Source: Candidatus Melainabacteria bacterium (GTDB lineage: Bacteria > Actinomycetota > Actinomycetes > Mycobacteriales > Pseudonocardiaceae). From it: a stretch of DNA of 64,000 nucleotides. How positions within the stretch are numbered: the stretch's first letter is position 1; each line of letters starts with the position of its first letter. Both the position numbers and the translations under genes were made by a program. Of the stretch, positions 1 through 64,000 are shown piece by piece. The stretch spans positions 9,010 to 73,009 of the forward strand of contig CAVWRF010000015.1 in assembly GCA_963757325.1 (NCBI GenBank). Reading direction: 5' to 3'. The notes under the pieces were generated by a model that saw nothing but the letters and a program-made list of their open reading frames with translations, did not search any database and was not told the DNA's origin.

Positions 1-1
1 G

Positions 2-535
2 GCACCGGCGTTCACGAACCCGGCCGCGGCCACGTTCACCACCGGTTCGGCAGGCAGCTTCGCGATCACCACGACCGGTTACCCGGTCGCCGCGCTGTCC
101 GAGTCCGGTGCGCTGCCCTCAGGCGTGACGTTCGTCGACAACCATGACGGCAGCGGCAGCATCGCCGGCACGCCCGCGGCCGGCACCGGTGGCACGTACC
201 CGGTGACGATGACCGCGAACAACGGGATCACCAGCACCACCGAGCAGGTGACGATCACGGTCGACCAGGCGCCCGGCTTCAGCAGCGCGTCGACCATGAG
301 CGGTTCGATCCTGCGCTCGGCGACGTTCACGATCACCGGCACCGGCTATCCGAAGCCGACGTTGACCTTGTCCGGGGCGCTGCCGCTCGGCCTGAAGTTC
401 AGCGGCGGCACGAACGGCACGGCCACGATCAGCGGCCGTCCGCTGCTGCCCGGCACGTACCGGGTCAGCATCAGCGCCAGGAACAGCAGCGGGACGGCGA
501 CCCAGTCGCTCGCGCTGAACATCACGGCACTGTAG
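2..535 (+). CDS. Surface/secreted protein, C-terminal fragment with tandem He_PIG-type putative Ig repeats (5' end outside window)
   Basis: Frame is open from the window edge to TAG 533-535. Two repeat units share the pattern F(A/T)ITTTGYP..L..SGALP.G..F....G...I.G.P...GTY.V...A.N. Confidence 0.55.
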   Translation, partial: APAFTNPAAATFTTGSAGSFAITTTGYPVAALSESGALPSGVTFVDNHDGSGSIAGTPAAGTGGTYPVTMTANNGITSTTEQVTITVDQAPGFSSASTMSGSILRSATFTITGTGYPKPTLTLSGALPLGLKFSGGTNGTATISGRPLLPGTYRVSISARNSSGTATQSLALNITAL

Positions 536-592
536 GGAATCCGAACCTCCGCCGGGGACCGCGACCGCGGTCCCCGGCCGAGGGCCGTGCGC

Positions 593-1828
593 TCAGGAAC
601 CGCTGGTGGACAGTTGCGGGACCGCGAGTACCCGGTCCGTCGGGTGGACCACGTTCAGGATCGGGCCGGTCATCGCGGTGGTGACGACCGCCATCACGAC
701 CAGCATCGAGTACAGCCGGGTGTCCAGGATGCCGACCTGAAGGCCCACGTTGAGGATGATCAGTTCGGTCAGCCCGCGCGTGTTCATCAGCGCGGCCAGT
801 GTCACGGAGTCCCGATTGACCAGGCCGGTCGCCCTGGCCGCCAGGTACGTCCCGGCGAACTTGCTCGCCACCGAGACGACCAGGATCAGCGCCAGTTCGC
901 CGAAGTCGGTGAGGGTCAGCCTGGCCAGGTCGACGTTGAGGCCGGACACCACGAAGAACACCGGCACGAAGAAGACGCCGTTGATCTGCTGCACCCGGTC
1001 CACGATCTGCCCGCGCAGCCAGGAGAAGGTCTCCCTCGGCACGATGACGCCGAACAGGAACGCGCCGAAGATGAAGTGCAGGCCCATCCACGACGTCAGG
1101 CCGCCGGAGAGCAGCAGACCGGCCACCAGCACCCCCAGCGTGTTGGCGCGCATCCGCCCCGACCGGTCGGAGGACAGGTAGCGCCGCAGCAGTGGACGGA
1201 CCACGAAGACGCACAGCGCGAGATAGGGCACCAGCAGCACGGTGCGGTACCAGGCGGACGGGCCGTTGACGATGCCGAGGATGGTGGCGAGGAACAGCCA
1301 GGCCAGCACGTCGTCCACGGCGGCGCAGGCCAGCGCCAGCGTGCCGATCCTGGTCCTGGTCAGGTCGCGGTCGGCGAGGATCCGCGCCAGTACGGGGAAC
1401 GCGGTGATGGACAGCGCCGCGCCGACGAACAGCACGAAGCCCAGTCGCGAGTGGGTCGGGTGCTGCCGGTAGATCGCCCACCCGACCAGCGCGCCGGTGG
1501 CCAGCGGCAGCAGCATGGCGCCCAGCGCGACGGAGACCACGGTGCGGCCACGGCCCCGCAACAGGTTCCGGTCCACCTCCAGACCGGTGACGAACATGAA
1601 CAACGCGACCCCGACGTCCGCGACGGGGGTCAGCAGCGGCCGCACGTCACGGGGGAACAGGGTATTGGCGATCGCGCCGTGGAACAGGGTCGGGCCGACC
1701 AGGATTCCGGCGGTGATCTCACCGATCACCGCCGGTTGGCCTAATCGCTGGGCCAGTGTTCCCAGCGCCCAGGCCATTATCACGATCAGGCCCAGATCGA
1801 GCAGCAGCGCCGCTTCGGAATTGTCCAT
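593..1828 (-). CDS. Cation:proton antiporter (CPA2 / Kef-type)
   Basis: ATG at 1828 gives MDNSEAALLLDLGLIVIMAWALGTLAQRLGQPAVIGEITAGILVGP, then about 12 hydrophobic segments. The 149 upstream codons of ORF 593..2275 are Arg/Ser-rich and look non-coding. Confidence 0.85.
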   Translation of the reverse strand: MDNSEAALLLDLGLIVIMAWALGTLAQRLGQPAVIGEITAGILVGPTLFHGAIANTLFPRDVRPLLTPVADVGVALFMFVTGLEVDRNLLRGRGRTVVSVALGAMLLPLATGALVGWAIYRQHPTHSRLGFVLFVGAALSITAFPVLARILADRDLTRTRIGTLALACAAVDDVLAWLFLATILGIVNGPSAWYRTVLLVPYLALCVFVVRPLLRRYLSSDRSGRMRANTLGVLVAGLLLSGGLTSWMGLHFIFGAFLFGVIVPRETFSWLRGQIVDRVQQINGVFFVPVFFVVSGLNVDLARLTLTDFGELALILVVSVASKFAGTYLAARATGLVNRDSVTLAALMNTRGLTELIILNVGLQVGILDTRLYSMLVVMAVVTTAMTGPILNVVHPTDRVLAVPQLSTSGS

Positions 1829-1988
1829 CGCAAACCTGACCTCTTCGTTCGCGCATTTACGGCAAGGACCGGGAGCGGCCGAATGGCGATCGTGTGTACG
1901 GCGGTGGAAGTGGCGATGAATACCGGATCGACCTGCCGTCGTGGTCGGTGCTGCGCCCTGTTTCGCACCGTAACATGAGGACACGGCT

Positions 1989-2004
1989 GTTACCGATCGG
2001 TAAC
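1989..2004. promoter_or_regulatory. Perfect 16-bp palindrome GTTACCGATCGGTAAC, candidate operator upstream of the antiporter gene
   Basis: Read directly from the sequence. It lies about 160 bp upstream of the antiporter start, inside a 1.1-kb non-coding stretch. Confidence 0.3.
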
Positions 2005-2686
2005 TCCGGCTTGTTCCGGTAGTAGAGATCGGGCACAGATCCTTGCATGTTTCGACGGCCCTTGAAGACCTGGTTGAGCGATGAACGACATGGTACGGTC
2101 GAATGCTTCGGGGGAGAATTTCGGACATCGCGCGCCGAAATGATGATGTGAATGACCGGGGGTCGGATGAAGACGTCGCCATCTGTCGCGCGACCGGACG
2201 AGGTGCTGCCGGCTCGGCGGGTCGACATCCGGTCCGCGGCCGGTCGCGGTACCGCGACCGGCTCGCCGTCGACACCGTCGGCCTCAGTTGTCAGAGGTTG
2301 CGCGACCACGCATGGGTGGCGAGACGGTGCAGTCCGTCTCGACGGCGAGACACGGCTCCGGCAACGGTTCCGGCGGAGCGGGCCACACCGTGAACCGGGG
2401 GCCGGCGCGCGGTTGAGCTGTCCGCGAACGGGGGTTCGGCCGTTCGGTGGTGTATTCCATGGTGTTCGTTCGACTGCCGAACGGTTGGGCGGGCGACGCC
2501 TTGAATTGAAGGACTTTTGTCTTTCCTGGTATGGCCCTACGGCCTTTCACCAAGAGTGACCGAGCCGTTCTTGTCCGCATTGATGGGCCGCTGTGGCGGC
2601 CCATGGCCAAACTTGATGCCGTGAGCGAACGGGTGCGGGTCGCGCGCGTATTGATGGTCGCGTGGGCCTGAACGGTCCATCGAAAA

Positions 2687-2694
2687 TCTATATT
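2687..2694 (+). promoter_or_regulatory. TCTATATT box, copy 1 (upstream of SARP-1)
   Basis: Exact 8-mer shared with copies at 6553-6560(-), 13080-13087(+) and 35419-35426(+). It has the same orientation as the downstream gene and contains a -10-like TATATT. Confidence 0.4.
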
Positions 2695-2935
2695 CGCTGG
2701 TCTGTCGCCTGACTTTCGGAACCCGTTGGTCGGCAAAGGGCCGCGCGGGCCAGCTTGACGCGTTCACACGATGGCTACTAGGCTAAACCAAAGTTACACA
2801 TTGATCGAACCAATGTGTCGACTGATAAAGAAACATATACGTCGGGGGCGACGGGCAGCAGGGGAACGGGCGAGAAAGGGCTGAACAGGTCCAATTGTGC
2901 CGCGTCCTCGTGGTGCGGCAGCGAGGGGATTCCAC

Positions 2936-3808
2936 ATGAGGCTGGCTTTACTGGGCCCGCTGTGCCTCACGCACAGCGGGTGTGAGGTCGTCATCAACTC
3001 GGGGCGGGCACGCACCGCGCTGGCGTTGCTGGGACTGAGTCCTGGTCGCACGGTGTCGTTCGACGAACTGATCAACGAGCTGTGGTCGGGCAGGCCGATC
3101 CGCGACGGGCGCAACGCACTGCACGCCACCATCGCACGACTGCGCAGGCTGCTGGTCTCGGTCGACGGAGGCAGGGACGTCATCCGGACCACCGGCGGTG
3201 GCTACGTGTTCGACCTGCTTGGCGGTTCGGTGGACGTGCAGCGGTTCGACTCGTTGTCCCGCGAGGGATCGGCACTGATCAAGCGGGAACCGCACCGGGC
3301 GATCGAGATGCTGCGCGAGGCGCTCGCGCTGTGGCGCGGGCCCGCGCTGGCCGACGTGGGCGACGGCGTGCGCTGCCGTGCGGCGGCGGCATACCTGGAC
3401 GAGCAGCGGCTCACCACCGAGGAGGACCTGTTGGCCTCCCGGCTGGCGATCGGGGAGGAGTGGCTGGCCACGGCGGAGCTGAAGCAGCTCGTCGGCGACC
3501 ATCCCGGCCGGGAACGGCTGAGCGAGTACCTGATGCTGGCGCTGTACCGCAGCGGCCGGCAGAGCGAGGCGGTGTCGGTCTTCCAGTGCACCTGCAACTG
3601 GTTGAGCAACGAGCTGGGTCTGCAACCGGGCAGGCCGCTGCAGGAGCTGTACCAGGCGATCCTGTTGCAGAGCCCGAGTCTGGACCACAGGGCCGATCCC
3701 AGATCGCTCGGTTCGGTCCGCGCGGCCGCTCCGGCCGCCGCCCGCGCGCATGTGCGCAACGGTGCGGATGCCCGGCTCGGCAGACCGGACGACCTGCGGG
3801 CCGGCTGA
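2936..3808 (+). CDS. SARP-family transcriptional activator (OmpR-type winged helix + BTAD)
   Basis: MRLALLGPLCLTHSG..ALLGLSPGRTVSFDELINELW..RLRRLL..GGGYVF, then a BTAD-like helical region (ALWRGPALADV...YLMLALYRSGRQSEA). GAGGGG lies 8 nt upstream of the ATG. Codon 5 is TTA. Confidence 0.85.
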   Translation: MRLALLGPLCLTHSGCEVVINSGRARTALALLGLSPGRTVSFDELINELWSGRPIRDGRNALHATIARLRRLLVSVDGGRDVIRTTGGGYVFDLLGGSVDVQRFDSLSREGSALIKREPHRAIEMLREALALWRGPALADVGDGVRCRAAAAYLDEQRLTTEEDLLASRLAIGEEWLATAELKQLVGDHPGRERLSEYLMLALYRSGRQSEAVSVFQCTCNWLSNELGLQPGRPLQELYQAILLQSPSLDHRADPRSLGSVRAAAPAAARAHVRNGADARLGRPDDLRAG

Positions 3809-3820
3809 CGATCCAACGGG

Positions 3821-5569
3821 TCAGGCCGGTCGGCCGGCCAGTTCCTCGACCAACCGGGCCACGGTGCGGCTGGTCATGACGTCGTGGACGGTGAACATCA
3901 GCCCGTGCCGGCGTGCCTCGTTCACCACGAGCGCCGCACCGAGGCTGGTGCCGCCGAGGGCGAAGAAGTCGTCGCCCGTGCCGACCGTGTCCTCCGTGCT
4001 GGAGAAGCGCGCGAACAGGTCGCACAGCAGTTGCTGCTCGGTCGTGCGCGGAGCTCGGAACCGCGCTCCGGTGCCGAATCTCGGTGCCGGCAGGGCGGCG
4101 GTGTCCAGCTTGCCGTTCGCGTTGAGCGGCAACGTGTCCAGCTCCACCCACACCGAGGGCACCATGTACTCCGGCAGGCTGGCCGCGGCGTGCTCGCGCA
4201 GCCACCGGTCACCGGACACGGCACCGTCGGCGACGACGACGTAGGCGAGGACATGCTGGTCCGACGCGACGACGGCGGCCTGCGCGATGTCCCTGTGGCA
4301 CAGCAGCACCGACCGGATCTCGCCCAGTTCGATCCGGTGACCGCGGATCTTGACCTGGTCGTCGGCGCGGCCGAGCATCACCAGCGCACCATCGGGCATG
4401 CGCCGGACGCGGTCGCCGGTGCGGTACATCCGGCTGCCCGGCGCCCCGTACGGATCGGCGACGAACCGCCCGGCGGTCAGGCCGGGACGCCGCAGGTAGC
4501 CGCGGGTCACCTGGCCACCGCCGATGTACAGTTCGCCCACCTCGCCGTCGGGCACCGGCCGCAGCCCCTCGTCCAGCACGTGCGGCACGGTCGTCCAGGT
4601 GGGACCGCCGATCGCGACCGGCCCGGGACCGACGTCGTCACCGGGGCGCACGAAGTGCACGCAGCAGCCGACGGTCGCCTCGGTCGGGCCGTACTCGTTG
4701 ACGACGGTGACGCCCGGGTTCGCGCGCCGGAACTCGGTGAGCACCTCCTCGGGCAGCACCTCACCGCCGACCACCAGATCCGTCGTCGGCGACGCGCTCG
4801 CCGGCAGGCCGGCCAGCAGCGGCAGGTGCGACGGTGTCGCCTTGAGCAGGGTGGGCGGCGTCGTCAGTTCGCCCAGCGCGGCGATCCGCACCCGGCCACC
4901 GGCCAACAGCGGTGCGTACAACGTCGTGACGGCCATGTCGAACGCGGTCGACGAATGCAGCACGGCCTCGCCGCGCACCCCCGGATAGTGCGCCAGGCAG
5001 TACGCCAGATAGACCGTCAGCGACCGGTGTTCCACCACGACGCCCTTGGGCACACCCGTGGAACCGGACGTGTAGATGACGTACGCGGGGTGTTCGGGCC
5101 GCAGCGGGGTCGTCCGGTCGGCGTCGGTCACGTCCGCCGTGGACGCGGCGGCGAGCGCGGTCTCCGTGTCCGGGTCGTCGGGCACGACCAGCGGCACGCC
5201 GAAACCTGCTGCCGCGTCCCGGTCGGCCGCCAGCGCGACGACCAGTGCGGGCCGCGCGTCGGCCATCATGTGCGCGATCCGCCCGCGCGGGTTGTCCAGT
5301 TCGACGGGCACGTACGCCGCGCCCGCCTTGAGCACCGCGAGGTACGCCACCAGCAGCTCGGCCGAACGGCGCATCAGCACGGCCACCAGGTTCTCCGGCC
5401 CCGCACCACGCGCGGCCAGCAGCCGCGCCAACCGGTTCACGGCCGCGTTCAGTTCGGCGTAGGTCAGCGTCGTCTCGTCGTCCGATACGGCGGGCGCGTC
5501 CGGGGTCGCGGCGACCTGCCGCTCGAACCATTCGGGCAGCAGGACCTGCGGGATGTCGGGGTCGTCCAC
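3821..5569 (-). CDS. Stand-alone NRPS adenylation-thiolation (A-T) didomain, Asn-type specificity code
   Basis: Motifs seen: [61 protein letters not shown], then the carrier motif FFALGGTSL. Start taken as GTG 5569, just after the upstream stop at 5599 (start uncertain). Extracted code is DMTKVGEVGK. Confidence 0.85.
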
Positions 5570-5598
5570 TGTGTGCCGTCCTCGGGTCCGGAGGGTGA

Positions 5599-6450
5599 TC
5601 AGGCCGGCTCGCCCGCTGTCGCGGTGCCGAGCAGGTCCGACAGCGCGCGGGCGGTGCCGGTGTGCCGCAACAGGTCGTCGTGGCCGACGTCCAGCACGAC
5701 GTCGTGCCCCACGTCGACGGCCCTGCCGCCGGCCGAACGGATCGCCGTCGCGCGAGCCCACCTCGGCTCCGGGTCGTACAGCGTCGCCGCCGTCAGATAC
5801 CGCACCAGGGTGCCGAACACGCCCGCCAGTTCGTCGCGGACCTCGTTGTCCAGACCGATCCGCTCGGCGATGCCGCCCATCGTCGCCGTGAACACCTCGC
5901 CCAACTCCCGGCCGACGGCGATCAGGTCGTCACCGCGCTCGGCGCGCACCCGGTCGGCAGCCGCGTGGTAGCGGTCCAGCTCACCGGGCATCATCATCGC
6001 CGCCATCGAGTCGCCCGCGGCGTGGAAGTCGCGGTACAGACCTGTCGAGTTGGGCAGTTCCGGGTCGAACAGCACCAGGCGCGGCACGGCCAGTTCGGCC
6101 GCGATCCGGGCCGCGAGCACGGCGCCAGCGCAGTAGCCGACGACGGCGTTCACCTGCCTGCCCGACCGCCGCACCTCGGCCAGCCACCAGTCGACGTAGG
6201 CGTCCGGCGTGACGGTAACGGGCGGCGCCGCGGTCTCCCACACCGTCAGCGGTGGATCGAGCAGCCCGACCAGGTCGCGGAACGCCGCCGTCGTGCGTCC
6301 CGTGCTGTTGAAATCCACCGCGAGCACGACGTCCCGTCCCGGACCCTGCGCAAGCACGTGCCACGACTTCCCGGTCACAGCGAATACCCCTCCGTGCGAG
6401 TTTTCCGCCGCAACGGCGGCCGCGAAATGCAGACCGAGGCATAGGAACAA
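5599..6450 (-). CDS. Alpha/beta-hydrolase-fold protein with Gly-x-Cys-x-Gly nucleophile elbow (SyrC/CmaE-like aminoacyl shuttle candidate)
   Basis: [15 protein letters not shown] sits where type II thioesterases carry GHSxG. Downstream Asp (LFDPE) and His (DVGHDD) are triad candidates. It lies directly upstream of the A-T gene on the same strand. Start uncertain. Confidence 0.6.
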
Positions 6451-6552
6451 GACCCCGGAATCCCCTTCGGGTCACCCTACTCCGGGGTGTACCGGCACCA
6501 CCAGCGTGTTGTCGCACAGCCATTTCGCGCCGTTGTCGGGCCCGGAAGAATT

Positions 6553-6560
6553 AATATAGA
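6553..6560 (-). promoter_or_regulatory. TCTATATT box, copy 2 (upstream of the hydrolase/A-T operon)
   Basis: The plus strand reads AATATAGA, which is TCTATATT on the minus strand. It lies about 100 nt upstream of the minus-strand start at 6450. Confidence 0.4.
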
Positions 6561-6927
6561 TCGGCCGGAGGACCGGACCGGTTTTCGGTTGGCACGGTAT
6601 CCGCCGTTTGCCTGCCGGGTTCTGTCAGCGCACGGTCATCCGCCTGTCATCGGGCCTCCGTAGTCTTCCGTTGGTTCTCCGCGCCGGGGTGTCGGCAACG
6701 GGACCGATACGGCTTGAGGAGGTTCGCCGGAAATGAGGGTTTCCGGCGAGCGGGACCGGACACAGGGGAGCTGAATAGTCATCGTGCTACTCGCGGGTCA
6801 TCGCCCGGGTGCCGCGCTGCGCGCGGCGGGCCGGCGGGACGCGCGACGTACGAAACGGTCCGGCTGGATCTCCCGGGGACGTGGTGGCTGGCGGAGGCGC
6901 CAGCGCTGAGACACCGGAGGGGCACAC

Positions 6928-7731
6928 ATGGAATACCGAATCCTGGGGCCGGTCGAGGTGCGCCATGAGGGGCGGCCACTGCCGCTGTACGGCGCCAAAC
7001 AGCGCACCGTGCTGACCGCCCTGCTGATGGCCGGCGACCTGGTCGTCTACGACACACAACTCGGCGAGCACCTGTGGGGACAGAACGCGCCGATCACGAT
7101 GAACGCGCAGATCTACACCTATATCTCGCGGCTGCGGAAGGTGCTCGGCCCGCACGCGCGGATCACCCGACATTCGCCCGGCTACCTGATGCAGATCGGC
7201 CACTCCTGGTTCGATCTGCACGAGTTCACCGAGCAGTCGCAGCGCGGCCACGAGGCTCTGGCCGTCGGTGACTACGAGAAGGCCGCGACGCTGCTGTCCG
7301 CCGCGCTGTCGCTGTGGCGCGGACCGGCGCTCGCCGACGTGTCGTCACACCTGGCCGACGCGGTGCGCCCGCAGTTGGAGGAGGCCAGGATCACCGCGCT
7401 GACCGGCCGGATCGAGGCCGATCTCGCGCTGGGCAGGCACGTCGCGCTGGTGCCCAGGCTGACCCAACTGGTGCGTCAGTACCCGTTGCAGGAACGGTTC
7501 CGCGCGCAGTTGATGACGGCGCTGTACCGCTGCGACCGGCAGGCCGACGCGCTCGCGCTGTACGAGGAGGGCAGGCGGATGCTGGCCGGCGAACTGGGTG
7601 TCGACCCGGGCGCGTTGTTGCACGACGTGCTGCTCGCGATCCTCAACTCCGACCCGAAACTGCTCGGCCCCGCGCGGGAGCGCTCGCTGGCCGGCGTCGG
7701 GTGCTCACCGCTGCCGGGATTCCTCGCCTGA
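6928..7731 (+). CDS. SARP-family transcriptional activator (second copy)
   Basis: MEYRILGPVEVRHEGRPLPLYGAKQRTVLTALLM...YISRLRKVL..GYLM, then a BTAD region (LSLWRGPALADV...LMTALYRCDRQADAL). Confidence 0.85.
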   Translation: MEYRILGPVEVRHEGRPLPLYGAKQRTVLTALLMAGDLVVYDTQLGEHLWGQNAPITMNAQIYTYISRLRKVLGPHARITRHSPGYLMQIGHSWFDLHEFTEQSQRGHEALAVGDYEKAATLLSAALSLWRGPALADVSSHLADAVRPQLEEARITALTGRIEADLALGRHVALVPRLTQLVRQYPLQERFRAQLMTALYRCDRQADALALYEEGRRMLAGELGVDPGALLHDVLLAILNSDPKLLGPARERSLAGVGCSPLPGFLA

Positions 7732-7806
7732 TCGGCACCGGCAGCCACTGACCCCCGCGGCGCGGGGCCCGACCCGCGCCCGGACCAACACAGTGGAGGC
7801 AATGTC

Positions 7807-8082
7807 ATGACCGCTTCACAACCGATGACCACGTTGAGCGACGGGGAACGCGCGCGCATCAAGGACGTGGTGTGCGAGGTGCTCGACGTCGAGCCCGGTG
7901 AGGTCACCCCGACCGGTTCGTTCACCGAGGACAACGGTGCCGACTCGATGTCGCTGGTGGCGCTGGGCGCGTCGCTGGAGCGCACCTTCGACATCGAGAT
8001 CGCGGACGACAAGGTGGACAGGATGAACAATCTGGAAGACGTGATCGCCGTGGTCGGCGAAGCACTCACGGCGAACCGCTGA
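7807..8082 (+). CDS. Acyl carrier protein
   Basis: 91 aa with the phosphopantetheine site DNGADSMSLVAL. GGAGG lies upstream. It is followed by KS genes. Confidence 0.8.
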   Translation: MTASQPMTTLSDGERARIKDVVCEVLDVEPGEVTPTGSFTEDNGADSMSLVALGASLERTFDIEIADDKVDRMNNLEDVIAVVGEALTANR

Positions 8083-8109
8083 GCCTGGTCACGACGCGAG
8101 GAGGGCGTA

Positions 8110-9333
8110 GTGCACCAGGAAGGGGACGTTGAGAGAGTTGTGATCACCGGTTTGGGTGTGGTCAGCAGTATCGGTACCGGCGCCGACGACTTCTGTGCCG
8201 CGCTGCGCGAGGGGCGCAGCGGGGCGAAGCCGATCACGGCGTTCGACACCACCGGCTTTCCGCACTCGGTGGGCTGCGAGGTCACGGGGTTCGACCCGCG
8301 GCGGTGGCTGGAGCGGCTGGAGCCGCGGGTGACCGGCCACGCCACCAGGTTCGCCGCCGCGGCCGCCCGGATGGCGGTCGCGGACTGCGGGCTCGACGTC
8401 GAGGAACTGCGCCGTCGCCGGGTGCTGGTGTCCATCGGCACCAACGACGGCGAGGCACGAGACCTCGACACGCTCACGGAACGACACCTGGCAGGCGAGT
8501 CGTTCGACCCGGCGCTGGCCGCGCGGGCCGACACCAACCGGCTGGCCTCCGGGGTGGTCCGTGAATTGGAGCTGCGTGACGTGGAGACGATGACGATCGT
8601 CACCGCGTGCGCGGCGGGCAACTACGCGATCGGCAGCGCGTTCGACGCGATCCGGTCCGGTGACGTGGACATCGCGCTGTGTGGTGGCGCGGATGCCGTG
8701 TGCCGCAAGACGTTCAGCGGCTTCTACCGGTTCGGCACGATCGCGCCGGAGATGTGTCAACCGTTCGACAGGGACCGCAAGGGCCTGCTCACCAGCGAGG
8801 GCAGTGGGGTGCTCGTGCTGGAGAGCCTGCGATCGGCTCGGGCCCGCGGTGCCTCGATCCACGCCGAGGTGCTCGGTTACGGGCTCAACTGCGACGCCGG
8901 CCACGCCGTCGCTCCTGACCAGGACAACCTGGCCAGATGCATCCGGCTCGCACACCACAACGCCGGCATCCAGCCGGCGGACGTGGACCTCATCTCGGCG
9001 CACGGCACCGGCACACCGACCAACGACGTGGTCGAGTCCGGCGCGATCCGCCAGGTGTTCTCCGCCCCACCGCCCACGGTGTCGGTGAAGAGCATGATCG
9101 GGCACGCGATGGGGGCGGCGAGCGCGCTGGCCGCCGTCGCGTGCGTGCTGGCCATCCGGGAGGGCTTCATTCCGCCCACGATCAACCACGCGAACACCGA
9201 TCCGGCCTGCGGGCTGGACTGTGTGCCCAACAGGGCTCGGCAGGCGGAGCTGAACGTGGTGCAGAACAACGCCCTCGCGTTCGCGGGCAACAACGCGGTT
9301 CTGTTGCTCGGCAGACACCGGGAGACCGTATGA
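8110..9333 (+). CDS. Beta-ketoacyl-ACP synthase (KS-alpha type, catalytically complete)
   Basis: VVITGLGVVSSIG; active-site Cys in TACAAGNYAIG; His residues in SAHGTGTPTND and KSMIGHAMGAAS. GTG start. Confidence 0.9.
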   Translation: MHQEGDVERVVITGLGVVSSIGTGADDFCAALREGRSGAKPITAFDTTGFPHSVGCEVTGFDPRRWLERLEPRVTGHATRFAAAAARMAVADCGLDVEELRRRRVLVSIGTNDGEARDLDTLTERHLAGESFDPALAARADTNRLASGVVRELELRDVETMTIVTACAAGNYAIGSAFDAIRSGDVDIALCGGADAVCRKTFSGFYRFGTIAPEMCQPFDRDRKGLLTSEGSGVLVLESLRSARARGASIHAEVLGYGLNCDAGHAVAPDQDNLARCIRLAHHNAGIQPADVDLISAHGTGTPTNDVVESGAIRQVFSAPPPTVSVKSMIGHAMGAASALAAVACVLAIREGFIPPTINHANTDPACGLDCVPNRARQAELNVVQNNALAFAGNNAVLLLGRHRETV

Positions 9334-10448
9334 CAATGGTGGAGGTACCCGGCCCGGCACGTGCGGGCCGGGCGGTGTCGGACACCCGGACGCTGGTGTT
9401 GTCCGGGTGGTCCGCGGTGACCGCCTACGGGATGGGTCGCGACTCGCTGCGGGAGGGCGTGCTGTCCGGCAGGTCGGCGATCGTCGACGTCGACCGGGAC
9501 GGGGCAGCGGGCACGTCCGACCGGGTGGCCGCCGTGCCCGGGTTCAACGCGGCGGATCACTTGGGGCGCAAGGGAACCCGCACGATGGGCCGATCGGTGG
9601 CATTCGCCGTCACCGCGATCGACCAGTTGCTGCGGGAACTGGGCCCCGACGTCACGGCCGATCCGGAGCGGATCGGGCTGGTGCTCGGCGTCGGCCAGGG
9701 CAACGTGCAGGTCGCGATGGAGTTCACCCGCGGCGCGCTGACCGCGACCAGGCCGTACCAGGTGGACGCCATCCGGTTCCCGGACACGTTCCTCAACCGG
9801 GCGGCGGGGCACAGCGCGATCTGGCACCGTCTCAAGGGGCCGAACACGACCATCGCGGGCGGCAGGCTGTCCGCGTTGCTTGCGCTGAGCTACGCGACGC
9901 GGCTGCACGACAACGGACACTGTCCCCGGCTGCTGGTCGGTGCCACCGAGGAGTACTCGGCGGCACGCGCGATGCTGGCCGACGCGACGGGCGTCTCGCC
10001 GGAACTGGGCGAGGGCAGCGTCGTGGCCCTGCTGGAGTCGGCCACCGACGCGGCCGACGCGGGCCGTACCCCGGTGGCCACCGTGCTGGCGACGCACTTC
10101 CGGGCCTGCCCGGAGCCGGCAGCCGGTGCCCTCGAACTGGCGGCGTGTGTCGGTGCGGTGCTCACCAAGGCCGGTGCCACGGCCGACCGGATCCGGCTGG
10201 TCGCGCCGCTGGACCTGTATCCGGAGCACGAGGCGGCAGGCATCCACGAGGTGATCGGCCACGCCCGGCCGCACTGGCTGCACTGCCGTCCGCTGCTGGG
10301 CGACGCGTTCGGCGCGTCGGCGGCCCTGCAGCTCGGGGCCGCGCTGGCCGTCGGGCAGTACTGGCCGGACCCCGGTGACCTGGCTCTGGTCACCGGCATC
10401 GAGCAGGACGGCACCGTCGGCGCCGCACTGCTCGGGCGTCCCGTTTGA
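9330..10448 (+). CDS. KS-beta / chain-length-factor-like protein (no active-site Cys)
   Basis: ATGA overlap with the KS stop. KS fold (GMGRDSL...GRKGTRTMGRS...), but TIAGGRLSAL replaces the Cys motif. Confidence 0.8.
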   Translation: MTMVEVPGPARAGRAVSDTRTLVLSGWSAVTAYGMGRDSLREGVLSGRSAIVDVDRDGAAGTSDRVAAVPGFNAADHLGRKGTRTMGRSVAFAVTAIDQLLRELGPDVTADPERIGLVLGVGQGNVQVAMEFTRGALTATRPYQVDAIRFPDTFLNRAAGHSAIWHRLKGPNTTIAGGRLSALLALSYATRLHDNGHCPRLLVGATEEYSAARAMLADATGVSPELGEGSVVALLESATDAADAGRTPVATVLATHFRACPEPAAGALELAACVGAVLTKAGATADRIRLVAPLDLYPEHEAAGIHEVIGHARPHWLHCRPLLGDAFGASAALQLGAALAVGQYWPDPGDLALVTGIEQDGTVGAALLGRPV

Positions 10449-10762
10449 CCGGGACGCACCACCTGGTCCGCGAGGTCTCGATCTCACCGGACGAACCGCT
10501 GTTCGCCGGGCACTACCCGGGTTTCCCGGTGGTGCCCGGCATGTTCGTGCTGGAACTGGTGCACAGGGCGGTCTGCGCCGAGCGCGGCATCGCCGGTGTG
10601 CCGGTTTCCGTTGTGCGGGCGCAGTTCCACCGGCCGGTGCGGCCGGGGGAGTCGCTGCGGATCGTGGTGAACTCGGTGGGTGGGGACGTGGTGGCGAAGG
10701 TGGACGTGGGCGGCGAGCCGGCGGCCGAGTTGAGGCTGCGGTATCCGGAGGTCGCGTCGTGA
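10445..10762 (+). CDS. Hotdog-fold (FabZ/FabA-like) dehydratase subunit carrying the His motif
   Basis: TTGA overlap with the upstream stop. LFAGHYPGFPVVPGMFVLELV matches the FabZ F.GHFP..PV.PG motif. Short, 105 aa. Confidence 0.7.
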   Translation: MTGTHHLVREVSISPDEPLFAGHYPGFPVVPGMFVLELVHRAVCAERGIAGVPVSVVRAQFHRPVRPGESLRIVVNSVGGDVVAKVDVGGEPAAELRLRYPEVAS

Positions 10763-11202
10763 AAGGGGATCGGGCCGCCATCGAGGCCGTGCTCGCGCAT
10801 CGGGAACCGATGCTGTTCGTCGATCGGGTGTCCGAAGTGGAGCCCGGGGTGCGCCTGGTCGCGCATCGTGTCGTGACCGGGCGGGAGCCGTGGTACCCGT
10901 TCGGTTCCGGCGTGCCGTGCCCGCCCGGGTTGTTGCTGGAGTCGTGGGCTCAGGCGGCCGTGCTGCTGACCCGCTGGGCCGATCCGGACGCGGTGGCCGG
11001 GCAGGTGGAGTTGCTCACGATGTTCCGGGGGGCCGAGGTGTTGCGGGCCGTGCTGCCGGGCGACGAACTGGTGCACAGCGTGCGGGTGGACAAGGTCGTC
11101 CGCGGTGCGGCTGTCGTGTCGGGCGGGGCCACCGTGGGTGGGTCGCCGGTGTTGGAGATCGGCATGTGCGTCATCGCGCGGCGTGCCGCCGGTCAGCTCT
11201 GA
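10759..11202 (+). CDS. Hotdog-fold dehydratase partner subunit (lacks the GH.P His motif)
   Basis: GTGA overlap. AHREPMLFVDRV resembles the FabZ N-terminal HRYPFLLVDRV, and LLLESWAQ contains a Glu. The GHFP-type His motif is absent. Confidence 0.65.
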   Translation: MKGDRAAIEAVLAHREPMLFVDRVSEVEPGVRLVAHRVVTGREPWYPFGSGVPCPPGLLLESWAQAAVLLTRWADPDAVAGQVELLTMFRGAEVLRAVLPGDELVHSVRVDKVVRGAAVVSGGATVGGSPVLEIGMCVIARRAAGQL

Positions 11203-11255
11203 CGCGCGGAATGCGGGACCGGTCCGTATCGGACCGGCCCCGCACTCGTCCCCGC

Positions 11256-12860
11256 TCAGCCCTTGCCGTGCAGCTTGCGGAGGTATTCGTAGGTGCTCGG
11301 CAGGTTCGCGGCCAGCTCCTTCTGCTTGGCCTTGATCCCCTCGAACACCGGCTCGGCCCTGTCCATCATGTCCTGGCGCGCCGCCAGCATCGGCAGCGTG
11401 TGCTCGGGCAGGTAGTCAAGGCCGGCGAAGATGCAGTAGTAGTTGCTGTTGTTCCAGAAGTTGCGGAACTCGGCGTCGAAGTTCGCGTAGTACGTGCTCT
11501 CGTCGGTGATCGGCATGTTCACCGGGAGGCCCGCCTTGTACATGGCGATCTTCTCCGTGATGTCGTCCGAGAGCTCCAGCTCCTTGCAGGCCCGCCAGAA
11601 CGCGGTGTCCTCGCGCGGCGCGAAGCTGAAGTGGGCCTGCAGGAAGTCCCGGGTGTCGTCGAACATCGTCTCGATCTCCGCGTTGAACTTGCGCAGCAGG
11701 ATCGGGTCGAACCGCTTGTCCGGGAAGTGCTTCGCCAGTTGGTACAGCGCCGCGTAGGTGAAGTAGATGCCGGTGGACTCCAGCGGCTCCAGGAAGCACG
11801 ACGCGAGGCCGATGCTGACGCAGTTGCGCACCCACGCGCGGCGGTTGCGGCCGACCCGGAACTTGATCTGGTTCAGCGGCTGCGTCTCCGGGTCCAGCCC
11901 CCACATGTTGCAGAACTCGAGCGTGGCGTCGTCACGGGACTGGAAGCGGCTGGAGAACACGTAACCCGTGCCGAACCGCCCCAGCATCGGGATCTTCCAC
12001 GCCCAGCCGGACGACATCGCGATCGAGCCGGTGTACGGCTCGACGCCCTCGGCCTCGTCGTCGTGCTGGATGGCCGTGGCGACGGCACTGTCGTTGAGCA
12101 GGTGGTCGCTCATGTCCAGGAACGGCTCGCGCATCACGCCGTTGATCAGCAGCGCGCGGAAGCCCGAGCAGTCGATGAACAGGTCACCCTCGATGACCCT
12201 GCCGGTCTCGGTCGTGATCGACGTGATGTAGCCGCGCTCGTCGACCGTGGCCTCGGTCATCTTGTCCTGGATGTGGATCGCGCCCTGCTTCTGCACCGCG
12301 AACCGGCACAGGAACTCCGCGACCAGGTTCGCGTCGAAGTGCCACGCGTAGTTCGTCCACTTGGTGCCGTCCAGGTACCGGGGCGAGAGGTTCATGTCCA
12401 TGATCGGGGGCTCGCGGTAGCACGCGTAGTCGAACGGCTCGTCGGTCTGGCCGGTCAGCTTCTTGTGCGTCCAGTGGTGTGAGATCGGCAGGTTGTCGGA
12501 GTTCGCCAGCAGACCGAACAGGTGGTAGTAGTAGTCCTTCCCCTCGCCCAGCGGGCGCGGGTTCGCCTCACCGGCACCGGGGGTGCGCCAGTTGGTGAAC
12601 TTGATGCCCATCTTGAAACTGGCGTTGCACTCCCGCATCCACTCCTCCTCGGCGAAGCCGAGGTAGTCGAAGAACGTCTTGTGCAGGTTGGGCACGGTCG
12701 CCTCGCCGACGCCGATCCGGCCCACCTGCGGCGATTCGAGCACCGTGATGGACACCTCCGGCCCGAGCGCCTTGCCCAGGTACGACGCCGACATCCACCC
12801 GGCCGTACCGCCACCGAGGACGACGACCCGCTTGATGCGATGATCTTCCACCGCTGACAT
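11256..12860 (-). CDS. Flavin-dependent tryptophan-type halogenase
   Basis: 534 aa. [17 protein letters not shown] (GxGxxG), [10 protein letters not shown] and [19 protein letters not shown] (WxWxIP motif). Size and motifs are typical of PrnA/RebH-class enzymes. Confidence 0.9.
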
Positions 12861-13079
12861 CCTTTCTGCACCGTCGTACGGCGCCCGACTGGTTTCGATC
12901 GCCGCACGCGAGATCCGTGTTCGCAGAGTGTTCAGGGGATTTTTCCCACGCGAGCGGGTTCTTACTCGGCTGGCGCTCCGCGGGAGTCGCTCCTCAAGTA
13001 ATTGTTGTCAATCTAGGTCGGCGGCGTCCGGGCTGTCAACGAATCCGCCGGGATGCCCCGTGCGAGAAGTTTCAAACTT

Positions 13080-13087
13080 TCTATATT
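13080..13087 (+). promoter_or_regulatory. TCTATATT box, copy 3 (upstream of the sbnB-sbnA-NRPS operon)
   Basis: Exact 8-mer about 125 nt upstream of ATG 13213, in the divergent halogenase/sbnB intergenic region. Confidence 0.4.
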
Positions 13088-13212
13088 TCCTCTGCCGTTG
13101 CGCATCCGCCCAGCTCGGAAAGTGTGCTGTCAGTGCGGTGTCAGCGGTTCGTCAGTGGCAGGCGCGATTATTGTCCGGTGTCGGAGGTCAGGGAATAGGG
13201 GTTGGCGAGAAC

Positions 13213-14247
13213 ATGTCGATGGCGGAGTCCCGGCCGGTCTTCTCGATCATTTCCGGAGCGCAGATCCATCGTGTTCTGTCCGGACGCGAAAAAAGCATTG
13301 TGGAGGCGATCGCACACACCTACCAGGCGCACGGCGCCGGCGGAACCGTCAATCCGCCGTCGTACTTCCTGCGTTTCCCCGACCGCCCCGGGTCGCGCAT
13401 CATCGCGCTGCCGGCGTCGCTGGGCGGGGCCGACGGGGTGGACGGGATCAAGTGGATCTCCAGCTTCCCCGGCAACATCACCAGCGGGCTGCCGCGCGCG
13501 TCCGCCGTGCTGATCCTCAACGACCCCGCGACCGGCTACCCGTACGCGTGCCTGGAGAGCTCGATCATCAGCGCCACGCGCACCGCCGCCTCCGCCGCGC
13601 TGGCCGCCGACCGGCTCAGCAGGGGCAGGCGACGCCCGCCGCGGATCGGGTTCTTCGGCACCGGCCTGATCGCGCGCTACATCCACCGGTTCCTGGCCGG
13701 CACCGGGTGGGCGTTCGACGACGTCGGCGTGCACGACACGAGCGCCGAGTACGCGGTGCGCTTCGCCGAGTACCTCACCGGCGCGGGCGAACCGGGCCGG
13801 ATCACCGTGCACGACACCGCGGAGGCGCTCATCCGCTCGGCCGATCTCGTGGTGTTCGCGACCACCGCGGGCGCGCCGCACGTGAGCGACCCGTCCTGGT
13901 TCGCGCACCGTCCGCTGGTGCTGCACGTGTCGCTGCGCGACCTGTCGCCGGACGTGATCCTCTCGGCCACCAACGTCGTGGACGACGTGGAGCACTGCCT
14001 GAAGGCGAACACGTCGGTGCACCTCGCCGAACAGCGCACCGGCGGCCGGGAGTTCCTGTCCGGGACGCTGCCCGAGGTGATGAGCGGAGCCGTGACCGTC
14101 GACCACGGCCGGCCCGTGGTGTTCTCACCGTTCGGGCTGGGCGTGCTGGACCTCGCGCTGGGCAGGCTCGTGCACGAGGAACTGCGGCAGGCGGGCGAAC
14201 TGGTGCACGTCGAGGACTTCTTCCACGATCTTCGCCGTTATGGCTGA
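13213..14247 (+). CDS. sbnB: SbnB-like NAD-dependent enzyme (ornithine cyclodeaminase family), Dap biosynthesis
   Basis: SRIIALPASLGGADGVDGIKWISSFPGN...ASAVLILNDPATGYPYACLESSIISATRTAA closely parallels staphyloferrin SbnB as I recall it. Start taken as ATG 13213, inside ORF 12928..14247. Confidence 0.8.
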   Translation: MSMAESRPVFSIISGAQIHRVLSGREKSIVEAIAHTYQAHGAGGTVNPPSYFLRFPDRPGSRIIALPASLGGADGVDGIKWISSFPGNITSGLPRASAVLILNDPATGYPYACLESSIISATRTAASAALAADRLSRGRRRPPRIGFFGTGLIARYIHRFLAGTGWAFDDVGVHDTSAEYAVRFAEYLTGAGEPGRITVHDTAEALIRSADLVVFATTAGAPHVSDPSWFAHRPLVLHVSLRDLSPDVILSATNVVDDVEHCLKANTSVHLAEQRTGGREFLSGTLPEVMSGAVTVDHGRPVVFSPFGLGVLDLALGRLVHEELRQAGELVHVEDFFHDLRRYG

Positions 14248-14262
14248 GCGCCGGGGGACGAG

Positions 14263-15255
14263 ATGCCGGTGATCACCCGCCCCGAGCAGTTCAACGTCGG
14301 CGACCTCTACGTGGCCATGGAGCCGATGTTCGACCTGCCGCTGTACCTCAAGTGCGAGGGCTTCAACTTCGCCGGTTCGGTGAAGCTGAAGGCGGCACTG
14401 GAGATGATCGAGGTGGCGGAGCGGTCCGGCGCGCTGCGGCCGGGCACGACGATCGTCGAGAGCTCGTCGGGCAACCTCGGCGTCGCGCTGTCCATGGTCG
14501 CCGCCAGCTACGGCTACGGCTTCGTGTGCGTCACCGACTCGCGCTGCACGGTCAGCGCTCAGCGGTTGATGCGGGCGCAGGGCGCGGACGTGCGCGTGGT
14601 GACCGAACCGGACGCCGAACGCGGGCTGCTCGGCGCGCGGCTGGCGCTGGTCGGGCGGCTGTGCCGGGAGAACGACAGGTACGTGTGGCTCAACCAGTAC
14701 GGCAATCCGGCGAACTGGGGCGCGCACGCGCGCACCACCGGTCCTGAGGTCCTCAAGGAGTTCCCGGAACTGGACGTGCTGTTCGTCGGCGCCGGCACCA
14801 CGGGCACGCTGATGGGCTGCGCGCGCTACCTGCGCGAGGAGAAGCCGTCGGTGCGGATCGTCGCGATCGACGCGGAGGGCTCGATCACGTTCGGGTTCCC
14901 GCCCGGGCCACGGCTGCTCCCCGGCCTCGGCACCGCGGTGCGGCCGGCGCTGCTGGACCGGTCCTACGTCGACGACGTCGTCCTGGTGTCCGAACTGGAC
15001 ACCGTGCGTGCCTGTCGGACCTTGCAGCGCAACGGTTTCCTGTTCGGCGGATCGACGGGGACGGTGGTCAGCGGTGCGCTGCGGTGGCTGGCCGAGCACG
15101 CGCCCGGTGGTGACGTGACCGCCGTGGCGATCGCGCCGGACCTCGGCGAGCGGTACCTGGACACCATCTACGACGACGAATGGGTGGTCGACCACTTCGG
15201 TGCCGGGGTGCTGGCCCCGGCGGGATCCGGCACCACCACGAGGAGCGATTCGTGA
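14263..15255 (+). CDS. sbnA: SbnA-like PLP-dependent enzyme (cysteine synthase fold), Dap biosynthesis
   Basis: GSVKLKAA (PLP Lys), IVESSSGNLGVALSM, WLNQYGNPANW, IVAIDAEGSITFG, LFGGSTGTVVSGA and IAPDLGERYLDTIYDDEW parallel SbnA. Confidence 0.85.
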   Translation: MPVITRPEQFNVGDLYVAMEPMFDLPLYLKCEGFNFAGSVKLKAALEMIEVAERSGALRPGTTIVESSSGNLGVALSMVAASYGYGFVCVTDSRCTVSAQRLMRAQGADVRVVTEPDAERGLLGARLALVGRLCRENDRYVWLNQYGNPANWGAHARTTGPEVLKEFPELDVLFVGAGTTGTLMGCARYLREEKPSVRIVAIDAEGSITFGFPPGPRLLPGLGTAVRPALLDRSYVDDVVLVSELDTVRACRTLQRNGFLFGGSTGTVVSGALRWLAEHAPGGDVTAVAIAPDLGERYLDTIYDDEWVVDHFGAGVLAPAGSGTTTRSDS

Positions 15256-18200
15256 CCACAGCACAGCGGCGCCAGGTGGCGGCGGACCGGACGGTGTTCC
15301 CGCTGATGGCCGGTCAGGCTGAGATCTGGTACGACGAGCGGTTCTCCGGCGGCACGCCCGCCTACAACTCCGGTGTGTGCGTGCACATCGACGGCCCGCT
15401 GGACGCGGGCGTGCTGGAGGCGTCGGTCCGGCAGTTGGTGGACGAGGCCGAGTGCACGCGGATCCGGTTCGTCGAACAGGACGGCCTGCCCCGGCAGACC
15501 GTGCGACAGCTCCCCACACTGCCGATGGGCTGGCACGACCTGTCCGGCCGGCCGGACCCGGACGCGGCCGCCCGGCGGTGGATCAACGCGGATCTGGTCC
15601 GCCCGTTCTCGATGACCGACTTCCCGCTGATGCGGCTGGCCGCGCTGCGGCTGGGCCCCGAGCGCACCCAGCTCTACCTGAACATCCACCACGCGGTCAG
15701 CGACGGCTTCAGCCATGTCGTGTACTGGCGGCGGTTCGCCGAGATCTACGCCGCGCGCGCCACCGGCGGCGACCCGGGCCGCGGCGCGCTGCCGCCGCTG
15801 CGGCTGCTGATCGAGGAGGAGGAGTCGTACCTGGGGTCCCGGTTCGAGCAGCGGGACAGGGCGTTCTGGCGGGACCGGTTCCCGAAGCCCACCGAGGTGA
15901 CGACGCTGTCCACCCGGTCGCCGGTGGACTCGCTGCCGCGTGAGTTCCTGCGCAGCACCAGCGTGCTGGACGAGCGGATCACCGGCGCGGTGCGCGCCGC
16001 GGCCGCCGGGGCCGGCGTGACCACCGGCGCGCTGCTGATGGCCGCGACATCGTTGTACGTCAACCGGATCACCGGCGCCCCCGACGTGACGCTGACCGTC
16101 GCGGCAGGCGCCCGGATGAGCGCCGCCGCGCGCAAGATCCCCGGCATGACGGCGAACTTCCTGCCGATGACGGTGCGCGTGGACCGTGCCGAGCAGCGGC
16201 CGGACCTGCTCCGGCGGACGTCGGCGGAGCTGGCCGGACTCCTCCGCCACCAGCGGTACCGCGTCGGCGCGATCCGCCGTGATCTCGGCCTGGGGGCCGA
16301 CGACCGGTGGCCGGCAGGGCCGTTCGTGAACATGCTGCCGCTGCTGGTCGCGCTGGACATGGGGCCGTGCGTGGGAACGGTGGAGAACATCACCACCGGT
16401 CTGGTCAGCGACATGATGGTGACCACTGTCGACACGCCGGGCGAGAACCTGCGACTGAACATCAACGGCAACCCCGATCTGTACCACCCGGACGAGGTGT
16501 CCGACCACCTGGCGCGGTTCGGCGCGTTCCTCGGCCGGTTCGCCGGCAGCGCGTCGGACACGCCGGTCGGTGACGTGCCGCTGCTCGGCTCGGTCGAGAT
16601 CGGCCGGTACGACCACATGTCGGCGGGCCCGGTGCGCGAGGACCCGCACCTGAGCGTGCCGGCGGCGATCCGCGCCGTCGCCGCGCAGGACCCGGACGCG
16701 GTCGCGCTGGTCGACGGCCGCGCGGACGACCCGCGCGAGGTGACGTACGGGCAGTTGGTGGCGCGCGCGAACGCGCTGACCCGGCGGCTGCCGGCTGTCG
16801 GGCTGGTCGGCGTGTTGGCCGGACCGGGCGCCGACTTCGTCGTCGGCGTGCTGGGTACGTGGGGTGCCGGCGCGGCGTACGTGCCGCTCGACGTGCGGGC
16901 ACCCGCCGCGCGCACCGCGGCCCTGGTGGCGGACAACGGGATCGGCTGCCTGCTGGTGGACGCGGAACACCGCGAACTGGCGGAGGAGGTCGTCGCGGGG
17001 TCCGATGTGGACATCCTGCTGCTCGCCGACGTCGAGGACGGGGAACTGGCCGCGCTGCCCGACGATCCGGCCGAACTGGCGTACGTGATCTTCACGTCCG
17101 GTTCCACCGGCACGCCGAAGGGCGCGATGGTGCAGCACGGCGGCATGGTGAACCACCTGCGCGCCAAGATCGAGGATCTGCGCCTCGCGTCGACCGACCT
17201 GGTGGTGGCCAACGCGCCGCTCACCTTCGACATCTCCGTGTGGCAGCTCTTCGCGGCGCTGCTGGTCGGCGGCCGGGTGCGGATCGTGCCACGGGAGGTC
17301 GCCGCCGACCCGAACCTGCTGTTCCCGCTGACCGTGCGGGACGGCGGGACGGTGCTGGAGGTGGTGCCGTCGCTGCTGCGCGCCGCGTTGGACTCGTGGG
17401 ACGCGCTGGACGGTGGCCCCCGGCTGCGTGGCCTGCGCTGGCTGCTGGTCACCGGTGAGGCGATGCCGGTCGAGCTGTGCCGTCGGTGGTTCGCGCGCGA
17501 GCCGAAGGTGCCGGTGCTCAACGCGTACGGCCCGACCGAGTGCTCGGACGACGTGACACACGCGGTGCTGACGGCGAAGGACGGCGTTGCCACCACCGCG
17601 CAGCGGCGGGTGCCGATCGGCCGTGCGGTGCGCAACACGGCGCTGTACGTGCTGGGTGACGACCTGTGCGCGGTGCCGCGTGGCGCGATCGGCGAGCTGT
17701 ACGTCGGCGGCTGTGGCGTCGGCCGTGGCTACCTCGGTGACCCGGTGAAGACGTCGGCCACGTTCCTGCCCGACCCGTTCGCCGGCCGGGGAGCGCGGAT
17801 GTACCGCACCGGTGACCGGGTCGTGTGGCGGCCGGACGGCCAGTTGGAGTTCGTGGAACGCCGCGACCACCAGGTGAAGGTGCGCGGCAACCGGATCGAG
17901 CTGGCCGAGGTCGAGGCCGCGATGCACGGGCTGCCTCGGGTGCGCGACGCTGCCGTGGCCGTGTTCGGCGAGTCGGGCAGGCAGCGGCTGATCGGCTACG
18001 TCGTGCCAGCGGGCCCGGCCACGATCGACCTGGAACTGCTGCGCGAACGGCTGGCCGGTGTGCTGCCCGAGTACATGGTGCCCTCGGTCCTCATGACGCT
18101 GCCGGCGCTGCCGCTGACGTCGCACGGCAAGGTGGACCGCAAGGCGCTGCCCGAACCGGAGACGGCGACCGTCACCGCGCGCGAGGGCAGGGGTGCGGAG

Positions 18201-19850
18201 ACGCCGGAGGAGGAACTGCTCTGCCGGCTGCTCGCCGACGCGCTCGGTCTGCCGGTGATCGGGCCGGACGACAACTTCTTCACCCTCGGCGGCGACAGCA
18301 TCATCTCGATCCAGGTGTCCAGCCGCATCCGGCGGGAGGGTCTGCTGGTCACCCCGCAGCAGATCTTCCGGCTCAAGACGCCCGGCGCGATCGCCGCGGC
18401 CGCGAAACCGGTGCGGCCGCTGGCCGTGCCGCGCTCCGAGGACGGTGTCGGCGAGGTCGAGCCGCCGCCGGTCGCCCAGCAGCTACGCGAGGATCTGGCG
18501 CCACTGGGTGCGGACGGCCTGCCGGAGGCCGCTCGCCGCTACGGCCAGTACGTCGTGTTCGAGCTGCCGTCCGATGTGGACGCCGACCGGCTCACGTTCG
18601 CGTTGCAGGCCGTACTCGACCACCACGACGCGCTGCGCATGCGGGTGACCGTGCCGGCGCCGGGGCAGTGGGCGCTGGAGGCGCTGCCGCCGGGTTCGGT
18701 GAAGGCGGCCGACGTGCTCACCGAGACCGATGCGGCGCCGGTACCCGAACTGGCCGCCGCCGCGCAGCGCGGGCTGGACCCGGAGAACGGGATCGTCACG
18801 CGGGTGGTACTGGTGCGCGGTGCGGCTGGCGAGCCGGACCGGTTGCTGTGGCTGGTGAACCACCTGTGCGTCGACGGCGTGTCCTGGCGGGTGCTGGTGC
18901 CGGACCTGCGTGAGGCGTGGCAGTCCGTGCTGGCCGATCAGGAGATCGCGCTGGCCGCCGTCGGCACGTCGTACCGCCGCTGGTGCCGCGCGCTCGGCCG
19001 GAGCGCGGGTTCCGCCGCGCGGCTCGCGGAGTTCCCGGAGTGGCTGGCCGCGGTGCGCGATCCGGGGCCACCACTGGCCGACCGGCCGCTGGACCCGCTG
19101 CGCGACACGTATGCCACCGGGCACTCGCTGCGCCTGGTGCTGCCGCCGGAGATCACCCGGCCGCTGCTCACCTCGACGCCCGCGGACCTGGGCGTCGAGG
19201 TGAACGACGTGCTGCTGACCGCGCTGGGCATCGCCGTCGCCGACTGGCGGCGCCGCAGGGGAGAGCCGGCGGAGCAGGTTCTGGTGGAACTGGAGGGTCA
19301 CGGCCGGGAGCCGATCGCGGAGGAGGACCTTGCCCGCACGGTCGGCTGGTTCACCAGCATCTTCCCGGTGCGGCTGGACGTGTCGGCTGCCGGCGCGGCA
19401 CCGGACCGGGACGACATCTGGGCGGGCGGCACCGCACTGGGCGCGCTCGCCACGGCGAGGCACGCCGTGCCCGACCGAGGTCTGGGCTACGGCCTGCTGC
19501 GCTACCTGAACGCACAGACCGAGACCGCGCTCGCGCGGTTCGCGCCGCCCGAAGTCGGCCTGAACTACCTGGGCTGGTTCACCGCGGGCGCCGGGACGGG
19601 CGCATGGCGGCTGGACGGCGGCAACGCGGTGATCAGCACCGCGACGACCCCGGACATGCCGTTGCGGCACGTGCTGGCGGTCACGCCCGTCACCGAGGAC
19701 CGGCCGGGCGGGCCGTGCCTGGTGGCCGACTGGCTCTGGGCGGGCGAGCTGTTCGCCGACGCCGACGCCGAGGACATCGCGCGCACCTGGTTCCGGGCGC
19801 TGCGCACACTGGTGATCCACAGTGGACACAATGGTGGGGAGACATCGTGA
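15252..19850 (+). CDS. NRPS-1: starter C - A - T - E (module 1)
   Basis: GTGA overlap with the sbnA stop. C domain HHAVSDG. A domain YVIFTSGSTGTPKG, NAYGPTE, YRTGD, PLTSHGKVD (code DIWELTADDK). T domain FFTLGGDSI. E domain NHLCVDGVSWRVL plus ELEGHGRE. Confidence 0.9.
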   Translation: MTTAQRRQVAADRTVFPLMAGQAEIWYDERFSGGTPAYNSGVCVHIDGPLDAGVLEASVRQLVDEAECTRIRFVEQDGLPRQTVRQLPTLPMGWHDLSGRPDPDAAARRWINADLVRPFSMTDFPLMRLAALRLGPERTQLYLNIHHAVSDGFSHVVYWRRFAEIYAARATGGDPGRGALPPLRLLIEEEESYLGSRFEQRDRAFWRDRFPKPTEVTTLSTRSPVDSLPREFLRSTSVLDERITGAVRAAAAGAGVTTGALLMAATSLYVNRITGAPDVTLTVAAGARMSAAARKIPGMTANFLPMTVRVDRAEQRPDLLRRTSAELAGLLRHQRYRVGAIRRDLGLGADDRWPAGPFVNMLPLLVALDMGPCVGTVENITTGLVSDMMVTTVDTPGENLRLNINGNPDLYHPDEVSDHLARFGAFLGRFAGSASDTPVGDVPLLGSVEIGRYDHMSAGPVREDPHLSVPAAIRAVAAQDPDAVALVDGRADDPREVTYGQLVARANALTRRLPAVGLVGVLAGPGADFVVGVLGTWGAGAAYVPLDVRAPAARTAALVADNGIGCLLVDAEHRELAEEVVAGSDVDILLLADVEDGELAALPDDPAELAYVIFTSGSTGTPKGAMVQHGGMVNHLRAKIEDLRLASTDLVVANAPLTFDISVWQLFAALLVGGRVRIVPREVAADPNLLFPLTVRDGGTVLEVVPSLLRAALDSWDALDGGPRLRGLRWLLVTGEAMPVELCRRWFAREPKVPVLNAYGPTECSDDVTHAVLTAKDGVATTAQRRVPIGRAVRNTALYVLGDDLCAVPRGAIGELYVGGCGVGRGYLGDPVKTSATFLPDPFAGRGARMYRTGDRVVWRPDGQLEFVERRDHQVKVRGNRIELAEVEAAMHGLPRVRDAAVAVFGESGRQRLIGYVVPAGPATIDLELLRERLAGVLPEYMVPSVLMTLPALPLTSHGKVDRKALPEPETATVTAREGRGAETPEEELLCRLLADALGLPVIGPDDNFFTLGGDSIISIQVSSRIRREGLLVTPQQIFRLKTPGAIAAAAKPVRPLAVPRSEDGVGEVEPPPVAQQLREDLAPLGADGLPEAARRYGQYVVFELPSDVDADRLTFALQAVLDHHDALRMRVTVPAPGQWALEALPPGSVKAADVLTETDAAPVPELAAAAQRGLDPENGIVTRVVLVRGAAGEPDRLLWLVNHLCVDGVSWRVLVPDLREAWQSVLADQEIALAAVGTSYRRWCRALGRSAGSAARLAEFPEWLAAVRDPGPPLADRPLDPLRDTYATGHSLRLVLPPEITRPLLTSTPADLGVEVNDVLLTALGIAVADWRRRRGEPAEQVLVELEGHGREPIAEEDLARTVGWFTSIFPVRLDVSAAGAAPDRDDIWAGGTALGALATARHAVPDRGLGYGLLRYLNAQTETALARFAPPEVGLNYLGWFTAGAGTGAWRLDGGNAVISTATTPDMPLRHVLAVTPVTEDRPGGPCLVADWLWAGELFADADAEDIARTWFRALRTLVIHSGHNGGETS

Positions 19851-21270
19851 CGCGGTCGGAGAAAGCTGTGACGGGCGACAGGGAACGCGACGTGGCGGAC
19901 GTCGCGCTGACCCCGCCGGTGCAACGGCTGCGGGACCGGACCGGCGTGCTGGACGGACCGGCGCAGCGGCTCGGCGAGTACCTGATCGTGCCGGCGCCGA
20001 AGGGCACGAACCTCGCCGTGCTGACCGAGGCCGTGCGGGCGCTGGTGGACCGGCACGAGGCGTTGCGGCTGTGTCTGGCCGAACCGGTCGAGGGCCTGTG
20101 GTCGGCAGGCGTGCTGCCGCCCGGCGCGGTGCGCGCGGAGTCGTTGGTCAGCAAGGCGCCCCCGAAGGCCGAACCGGCCGAAGTGGCCGCGAAGGCGCGG
20201 GCCCGGCTGGCCGTGCGGGACGGCGTCGTGCTCCAGGCGGTGCTGCTCACCGGACGGCGTGTCCTGGTGCTGGCCCACGAACTGGTCGTCGACGCGGCGT
20301 CCTGGCGGGTGCTCGTCGACGATCTGCTCGCGTGCTGCGCGGACGTCGTCGCGGGCCGTGAGCCGATGGTGCCCGACGTGGCCGTGACCTATCGGGACCG
20401 GGCAGCGGACCTGGCCGGTCAGGCTCGGGCCGCGCGGCGGGTGCGGGAACTCCCGACGTGGACGGAGCAACTCGACCCGGACGCGCGGCTGGTGCCGGGG
20501 GCAGCGCTGGATCCGTTGGTGCACAACGTGTCCGCGCTGCGCCACCACCGGCAGGAGCTGTCCGCCGCCACCAGTTCGGCGTTGCTGGGCGCGCTGCCGG
20601 CGGCGTTCCACGCGCGGACCGAGGACGCGCTGCTGACCGCGCTGGCGCTGGCCGGTTCCGCGCACCGCGGCGAGGCCGAGGCCGGTCGCACGGCCGTGCT
20701 CGTCGAACTGGCCGCGCCGCACGCCGGTGCCGACCGCACGATCGGCCGCTGTGTCACGGGTTTCCCGGTCCGCGTGGACGCCGCCGTGACCTGTGTCGAG
20801 GACCTGGCCGCCGGTGACGCCGATCTGGACGGTGCGGTCAAGCGCGTCAAGGAGCAGGTGCGGGCGCTGCCCGACGGCGGCAGCGGCTACGGCGTGCTGC
20901 GGCACCTCAACCCGCAGACCGGCGGTGTGCTGGCCCGCCGTGGCACGCCGCAGGTGCTGCTGCGCTTCGACGGCGAACTGCCCGCCCCTGTGACCGCCGA
21001 GGCCGACCCGAGGACGCCGGTCAGCCACGTCGTCACCGTGACCGTGACGGTGTGCGACGGCAGGCTGGTCGCGGACTGGGCGTACCTGCCGGATCTGCTG
21101 CCCGGCGGCGGGGAACTGGCCGCCGAGTGGTCGCGGCTGCTGGACCTGCTCGCCGCGCACACCGCGACGCCGCACGCCGGCGGCCGCACGCCCTCGGATC
21201 TGACCGTCTCGACGCTCACCCAGTACGAGATCGAGAACTTCGAGGCCGATCTCGGCCGGCTGCAGGACGT
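19847..21270 (+). other. E* domain: epimerisation-like domain with both catalytic motifs degenerate
   Basis: Motif comparison with the E domain of NRPS-1 immediately upstream (18440-19850). Confidence 0.7.
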
Positions 21271-21442
21271 GCTGTCGCTGTCGCCGCTGCAGAAGGGCAT
21301 GCTGTTCCACGCGGGCATGCACAAGGACGAACTGGACGTCTACCACGTCCAGGTGCTCGCCGACCTGACCGGCCCGCTGGACGCGGGCCGGCTGCGTGCC
21401 GCGGCGGCCGCGCTGCTGGACCGGCACGTGAACCTGCGCGGG
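19847..21442 (+). CDS. NRPS-2, fragment a: degenerate E-like domain (E*) plus the N-terminal part of C2; frame breaks near 21440
   Basis: GTGA overlap with the NRPS-1 stop. E-like fold with [14 protein letters not shown] and VELAAPHAG in place of HHxxxDG and EGHGRE, then [18 protein letters not shown] and [11 protein letters not shown]...[10 protein letters not shown]. Confidence 0.8.
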
Positions 21443-21443
21443 C

Positions 21444-24400
21444 TGCTTCCGCTACAGCGCGACCGGCGAGCAGTTGCAGATCATCCCGGAGTCGGTCGAA
21501 CTGCCCTGGACCGACGTCGACCTGAGCGGCGCGTCAGAGGACGAGCTGGCCGGGTTCGCCGCCGCCGACCGGGACCACGGTGTCGACCTGGCCGTGGCAC
21601 CGCTGATGCGGTTCACGCTGATCCGCACCGGAGCCGACTCGCACCGTCTGTTGTGGACGTTCCACCACATCGTGGCCGACGGCTGGTCCACGCCGATCGT
21701 GATGCGCGAACTGCTGGCCGCCTACCACGCGGGCGCGGGTTCGCTCACCGAGCCGCGTCCGTACCGGGACTACCTGAGCTGGCTGGAGAGCCGGGACGAC
21801 AGGGCCGCCAGGCAGGCGTGGCGGGCCGCGATGTCGGCCATCACCGAGGCGACGCTGATCGCGCCGCACGGCGAACAGACCCCGCCGGTGCGGCCCGAGT
21901 ACGTGTTCGTCGAACTGCCGCAAGCCCTGACGTCCGCCCTCACCGAGTTCGCGCGCGGGCGCGATCTGACCCTGGGCACCGTGATGCACTGCTGCTGGGC
22001 GATCCTGGTCGGCCAGCTCACCGGCAGCAGGGACGTCGTGTTCGGCAGCGTGCAGTCGGGGCGGCCCGCCGACCTGTCCGGTGTGGACGAGATGGTCGGC
22101 ATGTTCGTCAACACGCTGCCGGTGCCGGTGCGGCTGGACCCCTACCGGTCGTTCGCCGAGGTGGCCGCCGGTGTGCAGGACGAGCAACTCGGCCTGACCG
22201 AGCACCAGCACCTCGGCCTGGGCGACATCCAGCAGCTCACCGGTGTCCGCAGGCTGCTGGACACGTCGGTGACCATCCAGAACTACCCGATGGACGTCGC
22301 CGAGCTGAGCGCGATCGTCCCGGACCTCGCGGTCACCGGCATCCGCGCCGAGTTGTCCGGCGAGTACTCGATGGCGCTGCTGGTGCACCCGGGCAGCCGC
22401 ATCCGGCTGCAGTTGGCGTACCGCCCGGACCTGTTCCGCCCCACCGACGCCGAGCGCGTCGCGGAACGGCTGACCGGGCTGCTGGGCACCGTCGTGCACG
22501 ACGCCGACCGGCCGCTGGGCGCGCTCACCACGCTGACCGCCGCGGAGCGGGCCGACATCACCGGCGCGTGGGCGGGTTCGATCGAGCGGCGCAGGGTGTG
22601 CGACGCACCGACGCTGTTCGCCGAGCGTGTCGCCGCCGCGCCGGACGCGCCCGCGCTGAGCTGGACCGGCGGGTCGATGAGCTACGCCGAACTCGACGGG
22701 CGGGCCAACCGGATGGCCCGCGAGATGGTGGCGCGCGGCGCGGGGCCGGACACGATCGTCGCGCTCGTGCTGCCGCGCACGTCCGAACTGCTGGTGTCGG
22801 TGCTGGCCACGCAGAAGGCGGGCGCCGCCTACGTTCCCGTCGACCCGCGGTACCCGGCCGACCGGATCGCGTTCATGCTGGAGGACTCCCGGCCGGCCGT
22901 CGTCGTGTCCACAGTGGATATCGGTGCCGGCCTGCCGGCCACCGGCGCCCGAACGATCCTGGTCGACGACCCGGCCGACACGGCACGCGTCGCGGCACGT
23001 CCCGACGGCGATCTCACCGACGCCGACCGCACCCGGCCGCTGCTGCCGACCGACGCCGCGTACGTGATCTACACGTCCGGCTCGACCGGGCGGCCCAAGG
23101 GCGTCGTCGTGGACCACACCGGATTCACGAAGATGGTGTTCGACCTGATCACGCGGTTCGACGTCGGGCCGGACACCCGGATGCTGCAGTTCGCGCCCTC
23201 CAGCTTCGACGCGTCGATCTGGGAGTGGTCGATGGCGCTGCTCGGCGGCGGCACGCTGGTGCTGACCGACGAACTGAGCAGGCTGCCCGGCCCGGCGCTG
23301 GTCGACCTGATCGCGGAGCAGCGGGTCAACCTGCTGGCCTTCCCGCCCGCGGTGGCCGCCGCGCTGCCCGAGGGCAGCACCCTGCCCGCCGACCTGACCA
23401 TGGTGGTGGCCGGCGAGGCGTGCCAGAAGGAGGTCGTGGCGCGCTGGTCGGACAGCGTCCGGATGTTCAACGGCTACGGCCCGACCGAGACCGTGCTGGC
23501 GGCGACCGCGGAAGGCCCGCTGCACGGCCCGGAACGGCCCGCGATCGGCAGGCCGCTCGGCGCGCACCGGGTCCACCTGCTGGATTCGGCGCTGCGGCCG
23601 GTGCCGGCAGGAGTGACCGGCGAGATCTACGTCAGCGGCGGCCTGGCCCGCGGTTACCTGAACCGGGCCGGTTTCACGGCGACGCGGTTCGTCGCGTCGC
23701 CGTTCGACGCGTCGGGCGAGCGGATGTACCGCACAGGTGACCTGGCGCGCTGGGACGAGCGCGGCGTGCTGCACTACGCCGGCCGCGTCGACGACCAGGT
23801 GAAGCTGCGCGGCTACCGGATCGAACTGGGCGAGGTCGAGGCAGCGCTGCGCGGTGCGCCCGCGGTCGGCGACGCGTCCGTGGTGATCGGCGAGGACCGC
23901 GGCGGCAAGCGGCTGGTCGGCTACGTCGTGCCCGTGCCCGGCGGTGGCCTGCCGGACGTGGATGTGGTGCGCGAACACATCTCCGGTTCGCTGCCCGACT
24001 ACATGGTGCCCGCCGCACTGGTCGTGCTGGAGACGCTGCCGCTGACCCCCAACGGCAAGGTGGACCGCAAGGCGCTGCCCGAACCCGGCGCCGTGGCCCG
24101 CCCGGCCGGCCGGGCGCCCCGGACGCCGCTGGAGGAGACGCTGGCGTTCGTGTTCGCCGACGTGCTCGGCGTCGACTCGATCGGCATCGACGACGACTTC
24201 TTCGCGATGGGCGGCCATTCGCTGCTGGCCACCAGGGTGATCGGCCGGCTGCGGTCGATGCTGAAGCTGGAGGTGCCGATCAGGGCGCTGTTCGAGGCGC
24301 CGACGGTCGCGGGCCTCGCGCCGCGGATCGGTGGCGTGGCAGCGGCCCGGCCACCACTGCGGCCGGCGCCTGCCGGTGAACCGGTCGGGTTGTCGTTCGC

Positions 24401-27400
24401 GCAGCAGCGCCTGTGGTTCCTGGACCGGCTGGAGGACACCGAGGCCGCCGGCACGTACATCGTGCCGATCGTGGTCCGGCTGGCCGAGGCGGCCGACGTG
24501 CCGGCACTGCGCGCGGCACTGGCCGACGTGACGACACGGCACGAGGTGTTGCGGACCGTCTACACCGACGACGGCGGCACGGCCGCGCTGCGCGTGCTCG
24601 ATCCGCCGGCCGAACTGCCGGTCGGCGTCGAACAGGTCGCGGCAGGCGAACTGGACGACGCGCTCGGCGCGCAGGCCGCCGTCGGGCTGGACCTGAACCG
24701 GATGCCGCTGCGCTGCGTACTGTACGAAGTGGACAACGGCGAACGCGTGCTGCTGTTGGTGATCCACCACATCGCGTTCGACGGCGCCTCGATCTCGCCG
24801 CTGGTCCGCGATCTGGGCGTCGCGTACGCGGCGCGGGCCGCCGGGCACGCACCGGACTGGGCGCCCTTGCCCGTGCAGTACTCGGACTTCGCCGCGTGGC
24901 AGCGCGATTTCCTCGGCCGCACGGACGATCCGGACAGTGTCGCCGGGCGGCAGTTGGAGTACTGGCGCGGCACGCTGGCCGGCCTGCCGGAGGCGGTCGA
25001 CGTCACGACCGACCGCCTGCGGCCCGCAGTGGCCCGGTACGAGGGCGAGGAACTGCCGTTCGAGGTCCCGGTGCGGCTGCACCGCGACCTGACGAAGCTG
25101 GCCGGCGAGCTGGGCGTCAGCCTGTTCATGGTGGTGCAGGCCGCGTTCGCGACCCTGCTCACGCAGTTGGGTGCCGGCACGGACGTGCCGATCGGCAGCC
25201 CGGTGTCCGGGCGCGGCGACGAGGCGCTGGAGGATCTGGTCGGTTTCTTCGTGAACACCGTGGTGCTGCGCACCGACACCGGCGGCGACCCGACGTTCGC
25301 CGAACTGCTGAACCGGGTCCGGGAGACCGATCTGGCGGCCTACGCGAACCAGGACCTGCCCTTCGAGCACCTGGTCGAGGCGCTCAACCCGGACCGGTCG
25401 CCGGCCCACCAGCCGCTGTTCGAGCACATGCTGGCGATGACCAGCAGGGATGCCGCGCCGACGACGTCGGCGTTCGGGGCGGTCGAGCCGGTTCCGTTGC
25501 GCAGCGCCAAGTTCGACCTGTCGCTGCTGCTGGACGAGTGCTTCACCGACGGCGAGCCCAGTTCGATGTTCGGTGTGCTGGAGTACCGCACCGACCTGTT
25601 CGCCGGGAGCACGGCGCGGCGCGTCGTGGACCGGTTCCTCACACTGCTGGCGGCCGTGCTCGCCGACCCGCACGCCCGGCTGAGCGCGCTGTCCGCGCTG
25701 CCGGCCGCGGAACTGGAGCACCTGCGTGCGCTGGGCACCGGGCCGGTCGTGGAGCAGCGCTACGAGGGTGTCGTGGCGAGGGTCAGGGCGCACGCCGCGA
25801 TCCGGCCGGACGATGTCGCGATCGTCGACGACGAGGGCACCACCAGCTACGCGCGGCTGGCCGGCAGGGCGAGCGCGCTGTCCCGGCGGCTGGCCGGCCA
25901 CCAGCGCGTCGCCGTGCTGGCACGGCCCGGTGCCGGTCGGGTCGCGGCTGTGCTGGGCGTGCTGGGTGCCGGCGCGGTGTACGTGCCGCTGGACGTGCAC
26001 GCGCCGCGGGACTCGCTCGTCGGCACGCTGCTCGACAGCGGCGCGCGGACGCTCGTCGTCGACGACGACCCCGCCACGCCGATGCGGTGGGCCGATGGGG
26101 TCGAGGTGGTCCGGCTGGGCGATGCCGCCGATCCGGTGGCCCGGCTCGTGCCGGACGTGGACGACCCGGACTCGCCGGTCTCCCCGTCCGGACCGACGCG
26201 CACCGCACTGGTCGACCGGCTGCTGGCCAAGGTCGAGGAGCTGGGGCTCACGTCCGCGGACCGGTTGCTGTACAACGGTTCGCTGTGGCAGCTAGTGGCG
26301 CCGTTGCTGGCCGGCGGCGCCGTGGTGTTCCCTACCGGCGAGCCGTTGGGCGACATCACGGTGCTGCCGCTGGGACCTGCCGCGCTGTCCGCCTTGCTGG
26401 ACGACGCCGTGCTGGACGACGCCGCGCTGGACGCGGGGCGGCTGCGCCGGGTGGTGGTCACCGGGGAACCGCCGGCACCGGATCTGTGTGCCAGGTGGCT
26501 GTCCCGGTTCCCTGGCGTGCCGCTGCTCACCGGCTGTGCCGACGTCACGTCGGCCGTGATCCGCACGCCGCCGCCTGCCGCCACGCGGGTGCCGGTCGGC
26601 AGGCCGGTCCGCAACACCACGCTGTCGGTGCTGGGCGCCGATCAGCGGCCGGTGCCGTGCGGAGTGCCCGGTGAGCTGTACGTCGACGGTGTCGGCGGGA
26701 CCGGTGAACTGGTCCGCTGGGGCGCCGAGGGAGAGCTGGAGTCGCTGGGCCGGATCGACGAGCAGGCGGCGGTCCGCGGGTTCCGGGTCGAGCGGGTCGA
26801 GGTCGAGACCGCGCTGCGCACGCTGCCGTACGTACGGGACGCGGCCGTGCGGGTGGAGGGCCGGGACGGTGACACGTGGTTGTCCGGCTACGTCGTGCCG
26901 GCACCGGGTTCGACGGTGCCGGACACGGCGGCGATGCGGGCGGCGCTCGCCGGGACGTTGCCCGATCACCTGGTGCCATCCGCCGTGCTGGTGCTCGACT
27001 CGCTGCCGCTGACCGCCGACGGAATGGTCGACCGGGCGGCGCTGCCGCCGATCGGGCCGACAGCCGCGCCGGCGGGGCGGCAGCCGCGCACGCCGGTGGA
27101 ACGGTTGCTGTGCGGTGTGTTCGCCGACGTATTGGGCCGTGCCGAGATCGGCATCGACGACGACTTCTTCAAGCTGGGCGGGCATTCGCTGCTGGCGATC
27201 TTCGCGCTGGGCAGGGTCCGTGCCGAACTCGGTGTCGACCTGCCGGTGCGGGCGCTGTTCGAGGCGTCCACGCCTGCCGCGCTGGCCGCGCTGCTGCCCG
27301 ACGCGGGCACGGTGGACCGGCCGCCGTTGCGGCCCGCGCCGCCGCTGGCCGGCGGTGAGCGGTGGCCGCTGTCGTACGCGCAGCGCAGGCTGTGGTTCCT

Positions 27401-30077
27401 CAACAGGATGGCCGAGGGCGACACCGGCACCTACAGCGTCCCGATGGCGGTGCGCTACTCGGGGGTGCCCGATCCGGCCGCGTTCGAGGCGGCGCTGGGT
27501 GACGTCGTGGCACGCCACCAGGTGCTGCACACGGTGTATCCGCAGGACGCGGACGGCGTGCCGCACCAGGTGCCGGTGCCGGAGTTCCGGCCGCGGCTGC
27601 GGGTGCTCGACCTGCCTGCCGCCGACCTCGCCGCCGAACTGGCGCGCGAGGTGGACCGCGGCTTCGACGTGCGGTCCGAGTGCCAGGTGCGGGCCACGCT
27701 GTACCGGCTGGACGACGGCGACTCCGTGTCGCTGCTGGTGTTCCACCACATCGCGCTGGACGGTGTGTCACTCGGCCCGCTGCGCGGGCAGCTCGTCGAC
27801 GCGTACACCGCACGGCTGGCCGGCAACGCGCCGGACTGGGCGCCGGAACCGTTGCAGTACAAGGACTTCGCGGTGTGGCAGCGGGACATGTTCGGTTCCG
27901 GGCGGGACCCGGGCGGCCCGCTGGCCACGCAGTTGGAGCAGTGGCGCGAGGAACTGGCCGAGCTGCCCGACGAACTGGAGCTGCCGCGCGACTTCGCGCG
28001 GCCCGCGGTCAGCGGACACACCGGTGACATGGTCCGCTTCGATCTGGACGCCGATCTGCACCGCGGCCTGGCCGAGCTGGCCCAGCGGCACAACGCGACG
28101 CTGTTCATGGTGGTGCAGGCCGCGGTGGCCGCGCTGCTCACGAAACTGGGTGCCGGCACGGACATCCCGCTGGGCAGCACCGTGGCGGGGCGGGACGACG
28201 AGGCCCTGCACGACATGGTCGGGTTCTTCGTGAACACGCTCGTGCTGCGCACCGACACCGGTGGCGACCCGAGTTTCGCCGAACTGCTGGGCAGGGTGCG
28301 GGAAACCGATCTGGCCGCCTACACACGGCAGGACGTGCCGTTCGAGTTCCTCGTCGAGGCGCTCAACCCGGCGCGGTCGCTGGCGCGGCACCCGCTGTTC
28401 CAGGTGATCGTGCAGTTCACCCACGACGACGGCGAAACCGTCGCCGCCCTGCCCGGCCTGGAGTGCGCCGAGGAACCGCTGTACACCACGCGGCCCAAGG
28501 TGGACCTCGCCTTCGACCTGGCCGAGCGGCGGTCGGCAGGTGAGCCGGACGGCATCGCGGGGGTCCTGGTCTACAGCGGTGACCTGTTCACGCGGGACTC
28601 CGCACGACTGATCGGCGAGCGGCTGACGCTGCTGCTGCGTGCGGTCACCGAGCGGCCGGCGGAGCCGCTGAGCGGGATCGACGTGCTGGAACCGGCCGAG
28701 CGGGACGCGATCCTGGTGCGGCGCAACGACACCACCGTCGCCGTGCCGGACGAACTGCTGCCAGGACTGGTCGCCGCTTCCGTGCGCCGCAACGCCGATC
28801 TGATCGCGCTGCGCGGCACCACGGAGGCGCTCACGTACCGCGAACTGGACGAGCGGGCCGGCCGGTTGGCCGCGACGCTGCTGGCGAAGGGCGCCGGGCC
28901 GGAGACCGTGGTCGGCATCGCGTTGCCGCGCGTGCCGGATCTGGTGGTGGCCGCGCTCGCGGTGACGCGGGCCGGCGCCCAGTACCTGCCGCTGGACCCC
29001 GAGCACCCCGCCGACCGCATCCGCTACATGCTCGCCGACGCCCGGCCGCTGCTGGTGATCACCGACTCGGCGACGTCGGTCGCGCTGCCCGGCGCTGACA
29101 TGCCGCTGCTGCTGCTGGAGGACGTGCCGGCCACGGGCGCCACGGCGCCGTCGGTGCCTGCCGGGCTGGACCCGGAGCACCCGGCTTACACGATCTACAC
29201 GTCGGGTTCGACCGGCAGGCCCAAGGGTGTCGTCGTGCCGCACGGCGCGCTGCGCAACCTGTTGGCCGACATGCGCGACCGGCTCGCGGTCCGGCCGGGG
29301 GAGCGGTTCCTCGCGGCCACCACGTTCGGCTTCGACATGGCGAACCTGGAACTGCTGGTGCCGCTGCTGGCCGGTGCCGAGGTGGTGCTGGCCGACCGGG
29401 CGGCGGTGCGGGACACGCAGGCGCTGGCCGCGATGCTGCTCGCCGAGCGGATCGACGTCCTGCAGGCCACACCGAGCCTCTGGCAGGCGCTGCTGGACGT
29501 GGACGCGAACGCCTTGCGTGGGCTCAAGGTGGTCACCGGCGGCGAGGCGGTCGGCGAATCGCTCGCCGCGGGCCTCGCCGCGGCGGCCCGCTCGGTGCTC
29601 AACGTCTACGGCCCGACGGAGACCACGGTCTGGTCGACGTCGTCCGAAGTGGACACCGAGCGGGCCGGCCCGCCGGCGATCGGCCTGCCGATCGCGAACA
29701 CCCGGGTGTACGTGCTGGACGCGAGCCTGCGGCCGGTGCCGGACCGGGTGCTGGGCGAGCTGTACATCGCCGGTGACGGCCTGGCCCGCGGCTACCACGA
29801 CCGGCCCGGCCTGACGTCGGAACGCTTCACCGCCGACCCGTACGGTCCGCCCGGTGCCCGGATGTACCGCACCGGCGACCTGGTCCGCTGGGGCCACGAC
29901 GGCATCCTGGAGTACGTCGGCCGCCGGGACCACCAGGTCAAGATCCGCGGTTACCGGATCGAACTGGGCGAGGTCGAGGCCGCGCTGCGGACGCTGCCGG
30001 ATGTCAGGGACGCGCTCGTCACCGTCGACGGTGGACGGTCGCGGCTGCTGGGCTATCTGGTGCCGGTACCGGGCACC
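21444..30077 (+). CDS. NRPS-2, fragment b: rest of C2 - A2 - T2 - C3 - A3* - T3 - C4 - most of A4
   Basis: Continues C2 in another frame ([16 protein letters not shown]...[10 protein letters not shown]). A2 has [30 protein letters not shown] (code DAWAVAGLAK). T2 has GGHSL. C3 has HHIAFDG. A3* is degenerate. T3 has GGHSL. C4 has HHIALDG. A4 has [26 protein letters not shown] (code DMLQVGVVWK). Confidence 0.9.
25740..27040 (+). other. A3*: adenylation-like domain lacking all core catalytic motifs
   Basis: [13 protein letters not shown] replaces TSGSTGxPKG; YNGSLW replaces FDxSxW; LTGCADVTS replaces NxYGPTE; GELVRWG replaces YRTGD; PLTADGMVD replaces PLTPNGKVD. Confidence 0.8.
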
Positions 30078-30079
30078 CG

Positions 30080-31338
30080 ACCGACCCGACCCGGCTGCGC
30101 GCACAGTTGGCCGAATGGCTGCCGGAGTACCTGCGGCCCGCCACGCTGACCGTGCTGGACGCGTGGCCGCTGACGCCCAACGGCAAGGTGGACCGGTCGA
30201 AGCTGCCGGTGCCGGACACGGCCGGCACCGACCAGCGTGCGCCGGAAACCGTGCTGGAGGAACTGCTCTGCGGCGTGTTCGCCGACGCGCTCGGCCTGCG
30301 CGAGGTCGGCGTGCTGGACGACTTCTTCGAACTGGGCGGACACTCGCTGCTCGCGCCGGGATTGATCGGGCGCGCCGTGCGGGCCGGGCTGCGACTGGAC
30401 ATCGCCGACCTGTTCACCCACCGCACTGCAGCCGGCCTGGCCGCGGTCGCGGGCCGGCGGCAGGCGCCCGAACAGGCCGCGGCGTGGCGGGGCGAGGCGA
30501 TGGGCAGGGTGTTCGACGACGCGGCGGGCATCGGCGAACTGGATCCGGTGGCACCCGTGCTGCCGATCCGGCCGGACGGCGATCTCGCGCCGTTGTTCTT
30601 CGTGCACAGCGGTGTCGGGTTCGCACTGCCCTACATCGGTCTCGCCAGGCACCTGGAATCCGGCCACCCGGTGTACGGCCTGCAGTCGCCCGCACTGTCC
30701 GGCGATGGCAGGCTGCCCGACAGCGTCGCCGAACTGGCCGACGGGTACCTGGCCCGCATCCGCGAGATCCAGCCGGCCGGCCCGTACCACCTGTTCGGCT
30801 GGTCGTTCGGCGGCCTCGTGGTGCACGAACTCGCCGTCCGGCTGCGGGAGGCGGGCGAGAACGTCGCGCTGGTGGTCAACATGGACGGCTATCCCGAGCA
30901 CGACCAGCCCGCCGATCCGCGCACCGAGTCGGAGATGCTGGCCGGCGTCCTGGAAGTGATCGGGCACGACAGGGCCGGGTTCGAGGGCCGCGAACTCACC
31001 CGGACGACGTGCTCGCCGTGCTGCGTGAGGACGATCATCCGCTGCTCGCGCTGGGCGAGGACAGGGTGCGCCGCATCCTGGCGCTGTCCGACCGGCACGG
31101 GACGCTGGTGCGGCGGTTCACACCCCGGCACTACGACGGCGAACTGCACCTGGTGGTCGCCACGGCCGAACGTGAGGACGCGGCTGAAGCCGCGCTGGTC
31201 GACCGCTGGCGGCCGTTCGTCGGGCGGCTGACCCGGCACGGTCTCGACGTCGGGCACGAGTACCTGATGCACCCGGAGCCGCAGGCATGGCTGGCGGCGC
31301 TGATCGACGAACTGCTCAAGGGCGGCGCGGCCCGATGA
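30080..31338 (+). CDS. NRPS-2, fragment c: end of A4 - T4 - TE (a further frame break near 31000)
   Basis: [39 protein letters not shown], then T4 FFELGGHSL and [11 protein letters not shown]...FGWSFGG. After about 31000 the TE continues in another frame ([15 protein letters not shown]...HLVVAT...GHEYLM) to TGA 31338. Confidence 0.85.
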
Positions 31339-31372
31339 GCCCGCAACCGGCCGACACGAAAGGGAGTGCGGT

Positions 31373-32191
31373 ATGACCGCGCAGATCGCGGTGCCCCGGC
31401 AGAACCCGGTGGCACCGGCCGTGATCGAGATCGGGACCGTGGCCGGCAGGCGGCTGCGCAGGCTGCGCCGCGCGCCGGGGCGGCTGGTCGGGATCATCAT
31501 GAACCCGATCATCGTGCTGGTGGCGTTCGGCTACCTGCTCGGCGGTTCGATGACGGCGCCCGGCGACACGAACTACGCCGAGTACATCTTCGCCGGTGGC
31601 CTGATGCAGGTCGGCCTGGCCGGCATCACCCCGACGGCCGTCGCCGTCGCGCTGGACCTGCGCAGCGGCCTGGTGGACCGGCTGCGGTCACTGCCGATCG
31701 CGCGGGCCACGGTCCTGATCGGCAACTCGCTCGGCGACCTGGCGATGGGCGTGATCGGCATCGCCGTCGTCACGCTCGCCGGCTTGGTGCTGGGCTGGCG
31801 GCCGCACGCGGCGCCGCTGTCGGTGCTGGCCGGTTTCGGTGTGGCCGCGGTGTTCGTCTACGCCATGATCTGGGTCGGCATGATGCTCGGCCTGCTGTGG
31901 CACAACCTGGAGACCATCGAGTCGGTCGGCGGCCTGCTCGCGGTGCTGTTCTCGTTCCTGTCCACCGGTTTCATCTCACCGGACAAGATGCCGGCGCTGG
32001 TCCGGCCGATCGCCGAGTGGAACCCGGTCAGCGCCGTCGTCACCGTGGTGCGGCAACTGTGGGGCAACCCGCAGCACATCGACGGGTTCGCCGCCACCAA
32101 CTCCACCCTCGTCGTCGTGGTGTCCATCGCCGCGGTCCTGCTGATCACCGGCGCGATCAGCATCCGGCGCTACCGCACCAGTTCGCGCTGA
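31373..32191 (+). CDS. ABC-2-type transporter permease (DrrB-like)
   Basis: 272 aa with six hydrophobic segments. RLRRLRRAPGRLVGIIMNPIIVLVAFGYL is typical of the ABC-2 family. AGGGAG lies upstream. Confidence 0.8.
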   Translation: MTAQIAVPRQNPVAPAVIEIGTVAGRRLRRLRRAPGRLVGIIMNPIIVLVAFGYLLGGSMTAPGDTNYAEYIFAGGLMQVGLAGITPTAVAVALDLRSGLVDRLRSLPIARATVLIGNSLGDLAMGVIGIAVVTLAGLVLGWRPHAAPLSVLAGFGVAAVFVYAMIWVGMMLGLLWHNLETIESVGGLLAVLFSFLSTGFISPDKMPALVRPIAEWNPVSAVVTVVRQLWGNPQHIDGFAATNSTLVVVVSIAAVLLITGAISIRRYRTSSR

Positions 32192-32250
32192 ACCGTGCGC
32201 GCCGACAGTCCGAGCCCAGCAAAAGGAGTTCCGATTCCCATGGAGACGCC

Positions 32251-33480
32251 ATGACAGCGGAACCGGTCAGCACACCGGCCGGTCCGCGGGTACCGGATCT
32301 GGCCGATCCGCGCACGTTCGTCGACGAGGACGTGCGGACGATGTGGCGGCGGCTGCGGGCCGAGGCACCGGTGTACTGGAACCCGGCCACCGACGACCGG
32401 CCCGGTTTCTGGTCCGTGACGCGCTACGCGGACGTGCTCGCGGTCTACAAGGACAACACGCGGTTCACGTCGGAGAAGGGCAACGTGCTCTCCACGCTGC
32501 TGCGGGGCGGCGACTCGGCGGGCGGCAAGATGCTCGCCGTCACCGACGGCCCACGGCACCGCGAGACGCGCAAGCTGATGCTGAAGTCGTTCTCGCCGCG
32601 CGTACTGGAGCACATCGGCCAGCTTGTGCGCAGGCGCACCCGGCGGCTGGTCGCGGAGGTGGTGGCGCGCGGCGAGGCGGACTTCGCCACCGACGTCGCC
32701 GACCACATCCCGATCAACACCATCGGCGACCTGATGGACATCCCGGTCGCCGACCGGGGCAAGCTCGTCGACTGGAACAACCGCACGCTGTCGCGCTACG
32801 ACGAGGGCGACTCGCAGCTTGAGGAGTGGCTGGCGCGCAACGAGATCCTGCTGTACTTCGGTGAACTGGCCGCCCGGCGCCGCGCGGCGCCGGGCGAGGA
32901 CGTGATCAGCGCTCTGGCCACCGGCCTGGTCGGCGGTGAGCCGCTGTCCGAGGACGAGATCGTCTTCAACTGCTACAGCCTGGTGCTGGGTGCGGACGAG
33001 TCCAGCCGGATGTCGTCGATCGGCGCGGTGATCGCGTTCACCGAGCACCCCGACCAGTGGCGGGCGCTGAAGGACGGCGAGGTCGGTGTCGCGGACGCCA
33101 CGGAGGAGGTACTGCGCTGGACCACGCCGGCCATGCACTTCGGTCGGCGGGCGCTGGAGGACGTGCCACTGGGCGGCCGGGTGATCAGGGCAGGCGACGT
33201 GGTCGCGCTGTGGAACAGTTCGGCCAACTTCGACGAGGACGCGTTCGACGACCCGGACCGGTTCGACCTGGGCCGCAAACCCAACCGGCACGTCGCGTTC
33301 GGCCACGGCCCGCATTTCTGTATCGGCGCGTTTCTCGGTCGCTCCCACGTTTCCGCCGTGCTGGAGGCATTGCGCGACCAGGTCGCCGAAATCGAGCTGC
33401 GCGGTGAGCCGCGGCGCCTGTATTCCAATTTCGTGCACGGTTATCGCGGCCTGCCGGTCGCATTCACCCCGGAACGTTGA
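32251..33480 (+). CDS. Cytochrome P450
   Basis: 409 aa from ATG 32251. I-helix [15 protein letters not shown] (ExxR) and the heme loop [14 protein letters not shown]. Confidence 0.9.
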
Positions 33481-33505
33481 CAGCGCGCACAGGAGGAGTG
33501 GGACA

Positions 33506-33721
33506 TTGAGCAGCAACCCGTTCGACGACGAGAACGGCACCTTCCTGGTGCTGACCAACCCGGACGAGCAGTACTCGCTGTGGCCGTCGTTCGCGCAGCT
33601 CCCGGACGGCTGGACCGTGGTGCGTGAGCCGGGCACCAGGGCCGAGGCGCTGGAGTACGTGGAGACGCACTGGACCGACATGCGGCCCAGGTCGCTGCGG
33701 GATCGCGCGGCACGGCTGTGA
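33506..33721 (+). CDS. MbtH-like protein
   Basis: [38 protein letters not shown] carries the three MbtH Trp positions. TTG start follows AGGAGGAG. Confidence 0.85.
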
Positions 33722-34684
33722 CGCGCGCGATCTGGGCCGAGGGCCTCGTCCGGCGCTATGCCGGGGTGACCGCGCTGGCCGGCATCGATCTCGACGTGCC
33801 GGCGGGCACCGTGCTGGGCCTGCTCGGCCCGAACGGCGCCGGCAAGACGACGGCGGTGCGCATCCTGTCCACGCTGCTGGCACCCAGCGGCGGGCGCGCC
33901 GAGGTGGCCGGCTACGACGTGGCGAAGAGAACCCGCGCGGGTCCGGCGGCGGATCGGGCTGGCCGGCCAGTACGCGGCGGTCGACGAGCTGCTCACCGGG
34001 CGGGAGAACCTGGTGATGTTCGGCAGGCTGCTGCATCTGAGCCGCTCGGCCGCGCGGGCGCGGGCCAGCGAGCTGCTGGAGCGGTTCGAGCTGACCGGCG
34101 CGGCGGACCGGTCCGCCGGCACGTACTCCGGCGGCATGCGCAGGCGGCTGGACCTGGCTAGCTGTCTCGTCGGGTCGCCGGAGGTGCTGTTCCTGGACGA
34201 GCCGACGGTCGGGCTGGACCCGGCCAGCCGGATCGTGCTGTGGACGACGGTGCGCGGCCTGGTCGAGGACGGCATGACGGTGCTGCTGACCACGCAGTAC
34301 CTGGACGAGGCCGACTGGCTGGCCGACGAGATCGTGGTGATCGAGGCGGGCCGGGTGATCGCGGCCGGCTCACCGGAGGAGCTCAAGCGCAAGGTCGGTG
34401 AGGACCGGCTGGAGGTGGCGCTGGTCGCGGCCGGTGCCGACCAGATCGCGTCGGCGACGTCGGCCGCTGTGCGCGCGCTCACCCCGATCGCGCTGGCGAC
34501 GCCCACTGTGGACGGTACGACGGGGCGGGTTTCGGTGCAGCTCAACGACGGGGCGCAGGGCGTCGGCGCGGCGGCTGTCGCGCTGCGCGACGCGGGTGTC
34601 CACGTGGCCGACTTCGTGCTGCGCAGGCCCACGCTGGACGACGTGTTCCTCAACCTGGTCGGCCACTCGGCCGACAACCACTGA
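33718..34684 (+). CDS. ABC transporter ATP-binding protein (DrrA-like), frame break near 33928
   Basis: GTGA overlap with the mbtH-like stop. Walker [10 protein letters not shown], then the frame changes: [28 protein letters not shown] reads in the frame of ORF 34013..34684. That ORF carries YSGGMRRRL and LFLDEPT. Confidence 0.8.
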
Positions 34685-34687
34685 AAA

Positions 34688-34723
34688 CCGCTGCCGGTCC
34701 GGAAGATCCCGGACCGGCAGCGG
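34688..34723. terminator. Bidirectional hairpin between convergent genes
   Basis: Perfect 15-bp inverted repeat CCGCTGCCGGTCCGG / CCGGACCGGCAGCGG with a 6-nt loop, between the stops at 34684 and 34748. Confidence 0.6.
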
Positions 34724-34747
34724 CCTTCCTCGCACAGGATGGTCTGC

Positions 34748-35317
34748 TCAGGGTGTCGGTGCCATGAGCTGGCTGGTGGCCAGGGTGTGGTGGCCGTTGG
34801 TCTCGTGCTCGGGCCACGCGCCGTAGCGGCGGCGGCCGTACAGCAGCGCGGGCCGCTCGTCGTGTGTCCGGAAGCGGTAGATCTCGCCGAACACCACGAC
34901 GTGGTCGCCCACGTGCTCGGTGTGCGCGACCCGGCAGTCGGCGATCGCGTGCGCGTAGTCGGCCAGGTGCGGGCCGCCCGCGTCGTCGGCCAGGTGCCAG
35001 CGGATGCGGTCGAAGCGGTCCGGGTCGCCGGAGGCGAACAGTTCGGCCACCGGCTGACCCTCGACGTGCAGGATGTTGACGGTGAACCGGTTGCGCTCCA
35101 GCACCGAGTCCAGGGTGGGGCTGCCGTGCCGCAGGCAGACCAGCAGGGTCGGCGGCAGCGGCGTCACGCTGCACACCGAGGAACAGGTCATGCCGCGGGG
35201 GGCGCCGTCGGAGTCCACGGTCGTGACGACCGCGACGCCGCTGGGAAACTGCGCCATCAGCTCGCGGAAACCGCTCTGTGGCACGGATGTCGACGGCTCG
35301 GACGGGTCCTGGGCCAT
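34748..35317 (-). CDS. Flavin reductase (HpaC/flavin_reduct domain), likely partner of the halogenase
   Basis: FRELMAQFPSGVAVVTT..DGAPRGMTCSSVCSVTPLPPTLLVCL is typical of NAD(P)H-flavin reductases. Confidence 0.85.
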   Translation of the reverse strand: MAQDPSEPSTSVPQSGFRELMAQFPSGVAVVTTVDSDGAPRGMTCSSVCSVTPLPPTLLVCLRHGSPTLDSVLERNRFTVNILHVEGQPVAELFASGDPDRFDRIRWHLADDAGGPHLADYAHAIADCRVAHTEHVGDHVVVFGEIYRFRTHDERPALLYGRRRYGAWPEHETNGHHTLATSQLMAPTP

Positions 35318-35418
35318 CGGCCCTCACCACCTCGGCTCGCGGGAGCGGTGACCGGGGTACCCGGACACCGCGCGTGCCGCAACGGTATCTCCGCCTGCCG
35401 GTGGTCCCGTAGCGCATT

Positions 35419-35426
35419 TCTATATT
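35419..35426 (+). promoter_or_regulatory. TCTATATT box, copy 4 (upstream of the O-methyltransferase)
   Basis: Exact 8-mer about 150 nt upstream of GTG 35577, in the divergent reductase/OMT intergenic region. Confidence 0.4.
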
Positions 35427-35576
35427 TTTCAATGCAGGCGGCGTTCCATTCTCTGGTCCGACCGGACGGCCTTGGTTCTCGCTGTTCACGAATACCCGGG
35501 CCGGTTGTACGATCGAATCATTTCCGGTGCCTCATCGCATCCGATCGAGGCGAGTCAATTACTCGGAGGATTCCCC

Positions 35577-36599
35577 GTGAGCGATGTGAGTAGTGTCCGG
35601 GTGCGCGAGACCATGTACGCGGGCTGGCTGAGCGCCGCCGTCTACAGCGCCGCACGGCTGGGCGTGGCCGACCACCTGGCCGACGGCGTGAGCGACATCG
35701 ACGAACTGGCCAAGCGGACCGACACGCACGCGGAGTCGCTGTACCGGCTGATGCGCGCGCTGGCCGGCGCGGGCTACTTCCGTGAGGAGGACGGCAGGCG
35801 GTTCGTGACGACGCCGCTGGCCGAGTATCTGCGCTCGGACACCGAGGACTCGGTGAAGGACCTCGTGCTGTTCTACGGCCAGGAGGTCTACCGGGCCTAC
35901 GGCGCGCTGTCCGAGGCCGTGCGCACCGGCGAGCGCGCGTTCGACATCGAGTACGGCATGCCGCTGTGGGACTACCTGAACACGGTGCCGGCCACCGGTG
36001 ACGCGTTCCGCAAGGGTATGGGCGCGGCGACCTGGAACGAGCAGTTGCCGCTGCCGCGGACCTACGACTTCACCGGCGTCGGCACGCTGGTCGACGTCGG
36101 CGGTGGTACGGGCTCGATGCTGGCCGCCGTCCTGCACGAGCACCCCGGGATGCGGGGGGTGCTGGTGGAGATCCCGGCGGGGATCGACCGCACGATGCGC
36201 CACTTCGTGGCCGCGGGCGTGGCCGAGCGGGTGGAGCTGTGCGAGGGCAGCGCGTTCGACGTACTGCCCGAGGGCGACTGCTACCTGATCAGCTGCGTGC
36301 TGCACGCGATGGACGACGAGCAGAGTGTCCGCGCGCTGCGCCGGATGCGCGATTCGGTGCGGCCGGGTGGCCGGGTGGTCATCCTGGAGCGGATCGTGCC
36401 GGACGGCAACGAACCCGGCCTGGCCAGGATGCTGGATCTGACGATGATGTTGATGAACGGCGGCAAGGAGCGCACCGAGCGGCAGTGGCGGACCCTGCTC
36501 GCGGCGGGCGGCTTCCGGTTCACGCGTGCGGTGCGTATGCCGTATTTCAGCGGCGGCGCGGAGTTGTACGCCATCGAGGGTGTACCGGCGGCGGACTGA
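35577..36599 (+). CDS. SAM-dependent O-methyltransferase (family 2, with dimerisation domain)
   Basis: GTG 35577 follows GGAGGA. N-terminal winged-helix dimerisation region (VADHLADGVSDIDELAK) and the SAM motif LVDVGGGTGSMLAAVL. Confidence 0.85.
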   Translation: MSDVSSVRVRETMYAGWLSAAVYSAARLGVADHLADGVSDIDELAKRTDTHAESLYRLMRALAGAGYFREEDGRRFVTTPLAEYLRSDTEDSVKDLVLFYGQEVYRAYGALSEAVRTGERAFDIEYGMPLWDYLNTVPATGDAFRKGMGAATWNEQLPLPRTYDFTGVGTLVDVGGGTGSMLAAVLHEHPGMRGVLVEIPAGIDRTMRHFVAAGVAERVELCEGSAFDVLPEGDCYLISCVLHAMDDEQSVRALRRMRDSVRPGGRVVILERIVPDGNEPGLARMLDLTMMLMNGGKERTERQWRTLLAAGGFRFTRAVRMPYFSGGAELYAIEGVPAAD

Positions 36600-36765
36600 C
36601 ACCCTTTCGGCCGCTCATGACGCTGTGAGATCAGCACAGCGTGACCACCGCGCTGGGACACGGGGCACCACCCGGTCCCGGCGCGGTGGCGTTTCTACCG
36701 GAAACCGGCCCGTGCCAACGGAAACCAGGGCTGGTCGGTTCCGTGGACGAGTTGACACCCTGGGT

Positions 36766-36797
36766 TATCACCTGTAAGTTCTTTCTTACAGGTGATA
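36766..36797. promoter_or_regulatory. 13-bp perfect inverted repeat TATCACCTGTAAG-N6-CTTACAGGTGATA, candidate ArsR operator
   Basis: Read directly from the sequence. It is AT-rich relative to its surroundings and ends about 25 nt upstream of the proposed ArsR start. Confidence 0.5.
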
Positions 36798-36821
36798 GGA
36801 ACTGGTGAGCGGAGCAGGGGA

Positions 36822-37142
36822 GTGGCCCAACAGACCAGCGACGAGCTGCTGGCACTGTTGGCCGCTCTCGGGCACATCCAACGCCTTCGGATCATCGGCG
36901 AGCTGGCTTCGGGGAGGTTGCACGTGAGTGAGCTGGCCCGCCGACTGCGACTGTCCCGCCCGCTGATCTACATGCACCTGGAACGGTTGGAGAAGGCGAA
37001 TCTGGTGACAGGGCATCTTGAGCTGTCGTCGGACGGCAAGGCGCTGAAGTTCTACGAACTGCAACCGCTGGATCTGAGGGTGACCACCGATATGATCATC
37101 GACATTCTCGGGGAAGACGAACACGAGGACACGGAAGACTAG
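36822..37142 (+). CDS. ArsR/SmtB-family HTH transcriptional regulator
   Basis: LLAALGHIQRLRIIGELASGRLHVSELARRLRLSRPLIYMHLERLEKANLV. Start taken as GTG 36822 after AGGGGA. The longer ORF from 36792 would overlap the palindrome. Confidence 0.75.
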   Translation: MAQQTSDELLALLAALGHIQRLRIIGELASGRLHVSELARRLRLSRPLIYMHLERLEKANLVTGHLELSSDGKALKFYELQPLDLRVTTDMIIDILGEDEHEDTED

Positions 37143-37150
37143 GAGTCCAG

Positions 37151-37384
37151 ATGGCCGGCGCCGTCGTCGCAATCGTCATCGTGTTGATCACGGTCGGCGG
37201 CATCACGCTCAGCGTTGTCGGTTACTTCCGCCTTCAGCGCCACCGGGCGGACGCGGTCGCGATGGCCGGGTACCGCAAGCTGGCCGAACAGGCCGTGTCC
37301 AACCAGGAGCTGCTGGTCGCCGAGCTGGCCAGGCTCGGCGAGCGGATCGCCGCGGTGGAGGAGCTGCTGCGGAGCGTCGAATGA
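37151..37384 (+). CDS. Small membrane protein (one TM helix plus a coiled-coil tail)
   Basis: AGGAG lies 6 nt upstream of the ATG. AVVAIVIVLITVGGITLSVVGYF is followed by a heptad-like tail. ATGA overlap with the next gene. Confidence 0.55.
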   Translation: MAGAVVAIVIVLITVGGITLSVVGYFRLQRHRADAVAMAGYRKLAEQAVSNQELLVAELARLGERIAAVEELLRSVE

Positions 37385-38106
37385 AACCCGTCGTGGCGCG
37401 TCGTGCCCCGTTGCGCAACATCGCGGGGCGAGGACCATGGCTCGCCACGGCGTACCTGCTCAGTTACCTGCCGGTCGGCCTGGCGCTCTTCGGTCTCGGC
37501 CTGGTCGTGGCGGTGGCCTGCCTGGTGCCGGCCATCACCTGGCTCGGCCTGCCGTTGGTGGTCGGCGCGGCGGCGCTGGCCAGGGGAGCGTCGCACGTCG
37601 AACGGCGGCGGGCGCTGCTGGTCGGCCAGCGGATCGAACCCGCGCCCCACAGCCCGGTCGGGCCCGGACTGTCGGCGAAGGTTCGATCCGCGTTGCGGGA
37701 CCCCGGCACCTGGCGGGCCTTCGCCTACGTGCTGCCGATGTTCCCGTTGCTGTTCCTGATGGACATGGGCGTCCTGGTGCTGTGGGCGTTCATCCTCGCC
37801 GGCGTTGCCCTGCCGGTCTGGTACTGGTCGGTGCCACTGCGACTGCCCGACGGCACCCGTGCGCACGGGCTGTGGTTGGGCTACCCGGTGGACAACCTGC
37901 CGGTCGCGCTGCTGACCGCGCTCGGGTTCGCCGTGCTGGCGCTGGCCATGGCGTACCTGGTGATCGGCGCCGCGCTGCTGCACAGGGCGGTCGCCAGGGG
38001 ACTGCTGGGACCACGGCTGGATCCGCTGCGGGAGGCGAAGCGGATGCTGGCCGAACCGGGCCCGCTGACCCCGCACGGCCTGCTCGACGCCACGACAGAT
38101 CTGTAG
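37381..38106 (+). CDS. Integral membrane protein with putative-sensor-type domain
   Basis: Four or more hydrophobic segments. The architecture resembles the N-terminal sensor domains of actinobacterial histidine kinases. Translationally coupled to the upstream gene. Confidence 0.55.
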   Translation: MKPVVARRAPLRNIAGRGPWLATAYLLSYLPVGLALFGLGLVVAVACLVPAITWLGLPLVVGAAALARGASHVERRRALLVGQRIEPAPHSPVGPGLSAKVRSALRDPGTWRAFAYVLPMFPLLFLMDMGVLVLWAFILAGVALPVWYWSVPLRLPDGTRAHGLWLGYPVDNLPVALLTALGFAVLALAMAYLVIGAALLHRAVARGLLGPRLDPLREAKRMLAEPGPLTPHGLLDATTDL

Positions 38107-38245
38107 CACACGCGATCCGCGGCACAGCCGCGCCGACCCGATCGTGTGGCACCACCGCGCTTCGACTGCTCCGGTGGTCGGTCCGCGCTGCCGGAGATTC
38201 CCGAGAGCAAGGAGATTCGTCATGCGCTCGAAAGAGGAGCGGCCG

Positions 38246-39013
38246 ATGACCGACGATGTGCTGCGACTGCAGGACGTCCGCAAGGTGTACGGGCGGTCGC
38301 GCAACAGCGTCCAGGCATTGGCAGGCGTGACACTCGGCTTCCGCCGCAACACCTTCACCGCGGTGATGGGGCCGTCCGGTTCGGGCAAGAGCACGTTCCT
38401 GCACTGCGCGGCGGGCCTCGACCGGCCGACGTCGGGCAGTGTGTGGCTGGACGGCGAGAACCTGACGGCGATGAGCGAACGCTCGCTGACGAAGCTGCGC
38501 CGGGACCGGATCGGGTTCGTGTTCCAGGACTTCAACCTGTTACCCGCGCTGAACGCGACGGAGAACATCACGCTGCCGCTGCGGCTGGCCGGCAGACGGC
38601 CGGATCGCAAGCTGGTCAACGAGGTCATCGAGCGCACCGGTCTGACGTCGCGCCGCAAGCACCGTCCGGGCGAACTGTCCGGCGGTCAACAGCAGCGTGT
38701 CGCGATCGCCCGCGCGCTGGTCACCCGGCCGGTCATGCTGTTCGGTGACGAGCCGACCGGCGCCCTGGACACCCAGACGGCACTGGAGATCCTGCAGTTG
38801 CTGCGCCAGGCCGTGAACACCGGCGGCCAGACCGCGGTGATCGTGACGCACGACCCGGTCGCCGCGTCGCACGCCGATCGCGTCGTGTTCCTCGTGGACG
38901 GTCAGGTGTCCGGGGAACTGGAGCGGCCGACCGTCGAGCAGGTGGCCGAGCAGATGACGCAACTCGGTGCGTGGGCCAGGATGCGGCGCGCGGACACGGA
39001 GCGGGTGAACTGA
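38246..39013 (+). CDS. ABC transporter ATP-binding protein (MacB/LolD type)
   Basis: Walker [11 protein letters not shown]-loop FVFQDFNLLP, signature [15 protein letters not shown], Walker [13 protein letters not shown]. Confidence 0.9.
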   Translation: MTDDVLRLQDVRKVYGRSRNSVQALAGVTLGFRRNTFTAVMGPSGSGKSTFLHCAAGLDRPTSGSVWLDGENLTAMSERSLTKLRRDRIGFVFQDFNLLPALNATENITLPLRLAGRRPDRKLVNEVIERTGLTSRRKHRPGELSGGQQQRVAIARALVTRPVMLFGDEPTGALDTQTALEILQLLRQAVNTGGQTAVIVTHDPVAASHADRVVFLVDGQVSGELERPTVEQVAEQMTQLGAWARMRRADTERVN

Positions 39014-41577
39014 TGTTACGCCTGGCACTGAAGATCCTGGCTCGCCGCAAGGGCGGCTTCCTCGCGACACTGGTCGCGCTGTTCGTCGGCGCCGTCGTCG
39101 TGCAGGCCTGTGGTGGCCTGCTGGAGACCGGAATCCTGGCGCACGTCAAGGCGGAACGGCTGGCCGCCGCTCCGGTCGTGGTGACCGGCAGCCAGGACTA
39201 CCCGGGCCACCCGGTCGGTTCCGGCACCAACCCGCTGACCGAGCGCGTGCTGCTGGACGCGAACCTGGTCGACGCCGTGGCGAGGGTGCCCGGCGTGACG
39301 TCCGCGGTGCCGGACTTCTCGGTGCCGATCACGTCGCTGGGCGGCCAGCCGGCCACCGCGTTCGGGCACGGCTGGTCCACCGCGCGGCTCTCGCCCTACC
39401 ACCTGGTCGCCGGCAACGAGCCGAGCGGCTCCGGTGACGTCGTGGTGGACAGCGCGACCGCGAGCCGGTTCGGGTTGCGTCCCGGGTCACCGGTGCGGGT
39501 CGCCGTGCGCGGCACGCCGCAGGACTTCCGGGTCAGCGGCGTCGCCGAGAGCGCGACCGCGACGCAGTCGACGCTGCTGTTCTCCGACGACGAGGCGAGC
39601 CGGCTCTACGACCGGCCCGGCAAGATCGACGACATCGCGGTGTTCGCGGCACCGGGCACCGACGGGCAGGCGCTGTCCGACCGGATCTCCTCGGCGATCG
39701 CGCACCGCGACGCCCAGGTGCTCTACGGCGACGGGCGCGGCCTGGCCGAGTTCCCCGAGGCGATCAGCGGCTCGCAGAACCTGATCCCGCTGGCCGCCGC
39801 GTTCGGCGGCCTGGCGACGCTGGTCGCGATCTTCGTGGTCGGCAGCATCGTGGGCCTGCTGATGCAGCAGCGCCGCCGGGAGATGGCGCTGATGCGCACG
39901 GTCGGCCTGACACCGGGCCAGCTGCGCCGCATGGTGATGACCGAGACGTTCGTGATCGCGGTGATCGCGGCGGTCCTGTCGCTGCTGCCGGGCCTGGCGT
40001 TCGGCCACATCATGTACTCGATCCTGGTCGACCAGGGCCTGATCCCCGGCGTGATGGTGTTCAGCGAGGGCTTCATCCCGAAGCTCGCCGGTTTCGGTGT
40101 CACCCTGATCGCCGCGCTGGTGGCCGCGTTCGTCGCGTCGCGCCGGGTGTCGAAGGTGCGGCCGACCGAGGCGCTGGCCGAGGCGACGCTGCAGACCCGT
40201 TGGGTCAGCCCGATCCGTGCCGTCCTGGCCGTGCTGTGCCTTGGTGGTGCGACCGCACTGGCGATCGTGACCGCGTCGGTGATGACCGGTCCGGTCGCGG
40301 CGAGCACGTCGGCGCCCGCCGCGATGCTGTGGGCGATCGGCGTCGCACTGGTGGCACCAGGTCTGTGCCGGTGGCTGGCGGGCCTGCTGCGTTACCCGGT
40401 CGGCATGTTCACCGGTGTGCCGGGGCGGTTGGCGATGCTGAACGCGTCGGTGCGCAAGGTCCGGCTCGCCGCAGCCGTCACGCCGATCATGCTGGTGACC
40501 GGCCTGGCCACTGCCCTGATCTACCTCCAGACCAGCCAGGACGACGCCAGCCGGCAGGTGTTCGTGGACAGCCTGAAGGCCGATGCCGTCGTCAGCTCGC
40601 AGACCGGCGCGCTGCCACCATCCCTTGTGGACCGTATCGCCGGGCTGCCTCAGGTGGCCGGTGCGTCGGCGTCGCTGTCCGGCGAGGGACACCTGGAGAC
40701 CGAGGTCGGTCCGGGCAGGGATCTCAACGGCGACGTGGTGAACCAGCGGGTCGCGCCGACCCGCATCCAGTTGCAGGGCGTCACGGCGGCGGGCGCGACG
40801 CAGACGATCGCGAAACCGGCCGTGCAGGGCGACTACGGCGACCTGACCGGTGACAGCATCGTGCTGCCGACCGGCGTGATGGCCGACAGCGGCAAGCACG
40901 TCGGCGACCAGGTGGCGCTGCGCTGGGGTGACGGCGAGTCGGACACGATGCGGGTGGTCGGATCGTTCACACCGCCGCGCGGTTTCGACTCCGCGCTGGT
41001 GCCGGCGGACATGCTGTTGCGCCACACCACGACCGGCACGCTGCCGCAGATCCTGGTGAAGGCTCGGCCCGGTGTGTCGTCCGCCGATCTGACGGCCGCG
41101 CTGACCGGGGCGACGCAGGGCGTGCCCGGTGCCGTGGTGGCCGACCGTGCCGCGGCGACGGCTGAGTACGCGCACACCGACCAGACCGGCAGGGTCGCCA
41201 GCTTCCTGTTGGCCGCCATCGTGGTCGGCTACGCGGTGATCGCGCTGATCAACTCGCTGATCGTGGCGACGGCCGAACGCCGCAGGGAGTTCGCGCTGCA
41301 GCGGCTGATCGGCTCGACCCGCGGCCAGGTGATGCGGATGATGTCGGTGGAGGCACTGGTGACGGCGGTGGTCGGCATCATCCTCGGCACGGCCGTCGCG
41401 GCGGGCGCGCTGATCCCGTTCGGCATCGCCCTGGACGGCTCGGTACTGCCCAGCGGACCGGCGTGGATCTACCCGCTGATCCTGTTCGCCGCTGTGGCAC
41501 TGACGTTCGCGACCATCCTGTTCCCGACGTCGGTGGCGCTGCGCGCCGCGCCCGTGGAGGCAGCGGTCGCCACGTGA
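39013..41577 (+). CDS. ABC transporter permease with two FtsX domains
   Basis: ATG overlaps the TGA of the ATPase gene. 854 aa with two blocks of TM helices separated by large extracytoplasmic regions. Codon 2 is TTA. Confidence 0.85.
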   Translation: MLRLALKILARRKGGFLATLVALFVGAVVVQACGGLLETGILAHVKAERLAAAPVVVTGSQDYPGHPVGSGTNPLTERVLLDANLVDAVARVPGVTSAVPDFSVPITSLGGQPATAFGHGWSTARLSPYHLVAGNEPSGSGDVVVDSATASRFGLRPGSPVRVAVRGTPQDFRVSGVAESATATQSTLLFSDDEASRLYDRPGKIDDIAVFAAPGTDGQALSDRISSAIAHRDAQVLYGDGRGLAEFPEAISGSQNLIPLAAAFGGLATLVAIFVVGSIVGLLMQQRRREMALMRTVGLTPGQLRRMVMTETFVIAVIAAVLSLLPGLAFGHIMYSILVDQGLIPGVMVFSEGFIPKLAGFGVTLIAALVAAFVASRRVSKVRPTEALAEATLQTRWVSPIRAVLAVLCLGGATALAIVTASVMTGPVAASTSAPAAMLWAIGVALVAPGLCRWLAGLLRYPVGMFTGVPGRLAMLNASVRKVRLAAAVTPIMLVTGLATALIYLQTSQDDASRQVFVDSLKADAVVSSQTGALPPSLVDRIAGLPQVAGASASLSGEGHLETEVGPGRDLNGDVVNQRVAPTRIQLQGVTAAGATQTIAKPAVQGDYGDLTGDSIVLPTGVMADSGKHVGDQVALRWGDGESDTMRVVGSFTPPRGFDSALVPADMLLRHTTTGTLPQILVKARPGVSSADLTAALTGATQGVPGAVVADRAAATAEYAHTDQTGRVASFLLAAIVVGYAVIALINSLIVATAERRREFALQRLIGSTRGQVMRMMSVEALVTAVVGIILGTAVAAGALIPFGIALDGSVLPSGPAWIYPLILFAAVALTFATILFPTSVALRAAPVEAAVAT

Positions 41578-41658
41578 CCACGGTCGGCCGGGCTCCCCTC
41601 AGCTCGGCCGGACCGGTCCCGTGCGGCAGGCCCGGGGTTGGTGAGCCTGCGGCACGAA

Positions 41659-41697
41659 GCCGCGGCGGCAGGCACGTCCCCGGCCTGCCGCCGCGGC
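41659..41697 (+). terminator. GC-rich hairpin after the permease gene
   Basis: Perfect 15-bp inverted repeat GCCGCGGCGGCAGGC / GCCTGCCGCCGCGGC with a 9-nt loop. No U-tract. Confidence 0.5.
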
Positions 41698-41823
41698 CTG
41701 TTCCCAGCTCGTGCCGGGTGGTGGCCGCCGCGGTGACCGGTCGGACACGGTCCGCTCGGGTAGTCTGGCGCATGTTCACATCGTGAACGTGTGTTCGGAC
41801 ATTGATCACCAGGCGGAGGCCCC

Positions 41824-42621
41824 GTGACGAAATCGACGCGGCCACCGGACGCCGCCTACGCCGAGCGCGGTGACCAGGCCGAGATCCAGGCGGTGAGCCG
41901 GGTCAGCCAGATCCTGTCGCTGTTCGAGCCCGCCACGCCGGAGGTGACCGCGACGCAGGTCGCCGAGCGGCTCGGCCTCAACCGCACCACCGCGTACCGG
42001 TACTGCACGTCGCTGGTCTCGGCAGGACTGCTGGAACGCGGCTCGGACGGCGGTTACGCGCCCGGCCGGCTGCTGTTGCAGCTCGGTGCGTTCGCGATCG
42101 GCAACCGGCGCGTCATCCAACTCGCGCCACGGCACATGCAGGCGCTGGCCCGCGCCACCGGGACCAGTGTCGTGCTCAGCCTCTGGGGCCTGACCGGCCC
42201 GGTGGTCTCCCGCGTCGAGGACACCATCTCCACGGTCGTCGTGTCCGTCCGGGTCGGCAGTCACCTGCCGCTGGACACCGCGCAGAGCAAGGTGTTCCTC
42301 GCCTACCACGCCGATCAGCTGGCCATGGAGCGGTTGCTGGCCAACCTGCCCGGCCCCGTCCTGGCCGACCTGCGGGCCGACGTCGAGCGGGTGCGTGCGG
42401 TCGGCCACTGCTCGGCGATGAGCACGCCCGGTGTGGTCGCCGTGGCCGCGCCGGTGTTCGGCGAGTCCGGCATCTGCGCGACGCTGGCCATCGTCGGCCC
42501 CGACAACACGCTGTCGATGTCGGATGACGCCGCCGAGCTGCGGGTCGTCGTCGACACGGCGCGTGAGCTGACCCGTGAGCTGGGCGGCCACTACCGGCCG
42601 GACGACGTCGTGGCGGGGTGA
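41824..42621 (+). CDS. IclR-family transcriptional regulator
   Basis: VSRVSQILSLFEP...TATQVAERLGLNRTTAYRYCTSLVSAGLLER, followed by an IclR effector domain. Confidence 0.85.
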   Translation: MTKSTRPPDAAYAERGDQAEIQAVSRVSQILSLFEPATPEVTATQVAERLGLNRTTAYRYCTSLVSAGLLERGSDGGYAPGRLLLQLGAFAIGNRRVIQLAPRHMQALARATGTSVVLSLWGLTGPVVSRVEDTISTVVVSVRVGSHLPLDTAQSKVFLAYHADQLAMERLLANLPGPVLADLRADVERVRAVGHCSAMSTPGVVAVAAPVFGESGICATLAIVGPDNTLSMSDDAAELRVVVDTARELTRELGGHYRPDDVVAG

Positions 42622-42707
42622 TCGGTACCACATCGGAGCACCCAGTGGGTTGACGTCCGGTCGTATAGTGAACAGCGACTTCACAATGCGAACGAAGGGC
42701 GGTTCCG

Positions 42708-43631
42708 GTGAGCCAGAGTCCCGCCGTCATGTCCGATCCGGGAACCGCCGGGCACACCTGGCCGGCCAGCGCGCTGTCCATCACCGAACTCGACGGCCTC
42801 GACCGCGCGGGCGCCGTGCGCTTCCTGCGCCACCTCCAGGACAGCGGCCACCGGATGGTCTGGATTCCCGAGGTGGCGGGCCGGGAGGCGTTCACCACCG
42901 CGAGCCTCGCGCTCGGCGCGACCGACCGGTTGATCGTCGGCAACGGCGTCGCCCGCGCGCTGGAACGGATTCCGAAGTCCGCGGCGTCGGCGGCCCAGGA
43001 CCTCGCAGGCGACTTTCCCGGCCGCTACGTGCTCGGTCTGGGCGTCAGCGGCGCGGTGCGGGAGCGCGGCATCGGCCCGCTGCCGTTCCTGCGCGACTAC
43101 CTCGACGGCGTCGACGAGACCATCCGACGCCGTGGCGGTGACCGGGCCGACGTGCCGCGCGTGCTCGGCGCGTATTCGGCGGGGATCACCAAGCTGGCCG
43201 CCGAACGCGCCGACGGGCTGATCACGTTCCTCGTCACGCCCGAGCACACCCGATGGGCCCGCGAGACGGTCGGCCCCGACCTGTTCCTGTCCGTCGTGCA
43301 GTGGGCCGTCGTCGGCCGGGACCGCGCGTCGGCACGGGAGGTCGTACGCGGACGCCTCGCGTACTACCTGACCCTGCCGCACCAGATCGCGAAACTGACC
43401 CGGCTCGGGTTCACCGAGGCCGATCTCGCGCCGCCCGGCTCCGACCGGATGATCGACGCGCTCGTCGCGTGCGGCACGCCCGACCAGGTGGCAGAAGCGC
43501 TGCGGCAGCAGTACGACGCGGGCGCGACGCAGGTCGCGATCAGCCTGGTCGGCCCGCTGGACGACGCGAAACGCGACGCGTACCGGGCGCTCGCACCGAC
43601 ACGGGACACGGCCGGCGAGGAGGAGAACTGA
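42708..43631 (+). CDS. Luciferase-like (LLM-class, probably F420-dependent) oxidoreductase
   Basis: MVWIPEVAGREAFTTASLALGATDRLIVGNGVA...YVLGLGVSG is typical of the LLM class. Confidence 0.7.
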   Translation: MSQSPAVMSDPGTAGHTWPASALSITELDGLDRAGAVRFLRHLQDSGHRMVWIPEVAGREAFTTASLALGATDRLIVGNGVARALERIPKSAASAAQDLAGDFPGRYVLGLGVSGAVRERGIGPLPFLRDYLDGVDETIRRRGGDRADVPRVLGAYSAGITKLAAERADGLITFLVTPEHTRWARETVGPDLFLSVVQWAVVGRDRASAREVVRGRLAYYLTLPHQIAKLTRLGFTEADLAPPGSDRMIDALVACGTPDQVAEALRQQYDAGATQVAISLVGPLDDAKRDAYRALAPTRDTAGEEEN

Positions 43632-44572
43632 TGCGCACAGCCGAGAAGGTCATCATCACGACGGCGATCACGGGTTCGGTGAACGTGCCCTCGCAGAGTC
43701 CCTACCTTCCGCTGTCCGCGGAGCAGGTGAGCCAGGCGGCTTTGGAGGCGATCGAGGCGGGGTCGGCGATCGTGCACCTGCACGCCAGGCAACCCGACGG
43801 CAGGCCGTCGTTCGAGCCGGAGGTCTTCGAGGAGATCCTCGAGCCGATCACCGCGAACACCGACGTTGTCGTCAACATCACCACCGGCGGCGCGTCGTCG
43901 ATGACGATGGACCAGCGGCTGGCCGCCGCCATGCACATCAAGCCCGAGATCGCGTCGATGAACATGGGCACGATGAACTTCGTCTTCTCGGGCATCGCGG
44001 ACAAGGTGACGGAGTGGCGCCACGACTGGGAGCGGCCCTACGTGCTGAACACGTACTCCCACCCCTTCGTCAACACGTTCGACCGCATCGAGGACACGCT
44101 GCGCACGCTCGGCGCGCACGGCACCAGGTTCGAGTACGAGTGCTACGACATCGGCCACCTGTACTCGCTGGCGTACTTCGTGGACAAGGGCCTGGCCAAG
44201 CCACCGCTGCTGATCCAGGGCGTGTTCGGTGTCCTCGGCGGCATCGGTGCCGACCACGCGAACCTCGAACACATGGTGCGGATCGCCGACAAGCTGTTCG
44301 GCGACGACTACTACTTCTCCGCCTTCGCCGGTGGCCGCGACCAGTTGCAGTTCTGCACGCACAGCGCGTGGCTCGGCGGGCACGTCCGCGTCGGCCTTGA
44401 GGACAGCCTCTGGATCGCCAGGGGTGAGCTGGCGAAGAGCAACGCGGAGCAGGTCCGCAAGGTGCGCGCCGTCGTCGAGGACATGGGCAAGCAGATCGCC
44501 ACACCGGCCGAAGCGCGCGCGATGCTCGCGTTGCGTGGCAACGGCACGACCGAGGGGAGCATGGCATCATGA
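43631..44572 (+). CDS. BKACE-family enzyme (3-keto-5-aminohexanoate cleavage enzyme-like, DUF849)
   Basis: VIITTAITGSVNVPSQSPYLPLSAEQVSQAALEAIEAGSAIVHLHAR...VVNITTGG...MNMGTMNF. The ATG overlaps the upstream TGA. Confidence 0.8.
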   Translation: MRTAEKVIITTAITGSVNVPSQSPYLPLSAEQVSQAALEAIEAGSAIVHLHARQPDGRPSFEPEVFEEILEPITANTDVVVNITTGGASSMTMDQRLAAAMHIKPEIASMNMGTMNFVFSGIADKVTEWRHDWERPYVLNTYSHPFVNTFDRIEDTLRTLGAHGTRFEYECYDIGHLYSLAYFVDKGLAKPPLLIQGVFGVLGGIGADHANLEHMVRIADKLFGDDYYFSAFAGGRDQLQFCTHSAWLGGHVRVGLEDSLWIARGELAKSNAEQVRKVRAVVEDMGKQIATPAEARAMLALRGNGTTEGSMAS

Positions 44573-45339
44573 CGACGCCGACCGGCGGGAAACTGTTGGC
44601 GGGCAAGGTGGTTCTCCTCGTCGGCGCGAGCGCGGGAATCGGCGCCGACGCCGCCCGCGTGTTCGCGGGGGACGGCGCCGCGCTGATGCTGGTAGCCCGC
44701 ACCAAGGGCCCGCTGGCCGACATCACCGACGAGCTGAGCGCCGCGGGCCACGACGTCGCCTACACCACCGGTGACGTGTCGGACGCCGCGGACGTCGCCG
44801 CGTTCGTCGACGCGACCGTGACCCGGTTCGGCAGGCTGGACGGAGCGTTCAACAACGCGGCCATGACGCAGGGCGGGCGGCTGGACTCGGTGCCGGAGCA
44901 GGACTTCGACCGGATCATGGCCGTCAACGTGAAGGGCACGTGGCTGTGCATCCGCGAGGAGGTGCGCGTCATGCAACTGCGGGGCTCCGGGTCGATCGTC
45001 AACATGAGCAGCATCGGGGGCCTGCGCGGCAGTTCCGGCATGGGTGCCTACCAGGCCACCAAGCACGCCGTCATCGGCCTGACCAGGACGGCGGCACACG
45101 ACTTCGGGCCGCTGGGCATCCGCGTGAACGTGATCGCCCCCGGTCCGACGGAGACGCCGATGCTCGCGCGGACGCGGCTGGCCATCCCCGGCGGTGTCGA
45201 GGCGCGGATCGCGGCCACACCGCTGCGCAAGGCGGGTACCGGGGCGGAAGTCGCTGCCGCCGCGTCATTCCTGTTCAGCGACCGGGCCGGCCACGTCAGC
45301 GGGGTCGTGCTGCCGCTCGACGGAGGATTCAGTGCCTGA
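44569..45339 (+). CDS. Short-chain dehydrogenase/reductase (SDR)
   Basis: VGASAGIGAD (TGxxxGxG-like), NNAAM, and SS...YQATKHAV (YxxxK). Confidence 0.85.
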   Translation: MTTPTGGKLLAGKVVLLVGASAGIGADAARVFAGDGAALMLVARTKGPLADITDELSAAGHDVAYTTGDVSDAADVAAFVDATVTRFGRLDGAFNNAAMTQGGRLDSVPEQDFDRIMAVNVKGTWLCIREEVRVMQLRGSGSIVNMSSIGGLRGSSGMGAYQATKHAVIGLTRTAAHDFGPLGIRVNVIAPGPTETPMLARTRLAIPGGVEARIAATPLRKAGTGAEVAAAASFLFSDRAGHVSGVVLPLDGGFSA

Positions 45340-46558
45340 CCGGCTGGGCACACTGCGGCTGCCGGCGCGGGTCCACTTCGGTTACGGCGCCCGCACCCAA
45401 CTGCCGGAGGTCACCGCCGTGCACGGCAGGCGGGTGCTCGCCGTCATCGACCCGTTCCTCGCCGGCACGCCGTTGTTCGCCGGCATCACGGATTCGCTGG
45501 CCGCCGCCGGGCTGGAGGTGCGGACGTATTCGGACATCACGCCGGAACTGCCCGTCGACACGCTGGACGCGGGCGCGGCGCTGGCGCGGGAGTACGCGGT
45601 CGAGGTCGTCCTCGCGATCGGTGGCGGCAGCGCGCTGGACGCGGCGAAGCTGATCGCGCTGCTGTCCGTGCACGACGGTCCGCCGAGCCGGTACTACGGC
45701 GAGAACCTCGTGCCGGGCCCGGTCGTGCCGATCGTGGCCGTGCCGACGACGGCCGGCACCGGTTCGGAGGTGACGCCGGTCGCTGTCGTGTCCGATCCGG
45801 ATCGTGACCTCAAGGTCGGTGTGTCCAGCCCGTTCCTGGTGCCGGCGGCCGCCGTCGTCGACCCCGAGCTGACACTGGGCGCACCGGCGACGGTGACGGC
45901 GTACTCCGGCATCGACGCGCTGGTGCACGCGGTCGAGTCCTACACGGCACGGCCGCTGGACCTGGACTGGGCCGCGCCGCTGCCGGTGTTCACCGGTCGC
46001 AACGCGCTGGCCGAACCGGTCGCGCTGCGTGCCGCTCGGTTGCTCGGGCCGTGGCTCGAAGTGGCCGTGCGGGAGCCCGGCCACCGGCAGGCGCGGCGCG
46101 AGGTCGCGCTGGGCTCGCTGTTGGCCGGGATCGCGTTCGGGTCCACCGGAACACACCTGTGCCATGCCGTCCAGTACCCGATCGGGGCGATGACCAGGAC
46201 GCCGCACGGCCTGGGCACGGGCCTGCTGCTGCCGTACGCGATCGACGTCCTGCGGGTCGATCCTGTCGTCGCCGAGCGGCTCGCCGACCTGGACGCGGCC
46301 CTTGAGGGTGTGCCGGCGGGTGAGGCGTCCGCCGAGCGGCTACTGGCCGGGGTCGTCGAGATCAACGCCGCCATCGGGGTGCCGGCGACACTGGCCGAGA
46401 TCGGCATCGAACGCGACCAACTGCCCAGAATCGCCGAGCTGGCAACGCGATCAGCCCGACTGCTGGCGATCGCGCCGGTCGAGCCGACGCGGGAACTGCT
46501 GCTCGATCTGCTCCAGCGTGCCTATGCTGGGGTCCTTGACGATCGGAGCGCCGCATGA
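45332..46558 (+). CDS. Iron-containing alcohol dehydrogenase
   Basis: GTG 45332 follows GGAGGA. VLAIGGGSALDAAK, VPTTAGTGSEVT and GIDALVHAVES motifs. Confidence 0.8.
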   Translation: MPDRLGTLRLPARVHFGYGARTQLPEVTAVHGRRVLAVIDPFLAGTPLFAGITDSLAAAGLEVRTYSDITPELPVDTLDAGAALAREYAVEVVLAIGGGSALDAAKLIALLSVHDGPPSRYYGENLVPGPVVPIVAVPTTAGTGSEVTPVAVVSDPDRDLKVGVSSPFLVPAAAVVDPELTLGAPATVTAYSGIDALVHAVESYTARPLDLDWAAPLPVFTGRNALAEPVALRAARLLGPWLEVAVREPGHRQARREVALGSLLAGIAFGSTGTHLCHAVQYPIGAMTRTPHGLGTGLLLPYAIDVLRVDPVVAERLADLDAALEGVPAGEASAERLLAGVVEINAAIGVPATLAEIGIERDQLPRIAELATRSARLLAIAPVEPTRELLLDLLQRAYAGVLDDRSAA

Positions 46559-47982
46559 ACCTGTACGCGGACCTGTTCATCGACGGGAAGTGGCGGCCGG
46601 GCTCGGACGACACCCGGTTCGACGTCGTCGACCCGGCCGACCTGTCCACCATCGCCCGGTTCGCCATCGCCACCGAACAGGACTGCATGGCAGCGGTGGA
46701 CGCCGCCGCGGCGGCGGCCGGATCGTGGGCGGCCACGGCGCCGCGCACCCGCGGTGAGCTGTTGCGCGCCGCGTACGAGGTGCTCACCGACGAGGTCGAG
46801 GACTTCGCCGAGATCATGGTGCGGGAGAACGGCAAGTCGTGGTCCGACGCGATGGGCGAGGCGAACTACGCGAAGGAGTTCTTCCGCTGGTTCGCCGAGG
46901 AAGCCGTGCGCGTGCCCGGCGACTACCGGCTGTCGCCCGCCGGTGACAAGCGGATCGTCGTCGACCGCCAGCCGATCGGCGTGTCGCTGCTGATCACGCC
47001 GTGGAACTTCCCGGCGGCGATGGCCACCCGCAAACTCGCACCCGCGCTCGCCGCCGGCTGTACGACGGTACTCAAGCCGGCCCGCGAAACACCGCTCACC
47101 GCCGCGTACGTGGTCGACGTGCTGCGGCGGGTCGGTGTGCCCGACGGCGTGGTCAACCTGGTGACGCCCGTGCCGACCGGACCGCTGGTGCGCCGGATGA
47201 TCGACCGGCCCGAGGTCAGGAAGCTGTCGTTCACCGGTTCCACGGAGGTGGGGCGGGAACTGCTGCACGCGTGTGCCGACTCGGTGGTCAGCACGTCGAT
47301 GGAACTGGGCGGCAACGCACCGCTGATCGTGCTGCCGGGCGCGGACATGGACATGACGATCGAGGGCGCGCTGTCGGCCAAGATGCGCAACGGCGGGTCT
47401 GCCTGTACGGCCGCCAACCGGTTCTACGTGCACGGTTGGCTGCACGACGAGTTCGTGGCGCGGATGGATGCCGCACTGGCCGAGTTCGCCGTCGGCCCCG
47501 GTCTGACGCGTACGAACACGCTCGGTGCGCTCGTTTCCGTTGCTGAGCGCGACAAGGTCGCCGCTCTGGTGGATGGCGCCGTGGCGGATGGTGCCACTGT
47601 CGTGCGTGGCGGCCACTCGTCCGGGGAAGGTGCGTTCTACGACGCGACTCTGTTGACCGGTGTGACGCACGGGTCGGCGATCAATGCCACCGAGATCTTC
47701 GGCCCGGTGACCGCCGTGGTTCGGTTCGACGATGTGGATGACGCTGTTCGGATGGCAAATGACACCGTGTACGGGCTGATGGCCTATGTGTTCGGTGAGG
47801 AACGGGCCGCGGTGGCCGTGGCTCGGCGGTTGGAGGCCGGGATGGTCGCCGTGAACCGAGGTGTGGTCAGTGATCCGGCGGCCCCGTTCGGTGGGGTCAA
47901 GCAGAGTGGACTCGGGCGGGAGGGTGGTTCGGAGGGGATTCTGGAATTCTTGGAGGAGAAGTACATCGCTCTGACCGCTTGA
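46555..47982 (+). CDS. NAD(P)-dependent aldehyde dehydrogenase (succinate-semialdehyde DH-like)
   Basis: ITPWNFPAAM, FTGSTEVGR, ELGGNAP and GSACTAANR (catalytic Cys). Confidence 0.9.
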   Translation: MNLYADLFIDGKWRPGSDDTRFDVVDPADLSTIARFAIATEQDCMAAVDAAAAAAGSWAATAPRTRGELLRAAYEVLTDEVEDFAEIMVRENGKSWSDAMGEANYAKEFFRWFAEEAVRVPGDYRLSPAGDKRIVVDRQPIGVSLLITPWNFPAAMATRKLAPALAAGCTTVLKPARETPLTAAYVVDVLRRVGVPDGVVNLVTPVPTGPLVRRMIDRPEVRKLSFTGSTEVGRELLHACADSVVSTSMELGGNAPLIVLPGADMDMTIEGALSAKMRNGGSACTAANRFYVHGWLHDEFVARMDAALAEFAVGPGLTRTNTLGALVSVAERDKVAALVDGAVADGATVVRGGHSSGEGAFYDATLLTGVTHGSAINATEIFGPVTAVVRFDDVDDAVRMANDTVYGLMAYVFGEERAAVAVARRLEAGMVAVNRGVVSDPAAPFGGVKQSGLGREGGSEGILEFLEEKYIALTA

Positions 47983-47994
47983 CCTCCTTTCCGG

Positions 47995-48864
47995 TCACCG
48001 CCGCAGTTCCACCACTTTGTCCAGACGCGCCAGTTTGTTCGGGTTGCGGATGGCGTTGATGCGGATGATGCGGCCGTTTTCGACGATGAACGTGACCGCC
48101 GTGTCCAGTTCACCTTCCGGGTCCAGCCGCAGCGCCGCCGAGCCGTTGAGCTGGAGCTCGGCGATCGGGACGCCCGGCGCCAGCACCGGGAAGCGGGCCA
48201 GGAGCGCCGACACCTTCTGGATTCCGGCCACGGGGCGTCTGGTGGCCGGTGCCAGGCCGCCGCTGTCGGCGATCAGGATCACGTCCGGTGCCAGCACGTC
48301 CAGCAGGCCCTGTACGTCACCTGTGGTCAGCGCGGCCAGGAATCGTTGCACCACCCGCTGTTGCTCGCTGTGGCTCACCCTCGTTCTCGGGCGCCTCGCC
48401 GCCACGTGCTTGCGGGCCCGTAGCGCGATCTGGCGGACCGCCGTCGGTGACCTGTCCAACGCCCTCGCGATCTCCTCGTACGGCACGTCGAACACCTCGC
48501 GCAGCACGAACACCGCTCGCTCGGCGGGTGCCAGCGTCTCCAGCACCGTCAGCATCGCCATCGACACGCTGTCCGCCAGTTCGACGTCCTCGGCCACGTC
48601 CGGGCTGGTCAACAACGGCTCGGGCAGCCATTCGCCGACGTAGTCCTCGCGTCGCCGGGAGATCGACCGGAGGCGGTTGAGCGCCTGGCGCGTGATGATC
48701 CGCACGAGGTACGCGCGCGGGTCCAGGACCTCGGTCCGGTCGGTGTCCGCCCAGCGCAACCAGCTCTCCTGTACCACGTCCTCCGCGTCGGCCGCCGAGC
48801 CGAGCAGTTCGTACGCGACGGTGAACAGCAGGCCGCGGTGGGTGAGGAACGGGTCGTCGCTCAT
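47995..48864 (-). CDS. ECF sigma factor with C-terminal SnoaL-like extension (SigJ-like)
   Basis: Region 2 DAEDVVQESWLRW, region 4 PAERAVFVLREVFDVPYEEIARAL, plus a C-terminal extension of about 110 aa. Confidence 0.85.
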   Translation of the reverse strand: MSDDPFLTHRGLLFTVAYELLGSAADAEDVVQESWLRWADTDRTEVLDPRAYLVRIITRQALNRLRSISRRREDYVGEWLPEPLLTSPDVAEDVELADSVSMAMLTVLETLAPAERAVFVLREVFDVPYEEIARALDRSPTAVRQIALRARKHVAARRPRTRVSHSEQQRVVQRFLAALTTGDVQGLLDVLAPDVILIADSGGLAPATRRPVAGIQKVSALLARFPVLAPGVPIAELQLNGSAALRLDPEGELDTAVTFIVENGRIIRINAIRNPNKLARLDKVVELRR

Positions 48865-49439
48865 GCCGGCGAGGGTAGGGCCAGCGGTCGTAGTTGGCAG
48901 GACTCGGCGAAACCCTGCGAGCGCACGCCGAACGCGACGTTGCTGCGGCTGGCCATGTTCGCCAGTCCGACATACGCCGTCAGCTCGACCAGCGCGGGCG
49001 CGCCGAGCCGCTCCAGCAGCCGCGCCGACAACTCGTCCGTCACCGTCGGCGGGGTCATGGTCACCGCCTCCGCGTACTCCATGACGTCACGTTCCAGCGG
49101 CGTGAACACCGTCGACTCCCGCCATCTCGGCACCTCCCGCGCCTTCGCCTCGTCCAGGCCCTCGTTGTGCGCCATGAAATAGCCCAGGTCGAGGCAGAAC
49201 GAGCAGCCGACCAGCGACACCGCGGCCATGTGCGCGAACGATTTCAGGCTCTCGTCACACGCGTGCCACCGCTGCGCCCTGCGGCCCATGCCGAGTGTCG
49301 CCGCCAGCACCTTCCTGTTGTGCCACGTCACCTCGACCGGCTCGGCCACCTCGCCGAGCATTCTGCGGGACAGCATCTTCACGAGCGCGCCGCGGACACC
49401 GGTCAGTCGCGCGGCGGGAATCCGGGTGTTACCGGCCAT
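48861..49439 (-). CDS. Carboxymuconolactone decarboxylase / AhpD-like family protein
   Basis: ATG 49439 follows GGAGGAGA. CxxC motif VGCSFCLD. Overlaps the sigma-factor start by 4 nt. The upstream 348 codons of ORF 48861..50483 look non-coding. Confidence 0.75.
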   Translation of the reverse strand: MAGNTRIPAARLTGVRGALVKMLSRRMLGEVAEPVEVTWHNRKVLAATLGMGRRAQRWHACDESLKSFAHMAAVSLVGCSFCLDLGYFMAHNEGLDEAKAREVPRWRESTVFTPLERDVMEYAEAVTMTPPTVTDELSARLLERLGAPALVELTAYVGLANMASRSNVAFGVRSQGFAESCQLRPLALPSPA

Positions 49440-49529
49440 GTCTCCTCCAAGGGGTTCGTCAGCATGAAGACACCGGCCGGCGCCCGGATGTGACATCCGG
49501 GCAACGGCGGATCCGGATATGATCACTTC

Positions 49530-50381
49530 GTGTACTGGGGGATGGCGGGGGCGCTGTTCTCCGCCGTGTGCGGTGGTGTGGCGTCCGTGCTCCAGGCCAT
49601 CGCCGTGCGCGCCACCACGGACGCCGGGAGCGATTTCGATCCCCGGTTCCTGTTGCGGCTGTTGCGCGAGTGGCGGTATCTGGCCGGTCTGGCACTGGGG
49701 CTGATCGGGTTGTCGGCGCAGGTCGACGCGCTGCGCTCGCTGCCGTTGTTCGTGGCGCAGGCCAGCCAGTCCGCCGCCGTTCCGGTCACGGCGGTGGTCG
49801 CCGTGCGGTGGCTCGGGCTGCGGATGCGGCGTACCGAATGGCTCGCGGTCGGTGCCGTGTGCGTCGGACTGTCGCTGCTCGGCGCGTCCTCGTCGGGCGC
49901 CGGAAACACGAGTCCCGGCTTCGGTTTCCACGTCGACGTGTTGGTCGTCGCGGGTCTGCTGGTGTCGGTCGCCCTGCTGATGGACCGGTTGCCGCGGCGC
50001 GTTCGTGGCGCGGCACTGGGACTGGTCGCCGGGCTCGGTTTCGGCGTGCTCGGCGTCGCCATCCGTGTGCTGCCGGGGTTCGCGCCCGCCGCCGTGGTGC
50101 TCGATCCGGCCGCGTACGCGATCGTCGTCGCGGGCGTCATCGCGAACTGGTCCTACGCCGCCGCACTGCGGCGCGGTGACGTGATCGTGCCGACCGTGAC
50201 GATGCTGATCGGCATGACCGTGCCGCCCGCCGTGATCGGCGAGTTGCTGTTGGGCGACCACACGCGAACCGGGTGGGCTCCGGTGGCGTTCGCCGGGTTC
50301 GTGGCCGCGCTGGCGGGTGCGGTGGCGTTGGCTCGTTTCGGACAGATCGAGGTCACGGATGCCGCCGAAGCCGTGACGTGA
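49530..50381 (+). CDS. Polytopic membrane protein (DMT/EamA-like)
   Basis: 283 aa with about 9 hydrophobic segments. No soluble-domain motifs recognised. Confidence 0.55.
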   Translation: MYWGMAGALFSAVCGGVASVLQAIAVRATTDAGSDFDPRFLLRLLREWRYLAGLALGLIGLSAQVDALRSLPLFVAQASQSAAVPVTAVVAVRWLGLRMRRTEWLAVGAVCVGLSLLGASSSGAGNTSPGFGFHVDVLVVAGLLVSVALLMDRLPRRVRGAALGLVAGLGFGVLGVAIRVLPGFAPAAVVLDPAAYAIVVAGVIANWSYAAALRRGDVIVPTVTMLIGMTVPPAVIGELLLGDHTRTGWAPVAFAGFVAALAGAVALARFGQIEVTDAAEAVT

Positions 50382-50482
50382 ACTGTTGACGAGCGCGCCG
50401 CCCCGGTCGGCCGTTGTCCCGCGCCTGATCACCGTGGTACTTCCGAACATGACGTAGCCGATCACGATCGCGAGGTGCCGCA

Positions 50483-51952
50483 ATGCGTCGTCGGACCTTT
50501 TTGGCAGCGGCGGGAGCGGCGGTGGTCGGCGCGGCCGTCGGCCAGCTTCCCGCGCACGCCGACTACTCGACCACCGTCGACCCCGCGACGACGTGGGGCA
50601 CGTGGGAGGGCTGGGGCACGTCCCTGTGTTGGTGGGGCAAGGCCTACGGCACGAACACCACGATGGCCGACATCATGTTCACCACGGACGACGTGAGCTA
50701 CGACGGCACGTCGTTACCCGGCCTCGGGCTGAACATCGTGCGGTACAACGCGGGCGCGTGCACGACGAACAGCATCGAGGGCGACAGCATGCAGGTGTCG
50801 CCGAACATCTCGCCGAGCCGCCAGATGGAGGGCTACTGGCTGGACTGGTTCAGCAGTGACCCGTCGTCGTCGAGCTGGAACTGGTCGGCCGACGCGAACC
50901 AGCGCGCGATGCTGCTCGCGGCGAAGGCAAGGGGCGTCGACCGGTTCGAGCTGTTCTCCAACTCGCCGATCTGGTGGATGTGCTACGACCACAACCCGTC
51001 CGGCAGCCTCATCGGCATCACCGACAACCTGCAGAACTGGAACTACCAGCAGCACGCGGTCTACCTGGCCACGATCGCGAGGTACGCGCACGACAACTGG
51101 GGCATCGACTTCACGTCGGTGGACGCGTTCAACGAGCCGATCTCGCCCGGCTGGCTCTCCACCGGCAACCAGGAGGGCTGCCACTTCGACCCGTCGACGC
51201 AGGCCACGGTGATCCCGTACCTGCGCTCGGAACTGGACGACCGCGGCCTGAACAGCACGCTGGTCGCCGCGTCCGACGAGAACAGCTACGACCTGGCGCT
51301 GGCGTCCTGGCTGCTGCTGGGCTCGAACGCGCAGGGCGTCGTCGACAAGATCAACGTGCACGGCTACCAGTACGGCGGCGGCCGCCGCGACCTGCTCTAC
51401 ACGGCGGCCAGAGCGGCCGGCAAGGTGCTGTGGAACTCGGAGTACGGCGAGGGTGACGCGACCGGTTTGTCGTTGGCCGGCAACCTGAACCTGGACATGC
51501 GCTGGCTGCACCCGACGGCGTGGGTGTACTGGCAGGTCCTCGACGGCGGCGGCTGGGGCCTGATCCAGGCCGACGAGAACGCGGGCACGATCGGCGCGGT
51601 GAACACGAAGTACTACGCGCTGGCGCAGTACTCCCGCCACATCCGCCCCGGCATGACGATCATCGACGGCGGCGAGGGCAACACGTCGGCCGCCTACGAC
51701 GCGGCGAACCACCGCCTGGTCCTGGTCACCACGAACTACGACACGGCCCAGACGATCACCTACGACCTGTCGAAGTTCTCGTCGGCCACGGGCGGCACGA
51801 ACGGCCTCGTCGAGCGCTGGGCCACCGACACCAGCGGCACGGGTGACAACTACGCCCACCACACGGACACGTACCTGACCGGCACGACGTTCGCGGTCCC
51901 CTTCCCCGCCAACACGATCCAGACCTTCCAGATCGACAACGTGTACCTCTGA
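50483..51952 (+). CDS. Secreted glycoside hydrolase family 30-like enzyme
   Basis: Tat-type signal MRRRTFLAAAGAAVVGAAV. WGTWEGWGTSLCWW and NSEYGEG are typical of GH30 (O-glycosyl hydrolase family 30). Confidence 0.75.
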   Translation: MRRRTFLAAAGAAVVGAAVGQLPAHADYSTTVDPATTWGTWEGWGTSLCWWGKAYGTNTTMADIMFTTDDVSYDGTSLPGLGLNIVRYNAGACTTNSIEGDSMQVSPNISPSRQMEGYWLDWFSSDPSSSSWNWSADANQRAMLLAAKARGVDRFELFSNSPIWWMCYDHNPSGSLIGITDNLQNWNYQQHAVYLATIARYAHDNWGIDFTSVDAFNEPISPGWLSTGNQEGCHFDPSTQATVIPYLRSELDDRGLNSTLVAASDENSYDLALASWLLLGSNAQGVVDKINVHGYQYGGGRRDLLYTAARAAGKVLWNSEYGEGDATGLSLAGNLNLDMRWLHPTAWVYWQVLDGGGWGLIQADENAGTIGAVNTKYYALAQYSRHIRPGMTIIDGGEGNTSAAYDAANHRLVLVTTNYDTAQTITYDLSKFSSATGGTNGLVERWATDTSGTGDNYAHHTDTYLTGTTFAVPFPANTIQTFQIDNVYL

Positions 51953-52021
51953 CCAGGTTCGCGACGCGATTGCGACGCCGCTGGGACGGTGCTGCCACGT
52001 GGTGGCGGCACCGTCTGTGGC

Positions 52022-53193
52022 ATGACGCATGTGTTGTCGGATGGTGCTGGTTCCGTTGCCGGGCAGCGGAAGCAGCATCTGCCGGCGCTGGACGGGCTGC
52101 GGGGGCTGGCGATCCTCGGGGTGTTGCTGTTCCACACCGGGCTGCTGGCCGGTGGCTTTCTGGGGGTGGACCTGTTCTTCGCGTTGTCCGGGTATCTGAT
52201 CACCGGGCTGTTGTCGCGGGAGGTCTCGGCGACCGGTGGCGTGTCGCTGGTCGCCTTCTGGGGACGGCGGATCCGGCGGCTGCTGCCCGCGTCGGCCCTG
52301 CTGCTGGTCGTCGTCTCGGTGCTCGTCACGGCCTTCGGGACCGCTGATCTGCGGCGGACGACACTGTCGGACGGGCCGTGGGTGCAGGCGAACCTCGTCA
52401 ACTGGCACCTGCTGGCCGAATCGGCCGACTACTGGGACCGGTTCGGGTCGTCCCGCGTGTTCGAGCATCTCTGGAGCATCGCCGTCGAGGAGCAGTTCTA
52501 CCTCGTGTGGCCGGTCGTCGTCGTGATCCTCGCCCGGTGGGGGCAGCGGTGGGTCGCCTTCGCCGCGGCCACCGGTTCGGTCGTCTCGCTCGTACTGATG
52601 GTGGTGCTGGTCGATCCGGCCGACCCGACCCGCGTCTACACCGGCACCGACACACGCGCTTTCTCCTTGTTGCTGGGGGCTTTCGTCGCCACCAGGCCGG
52701 TCGGCGACTGGTTGGGGCGAGTGGTCGGCCGGTGGGTGGTGCCTGCTGCTCGTGGTCGGGATGGGCGTCGCCTGGGTGTTCGTCGACGGCACCGGTTCGT
52801 CGTGGCTGTATCGCGGTGGGTTGTTCGTGCATTCCGCCGCCGCCGCGGTCGGGCTGTGCGTCGGGCGCCGGACGGTGTGGTCGGTCACGTGCTCGCGTGG
52901 CGACCCCTGCGGTGGCTCGGGTTCTGTCTCCTACAGCCTCTATCTGTGGCACTGGCCCGTGTCTCGTGCTGCTCGGACCCGGACGGGCGGCGCTCGCGGC
53001 TGTCGTGTCGGTCGTCGGCTTGGCCGTCGTGTCGAAGTACTGTGTCGAGGACCCGATCCGGTTCCGGGCCGGGTGGGCGCGGGGACGGCGCGGGGTGGTG
53101 GCGTTCGTCGCCGTGATGGCCGGGCTCGCCGTGTCGTGGCTCGTGCTGCCCGCTCCGGCGCCCGTCACCATCGACATCAGCCGGTTGGGCTGA
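52022..53193 (+). pseudogene. Acyltransferase family 3 (OafA-like) membrane protein, reading frame broken at least 4 times
   Basis: LPALDGLRGLAILGVLLFH...HLWSIAVEEQFYLVWP reads in one frame. LLLVVGMGVAW..., VLAWRPLRWLG, SVSYSLYLWHWPV and LVLLGPGRAAL...VEDPIRF then alternate between three frames (about 52740, 52865, 52920, 52960). Confidence 0.7.
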
Positions 53194-53666
53194 TCAGCGG
53201 GCACGTCCGCTGCTTGTCCGACTCCGGCGTGGGCTCGGTGAACATGACCTGCACCTTCGCCGTCCTCGGGCCACCGCCCTGGACGTACCCGGCCAGTGCC
53301 GTGCACACGATCTGGTCGATGCCCAGCGCCGTCACGTCGTGGATCGTCAGCGGCACCTGCAACTGGATCAGTGTCGGTGCCGTCGTCACGGTCGCGCGTG
53401 CCGGGTCGTTCTGGCGCGATCTCGGTGTGCAGGTCCGATGACACGCCGGGACCGGTCAGCAACAACCCCATCGCCTCGGCGATCGTGCCGAGCCGGCCGG
53501 TTCCCCGTTGCTGCGCGACCAGTCTCTCGCGCGCGTCGACGAAGTACAGCGTGGCGCCCGGCGCGATGCCGGTCGGCGCCGTGCCGGCCTCGGTCACACC
53601 GGAGGGCCGCACACCGCAGCCGACGAGCAGGAAAGCCAGCGCCACCGGAATGAGATCCGCCTCACC
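53177..53666 (-). pseudogene. Small lipoprotein downstream of the two-component system (GerMN/LpqB-like), frame-disrupted
   Basis: GTGA overlap with the HK stop. MRRI then LIPVALAFLLVGCG (lipobox) in a second frame. ...LHTEIAPE switches near 53410 to NDPARATVTTAPTLIQLQVPL... in a third frame. Confidence 0.45.
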
Positions 53667-55069
53667 GGGCCTCCACCTCCCGAGGCAGTCGCAGCACGAA
53701 CCGCGCACCGGCCCCGGTGTTCGTCGCGACGATGTCGCCACCGTGCAGCCGCGCGTTCTCCAGCGCGATCGCCAGCCCGAGCCCGCTGCCCGGGGTGCGG
53801 GTGCGGGCCGCGTCCGCCTTGTAGAAACGGTCGAACACGTGCGGCAGTATGTGCTCGGGCAGGCCGGGGCCGTTGTCGGTGACCTCGATCCACACGTGGT
53901 CCCGGTCGGCGCACGACACGTACGCGCACCGGCGGCGCACCGTGCCGCAGTGCGTTGCCGGCCAGGTTCGCCACGATCACGTCCAGCCGGCGCGGGTCGA
54001 GCCGCACCCGGATTCCTTGCGGCGCGGTGACTTCCACCCGGTTCGTGCCAGCCCCTGGCACGCAGACACTCCCGGACCGCGTCGAGCCGCGTCGACCTCC
54101 TCGACCCGCAGGTGCGCGGTGCCGGCGTCGAAGCGCGACACCTCCATCAGGTCCTCGACGAGCCGCACCAGCCGATGGGTCGCGGCGATCGCCATCAGCG
54201 CGGACTCGCGCGCGTCGCCCGCCATGTCGTCGGTCGCCGTCGCCAGGACCTCCACCACGGCCGCCAACGCGCTCAGCGGGGTGCGCAGTTCGTGTGACAC
54301 GTCGGCGGCGAAGCGCCGCGCGTCGGCCTGCATGTGCCGCATCGCGGCCATCGACGTCTGCACCGACTCGGCCATCTCGTTGATCGTCACGGTCAGCGCG
54401 GCCAGCTCGTCGGCACCCTGCGGCGGCGAGCGTGCCGCCAGGTCACCGGCGGCCAGCCGACGTGCCGTGTCCCGCAGCCGACGCACCGGCCGCAACACGC
54501 TGCCGGCGGCCAGCAGCGCCAACAACACCGCCAGCGGCAACGCCCATGCCGCCGTGATCCCCGCCGACCGGGTCATGTCGTCGATCTGCTGCCCCACTTC
54601 GGTCAGATCGCGTACGCAGTACACCTCGACGCCCGACGGCGTCCGCGTCCCGTCCGGCGCCGTGATCGTGACGGGCGTGCCGACCAGCAGGAACGGCGTG
54701 CCGTGCGCGGTGATCCGCTGCGTGGCGATCTCGGCCCGCATCCGCACGGCGGTGCGCAGCGCGCCGGTGACCAGGCCGAGTCGGCGCCGTCCGCGGAGCG
54801 CAGGTTCCGGTACGTCACCAGCGTGTCCGCGCCGACGGCGACCCGTAGCCGGTCCAGCGAGTCCTGGTCGGGCGGGTAGGTCAGCTGCGGGGCGATCGCG
54901 GTGATCTGGTCGCGACGGTGTCGGTGATGCGCCGCTGTGTCGTGGTGACCAGCGCGGTGCTCGCCGACCCCGCGCTCGACCACGCCGCCGCCGCGGCGCC
55001 GACCACGGTCACCAGCACGAACGCGACCAGCAGCCGGGTCCGCAGGCCACGCGGCCAGAGCTTCGTCAT
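53662..55069 (-). pseudogene. Sensor histidine kinase (HAMP-HisKA-HATPase), reading frame broken at least 5 times
   Basis: ATGA overlap with the RR stop. MTKLWPRGLRTRLLVAFVL (TM), DQITAIAPQLTYPP, HAMP and SHELRTPLSAL, LDAVRECLRARGW, VEVTAPQGIRVRLDPRRLDVIVANLAGNALRH and WIEVTDNGPGLP...GSGLGLAI lie in different frames. Confidence 0.75.
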
Positions 55070-55740
55070 ACCGGTCCGAAGCGGTAGCCGAACCCGCGCA
55101 CCGTCTGCACGTACGCGGGGCTCGCCGGCTGTGTCTCGATCTTGGCGCGCAGCCGCTGCACGCAGTTGTCGACCAGCCGGGAGTCGCCGAGATAGTCGTG
55201 CTCCCAGACCTCTTCCAGCAGTTGCTGCCGGCTGAACACGCGGCCGGGCGCGCGGGAGAGGGTGAGCAGCAGCCGCAGTTCGGTCGGCGTGAGCGCGAGG
55301 GGCTCGCCGCGCAGTGACACGGTGAGCGCGTCGGTGTCGATGCGCAGGTCGCGGTGTATCCGAACGCCGTCCGGCGTCCCGGTGGCACGGCGCAGCACGG
55401 CGCGGATGCGCGCGTCCAACACGCTGGGCCGCGCCGGTTTCACCACGTAGTCGTCGGCGCCGGCAGCCAGCCCGCCGACGACGTCGGAGTCGTCGCCGCG
55501 CGCCGTCAGCATGATCACCGGCGTCTCGCCCGCCGACCGGATGCGCCGGCACACCTCGAAGCCGTCCATCCCGGGCAGCATCAGGTCGAGTACCACGAGA
55601 TCGGGCGGTGCGGCGCGCAACCGGTCCAGACCGGCCTCGCCGGTCTCGGCGGTGCGCACGTCGTGCCCGTGCCTGCCCAGCGCAAGCTGTAGACCGCGCC
55701 GGACCAGCGGATCGTCCTCGATGAGCAGAATGGCCACCAC
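55066..55740 (-). CDS. OmpR-family response regulator
   Basis: VVAILLIEDDPLV...DLVVLDLMLPGMDG...DDYVVKP, then the winged helix LTPTELRLLL...VRGFGYRF. GTG start. Confidence 0.85.
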   Translation of the reverse strand: MVAILLIEDDPLVRRGLQLALGRHGHDVRTAETGEAGLDRLRAAPPDLVVLDLMLPGMDGFEVCRRIRSAGETPVIMLTARGDDSDVVGGLAAGADDYVVKPARPSVLDARIRAVLRRATGTPDGVRIHRDLRIDTDALTVSLRGEPLALTPTELRLLLTLSRAPGRVFSRQQLLEEVWEHDYLGDSRLVDNCVQRLRAKIETQPASPAYVQTVRGFGYRFGPV

Positions 55741-55854
55741 CCGTGCAGTATGGCCGCGCCGACGGGTTCGCCAGGTGAGGACGGCGCGCGCTGCGACAAA
55801 CCCGCGACACGGCGGTGGTCGCGCCCGGGACATCCCACCGCCACGGTGGTGACC

Positions 55855-56580
55855 ATGAAACCCGTTCTGGCCATCGGCCTCGTCGCACTGCTGGCCACGG
55901 CCTGCGCCCAGCCCGCTCCCGCCCGTCCCGGTACCGGCGGCCTGGCCACGGTCGTGTTCCTCGGCGACTCGATCGCCGTCGGCGAGGCGCAACCGCTTGC
56001 GGCCGCGTTCCAGGCCGGCGGTGTCACGTTCCGGTCGATCGCGGCCGACGGCGGCGGCAACGTCGTGGGCCCGTTCGCCGACCAGCAGTGGAAGACGCTG
56101 CCCGAACAGATCACGTCGGCGAAACCGACGGTCGTCGTGTACCAGATCACGACCTACGACTGGGGCAGCGAACAGGACCAACAGGCGGCGTACACGAAGC
56201 TGTTGGCGACGGCCACCGACGCGGGCGCGAAGCTGGACTTCGTCACGATGCCACCGATCCGCCCCGACGACTTCTACCGCTCGCACATGGCCGACCTGGC
56301 GCGGACCACGTCGGTCGCGCGGACGGTGGCGGCGGGCTCGGCGGGGCGGGCGAGCGTGCTGGACGCGGGCCAGGTGTGGGGGAGCAGCTACCAGCAGATC
56401 AGGGACGGCCACGCCGACCGCAGCTCGGACGGCATCCACACGTGCCCCCAGGGAGCGGCCCGGTTCACGACGTGGCTACTGGGCGCCCTGGCCGGACAGT
56501 TCGCGGGCTTCACCCCGGCGCAGCCGCGAACGTGGGCGAACACGGGCTGGTCGGCCGACAGACACTTCCAGGGTTGCTGA
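55855..56580 (+). CDS. SGNH/GDSL-type hydrolase lipoprotein
   Basis: Signal and lipobox MKPVLAIGLVALLATAC. Block I VVFLGDSIAVG. C-terminal DGIH (catalytic Asp/His region). Confidence 0.7.
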   Translation: MKPVLAIGLVALLATACAQPAPARPGTGGLATVVFLGDSIAVGEAQPLAAAFQAGGVTFRSIAADGGGNVVGPFADQQWKTLPEQITSAKPTVVVYQITTYDWGSEQDQQAAYTKLLATATDAGAKLDFVTMPPIRPDDFYRSHMADLARTTSVARTVAAGSAGRASVLDAGQVWGSSYQQIRDGHADRSSDGIHTCPQGAARFTTWLLGALAGQFAGFTPAQPRTWANTGWSADRHFQGC

Positions 56581-57255
56581 CCGTGACCGGACGCGGGTGA
56601 CGTGCCACGGATTCGGTAGCCGACTCCGGTGATGGTTTGGATGAGGTGATGAGGATGGCCCAGTTTGCGGCGCAGGGCGGTCATCGTCACTCGGACCACG
56701 TTGGTGAACGGGTCCATGTGTTCGTCCCATGCTCTGTGCAGCAACGACTCCGCTGACACCACCGCTCCATCCGCGAGCAGGAGTTCCGCCAGGACCGCGA
56801 ATTCCTTGCGGGTCATCCGGGTCGGGACGTCGTCCCTCGTCATCTCGTGCCGGGCCGGGTCCAGCCGCACCCGCGTGCAGCAGGACCGGGGGTGCGGCGG
56901 CACGGGAGTGGCGGGCCGGCGCACGGACGCGAGCCGTCAGTTCGGTGACCGCGAACGGCTTCGCGAGGTGGTCTTCCGCGACGAGTTCCAGGCCCGCCAG
57001 CCGTTCGGCGACACCGGCCGCCGCCGTCAGCAGCAGGATGCGGGTCGTCGCCGAGCCTGCCACCAGTGATCGGCAGACCTCGTCGCCGTGCACGACGGGC
57101 AGGTCGCGGTCCAGGACCACGACGTCGTACTCCGTCACGCCACAACGTTCCAGCGCCACCTCGCCGTCGTAGACCACGTCGACCGCGAAGCCTCGGTCCC
57201 TCAGGCCGACGCCGATCGTGTCGGCGAGCACCGTCTCGTCCTCCACCACCAGCAC
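56388..57255 (-). pseudogene. Orphan OmpR-family response regulator, paralog of 61232..61891, frame-shifted and lacking a native stop
   Basis: The receiver (MLVVEDETVLAD...VVLDRDLPVVHG...LAKPF) is in one frame. The winged helix (VRLDPARHEM...RKEFAVLAELLL...GVGYRI) is in another, with the break near 56890. The ORF then runs about 220 nt past the GYRI end (56610) into the convergent SGNH gene. Confidence 0.65.
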
Positions 57256-57315
57256 GCACCGTCGATCTCCCTTCGCCGCGCACCGGGCCCGACGAGAGCC
57301 GGGCCCGGTGCACGG

Positions 57316-58542
57316 TCAACTGGTGGCCAACGCCTCGACCGGGGTCAGCCGTCCGGCTCGTGACGCCGGGTACAGGCCGACCAGCGCCCCGACCGCGACC
57401 GCCGCCGCGACACCGCCCGCCAGCGCGCCGACCGGCAGCGATGTCGGCCAGCCGCGCCACGTCGCGTAGCCGGCTGTGATCGCGACGCCGAGCAGCAGGC
57501 CGCCGACTCCGCCGAGGCCGGACAGCAACGTCGACTCGATCAGGAACTGGAATCTGATCTGGCCCCGCGCGGCGCCGATGGCTCGGCGCAAACCGATTTC
57601 CTGGCGGCGTTCCAGCACCGAGATCACCATCGTGTTCGCCACGCCGACACCGCCGACCAGCAGCGCCACCGCGCCCAGCCCGATGAACAGACCGGTGAAC
57701 GTCGTGTTCACGGCGTACTCGGCCGCCAGCACGTCCGACGGGCGCGTCACGTCGACGTCGCCGGGGGACTGCGGGTCGACCGTCGCGGCCAGCACCTGGT
57801 AGACGGCGTTCACCTCGGCCGGGTCGGACCGCTCGTACACCGTGGTCGGGTGGCCGTCGAAGCTCGCGTACGTCCGCGCCGCCGACCAGCCGATCATCGC
57901 CGACCTGTCGATCTCCGGCGCCAGCGCCACCGGCCGCAGGATGCCGACGACCGTGAAGTAGTGGCCTGCCAGGTAGACCTGTTCGCCGGGGTGCGCGACC
58001 CCCAGGCGCTGGGCGGCGAGCGCGCCGAGTACCACCGCCGGGTACCGGTCGGTCGCCGGGTTCAGGAACGATCCCCGCGCGACCGAGCCGCCGATCGTGG
58101 ACAGCAGGTCGTCCCTGGTCGCCACGACGGTGATCCCGCCGGTGATGCCGGAGTCGACCAGCGTGGAACGGCGCACCGTCGTGTTGATCGAGCCGGTGGC
58201 CGACGCCGATCTCACGGGGCCGATGCGGCGCACCATGTCCACCGCGTCGTCCGGCATGGTCGCCCTGCCGCCGAACACGGTCTGACCGGGGCTCGCGGTG
58301 AGCAGGTTGGTACCCAGTGCGGCCAGTCGCTCGCGCAGCGACGCCTGGCTGGACGCTCCGATGCCGATCACCGCGATCATCGCCGCGATGCCGATCGCGA
58401 TGCCCAGTGCCGACAGCACCGCCCTCGCCGGTCGGCCCGTCACGCCCGCGAAACCGACCGCGAGCACGTCGGACGCGTACAGCCTGCGCGGCTTGGGCAG
58501 CGCGATCGCCGTCGGTGCCTGCTCGATGTCCGTTGTGGTCAC
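57316..58542 (-). CDS. ABC transporter permease (MacB-type, FtsX domain with periplasmic core domain)
   Basis: 408 aa. An N-terminal TM helix, a large extracytoplasmic domain and a C-terminal FtsX 3-TM block ([16 protein letters not shown]). Confidence 0.85.
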
Positions 58543-59219
58543 CGCGGGCTCCCTGTGTCGTCGACGATCCGCCCGTCGAGGAACTCGACCCTGCGCGGCA
58601 GCGCCGCCGCGAGCATCCGGTCGTGTGTGATCACCGCGATGGTCACGCCGTCGGAATTGAGTTCCCGCAACAATTCCAGCACTCCGGCGCCGGAGCGTGA
58701 ATCCAGCGCGCCGGTCGGTTCGTCCGCCAGCACGATCGCCGGGTGCCCGATCAGCGCGCGGGCGATCGCGACGCGCTGCTTCTCGCCGCCGGACAGTTCG
58801 TGCGGCCGGTGGTCCAGCCGGTGGCCGAGGCCGACCCTGCGCAGCGCCGCGATCGCGCGCCGCACGCGCTGCCGGCGCGGCACCGCGTGGTACAGCAGGC
58901 CGGTGGCCACGTTCTCGGTCGCGGACAGGTGTGCCGACAGGAAGAACTGCTGGAACACGAAGCCGATCCAGCGCGACCGCACCGCGGAGAGCTGCCGGTC
59001 GCGCAGTCGGGCCACGTCGTGGCCGAGCAGGCGGACCGTGCCGGTGCTCGGCGCGTCCAGGGTGCCCATCACGTTGAGCATCGTGGACTTGCCCGAACCC
59101 GACGGCCCGACGATCGCGACCAGTTCGCCCGCGTCGATGCGCAGCGACACTTCCCGGACGGCGTGCACGTCCTCGCCGTAGGTCTTGGACACGTCGACCA
59201 GTTCGATGACGGCGTTCAT
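58539..59219 (-). CDS. ABC transporter ATP-binding protein (MacB/LolD type)
   Basis: [43 protein letters not shown]. Confidence 0.9.
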
Positions 59220-60490
59220 TCGGTGGATGCCACCTCGACCTTCAGCCCCTCCCGCACACCCGGACCGGACACCTCGACCGTGCCGCCCGCGAACATGCCC
59301 AGATGCACGCCGAGCAGGTGCGTGTGGCCGTTCGGGTCCACCACGTCGACCGCGTAACCGCCCTCGGCCAGCGCGAGCAGCGCGCCGACCGGCACGGTCA
59401 GCACACCGTCCTCCTCGGCGCTGGTGAACGAGACCGTGACCGGAGCATCGTCGAGGTGGCCGGTGGCCGACGCGTTGTCCGGTGTGATCGTGACCGGGAT
59501 GACCGGCGCGGCACCGGAACCGGAACCCGAGCCGGAGCCGGAGCCGGAGCCCGAACCGGAGCCCGAGCCGCCGGGGTTGACCGCGACGGTGCCGATCGAG
59601 GCGACGTGGCCGGTGGTGGCGGAACCGTCCGGCAACTGCACCTGCACCACGGCGCCGACCTTCGCCAGCGTCTGCGACGCGACCGGCAGGTTCACCGTGA
59701 TCACCTTCGACGTGCTGGACACCGTCATCAGCGCACCGCTCGCCTGGGCGCCCAGGTTCGCCGACACCGCCGTGACCACCACCGCTCCCGGCTGGATCAC
59801 CGCGTCACCGGGGGAGACCGTGCCGGTCCGCGGCACGCCGAGCGCCTTCTGCCAGTCCTTGACCGCCTGCGTGGTGCCCGACGTGAAACCGGGACCGCTC
59901 GGCGCTGCCCGGTAGCCCAGGGCACGCAGGGCCTGGTTGAGTTCCCGCACGTCGTCGCCGTCGGACACGCCGGCCGACAGCGACCGGTACAGCGGCACCG
60001 ACCCGTACAGCAGCGGCACGGAATGGCCGTCGACGCCGTAGAGCCGGTTGCCCTCGTCGATCACGGTACCGGGTGAGGGCAGCCACGTGAGCGTCCCCGA
60101 ACCGCCGCCGCCGGGCGACGGACCCGTGCCTGTGCCCGCCGGCGGGTTGGCGGCGGGCGCCGACTGACCGACCACCGTCGACGAGCCCGCGAAGGCCAGC
60201 GTGCCCTGTTCCTGCTGCGTGTTGACCAGGTTCTGCTTGCTCACGGTTGCCGTCGCCGGTGGTGGCGGGGAGGTGGCCGCCACGGCCGGTGGGTGCCTGG
60301 TCAGCACGTACGTACCGCCCGCGCCCACCAGCAGTGCGCCGACCAGCGCACCGGCCGTCACCGCCCTGCGGTGCCTGCCGCGCCGGTGCCGTGCCCGCGT
60401 CCGGTCCTCGGTGTCGGTGTCCTCCCCCGTCGAGGGCACCGGCCCGGTCTGCTCATCGGGCCGTACGTCGGCGTACTGCTCAGCCGCCAC
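59216..60490 (-). CDS. Membrane-anchored periplasmic adaptor (HlyD/MFP-like) with peptidoglycan-binding domain and (Gly-Ser)9 linker
   Basis: TM helix [19 protein letters not shown]_binding_1-like [15 protein letters not shown]...[12 protein letters not shown]. Beta-barrel-like C-terminal part. 4-nt overlap with the ATPase gene. Confidence 0.65.
59514..59572. repeat. GGHTCN-type hexanucleotide microsatellite encoding (Gly-Ser)9
   Basis: The plus strand reads ccggaaccggaacccgagccggagccggagccggagcccgaaccggagcccgagcc. Confidence 0.7.
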
Positions 60491-61049
60491 TGGTGACGCT
60501 CCCGGCGGGCATGCACGCGGTGAGCGCGGCCTTGGTCTTCGGGTCGTCCATGCTGATGCTCATGGACTGGCCGGGGGTCGGGTCGGCCATGTTGACGCCG
60601 TGTGCGCGCATGCACTGCGCGAACTTGGCGCCGCGCTCGCTGTCCTGCTTGGTCGGCTTGCCGCCGTTGGGCAGGAGACCGGAACACGTCTTGCTCGCGG
60701 TCTGGAGCTGTTGTACCTGCTGCGGGCTGCTGGCCGGGATGGCCTGGCGTGCGCCGCCCTGCGCGCCTGCCGGCGGGTCGGGCATGTCGACGCCGTGTGC
60801 GCGCATGCACTGTGCGTACTTGACCAGCGCGTCCCGCTCGGACGTGTCCTGGCCCTGGCCGGAGTTGACAGCGGCCTGCGCCGACGTCGTGTCGTCCAGC
60901 GAGGCGACGTTGTTCTGACCGCCGCCGGACGAGCAGCCGGCCACGCCGAGCGCGAGCAGCAACCCGAGCACCGCCATCGCCTTCGGTGCGCGCCCGCGGG
61001 CCGCAGCCGGGTCGAGCGTCCTCGTCGCGGGATACATCGGCAGATGCAT
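60480..61049 (-). CDS. Lipoprotein with two copies of a (Y/F)AQCMRAHGV(D/N)M.DP motif
   Basis: Lipobox LLALGVAGCSS. Internal duplication KYAQCMRAHGVDMPDP / KFAQCMRAHGVNMADP. First gene of the adaptor/ABC operon. Confidence 0.6.
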   Translation of the reverse strand: MHLPMYPATRTLDPAAARGRAPKAMAVLGLLLALGVAGCSSGGGQNNVASLDDTTSAQAAVNSGQGQDTSERDALVKYAQCMRAHGVDMPDPPAGAQGGARQAIPASSPQQVQQLQTASKTCSGLLPNGGKPTKQDSERGAKFAQCMRAHGVNMADPTPGQSMSISMDDPKTKAALTACMPAGSVTSGG

Positions 61050-61231
61050 CGTGGTCCGTCCTTTCCGTGGGAACTCGGGATCACCGTGGATCTCGAGGGA
61101 GCCGGCGTGATGCGGCTGATCACGACCGGGGAAAGGTTTATCGGATACGAGGTTGCACGGATGTCGCCATATTTCTTTATCTTTTCGAAAACCCCGATGG
61201 GATATACAGGTGTCGCGTCGTCGAGTGAGGA

Positions 61232-61891
61232 GTGTGCATGCGGGTTCTGGTCGTCGAGGACGAACAGGTGCTTGCCGACCGGTTGGCCGCGGGCCTGCGG
61301 CGCCAGTCGTTCGCCGTCGACGTGGCCTACACCGGTGACGCGGCGCTGGAACTGGTCGCCGTCAATCCCTACGACGTGCTGATCCTGGACCGCGACCTGC
61401 CCGGCGTGCCGGGCGACGACGTGTGCCGCGCCGTGGTGAACTCCGGAGCGCCGACCAGGGTGTTGATGCTCACGGCTGCCGGTTCGCTGCACGACCGCGT
61501 GCACGGGCTGGACATCGGCGCGGACGACTACCTGCGCAAACCCTTCGAGTACCCGGAACTGCTGGCCCGGATCCGGGCACTGGGCCGACGTTCCCAGCCG
61601 CCGCTGCCGCCCACGCTGGAACGCGCCGGCATCACGCTGGACTCGGCGCGCCGCCAGGTCGCCCGCGACGGTCGATTCGTTCCGTTGTCCCGCAAGGAGT
61701 TCGCCGTGCTGGAGATCCTGTTGGCCGCCGACGGCGCCGTGGTCAGCCAGGAGGACCTGCTGGCCCGCGCCTGGGACGAGCACGCCGACCCGTTCACCAA
61801 CGCGGTGCGTGTCACGGTCAGCAAGCTGCGCGCGAAGCTGGGCGAGCCACCCGTGATCACGACGGTGCCGGGCTCCGGGTACCGCATCTGA
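61232..61891 (+). CDS. OmpR-family response regulator
   Basis: MRVLVVEDEQVLAD...VLILDRDLPGVPG...DDYLRKPF, then the winged helix SRKEFAVLEILL...VPGSGYRI. Confidence 0.9.
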   Translation: MCMRVLVVEDEQVLADRLAAGLRRQSFAVDVAYTGDAALELVAVNPYDVLILDRDLPGVPGDDVCRAVVNSGAPTRVLMLTAAGSLHDRVHGLDIGADDYLRKPFEYPELLARIRALGRRSQPPLPPTLERAGITLDSARRQVARDGRFVPLSRKEFAVLEILLAADGAVVSQEDLLARAWDEHADPFTNAVRVTVSKLRAKLGEPPVITTVPGSGYRI

Positions 61892-63240
61892 TGTGCGCCG
61901 ACCGGAAACGCCTGCCGTTCGGCGGCCTGACCGTGCGGGCCAGGCTGGCGCTGCTGTACGGGCTGGTCTCCGCGCTGATCGGGATCGTCCCGGTGATCCT
62001 GGTGTGCGTGCTGATCGACCACGATCTCGGCTCCACGGTGGCGATCGCGGTGCAGCAGACCAGCGTGCCGCTGGACGTGCAGACGAGGACCATCGCCCAG
62101 ACGCCGACGAACTACGGCCCGGCGGACCCAGGCCTGTACGGACGGACCTCACCGAACTCGATGGTCGTGGTGTGCGCGCAGCACACCGGGCAGAAGTCGG
62201 GCAGGATGTCGGACTGCCTGCTGCCGGCCAACCGGATCGTGCCGGCGCGCGGGATCACGCTCTCCCAGTTGGGCACCGGTGTGTCCGCGGAGATCGTGGG
62301 CCAGATGGTGCTGTACTCCGCGCTGGCGCTCGGGGTGCTGGTGCTGCTGGCGTTCGGCCTCGGCTGGTGGCTGGCCGGTCGGGCGTTGCGGCCCGTGCAC
62401 CGGATGGCCGCCGCGACCCGGCGGCTGTCCTCGGTGAACCTGCACGAGCGGCTCCCGCTGCACCGGCCCAAGGACGAGCTGCGTGACCTCGGTGAGTCGT
62501 TCAACGCGCTGCTGGACCGGCTGGCCGCCGCGTTCGCCAGCCAGCAGCGGTTCGTCGCGAACGTGGCGCACGAACTGCGCACGCCGCTGACCATCCAGCG
62601 CGCCACCATCCAGATCGGGCTGGGCGACCTGGCCATCGAGCCCACCGAACTGGCCGCCGTACGGGACGAACTGCTGGCCGCCAACCGCCGGCACGAGACG
62701 CTGATCGACCGGTTGCTGCTGCTGGCAAGGGGTGACGCCGGTCTGGGCCACCGGGAACAGCTGGACCTGGCCGCCGTCGTCGGCGACGCGATCGCGCCAC
62801 TGGCCGCGTCGGCCGACGATCACGGGATCACGCTGGCCGTCCGGACCGAGCGGCTGCCGGTCGAGGGCGATCCGGTGCTGCTGGCGGCGCTGGTGACGAA
62901 CCTGGTACAGAACGCGTTGCGCTACAACCATTCCGGCGGTCGCGTCGTGGTCACGACGTCGAAGCGTGGCCTGCTGGTGAGCAACACGGGTCCTGCCGTC
63001 GCGCGGGATGCGGTGGAGGGGCTGTTCGAGCCGTTCCGGCGGCTGCACACCGATCGCATCGGATCGGCCACCGGAACCGGACTGGGCCTGTCCATCGTGC
63101 GGTCGATCGTCGCGGCGCACGGCGGTCACCTCAGCGCACGGCCCAACGACTCCGGCGGCGGACTGACCGTCCGGGTGCGGTTTCCCGCGCCCGGACGGTC
63201 GTTGCCGGAACAGATTTCCGTCGTGGCAGCGCCGTCTTGA
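61891..63240 (+). CDS. Sensor histidine kinase (TM-HAMP-HisKA-HATPase)
   Basis: The ATG overlaps the RR TGA. Two TM segments, AHELRTPLT (H-box), LVQNALRYN (N-box) and GTGLGLSIV (G2-box). Confidence 0.9.
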   Translation: MCADRKRLPFGGLTVRARLALLYGLVSALIGIVPVILVCVLIDHDLGSTVAIAVQQTSVPLDVQTRTIAQTPTNYGPADPGLYGRTSPNSMVVVCAQHTGQKSGRMSDCLLPANRIVPARGITLSQLGTGVSAEIVGQMVLYSALALGVLVLLAFGLGWWLAGRALRPVHRMAAATRRLSSVNLHERLPLHRPKDELRDLGESFNALLDRLAAAFASQQRFVANVAHELRTPLTIQRATIQIGLGDLAIEPTELAAVRDELLAANRRHETLIDRLLLLARGDAGLGHREQLDLAAVVGDAIAPLAASADDHGITLAVRTERLPVEGDPVLLAALVTNLVQNALRYNHSGGRVVVTTSKRGLLVSNTGPAVARDAVEGLFEPFRRLHTDRIGSATGTGLGLSIVRSIVAAHGGHLSARPNDSGGGLTVRVRFPAPGRSLPEQISVVAAPS

Positions 63241-63302
63241 CCCCTGCCGTCTTGACCCCCTTTGACCCCTGCCGTCCTGATCCCTGCCGTCCTGATCTCT
63301 CA
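63229..63302. repeat. Tandem copies of the HK gene's 3' end ((C/T)CCCTGCCGTC(T/C)TGA, 15 nt) filling the whole convergent intergenic gap
   Basis: gccgtcttga | cccctgccgtcttga | ccccctttga | cccctgccgtcctga | tccctgccgtcctga | tctctca. Confidence 0.7.
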
Positions 63303-64000
63303 GCCGGAGAACGGTTGCTGGTCCTGCTGGCACACCGTGCCCGGCGCGGGAAGCGTGCCGCCGGTGAAGTAGGCGCTCTCGGCCGCGTCGACGCACGCGC
63401 TCGGGTTGCCCAGCGCGCTGTGGCCGTAGCCGTGCAGGGTCAGCAGCCGCGCGTCGGCCAGGTCGTGTGTCATGGCCACCGCGTTCCGGTACGGCGTGGC
63501 CGGGTCGAACGTGTTGCCGACCACCAGGATCGGGTGAGCTGTGGGCCGGTTCCACGGTCCGGTGTAGCGCTGCCGCGACAGCACCGGCCAGTGTGCGCAC
63601 GCCTCGGTCGACCAGGCCCAGAACCGGCCGACCACCCCGGAACGGGCCGACGCCAAGGCCGCCTGCGCCGCGTACTCCGCCGGCACGCGCGGGTTCGGTT
63701 CGTCGGAGCACAGCACGCCCATCTCCGACTCGCGGCCCGAGTACGGCACGTCGTCGGACGGCGTCAGACCGAGGCTCGGCAGCGTGAGGTCCTTGGCGGC
63801 CATGGCATTCGGCACGCTCGTGCCACTCGACTCCAGCCACAGGTCCCGCAACACGTCGGCCAGGCCCGCCCAGCCGACCGAGATGTTCGGGATCGCCGGC
63901 ATCTCGTACAGCAGGTCGACCGTGACGCCCACGGCGACGTCCTGGGTGAAGGTCACACCGTCGAACGGCACGGGGTTCGCGGTCAGCCGGTCGAGCAGCG
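63300..64000 (-). CDS. Secreted alpha/beta hydrolase, tripeptidyl-aminopeptidase (TAP)-like C-terminal part (5' end outside window)
   Basis: The frame stays open to the window edge. ILVVGNTFDPATPY...LLTLHGYGHSAL is the typical TAP C-terminal domain with the catalytic His. Confidence 0.7.
   Translation of the reverse strand, partial: LLDRLTANPVPFDGVTFTQDVAVGVTVDLLYEMPAIPNISVGWAGLADVLRDLWLESSGTSVPNAMAAKDLTLPSLGLTPSDDVPYSGRESEMGVLCSDEPNPRVPAEYAAQAALASARSGVVGRFWAWSTEACAHWPVLSRQRYTGPWNRPTAHPILVVGNTFDPATPYRNAVAMTHDLADARLLTLHGYGHSALGNPSACVDAAESAYFTGGTLPAPGTVCQQDQQPFSG

What the first reader, a model, noticed from the sequence alone, without database searches (positions are those of the whole stretch)
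25740..27040. Module 3 keeps an adenylation-like domain that has lost every catalytic signature (A*)
Compared with A2 and A4 in the same polypeptide: the A3 core [11 protein letters not shown] reads [13 protein letters not shown]; the amino-group anchor FD(A/M)xxW reads YNGSLW (Asp235 to Asn); NxYGPTE reads LTGCADVTS; YRTGD reads GELVRWG; and the A10 Lys is Met ([12 protein letters not shown] 27024-27026). The segment is also visibly shorter than A2 and A4. The flanking C3 (HHIAFDG) and T3 (FFKLGGHSL) look intact, so T3 must be loaded by something else. A retained but dead A domain, rather than an A-less module, suggests a structural or docking role.
Basis: seen in the sequence. Interest (0 to 1): 0.8.

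Follow-up and report, generated by a model that had tools for sequence, protein, structure and literature searches.

The report
Dead adenylation domain kept inside NRPS
One module of a Streptomyces-type peptide assembly line carries an amino-acid-activating domain that has lost its catalytic parts, a known kind of arrangement in which a separate enzyme probably loads that module; relatives catch the same domain at different stages of decay.

Summary
Window 25695-27110 encodes an adenylation (A) domain remnant, A3*. It still scores as AMP-binding (116.6 bits, against 226-289 for A1, A2 and A4). The P-loop, the Asp235 segment, NxYGP and the stretch up to YR of YRTGD are deleted; the TGD aspartate is Glu and the A10 Lys is Met. 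No other frame restores the motifs.

A3* is 75 codons shorter than its orthologue in Streptomyces sp. MZ04, in at least seven in-frame blocks. The flanking C3, T3 and C4 keep their motifs and evolve under purifying selection.

Ten orthologous loci, about seven distinct clusters, all keep a full-length A3. It looks canonical in three and is independently mutated in the others. Its dN/dS is about 0.6-1.0, so A3 is dispensable across the family and the window holds its most eroded copy.

At least three relatives carry a conserved free-standing A domain with an Asp-like code. The window lacks it. It has an operon of a stand-alone A-T (Asn-like code) and an NcmC-family Cys-Asp-His hydrolase. That gene pair also follows another NRPS whose last module holds an A-domain relic.

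Loading of T3 in trans is therefore likely but unproven. A structural or docking role is weakly supported. This is a new member of the known cystobactamid, albicidin and kutzneride kind. Four single-base frameshifts in the cluster remain unexplained.

The parts
25695..27110 (+). A3*, the degenerate adenylation domain of module 3. The core remnant runs to about 26710 and the C-terminal subdomain covers 26711-27110.
   Evidence: Pfam AMP-binding 116.6 bits in two stretches plus AMP-binding_C. Motif lesions and deletions against paralogues and orthologues. AlphaFold model pLDDT 80, with low confidence at residues 135-155 (26133-26195, P-loop remnant) and 272-280 (26544-26570, A5 remnant).
24401..25694 (+). 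C3 condensation domain (LCL type), HHIAFDG at 24765-24785
   Evidence: Pfam Condensation; motif located; dN/dS about 0.4 against orthologues.
27111..27380 (+). T3 carrier domain, FFKLGGHSL at 27165-27191
   Evidence: The GGHSL core is invariant in the window and all ten orthologous loci. dN/dS is 0.26-0.35 in window pairs and about 0.31 on the window branch.
27381..28649 (+). C4 condensation domain (HHIALDG)
   Evidence: Translation, Pfam, dN/dS 0.22-0.31.
19847..31338 (+). NRPS2: E-like* - C2-A2-T2 - C3-A3*-T3 - C4-A4-T4-TE. It is read in four frames because of single-base indels near 21439/21444, 30071/30074 and about 30990.
   Evidence: tblastn of the Streptomyces sp. MZ04 orthologue (3918 aa) against the window; local alignments; Pfam.
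15252..19850 (+). NRPS1: starter C - A1 - T1 - E1. A1 is the closest paralogue of A3* (46% identity; code read by hand DIWELTADDK).
   Evidence: Pfam, alignment, tblastn, dN/dS 0.25-0.35 in window pairs.
3821..5569 (-). Stand-alone A-T didomain protein with all core motifs intact. Code read by hand is DMTKVGEVGK (Asn-like, 9 of 10 to DATKVGEVGK as recalled).
   Evidence: Pfam AMP-binding 258.8 bits plus PP-binding; TIGR01733 378.9 bits; sequence; start GTG 5569 with GAGGA upstream, 30 nt after the stop of the upstream gene.
5599..6450 (-). NcmC/TrdC-family alpha/beta-hydrolase-fold protein ('DC-like') with GYCAG, LFDPE and VGHDDLL aligned to the Cys-Asp-His residues of NcmC. Candidate aminoacyl shuttle, or a true Dieckmann cyclase.
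   Evidence: phmmer against PDB: 6E6T NcmC, E = 6.1e-40, 248 aligned residues. Weak Thioesterase and DLH hits over the nucleophile elbow.
32251..33480 (+). Cytochrome P450, present in every fetched locus that covers this position
   Evidence: tblastn 84% to the MZ04 P450; Pfam p450.
33506..33694 (+). MbtH-like protein
   Evidence: tblastn 75% to the MZ04 MbtH protein.
35577..36599 (+). O-methyltransferase (Methyltransf_2)
   Evidence: Pfam, tblastn 85%.
11256..12860 (-). Flavin-dependent tryptophan halogenase
   Evidence: Pfam Trp_halogenase 526 bits; 70-91% identical to proteins that sources name tryptophan 6- or 7-halogenase.
12928..15255 (+). sbnB-like (12928-14247) and sbnA-like (14263-15255) genes for 2,3-diaminopropionate supply
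   Evidence: NCBIfam TIGR03944 at 412 bits and TIGR03945 at 388 bits, both above their cut-offs.
7807..11202 (+). ACP (7807-8082), KS (8110-9333), CLF-like (9407-10378) and FabZ-like dehydratase (10375-11202), which supply the acyl starter
   Evidence: ORF list, Pfam and NCBIfam, synteny with S. fumanus.

Best explanation
A3* is the eroded relic of a once functional adenylation domain of the Dab/Dap type, a paralogue of A1. It can no longer make an aminoacyl-adenylate. It persists because it lies in frame between C3 and T3, and everything downstream (T3-C4-A4-T4-TE) must still be translated. Module 3 is still used. T3 is aminoacylated in trans, C3 joins the acyl-dipeptide to that residue, and C4 passes it on. 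In the related clusters the likely loader is a conserved free-standing A domain with an Asp-like code. In the window that gene is absent. The likely loader here is the operon at 3821-6450 on the minus strand. Its stand-alone A-T activates an Asn-like amino acid on its own carrier. The adjacent NcmC-family Cys-Asp-His enzyme either moves that amino acid to T3 by thioester exchange, or the A-T docks directly. What is shown: the loss of catalytic motifs, the in-frame erosion, the purifying selection on neighbouring domains, and the gene content of the window and its relatives. What is inferred: who loads T3, the shuttle role of the NcmC homologue, and the substrates.
For: Dead domain: motifs A3, A4, A5 and A7 are deleted or changed and the A10 Lys is Met; the Pfam score is halved and split. 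Relic of a working domain: three orthologues (MZ04 L013, NPDC097640 L014, metagenome L016) keep FTSGSTGxPKA, VDIS, NCYGPTE, Y(R/H)TGD and NGKVDR at the same place. Erosion under a frame constraint: A3* is 225 nt shorter than in L013, in at least seven separate in-frame gap blocks. Module still in use: the C3 and C4 motifs are intact in the window and in P0041/L013, and the T3 core is invariant in every locus checked. Window-branch dN/dS is about 0.72 in the A3 core, against 0.16 (A2), 0.25 (C4), 0.30 (A4) and 0.31 (T3). Family-wide dispensability: independent lesions in L021/22, L024, L026-28 and L031, and A3 dN/dS of 0.6-1.0. Loader in relatives: a 504-aa A domain without T (TIGR01733 368 bits, dN/dS 0.16-0.25) sits 4-10 kb downstream of NRPS2 in S. 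aurantiacus, S. fumanus and NPDC097640. It is not in the window (best tblastn match 39%). Loader in the window: the A-T and DC-like genes are 30 nt apart, and neither has a homologue in the fetched parts of the relatives' clusters. The same gene pair, with an identical A-domain code, lies directly after an NRPS whose last module is C, an A6-A7 relic of about 70 aa, T and TE (L034). Proven precedent: cystobactamid, where the inactive CysK A3 is served by the Asn-loading CysH through the shuttle CysB (PMC7966384).
Against: No experiment exists. The neighbour of the A-T is a homologue of a Dieckmann cyclase, not of the known SyrC/CmaE/CysB shuttles. In L033 the same pair lies next to a type I PKS, which fits tetramic acid formation. 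In L034 the NcmC homologue lacks the Asp and His of the triad. The Asp-type free-standing A domain could lie elsewhere in this genome, outside the window. A1 has the specificity class of the ancestral A3 and could load T3. The upstream flank is known completely for only two relatives. The A-domain codes were read by hand against a GrsA segment recalled from memory, which does reproduce DAWTIAAICK. NRPS2 carries three apparent frameshifts, so the assembly line may be inactive in this strain.
Confidence: 0.5

Rival explanations
1. T3 is loaded by A1 of NRPS1 acting in trans. A1 and the ancestral A3 are paralogues with the same specificity class, so A3 became redundant and decays. The stand-alone A-T would then do something else.
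For: A3* is closest to A1 (46% against 37-39% for A2 and A4). The hand-read codes are DIWELTADDK for A1 and DIWEATCDDK for A3 of L013. A distant fused homologue, P0030, has intact A1 and A3 of the same type. A3 decays in clusters that have no A-T. From my own knowledge, one A domain serves several carrier domains in yersiniabactin and viomycin synthetases.
Against: At least three relatives keep a separate free-standing A domain under purifying selection that has no other obvious partner. Nothing here shows that A1 can reach T3 on another polypeptide.
Confidence: 0.2
2. NRPS2, and perhaps the whole cluster, is a pseudogene in this strain. A3* is just part of general decay and has no current mechanism.
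For: There are three frame changes in NRPS2 and one in the ABC ATPase gene relative to orthologues with continuous genes.
Against: All other NRPS domains show dN/dS of 0.16-0.47 on the window branch, like their orthologues, so any inactivation is recent compared with the erosion of A3. At least two of the four frameshifts are single-base changes in G or C runs (GGG at about 21440; CCCC to CCC at about 30990), as sequencing errors would be. A3 itself lost 75 codons without breaking the frame.
Confidence: 0.15
3. The A-T and NcmC-like operon is a tetramic-acid module, or the remnant of one, unrelated to T3. The A-T holds an Asn-like residue that is N-acylated and released by Dieckmann cyclisation.
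For: NcmC homology at E = 6e-40 with Cys, Asp and His aligned. The family is known as trans-acting Dieckmann cyclases (PMC5466765 and PMC10956176, listed). The L033 pair sits beside a type I PKS.
Against: Nothing near the pair in the window looks able to N-acylate the carrier-bound residue: the fully surveyed flanks hold two SARP regulators and a Na+/H+ antiporter, with 1-595 not searched. In L034 the pair follows an NRPS module that lacks a working A domain and has its own TE.
Confidence: 0.15
4. Module 3 is skipped and T3 is never loaded.
For: A3 is dispensable in the whole family.
Against: T3 keeps GGHSL in every locus checked, and C3 and C4 keep HHxxxDG in the window and in P0041/L013. All three remain under purifying selection (dN/dS 0.2-0.5 in most comparisons), unlike A3.
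Confidence: 0.05

Closest known systems
Cystobactamid synthetase: inactive A3 of CysK module 3, stand-alone CysH (Asn) and shuttle CysB (PMC7966384)
   Same: A full module (C-A-T) whose A domain lacks the A10 lysine and does not load. A stand-alone NRPS protein activates Asn on its own carrier. A small hydrolase-fold protein is encoded in the cluster. An MbtH protein, an oxygenase and an O-methyltransferase are also present.
   Different: CysK A3 is full length, while A3* has lost 75 codons and five motifs. CysH carries an AMDH domain between A and T, and the window A-T (582 aa) has no insert. CysB resembles SyrC and CmaE, whereas the window protein is an NcmC/TrdC homologue. Here the oxygenase is a P450, not a 2-oxoglutarate enzyme. 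Nothing in the window has been tested biochemically.
Albicidin: inactive A domain in the main assembly line, complemented by the stand-alone A-T Alb04, which prefers Asn (review PMC8949500)
   Same: An A domain is present but non-functional because of poor core motifs. It is complemented in trans by a separate A-T whose preferred substrate is Asn.
   Different: Alb04 has a 342-aa extension. The organism is a proteobacterium and the scaffold is a PKS/NRPS of aminobenzoates.
Kutzneride KtzH with its truncated A* and the free-standing A domain KtzN (own knowledge: Fujimori 2007, Strieker 2009; not read here)
   Same: A shortened A-domain remnant is kept between C and T. A free-standing A domain for an acidic amino acid loads that carrier. 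This matches the related clusters, which carry the 504-aa Asp-type A domain.
   Different: In the window the free-standing A domain is missing and an A-T is present instead. As I recall it, KtzH A* is far shorter.
Syringomycin SyrE/SyrB1/SyrC and WS9326-type clusters: an A-less C-T module, a stand-alone A-T and a shuttle (PMC8949500; PMC12532209)
   Same: A carrier domain in the main line is served by a separate A-T through a thioester-exchanging hydrolase-fold enzyme. WS9326-type clusters also use a type II KS/CLF/ACP set for the acyl starter.
   Different: Those modules have no A domain at all. Their shuttles are SyrC-like or type II thioesterase-like proteins.
TrdC/SlgL/NcmC Dieckmann cyclases (PDB 6E6T; PMC5466765 and PMC10956176)
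   Same: The protein at 5599-6450 is a clear sequence homologue with the Cys, Asp and His positions kept. It sits next to an NRPS carrier protein.
   Different: No PKS-NRPS hybrid ending in C-A-T without a release domain is present in the window. The A-T has no C domain.

Membership tests
NRPS adenylation domain (ANL superfamily, PF00501 + PF13193) | Sequence match to the family profiles above the curated cut-off | tested here: met
   AMP-binding 116.6 bits (cut-off 29.9) and AMP-binding_C 36.9 bits (cut-off 24.5).
NRPS adenylation domain (ANL superfamily, PF00501 + PF13193) | Catalytic core motifs: A3 P-loop, A4 Asp235, A5 NxYGPTE, A7 Y(R/K)TGD, A10 Lys | tested here: not met
   GRPKAVAVH, PVTVDI, NCYGP and the 29 residues up to RMYR are deleted. 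TGD has become TGE and the A10 Lys is Met.
NRPS adenylation domain (ANL superfamily, PF00501 + PF13193) | Overall two-subdomain fold | tested here: inconclusive
   AlphaFold pLDDT 80, pTM 0.73. Foldseek top hits are NRPS A domains with query TM-scores of 0.6-0.76. The input alignment was made of intact A domains, which biases the model towards their fold.
Inactive in-line A domain complemented in trans (cystobactamid/albicidin kind) | A domain without catalytic residues in a module whose C and T domains are intact | tested here: met
Inactive in-line A domain complemented in trans (cystobactamid/albicidin kind) | Stand-alone A-T protein encoded in the same cluster | tested here: met
   Gene at 3821-5569, minus strand, with all motifs intact.
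Inactive in-line A domain complemented in trans (cystobactamid/albicidin kind) | Shuttle protein of the SyrC/CmaE/CysB type | tested here: inconclusive
   The adjacent protein has a GxCxG nucleophile elbow, but its only clear relative is NcmC. No SyrC, CmaE or CysB sequence was on hand for comparison.
Inactive in-line A domain complemented in trans (cystobactamid/albicidin kind) | AMDH/ANH-like insert between A and T of the stand-alone module | tested here: not met
   The protein is 582 aa. Pfam finds AMP-binding, AMP-binding_C and PP-binding with no room for an insert.
Inactive in-line A domain complemented in trans (cystobactamid/albicidin kind) | Demonstrated transfer of the amino acid to the in-line T domain | not testable with these tools
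   Needs intact-protein mass spectrometry, as in PMC7966384.
Kutzneride-type A* with a free-standing A domain | Free-standing A domain without T encoded near the cluster | tested here: not met
   Present in relatives (L032 15034-16548, L021, L014). No orthologue in the 64-kb window (best tblastn match 39%).
TrdC/SlgL/NcmC Dieckmann cyclase (for the protein at 5599-6450) | Sequence homology with the Cys-Asp-His triad kept | tested here: met
   6E6T, E = 6.1e-40. GYCAG, LFDPE and VGHDDLL align with GFCAG, VFDPE and VHHADLL.
TrdC/SlgL/NcmC Dieckmann cyclase (for the protein at 5599-6450) | Partner PKS-NRPS ending in a C-A-T module that presents a beta-ketoacyl-aminoacyl thioester | tested here: not met
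   No type I PKS and no C domain lie next to the A-T in the window. A PKS is present beside the pair in L033.

The most novel reading that the evidence does not exclude
A portable two-gene cassette, made of an NcmC/TrdC-fold Cys enzyme and an Asn-type A-T, serves as a trans-loading unit for NRPS modules whose own A domain is decaying. The 'Dieckmann cyclase' fold would here act as a carrier-to-carrier aminoacyl shuttle. In this lineage the cassette would have replaced the family's Asp-type free-standing A domain and changed residue 3 from Asp to Asn. The BGC family would then offer a natural series of stages by which C-A-T modules turn into A-less C-T modules.
Probability: 0.25. Interest if true: 0.7.

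Novelty: new member of a known kind. Interest (0 to 1): 0.5.

Why it matters
Automated predictors read one residue per A domain. Here they would either drop residue 3 or assign it wrongly. The comparative series may matter more than this single case. It runs from canonical copies, through point-mutated full-length copies, to a deletion-ridden copy, and to a 70-aa relic in an unrelated cluster. It shows how an in-line A domain is lost once a trans loader exists, with only the reading frame protected. That bears on the origin of A-less modules. It also suggests that the A domain between C and T can be shortened without destroying a module, which is useful for NRPS engineering. If the NcmC-like protein proves to be a shuttle, a family now annotated only as Dieckmann cyclases gains a second function.

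Tried and rejected
A word-indexed protein search with A3* returned only unrelated A domains of 28-47% identity and no long NRPS.

A genome-collection scan with A3* peptides found only unrelated A domains of at most 38% identity.

The source genome could not be identified. Exact look-ups of window proteins found no contig on record.

A metagenome scan with the NcmC-like protein found nothing.

Literature searches for a product of this BGC family found none. The family appears uncharacterised, but I cannot exclude a paper outside the library.

I first took the protein at 5599-6450 for a SyrC-like transferase because of its GxCxG motif. The PDB search showed that it is an NcmC homologue, so the shuttle role is now only a hypothesis.

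A frameshift artefact was rejected as the cause of A3*. No other frame carries the motifs, and single-base errors cannot remove 225 nt in in-frame blocks.

Misassembly between A-domain repeats was rejected. A3* is only 37-46% identical to the other A domains of the window and is collinear with its orthologues on both sides.

The fine placement of gaps in the DNA alignment of 26050-26700 is unreliable, because identity there is only 45-62%. Only the sums per gap block were used.

Full report
**Setting**

The window is high-G+C actinomycete DNA (66-74% G+C). It carries a lipopeptide-type NRPS cluster, listed here from left to right.

- A SARP regulator (2897-3808).
- A stand-alone A-T (3821-5569, minus strand).
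- A 283-aa hydrolase-fold protein (5599-6450, minus strand).
- A second SARP regulator.
- ACP, KS, CLF-like and FabZ-like genes (7807-11202).
- A tryptophan halogenase (11256-12860, minus strand).
- sbnB-like and sbnA-like genes (12928-15255).
- NRPS1: starter C, A1, T1, E1.
- NRPS2: a degenerate E-like domain, then C2-A2-T2, C3-A3*-T3, C4-A4-T4-TE.
- An ABC-2 permease, a P450, an MbtH protein, an ABC ATPase, an O-methyltransferase and an ABC/FtsX pair.

This map rests.

**The observation**

The Met codon ATG lies at 27024-27026. The two other frames hold no A-domain motifs.

Pfam still recognises the segment as AMP-binding, but only at 116.6 bits and in two stretches (one aligned to profile 219-377). 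The N-terminal half scanned alone matches profile 2-112. A1, A2 and A4 score 226-289 bits in single full-length matches.

Alignment with the paralogues and orthologues shows that the lesions are mostly deletions, not substitutions.

- P-loop: [15 protein letters not shown] is reduced to SPSGPT.
- Asp235 segment: PVTVDI is gone.
- A5: NCYGP is gone and TEC has become TGC.
- Between A6 and A7: 29 residues are gone, including RMYR.
- A7: TGD has become TGE.
- A8: QVKVRG has become QAAVRG.
- A10: Lys has become Met.

The Asp is deleted.

**Orthologues**

An exhaustive HMMER search returned P0041 (3918 aa), a collinear orthologue of NRPS2 with a canonical A3 and no frame changes. Its contig belongs to Streptomyces sp. 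MZ04 (locus L013). It is about 82% identical to the window in DNA from 14254 to 41641. The exception is window 26071-26700, inside A3, where BLAST loses the alignment.

Through the ABC-2 permease and the halogenase I fetched further family members.

- Streptomyces sp. NPDC097640: L014.
- A soil metagenome contig, the closest relative: L016.
- S. fumanus: L019 and L031, plus L032 from a second, fragmented assembly carrying the identical permease.
- S. aurantiacus: L021, L022, L029, L030.
- Streptomyces sp. NPDC005876 and near-identical records: L026-L028.
- A further JGI metagenome contig: L024.

In every locus that holds the whole gene, NRPS2 is called at 3915-3929 aa. The segment that measures 505 aa in the window measures 575-582 aa in all ten loci examined.

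**A3 is decaying across the family**

The motif table shows three states.

- L013, L014 and L016 look canonical: FTSGSTGxPKA, VDIS, NCYGPTE, Y(R/H)TGD, NGKVDR.
- S. aurantiacus has LTSAATG-PRA, GPAE and an A10 Lys changed to Thr.
- L024 has ATATAAGRPA, Asp235 changed to Gly, and A10 Lys changed to Thr.
- The NPDC005876 group and S. fumanus have TSG(T/A)TGxPKA, YGLAE and RLHRTGD. Asp235 is changed to Glu in the NPDC005876 group.

By synonymous distance on C4+A4, the window is the most divergent member and L016 is next. The others form a tighter group. Canonical and mutated copies are interspersed, and the lesions differ between lineages. The decay is therefore repeated and independent.

Nei-Gojobori estimates give A3 a dN/dS of 0.6-1.0 among the mutated copies. 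Even between the two canonical copies L013 and L014 it is 0.60-0.64 for the core and the C-terminal subdomain. A2, C4 and A4 give 0.16-0.47 in the same pairs.

On the window branch, by three-taxon subtraction, the A3 core runs at about 0.72. The N-terminal part runs at about 0.47 and the C-terminal subdomain at about 0.34. For comparison, A2 gives 0.16, C4 0.25, A4 0.30 and T3 0.31.

The T3 core FFxLGGHSL is invariant in every locus checked. C3 and C4 keep HHxxxDG in the window and in P0041/L013.

The conclusion is that module 3 is in use but its own A domain is not needed. The window holds the most advanced stage of a family-wide loss.

**Frame constraint**

Against L013 the window lacks 225 nt, or 75 codons. 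The loss is spread over at least seven gap blocks separated by recognisably homologous in-frame stretches. If indels fell in any phase at random, seven in-frame blocks would have a probability near (1/3)^7, about 5e-4. The erosion therefore happened while translation through to the TE domain was under selection.

This supports the idea that the relic is kept because it cannot simply be dropped. It gives little support to a sequence-specific docking role.

The AlphaFold model keeps an A-domain-like scaffold (pLDDT 80, pTM 0.73). Confidence is low at the P-loop remnant and the A5 remnant. Foldseek returns NRPS A domains with query TM-scores of 0.6-0.76. The input alignment consisted of intact A domains, so the model says little about real stability.

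**Who loads T3**

Three relatives carry a gene for a 504-aa A domain without a carrier: S. aurantiacus, S. fumanus (seen in the fragmented assembly L032) and NPDC097640. It lies 4-10 kb downstream of NRPS2. It scores 368 bits on TIGR01733 (cut-off 317). It evolves at dN/dS 0.16-0.25. Its hand-read code is DLTKLGHVGK, which is Asp-like. This matches the kutzneride pattern of a truncated A* served by a free-standing A domain, which I cite from my own knowledge.

The window has no orthologue of that gene. Synteny with the relatives ends after the FtsX gene.

The window has instead, at its left edge, an operon that has no homologue in the fetched parts of the relatives' clusters. Those parts include the whole upstream flank in S. 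fumanus and S. aurantiacus. The operon encodes the 283-aa protein and, 30 nt further on, the A-T. The A-T code reads DMTKVGEVGK, one residue away from the Asn code DATKVGEVGK as I recall it.

The 283-aa protein is a clear homologue of the Dieckmann cyclase NcmC (PDB 6E6T, E = 6e-40), with the Cys, Asp and His positions kept.

The same gene pair occurs in two metagenome contigs, and its A-domain code is identical in both.

- In L034 it directly follows an NRPS whose last module is a C domain, an A6-A7 relic of about 70 aa (RVYVLD...PGEIVV...LKRTGRRGRW), a T domain and a TE domain.
- In L033 it sits beside a type I PKS.

The L034 context is a second, independent pairing of this cassette with a module that has lost its A domain. 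That is the best evidence here for trans loading. The L033 context, together with the NcmC homology, keeps a tetramic-acid role alive. In L034 the NcmC homologue also lacks the Asp and His of the triad.

**Comparison with known systems**

A retained but inactive in-line A domain served in trans is established. In cystobactamid biosynthesis, CysK A3 lacks the A10 lysine and does not load Asn. CysH loads Asn, and CysB shuttles it to T3. This was shown by intact-protein mass spectrometry (PMC7966384). Albicidin is read the same way, with the Asn-preferring Alb04 (PMC8949500).

Syringomycin and WS9326-type clusters use A-less C-T modules with a stand-alone A-T and a shuttle.

The window is a new member of this kind. 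It differs in three respects: the depth of erosion of the A domain, the absence of an AMDH insert in the A-T, and an NcmC-family protein as the candidate shuttle.

**Caveats**

NRPS2 is read in four frames, and the ABC ATPase gene in two, relative to orthologues whose genes are continuous. At least two of the four indels are single bases in G or C runs. Eight other orthologous genes, and four well-defined genes outside the cluster, show no break. I cannot tell sequencing error from recent inactivation. Either way, the low dN/dS of the other domains shows that A3 eroded while the assembly line was in use.

The substrate codes were read by hand against a GrsA segment recalled from memory, which does reproduce the known code DAWTIAAICK. 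No product is known for this family.

**Verdict**

The case is a new member of a known kind, and the comparative decay series gives it moderate interest.

Noticed in passing
window 19847-21439 (start of NRPS2) and 18230-19850 (end of NRPS1): NRPS1 ends in an E domain (NHLCVDGVSW). NRPS2 begins with a second E-like domain whose active-site motif is degenerate ([11 protein letters not shown]). The tandem is conserved in orthologue P0041, while the distant fused homologue P0030 has a single E. The second copy could be a docking domain or a P450-recruiting X-like domain.
   Followed up: partly
window about 21440, 30072, 30990 (NRPS2) and about 33950 (ABC ATPase): Four single-base indels relative to orthologues whose genes are continuous. 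At least two lie in G or C runs (GGG; CCCC to CCC). They could be sequencing errors or recent pseudogenisation.
   Followed up: partly
window 5599-6450 (-); L033 9143-9940; L034 9153-9986: An NcmC/TrdC-family 'Dieckmann cyclase' homologue forms a conserved gene pair with a stand-alone A-T of code DMTKVGEVGK in three unrelated contexts. One context has no PKS and holds an NRPS module reduced to C, an A relic, T and TE.
   Followed up: partly
L032 15034-16548; L021 20100-20819; L014 20458-20819: Related clusters carry a conserved free-standing A domain without a carrier (504 aa, Asp-like code DLTKLGHVGK, dN/dS 0.16-0.25). It is missing from the window.
   Followed up: yes
window 12928-14247; L030 16720-17787: The sbnB-like gene lies between the halogenase and sbnA in the window. 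In S. aurantiacus it lies beyond the SARP gene. It was not seen in the fetched parts of the S. fumanus or MZ04 clusters, so the gene order of this family is fluid.
   Followed up: partly
window 596-2275 (-); L030 11660-12967; L032 18184-19431: A Na+/H+ antiporter gene travels with the cluster in several genomes. It lies inside the cluster in S. aurantiacus and at an edge in the window and in L032.
   Followed up: no
window 34748-35323 (-): A short ORF with high third-position G+C lies between the ABC ATPase and O-methyltransferase genes. L016 has a flavin reductase at the same position, the likely partner of the halogenase. It was not scanned on its own: a longer same-strand reading (34653-35489), possibly in another frame, gave no Pfam hit.
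   Followed up: no
window 9407-11202: The CLF-like ORF aligns with the S. fumanus CLF only over residues 39-184. The FabZ-like ORF is 275 aa here against 148 aa in S. fumanus. A further frame change in this stretch is possible.
   Followed up: no
L053 5745-6938: A P450 that is 67% identical to the window's P450 lies directly after an NRPS that contains a 45% homologue of the A-T, with a halogenase nearby. This hints that the P450 acts on a carrier-bound Asn- or Asp-type residue.
   Followed up: no
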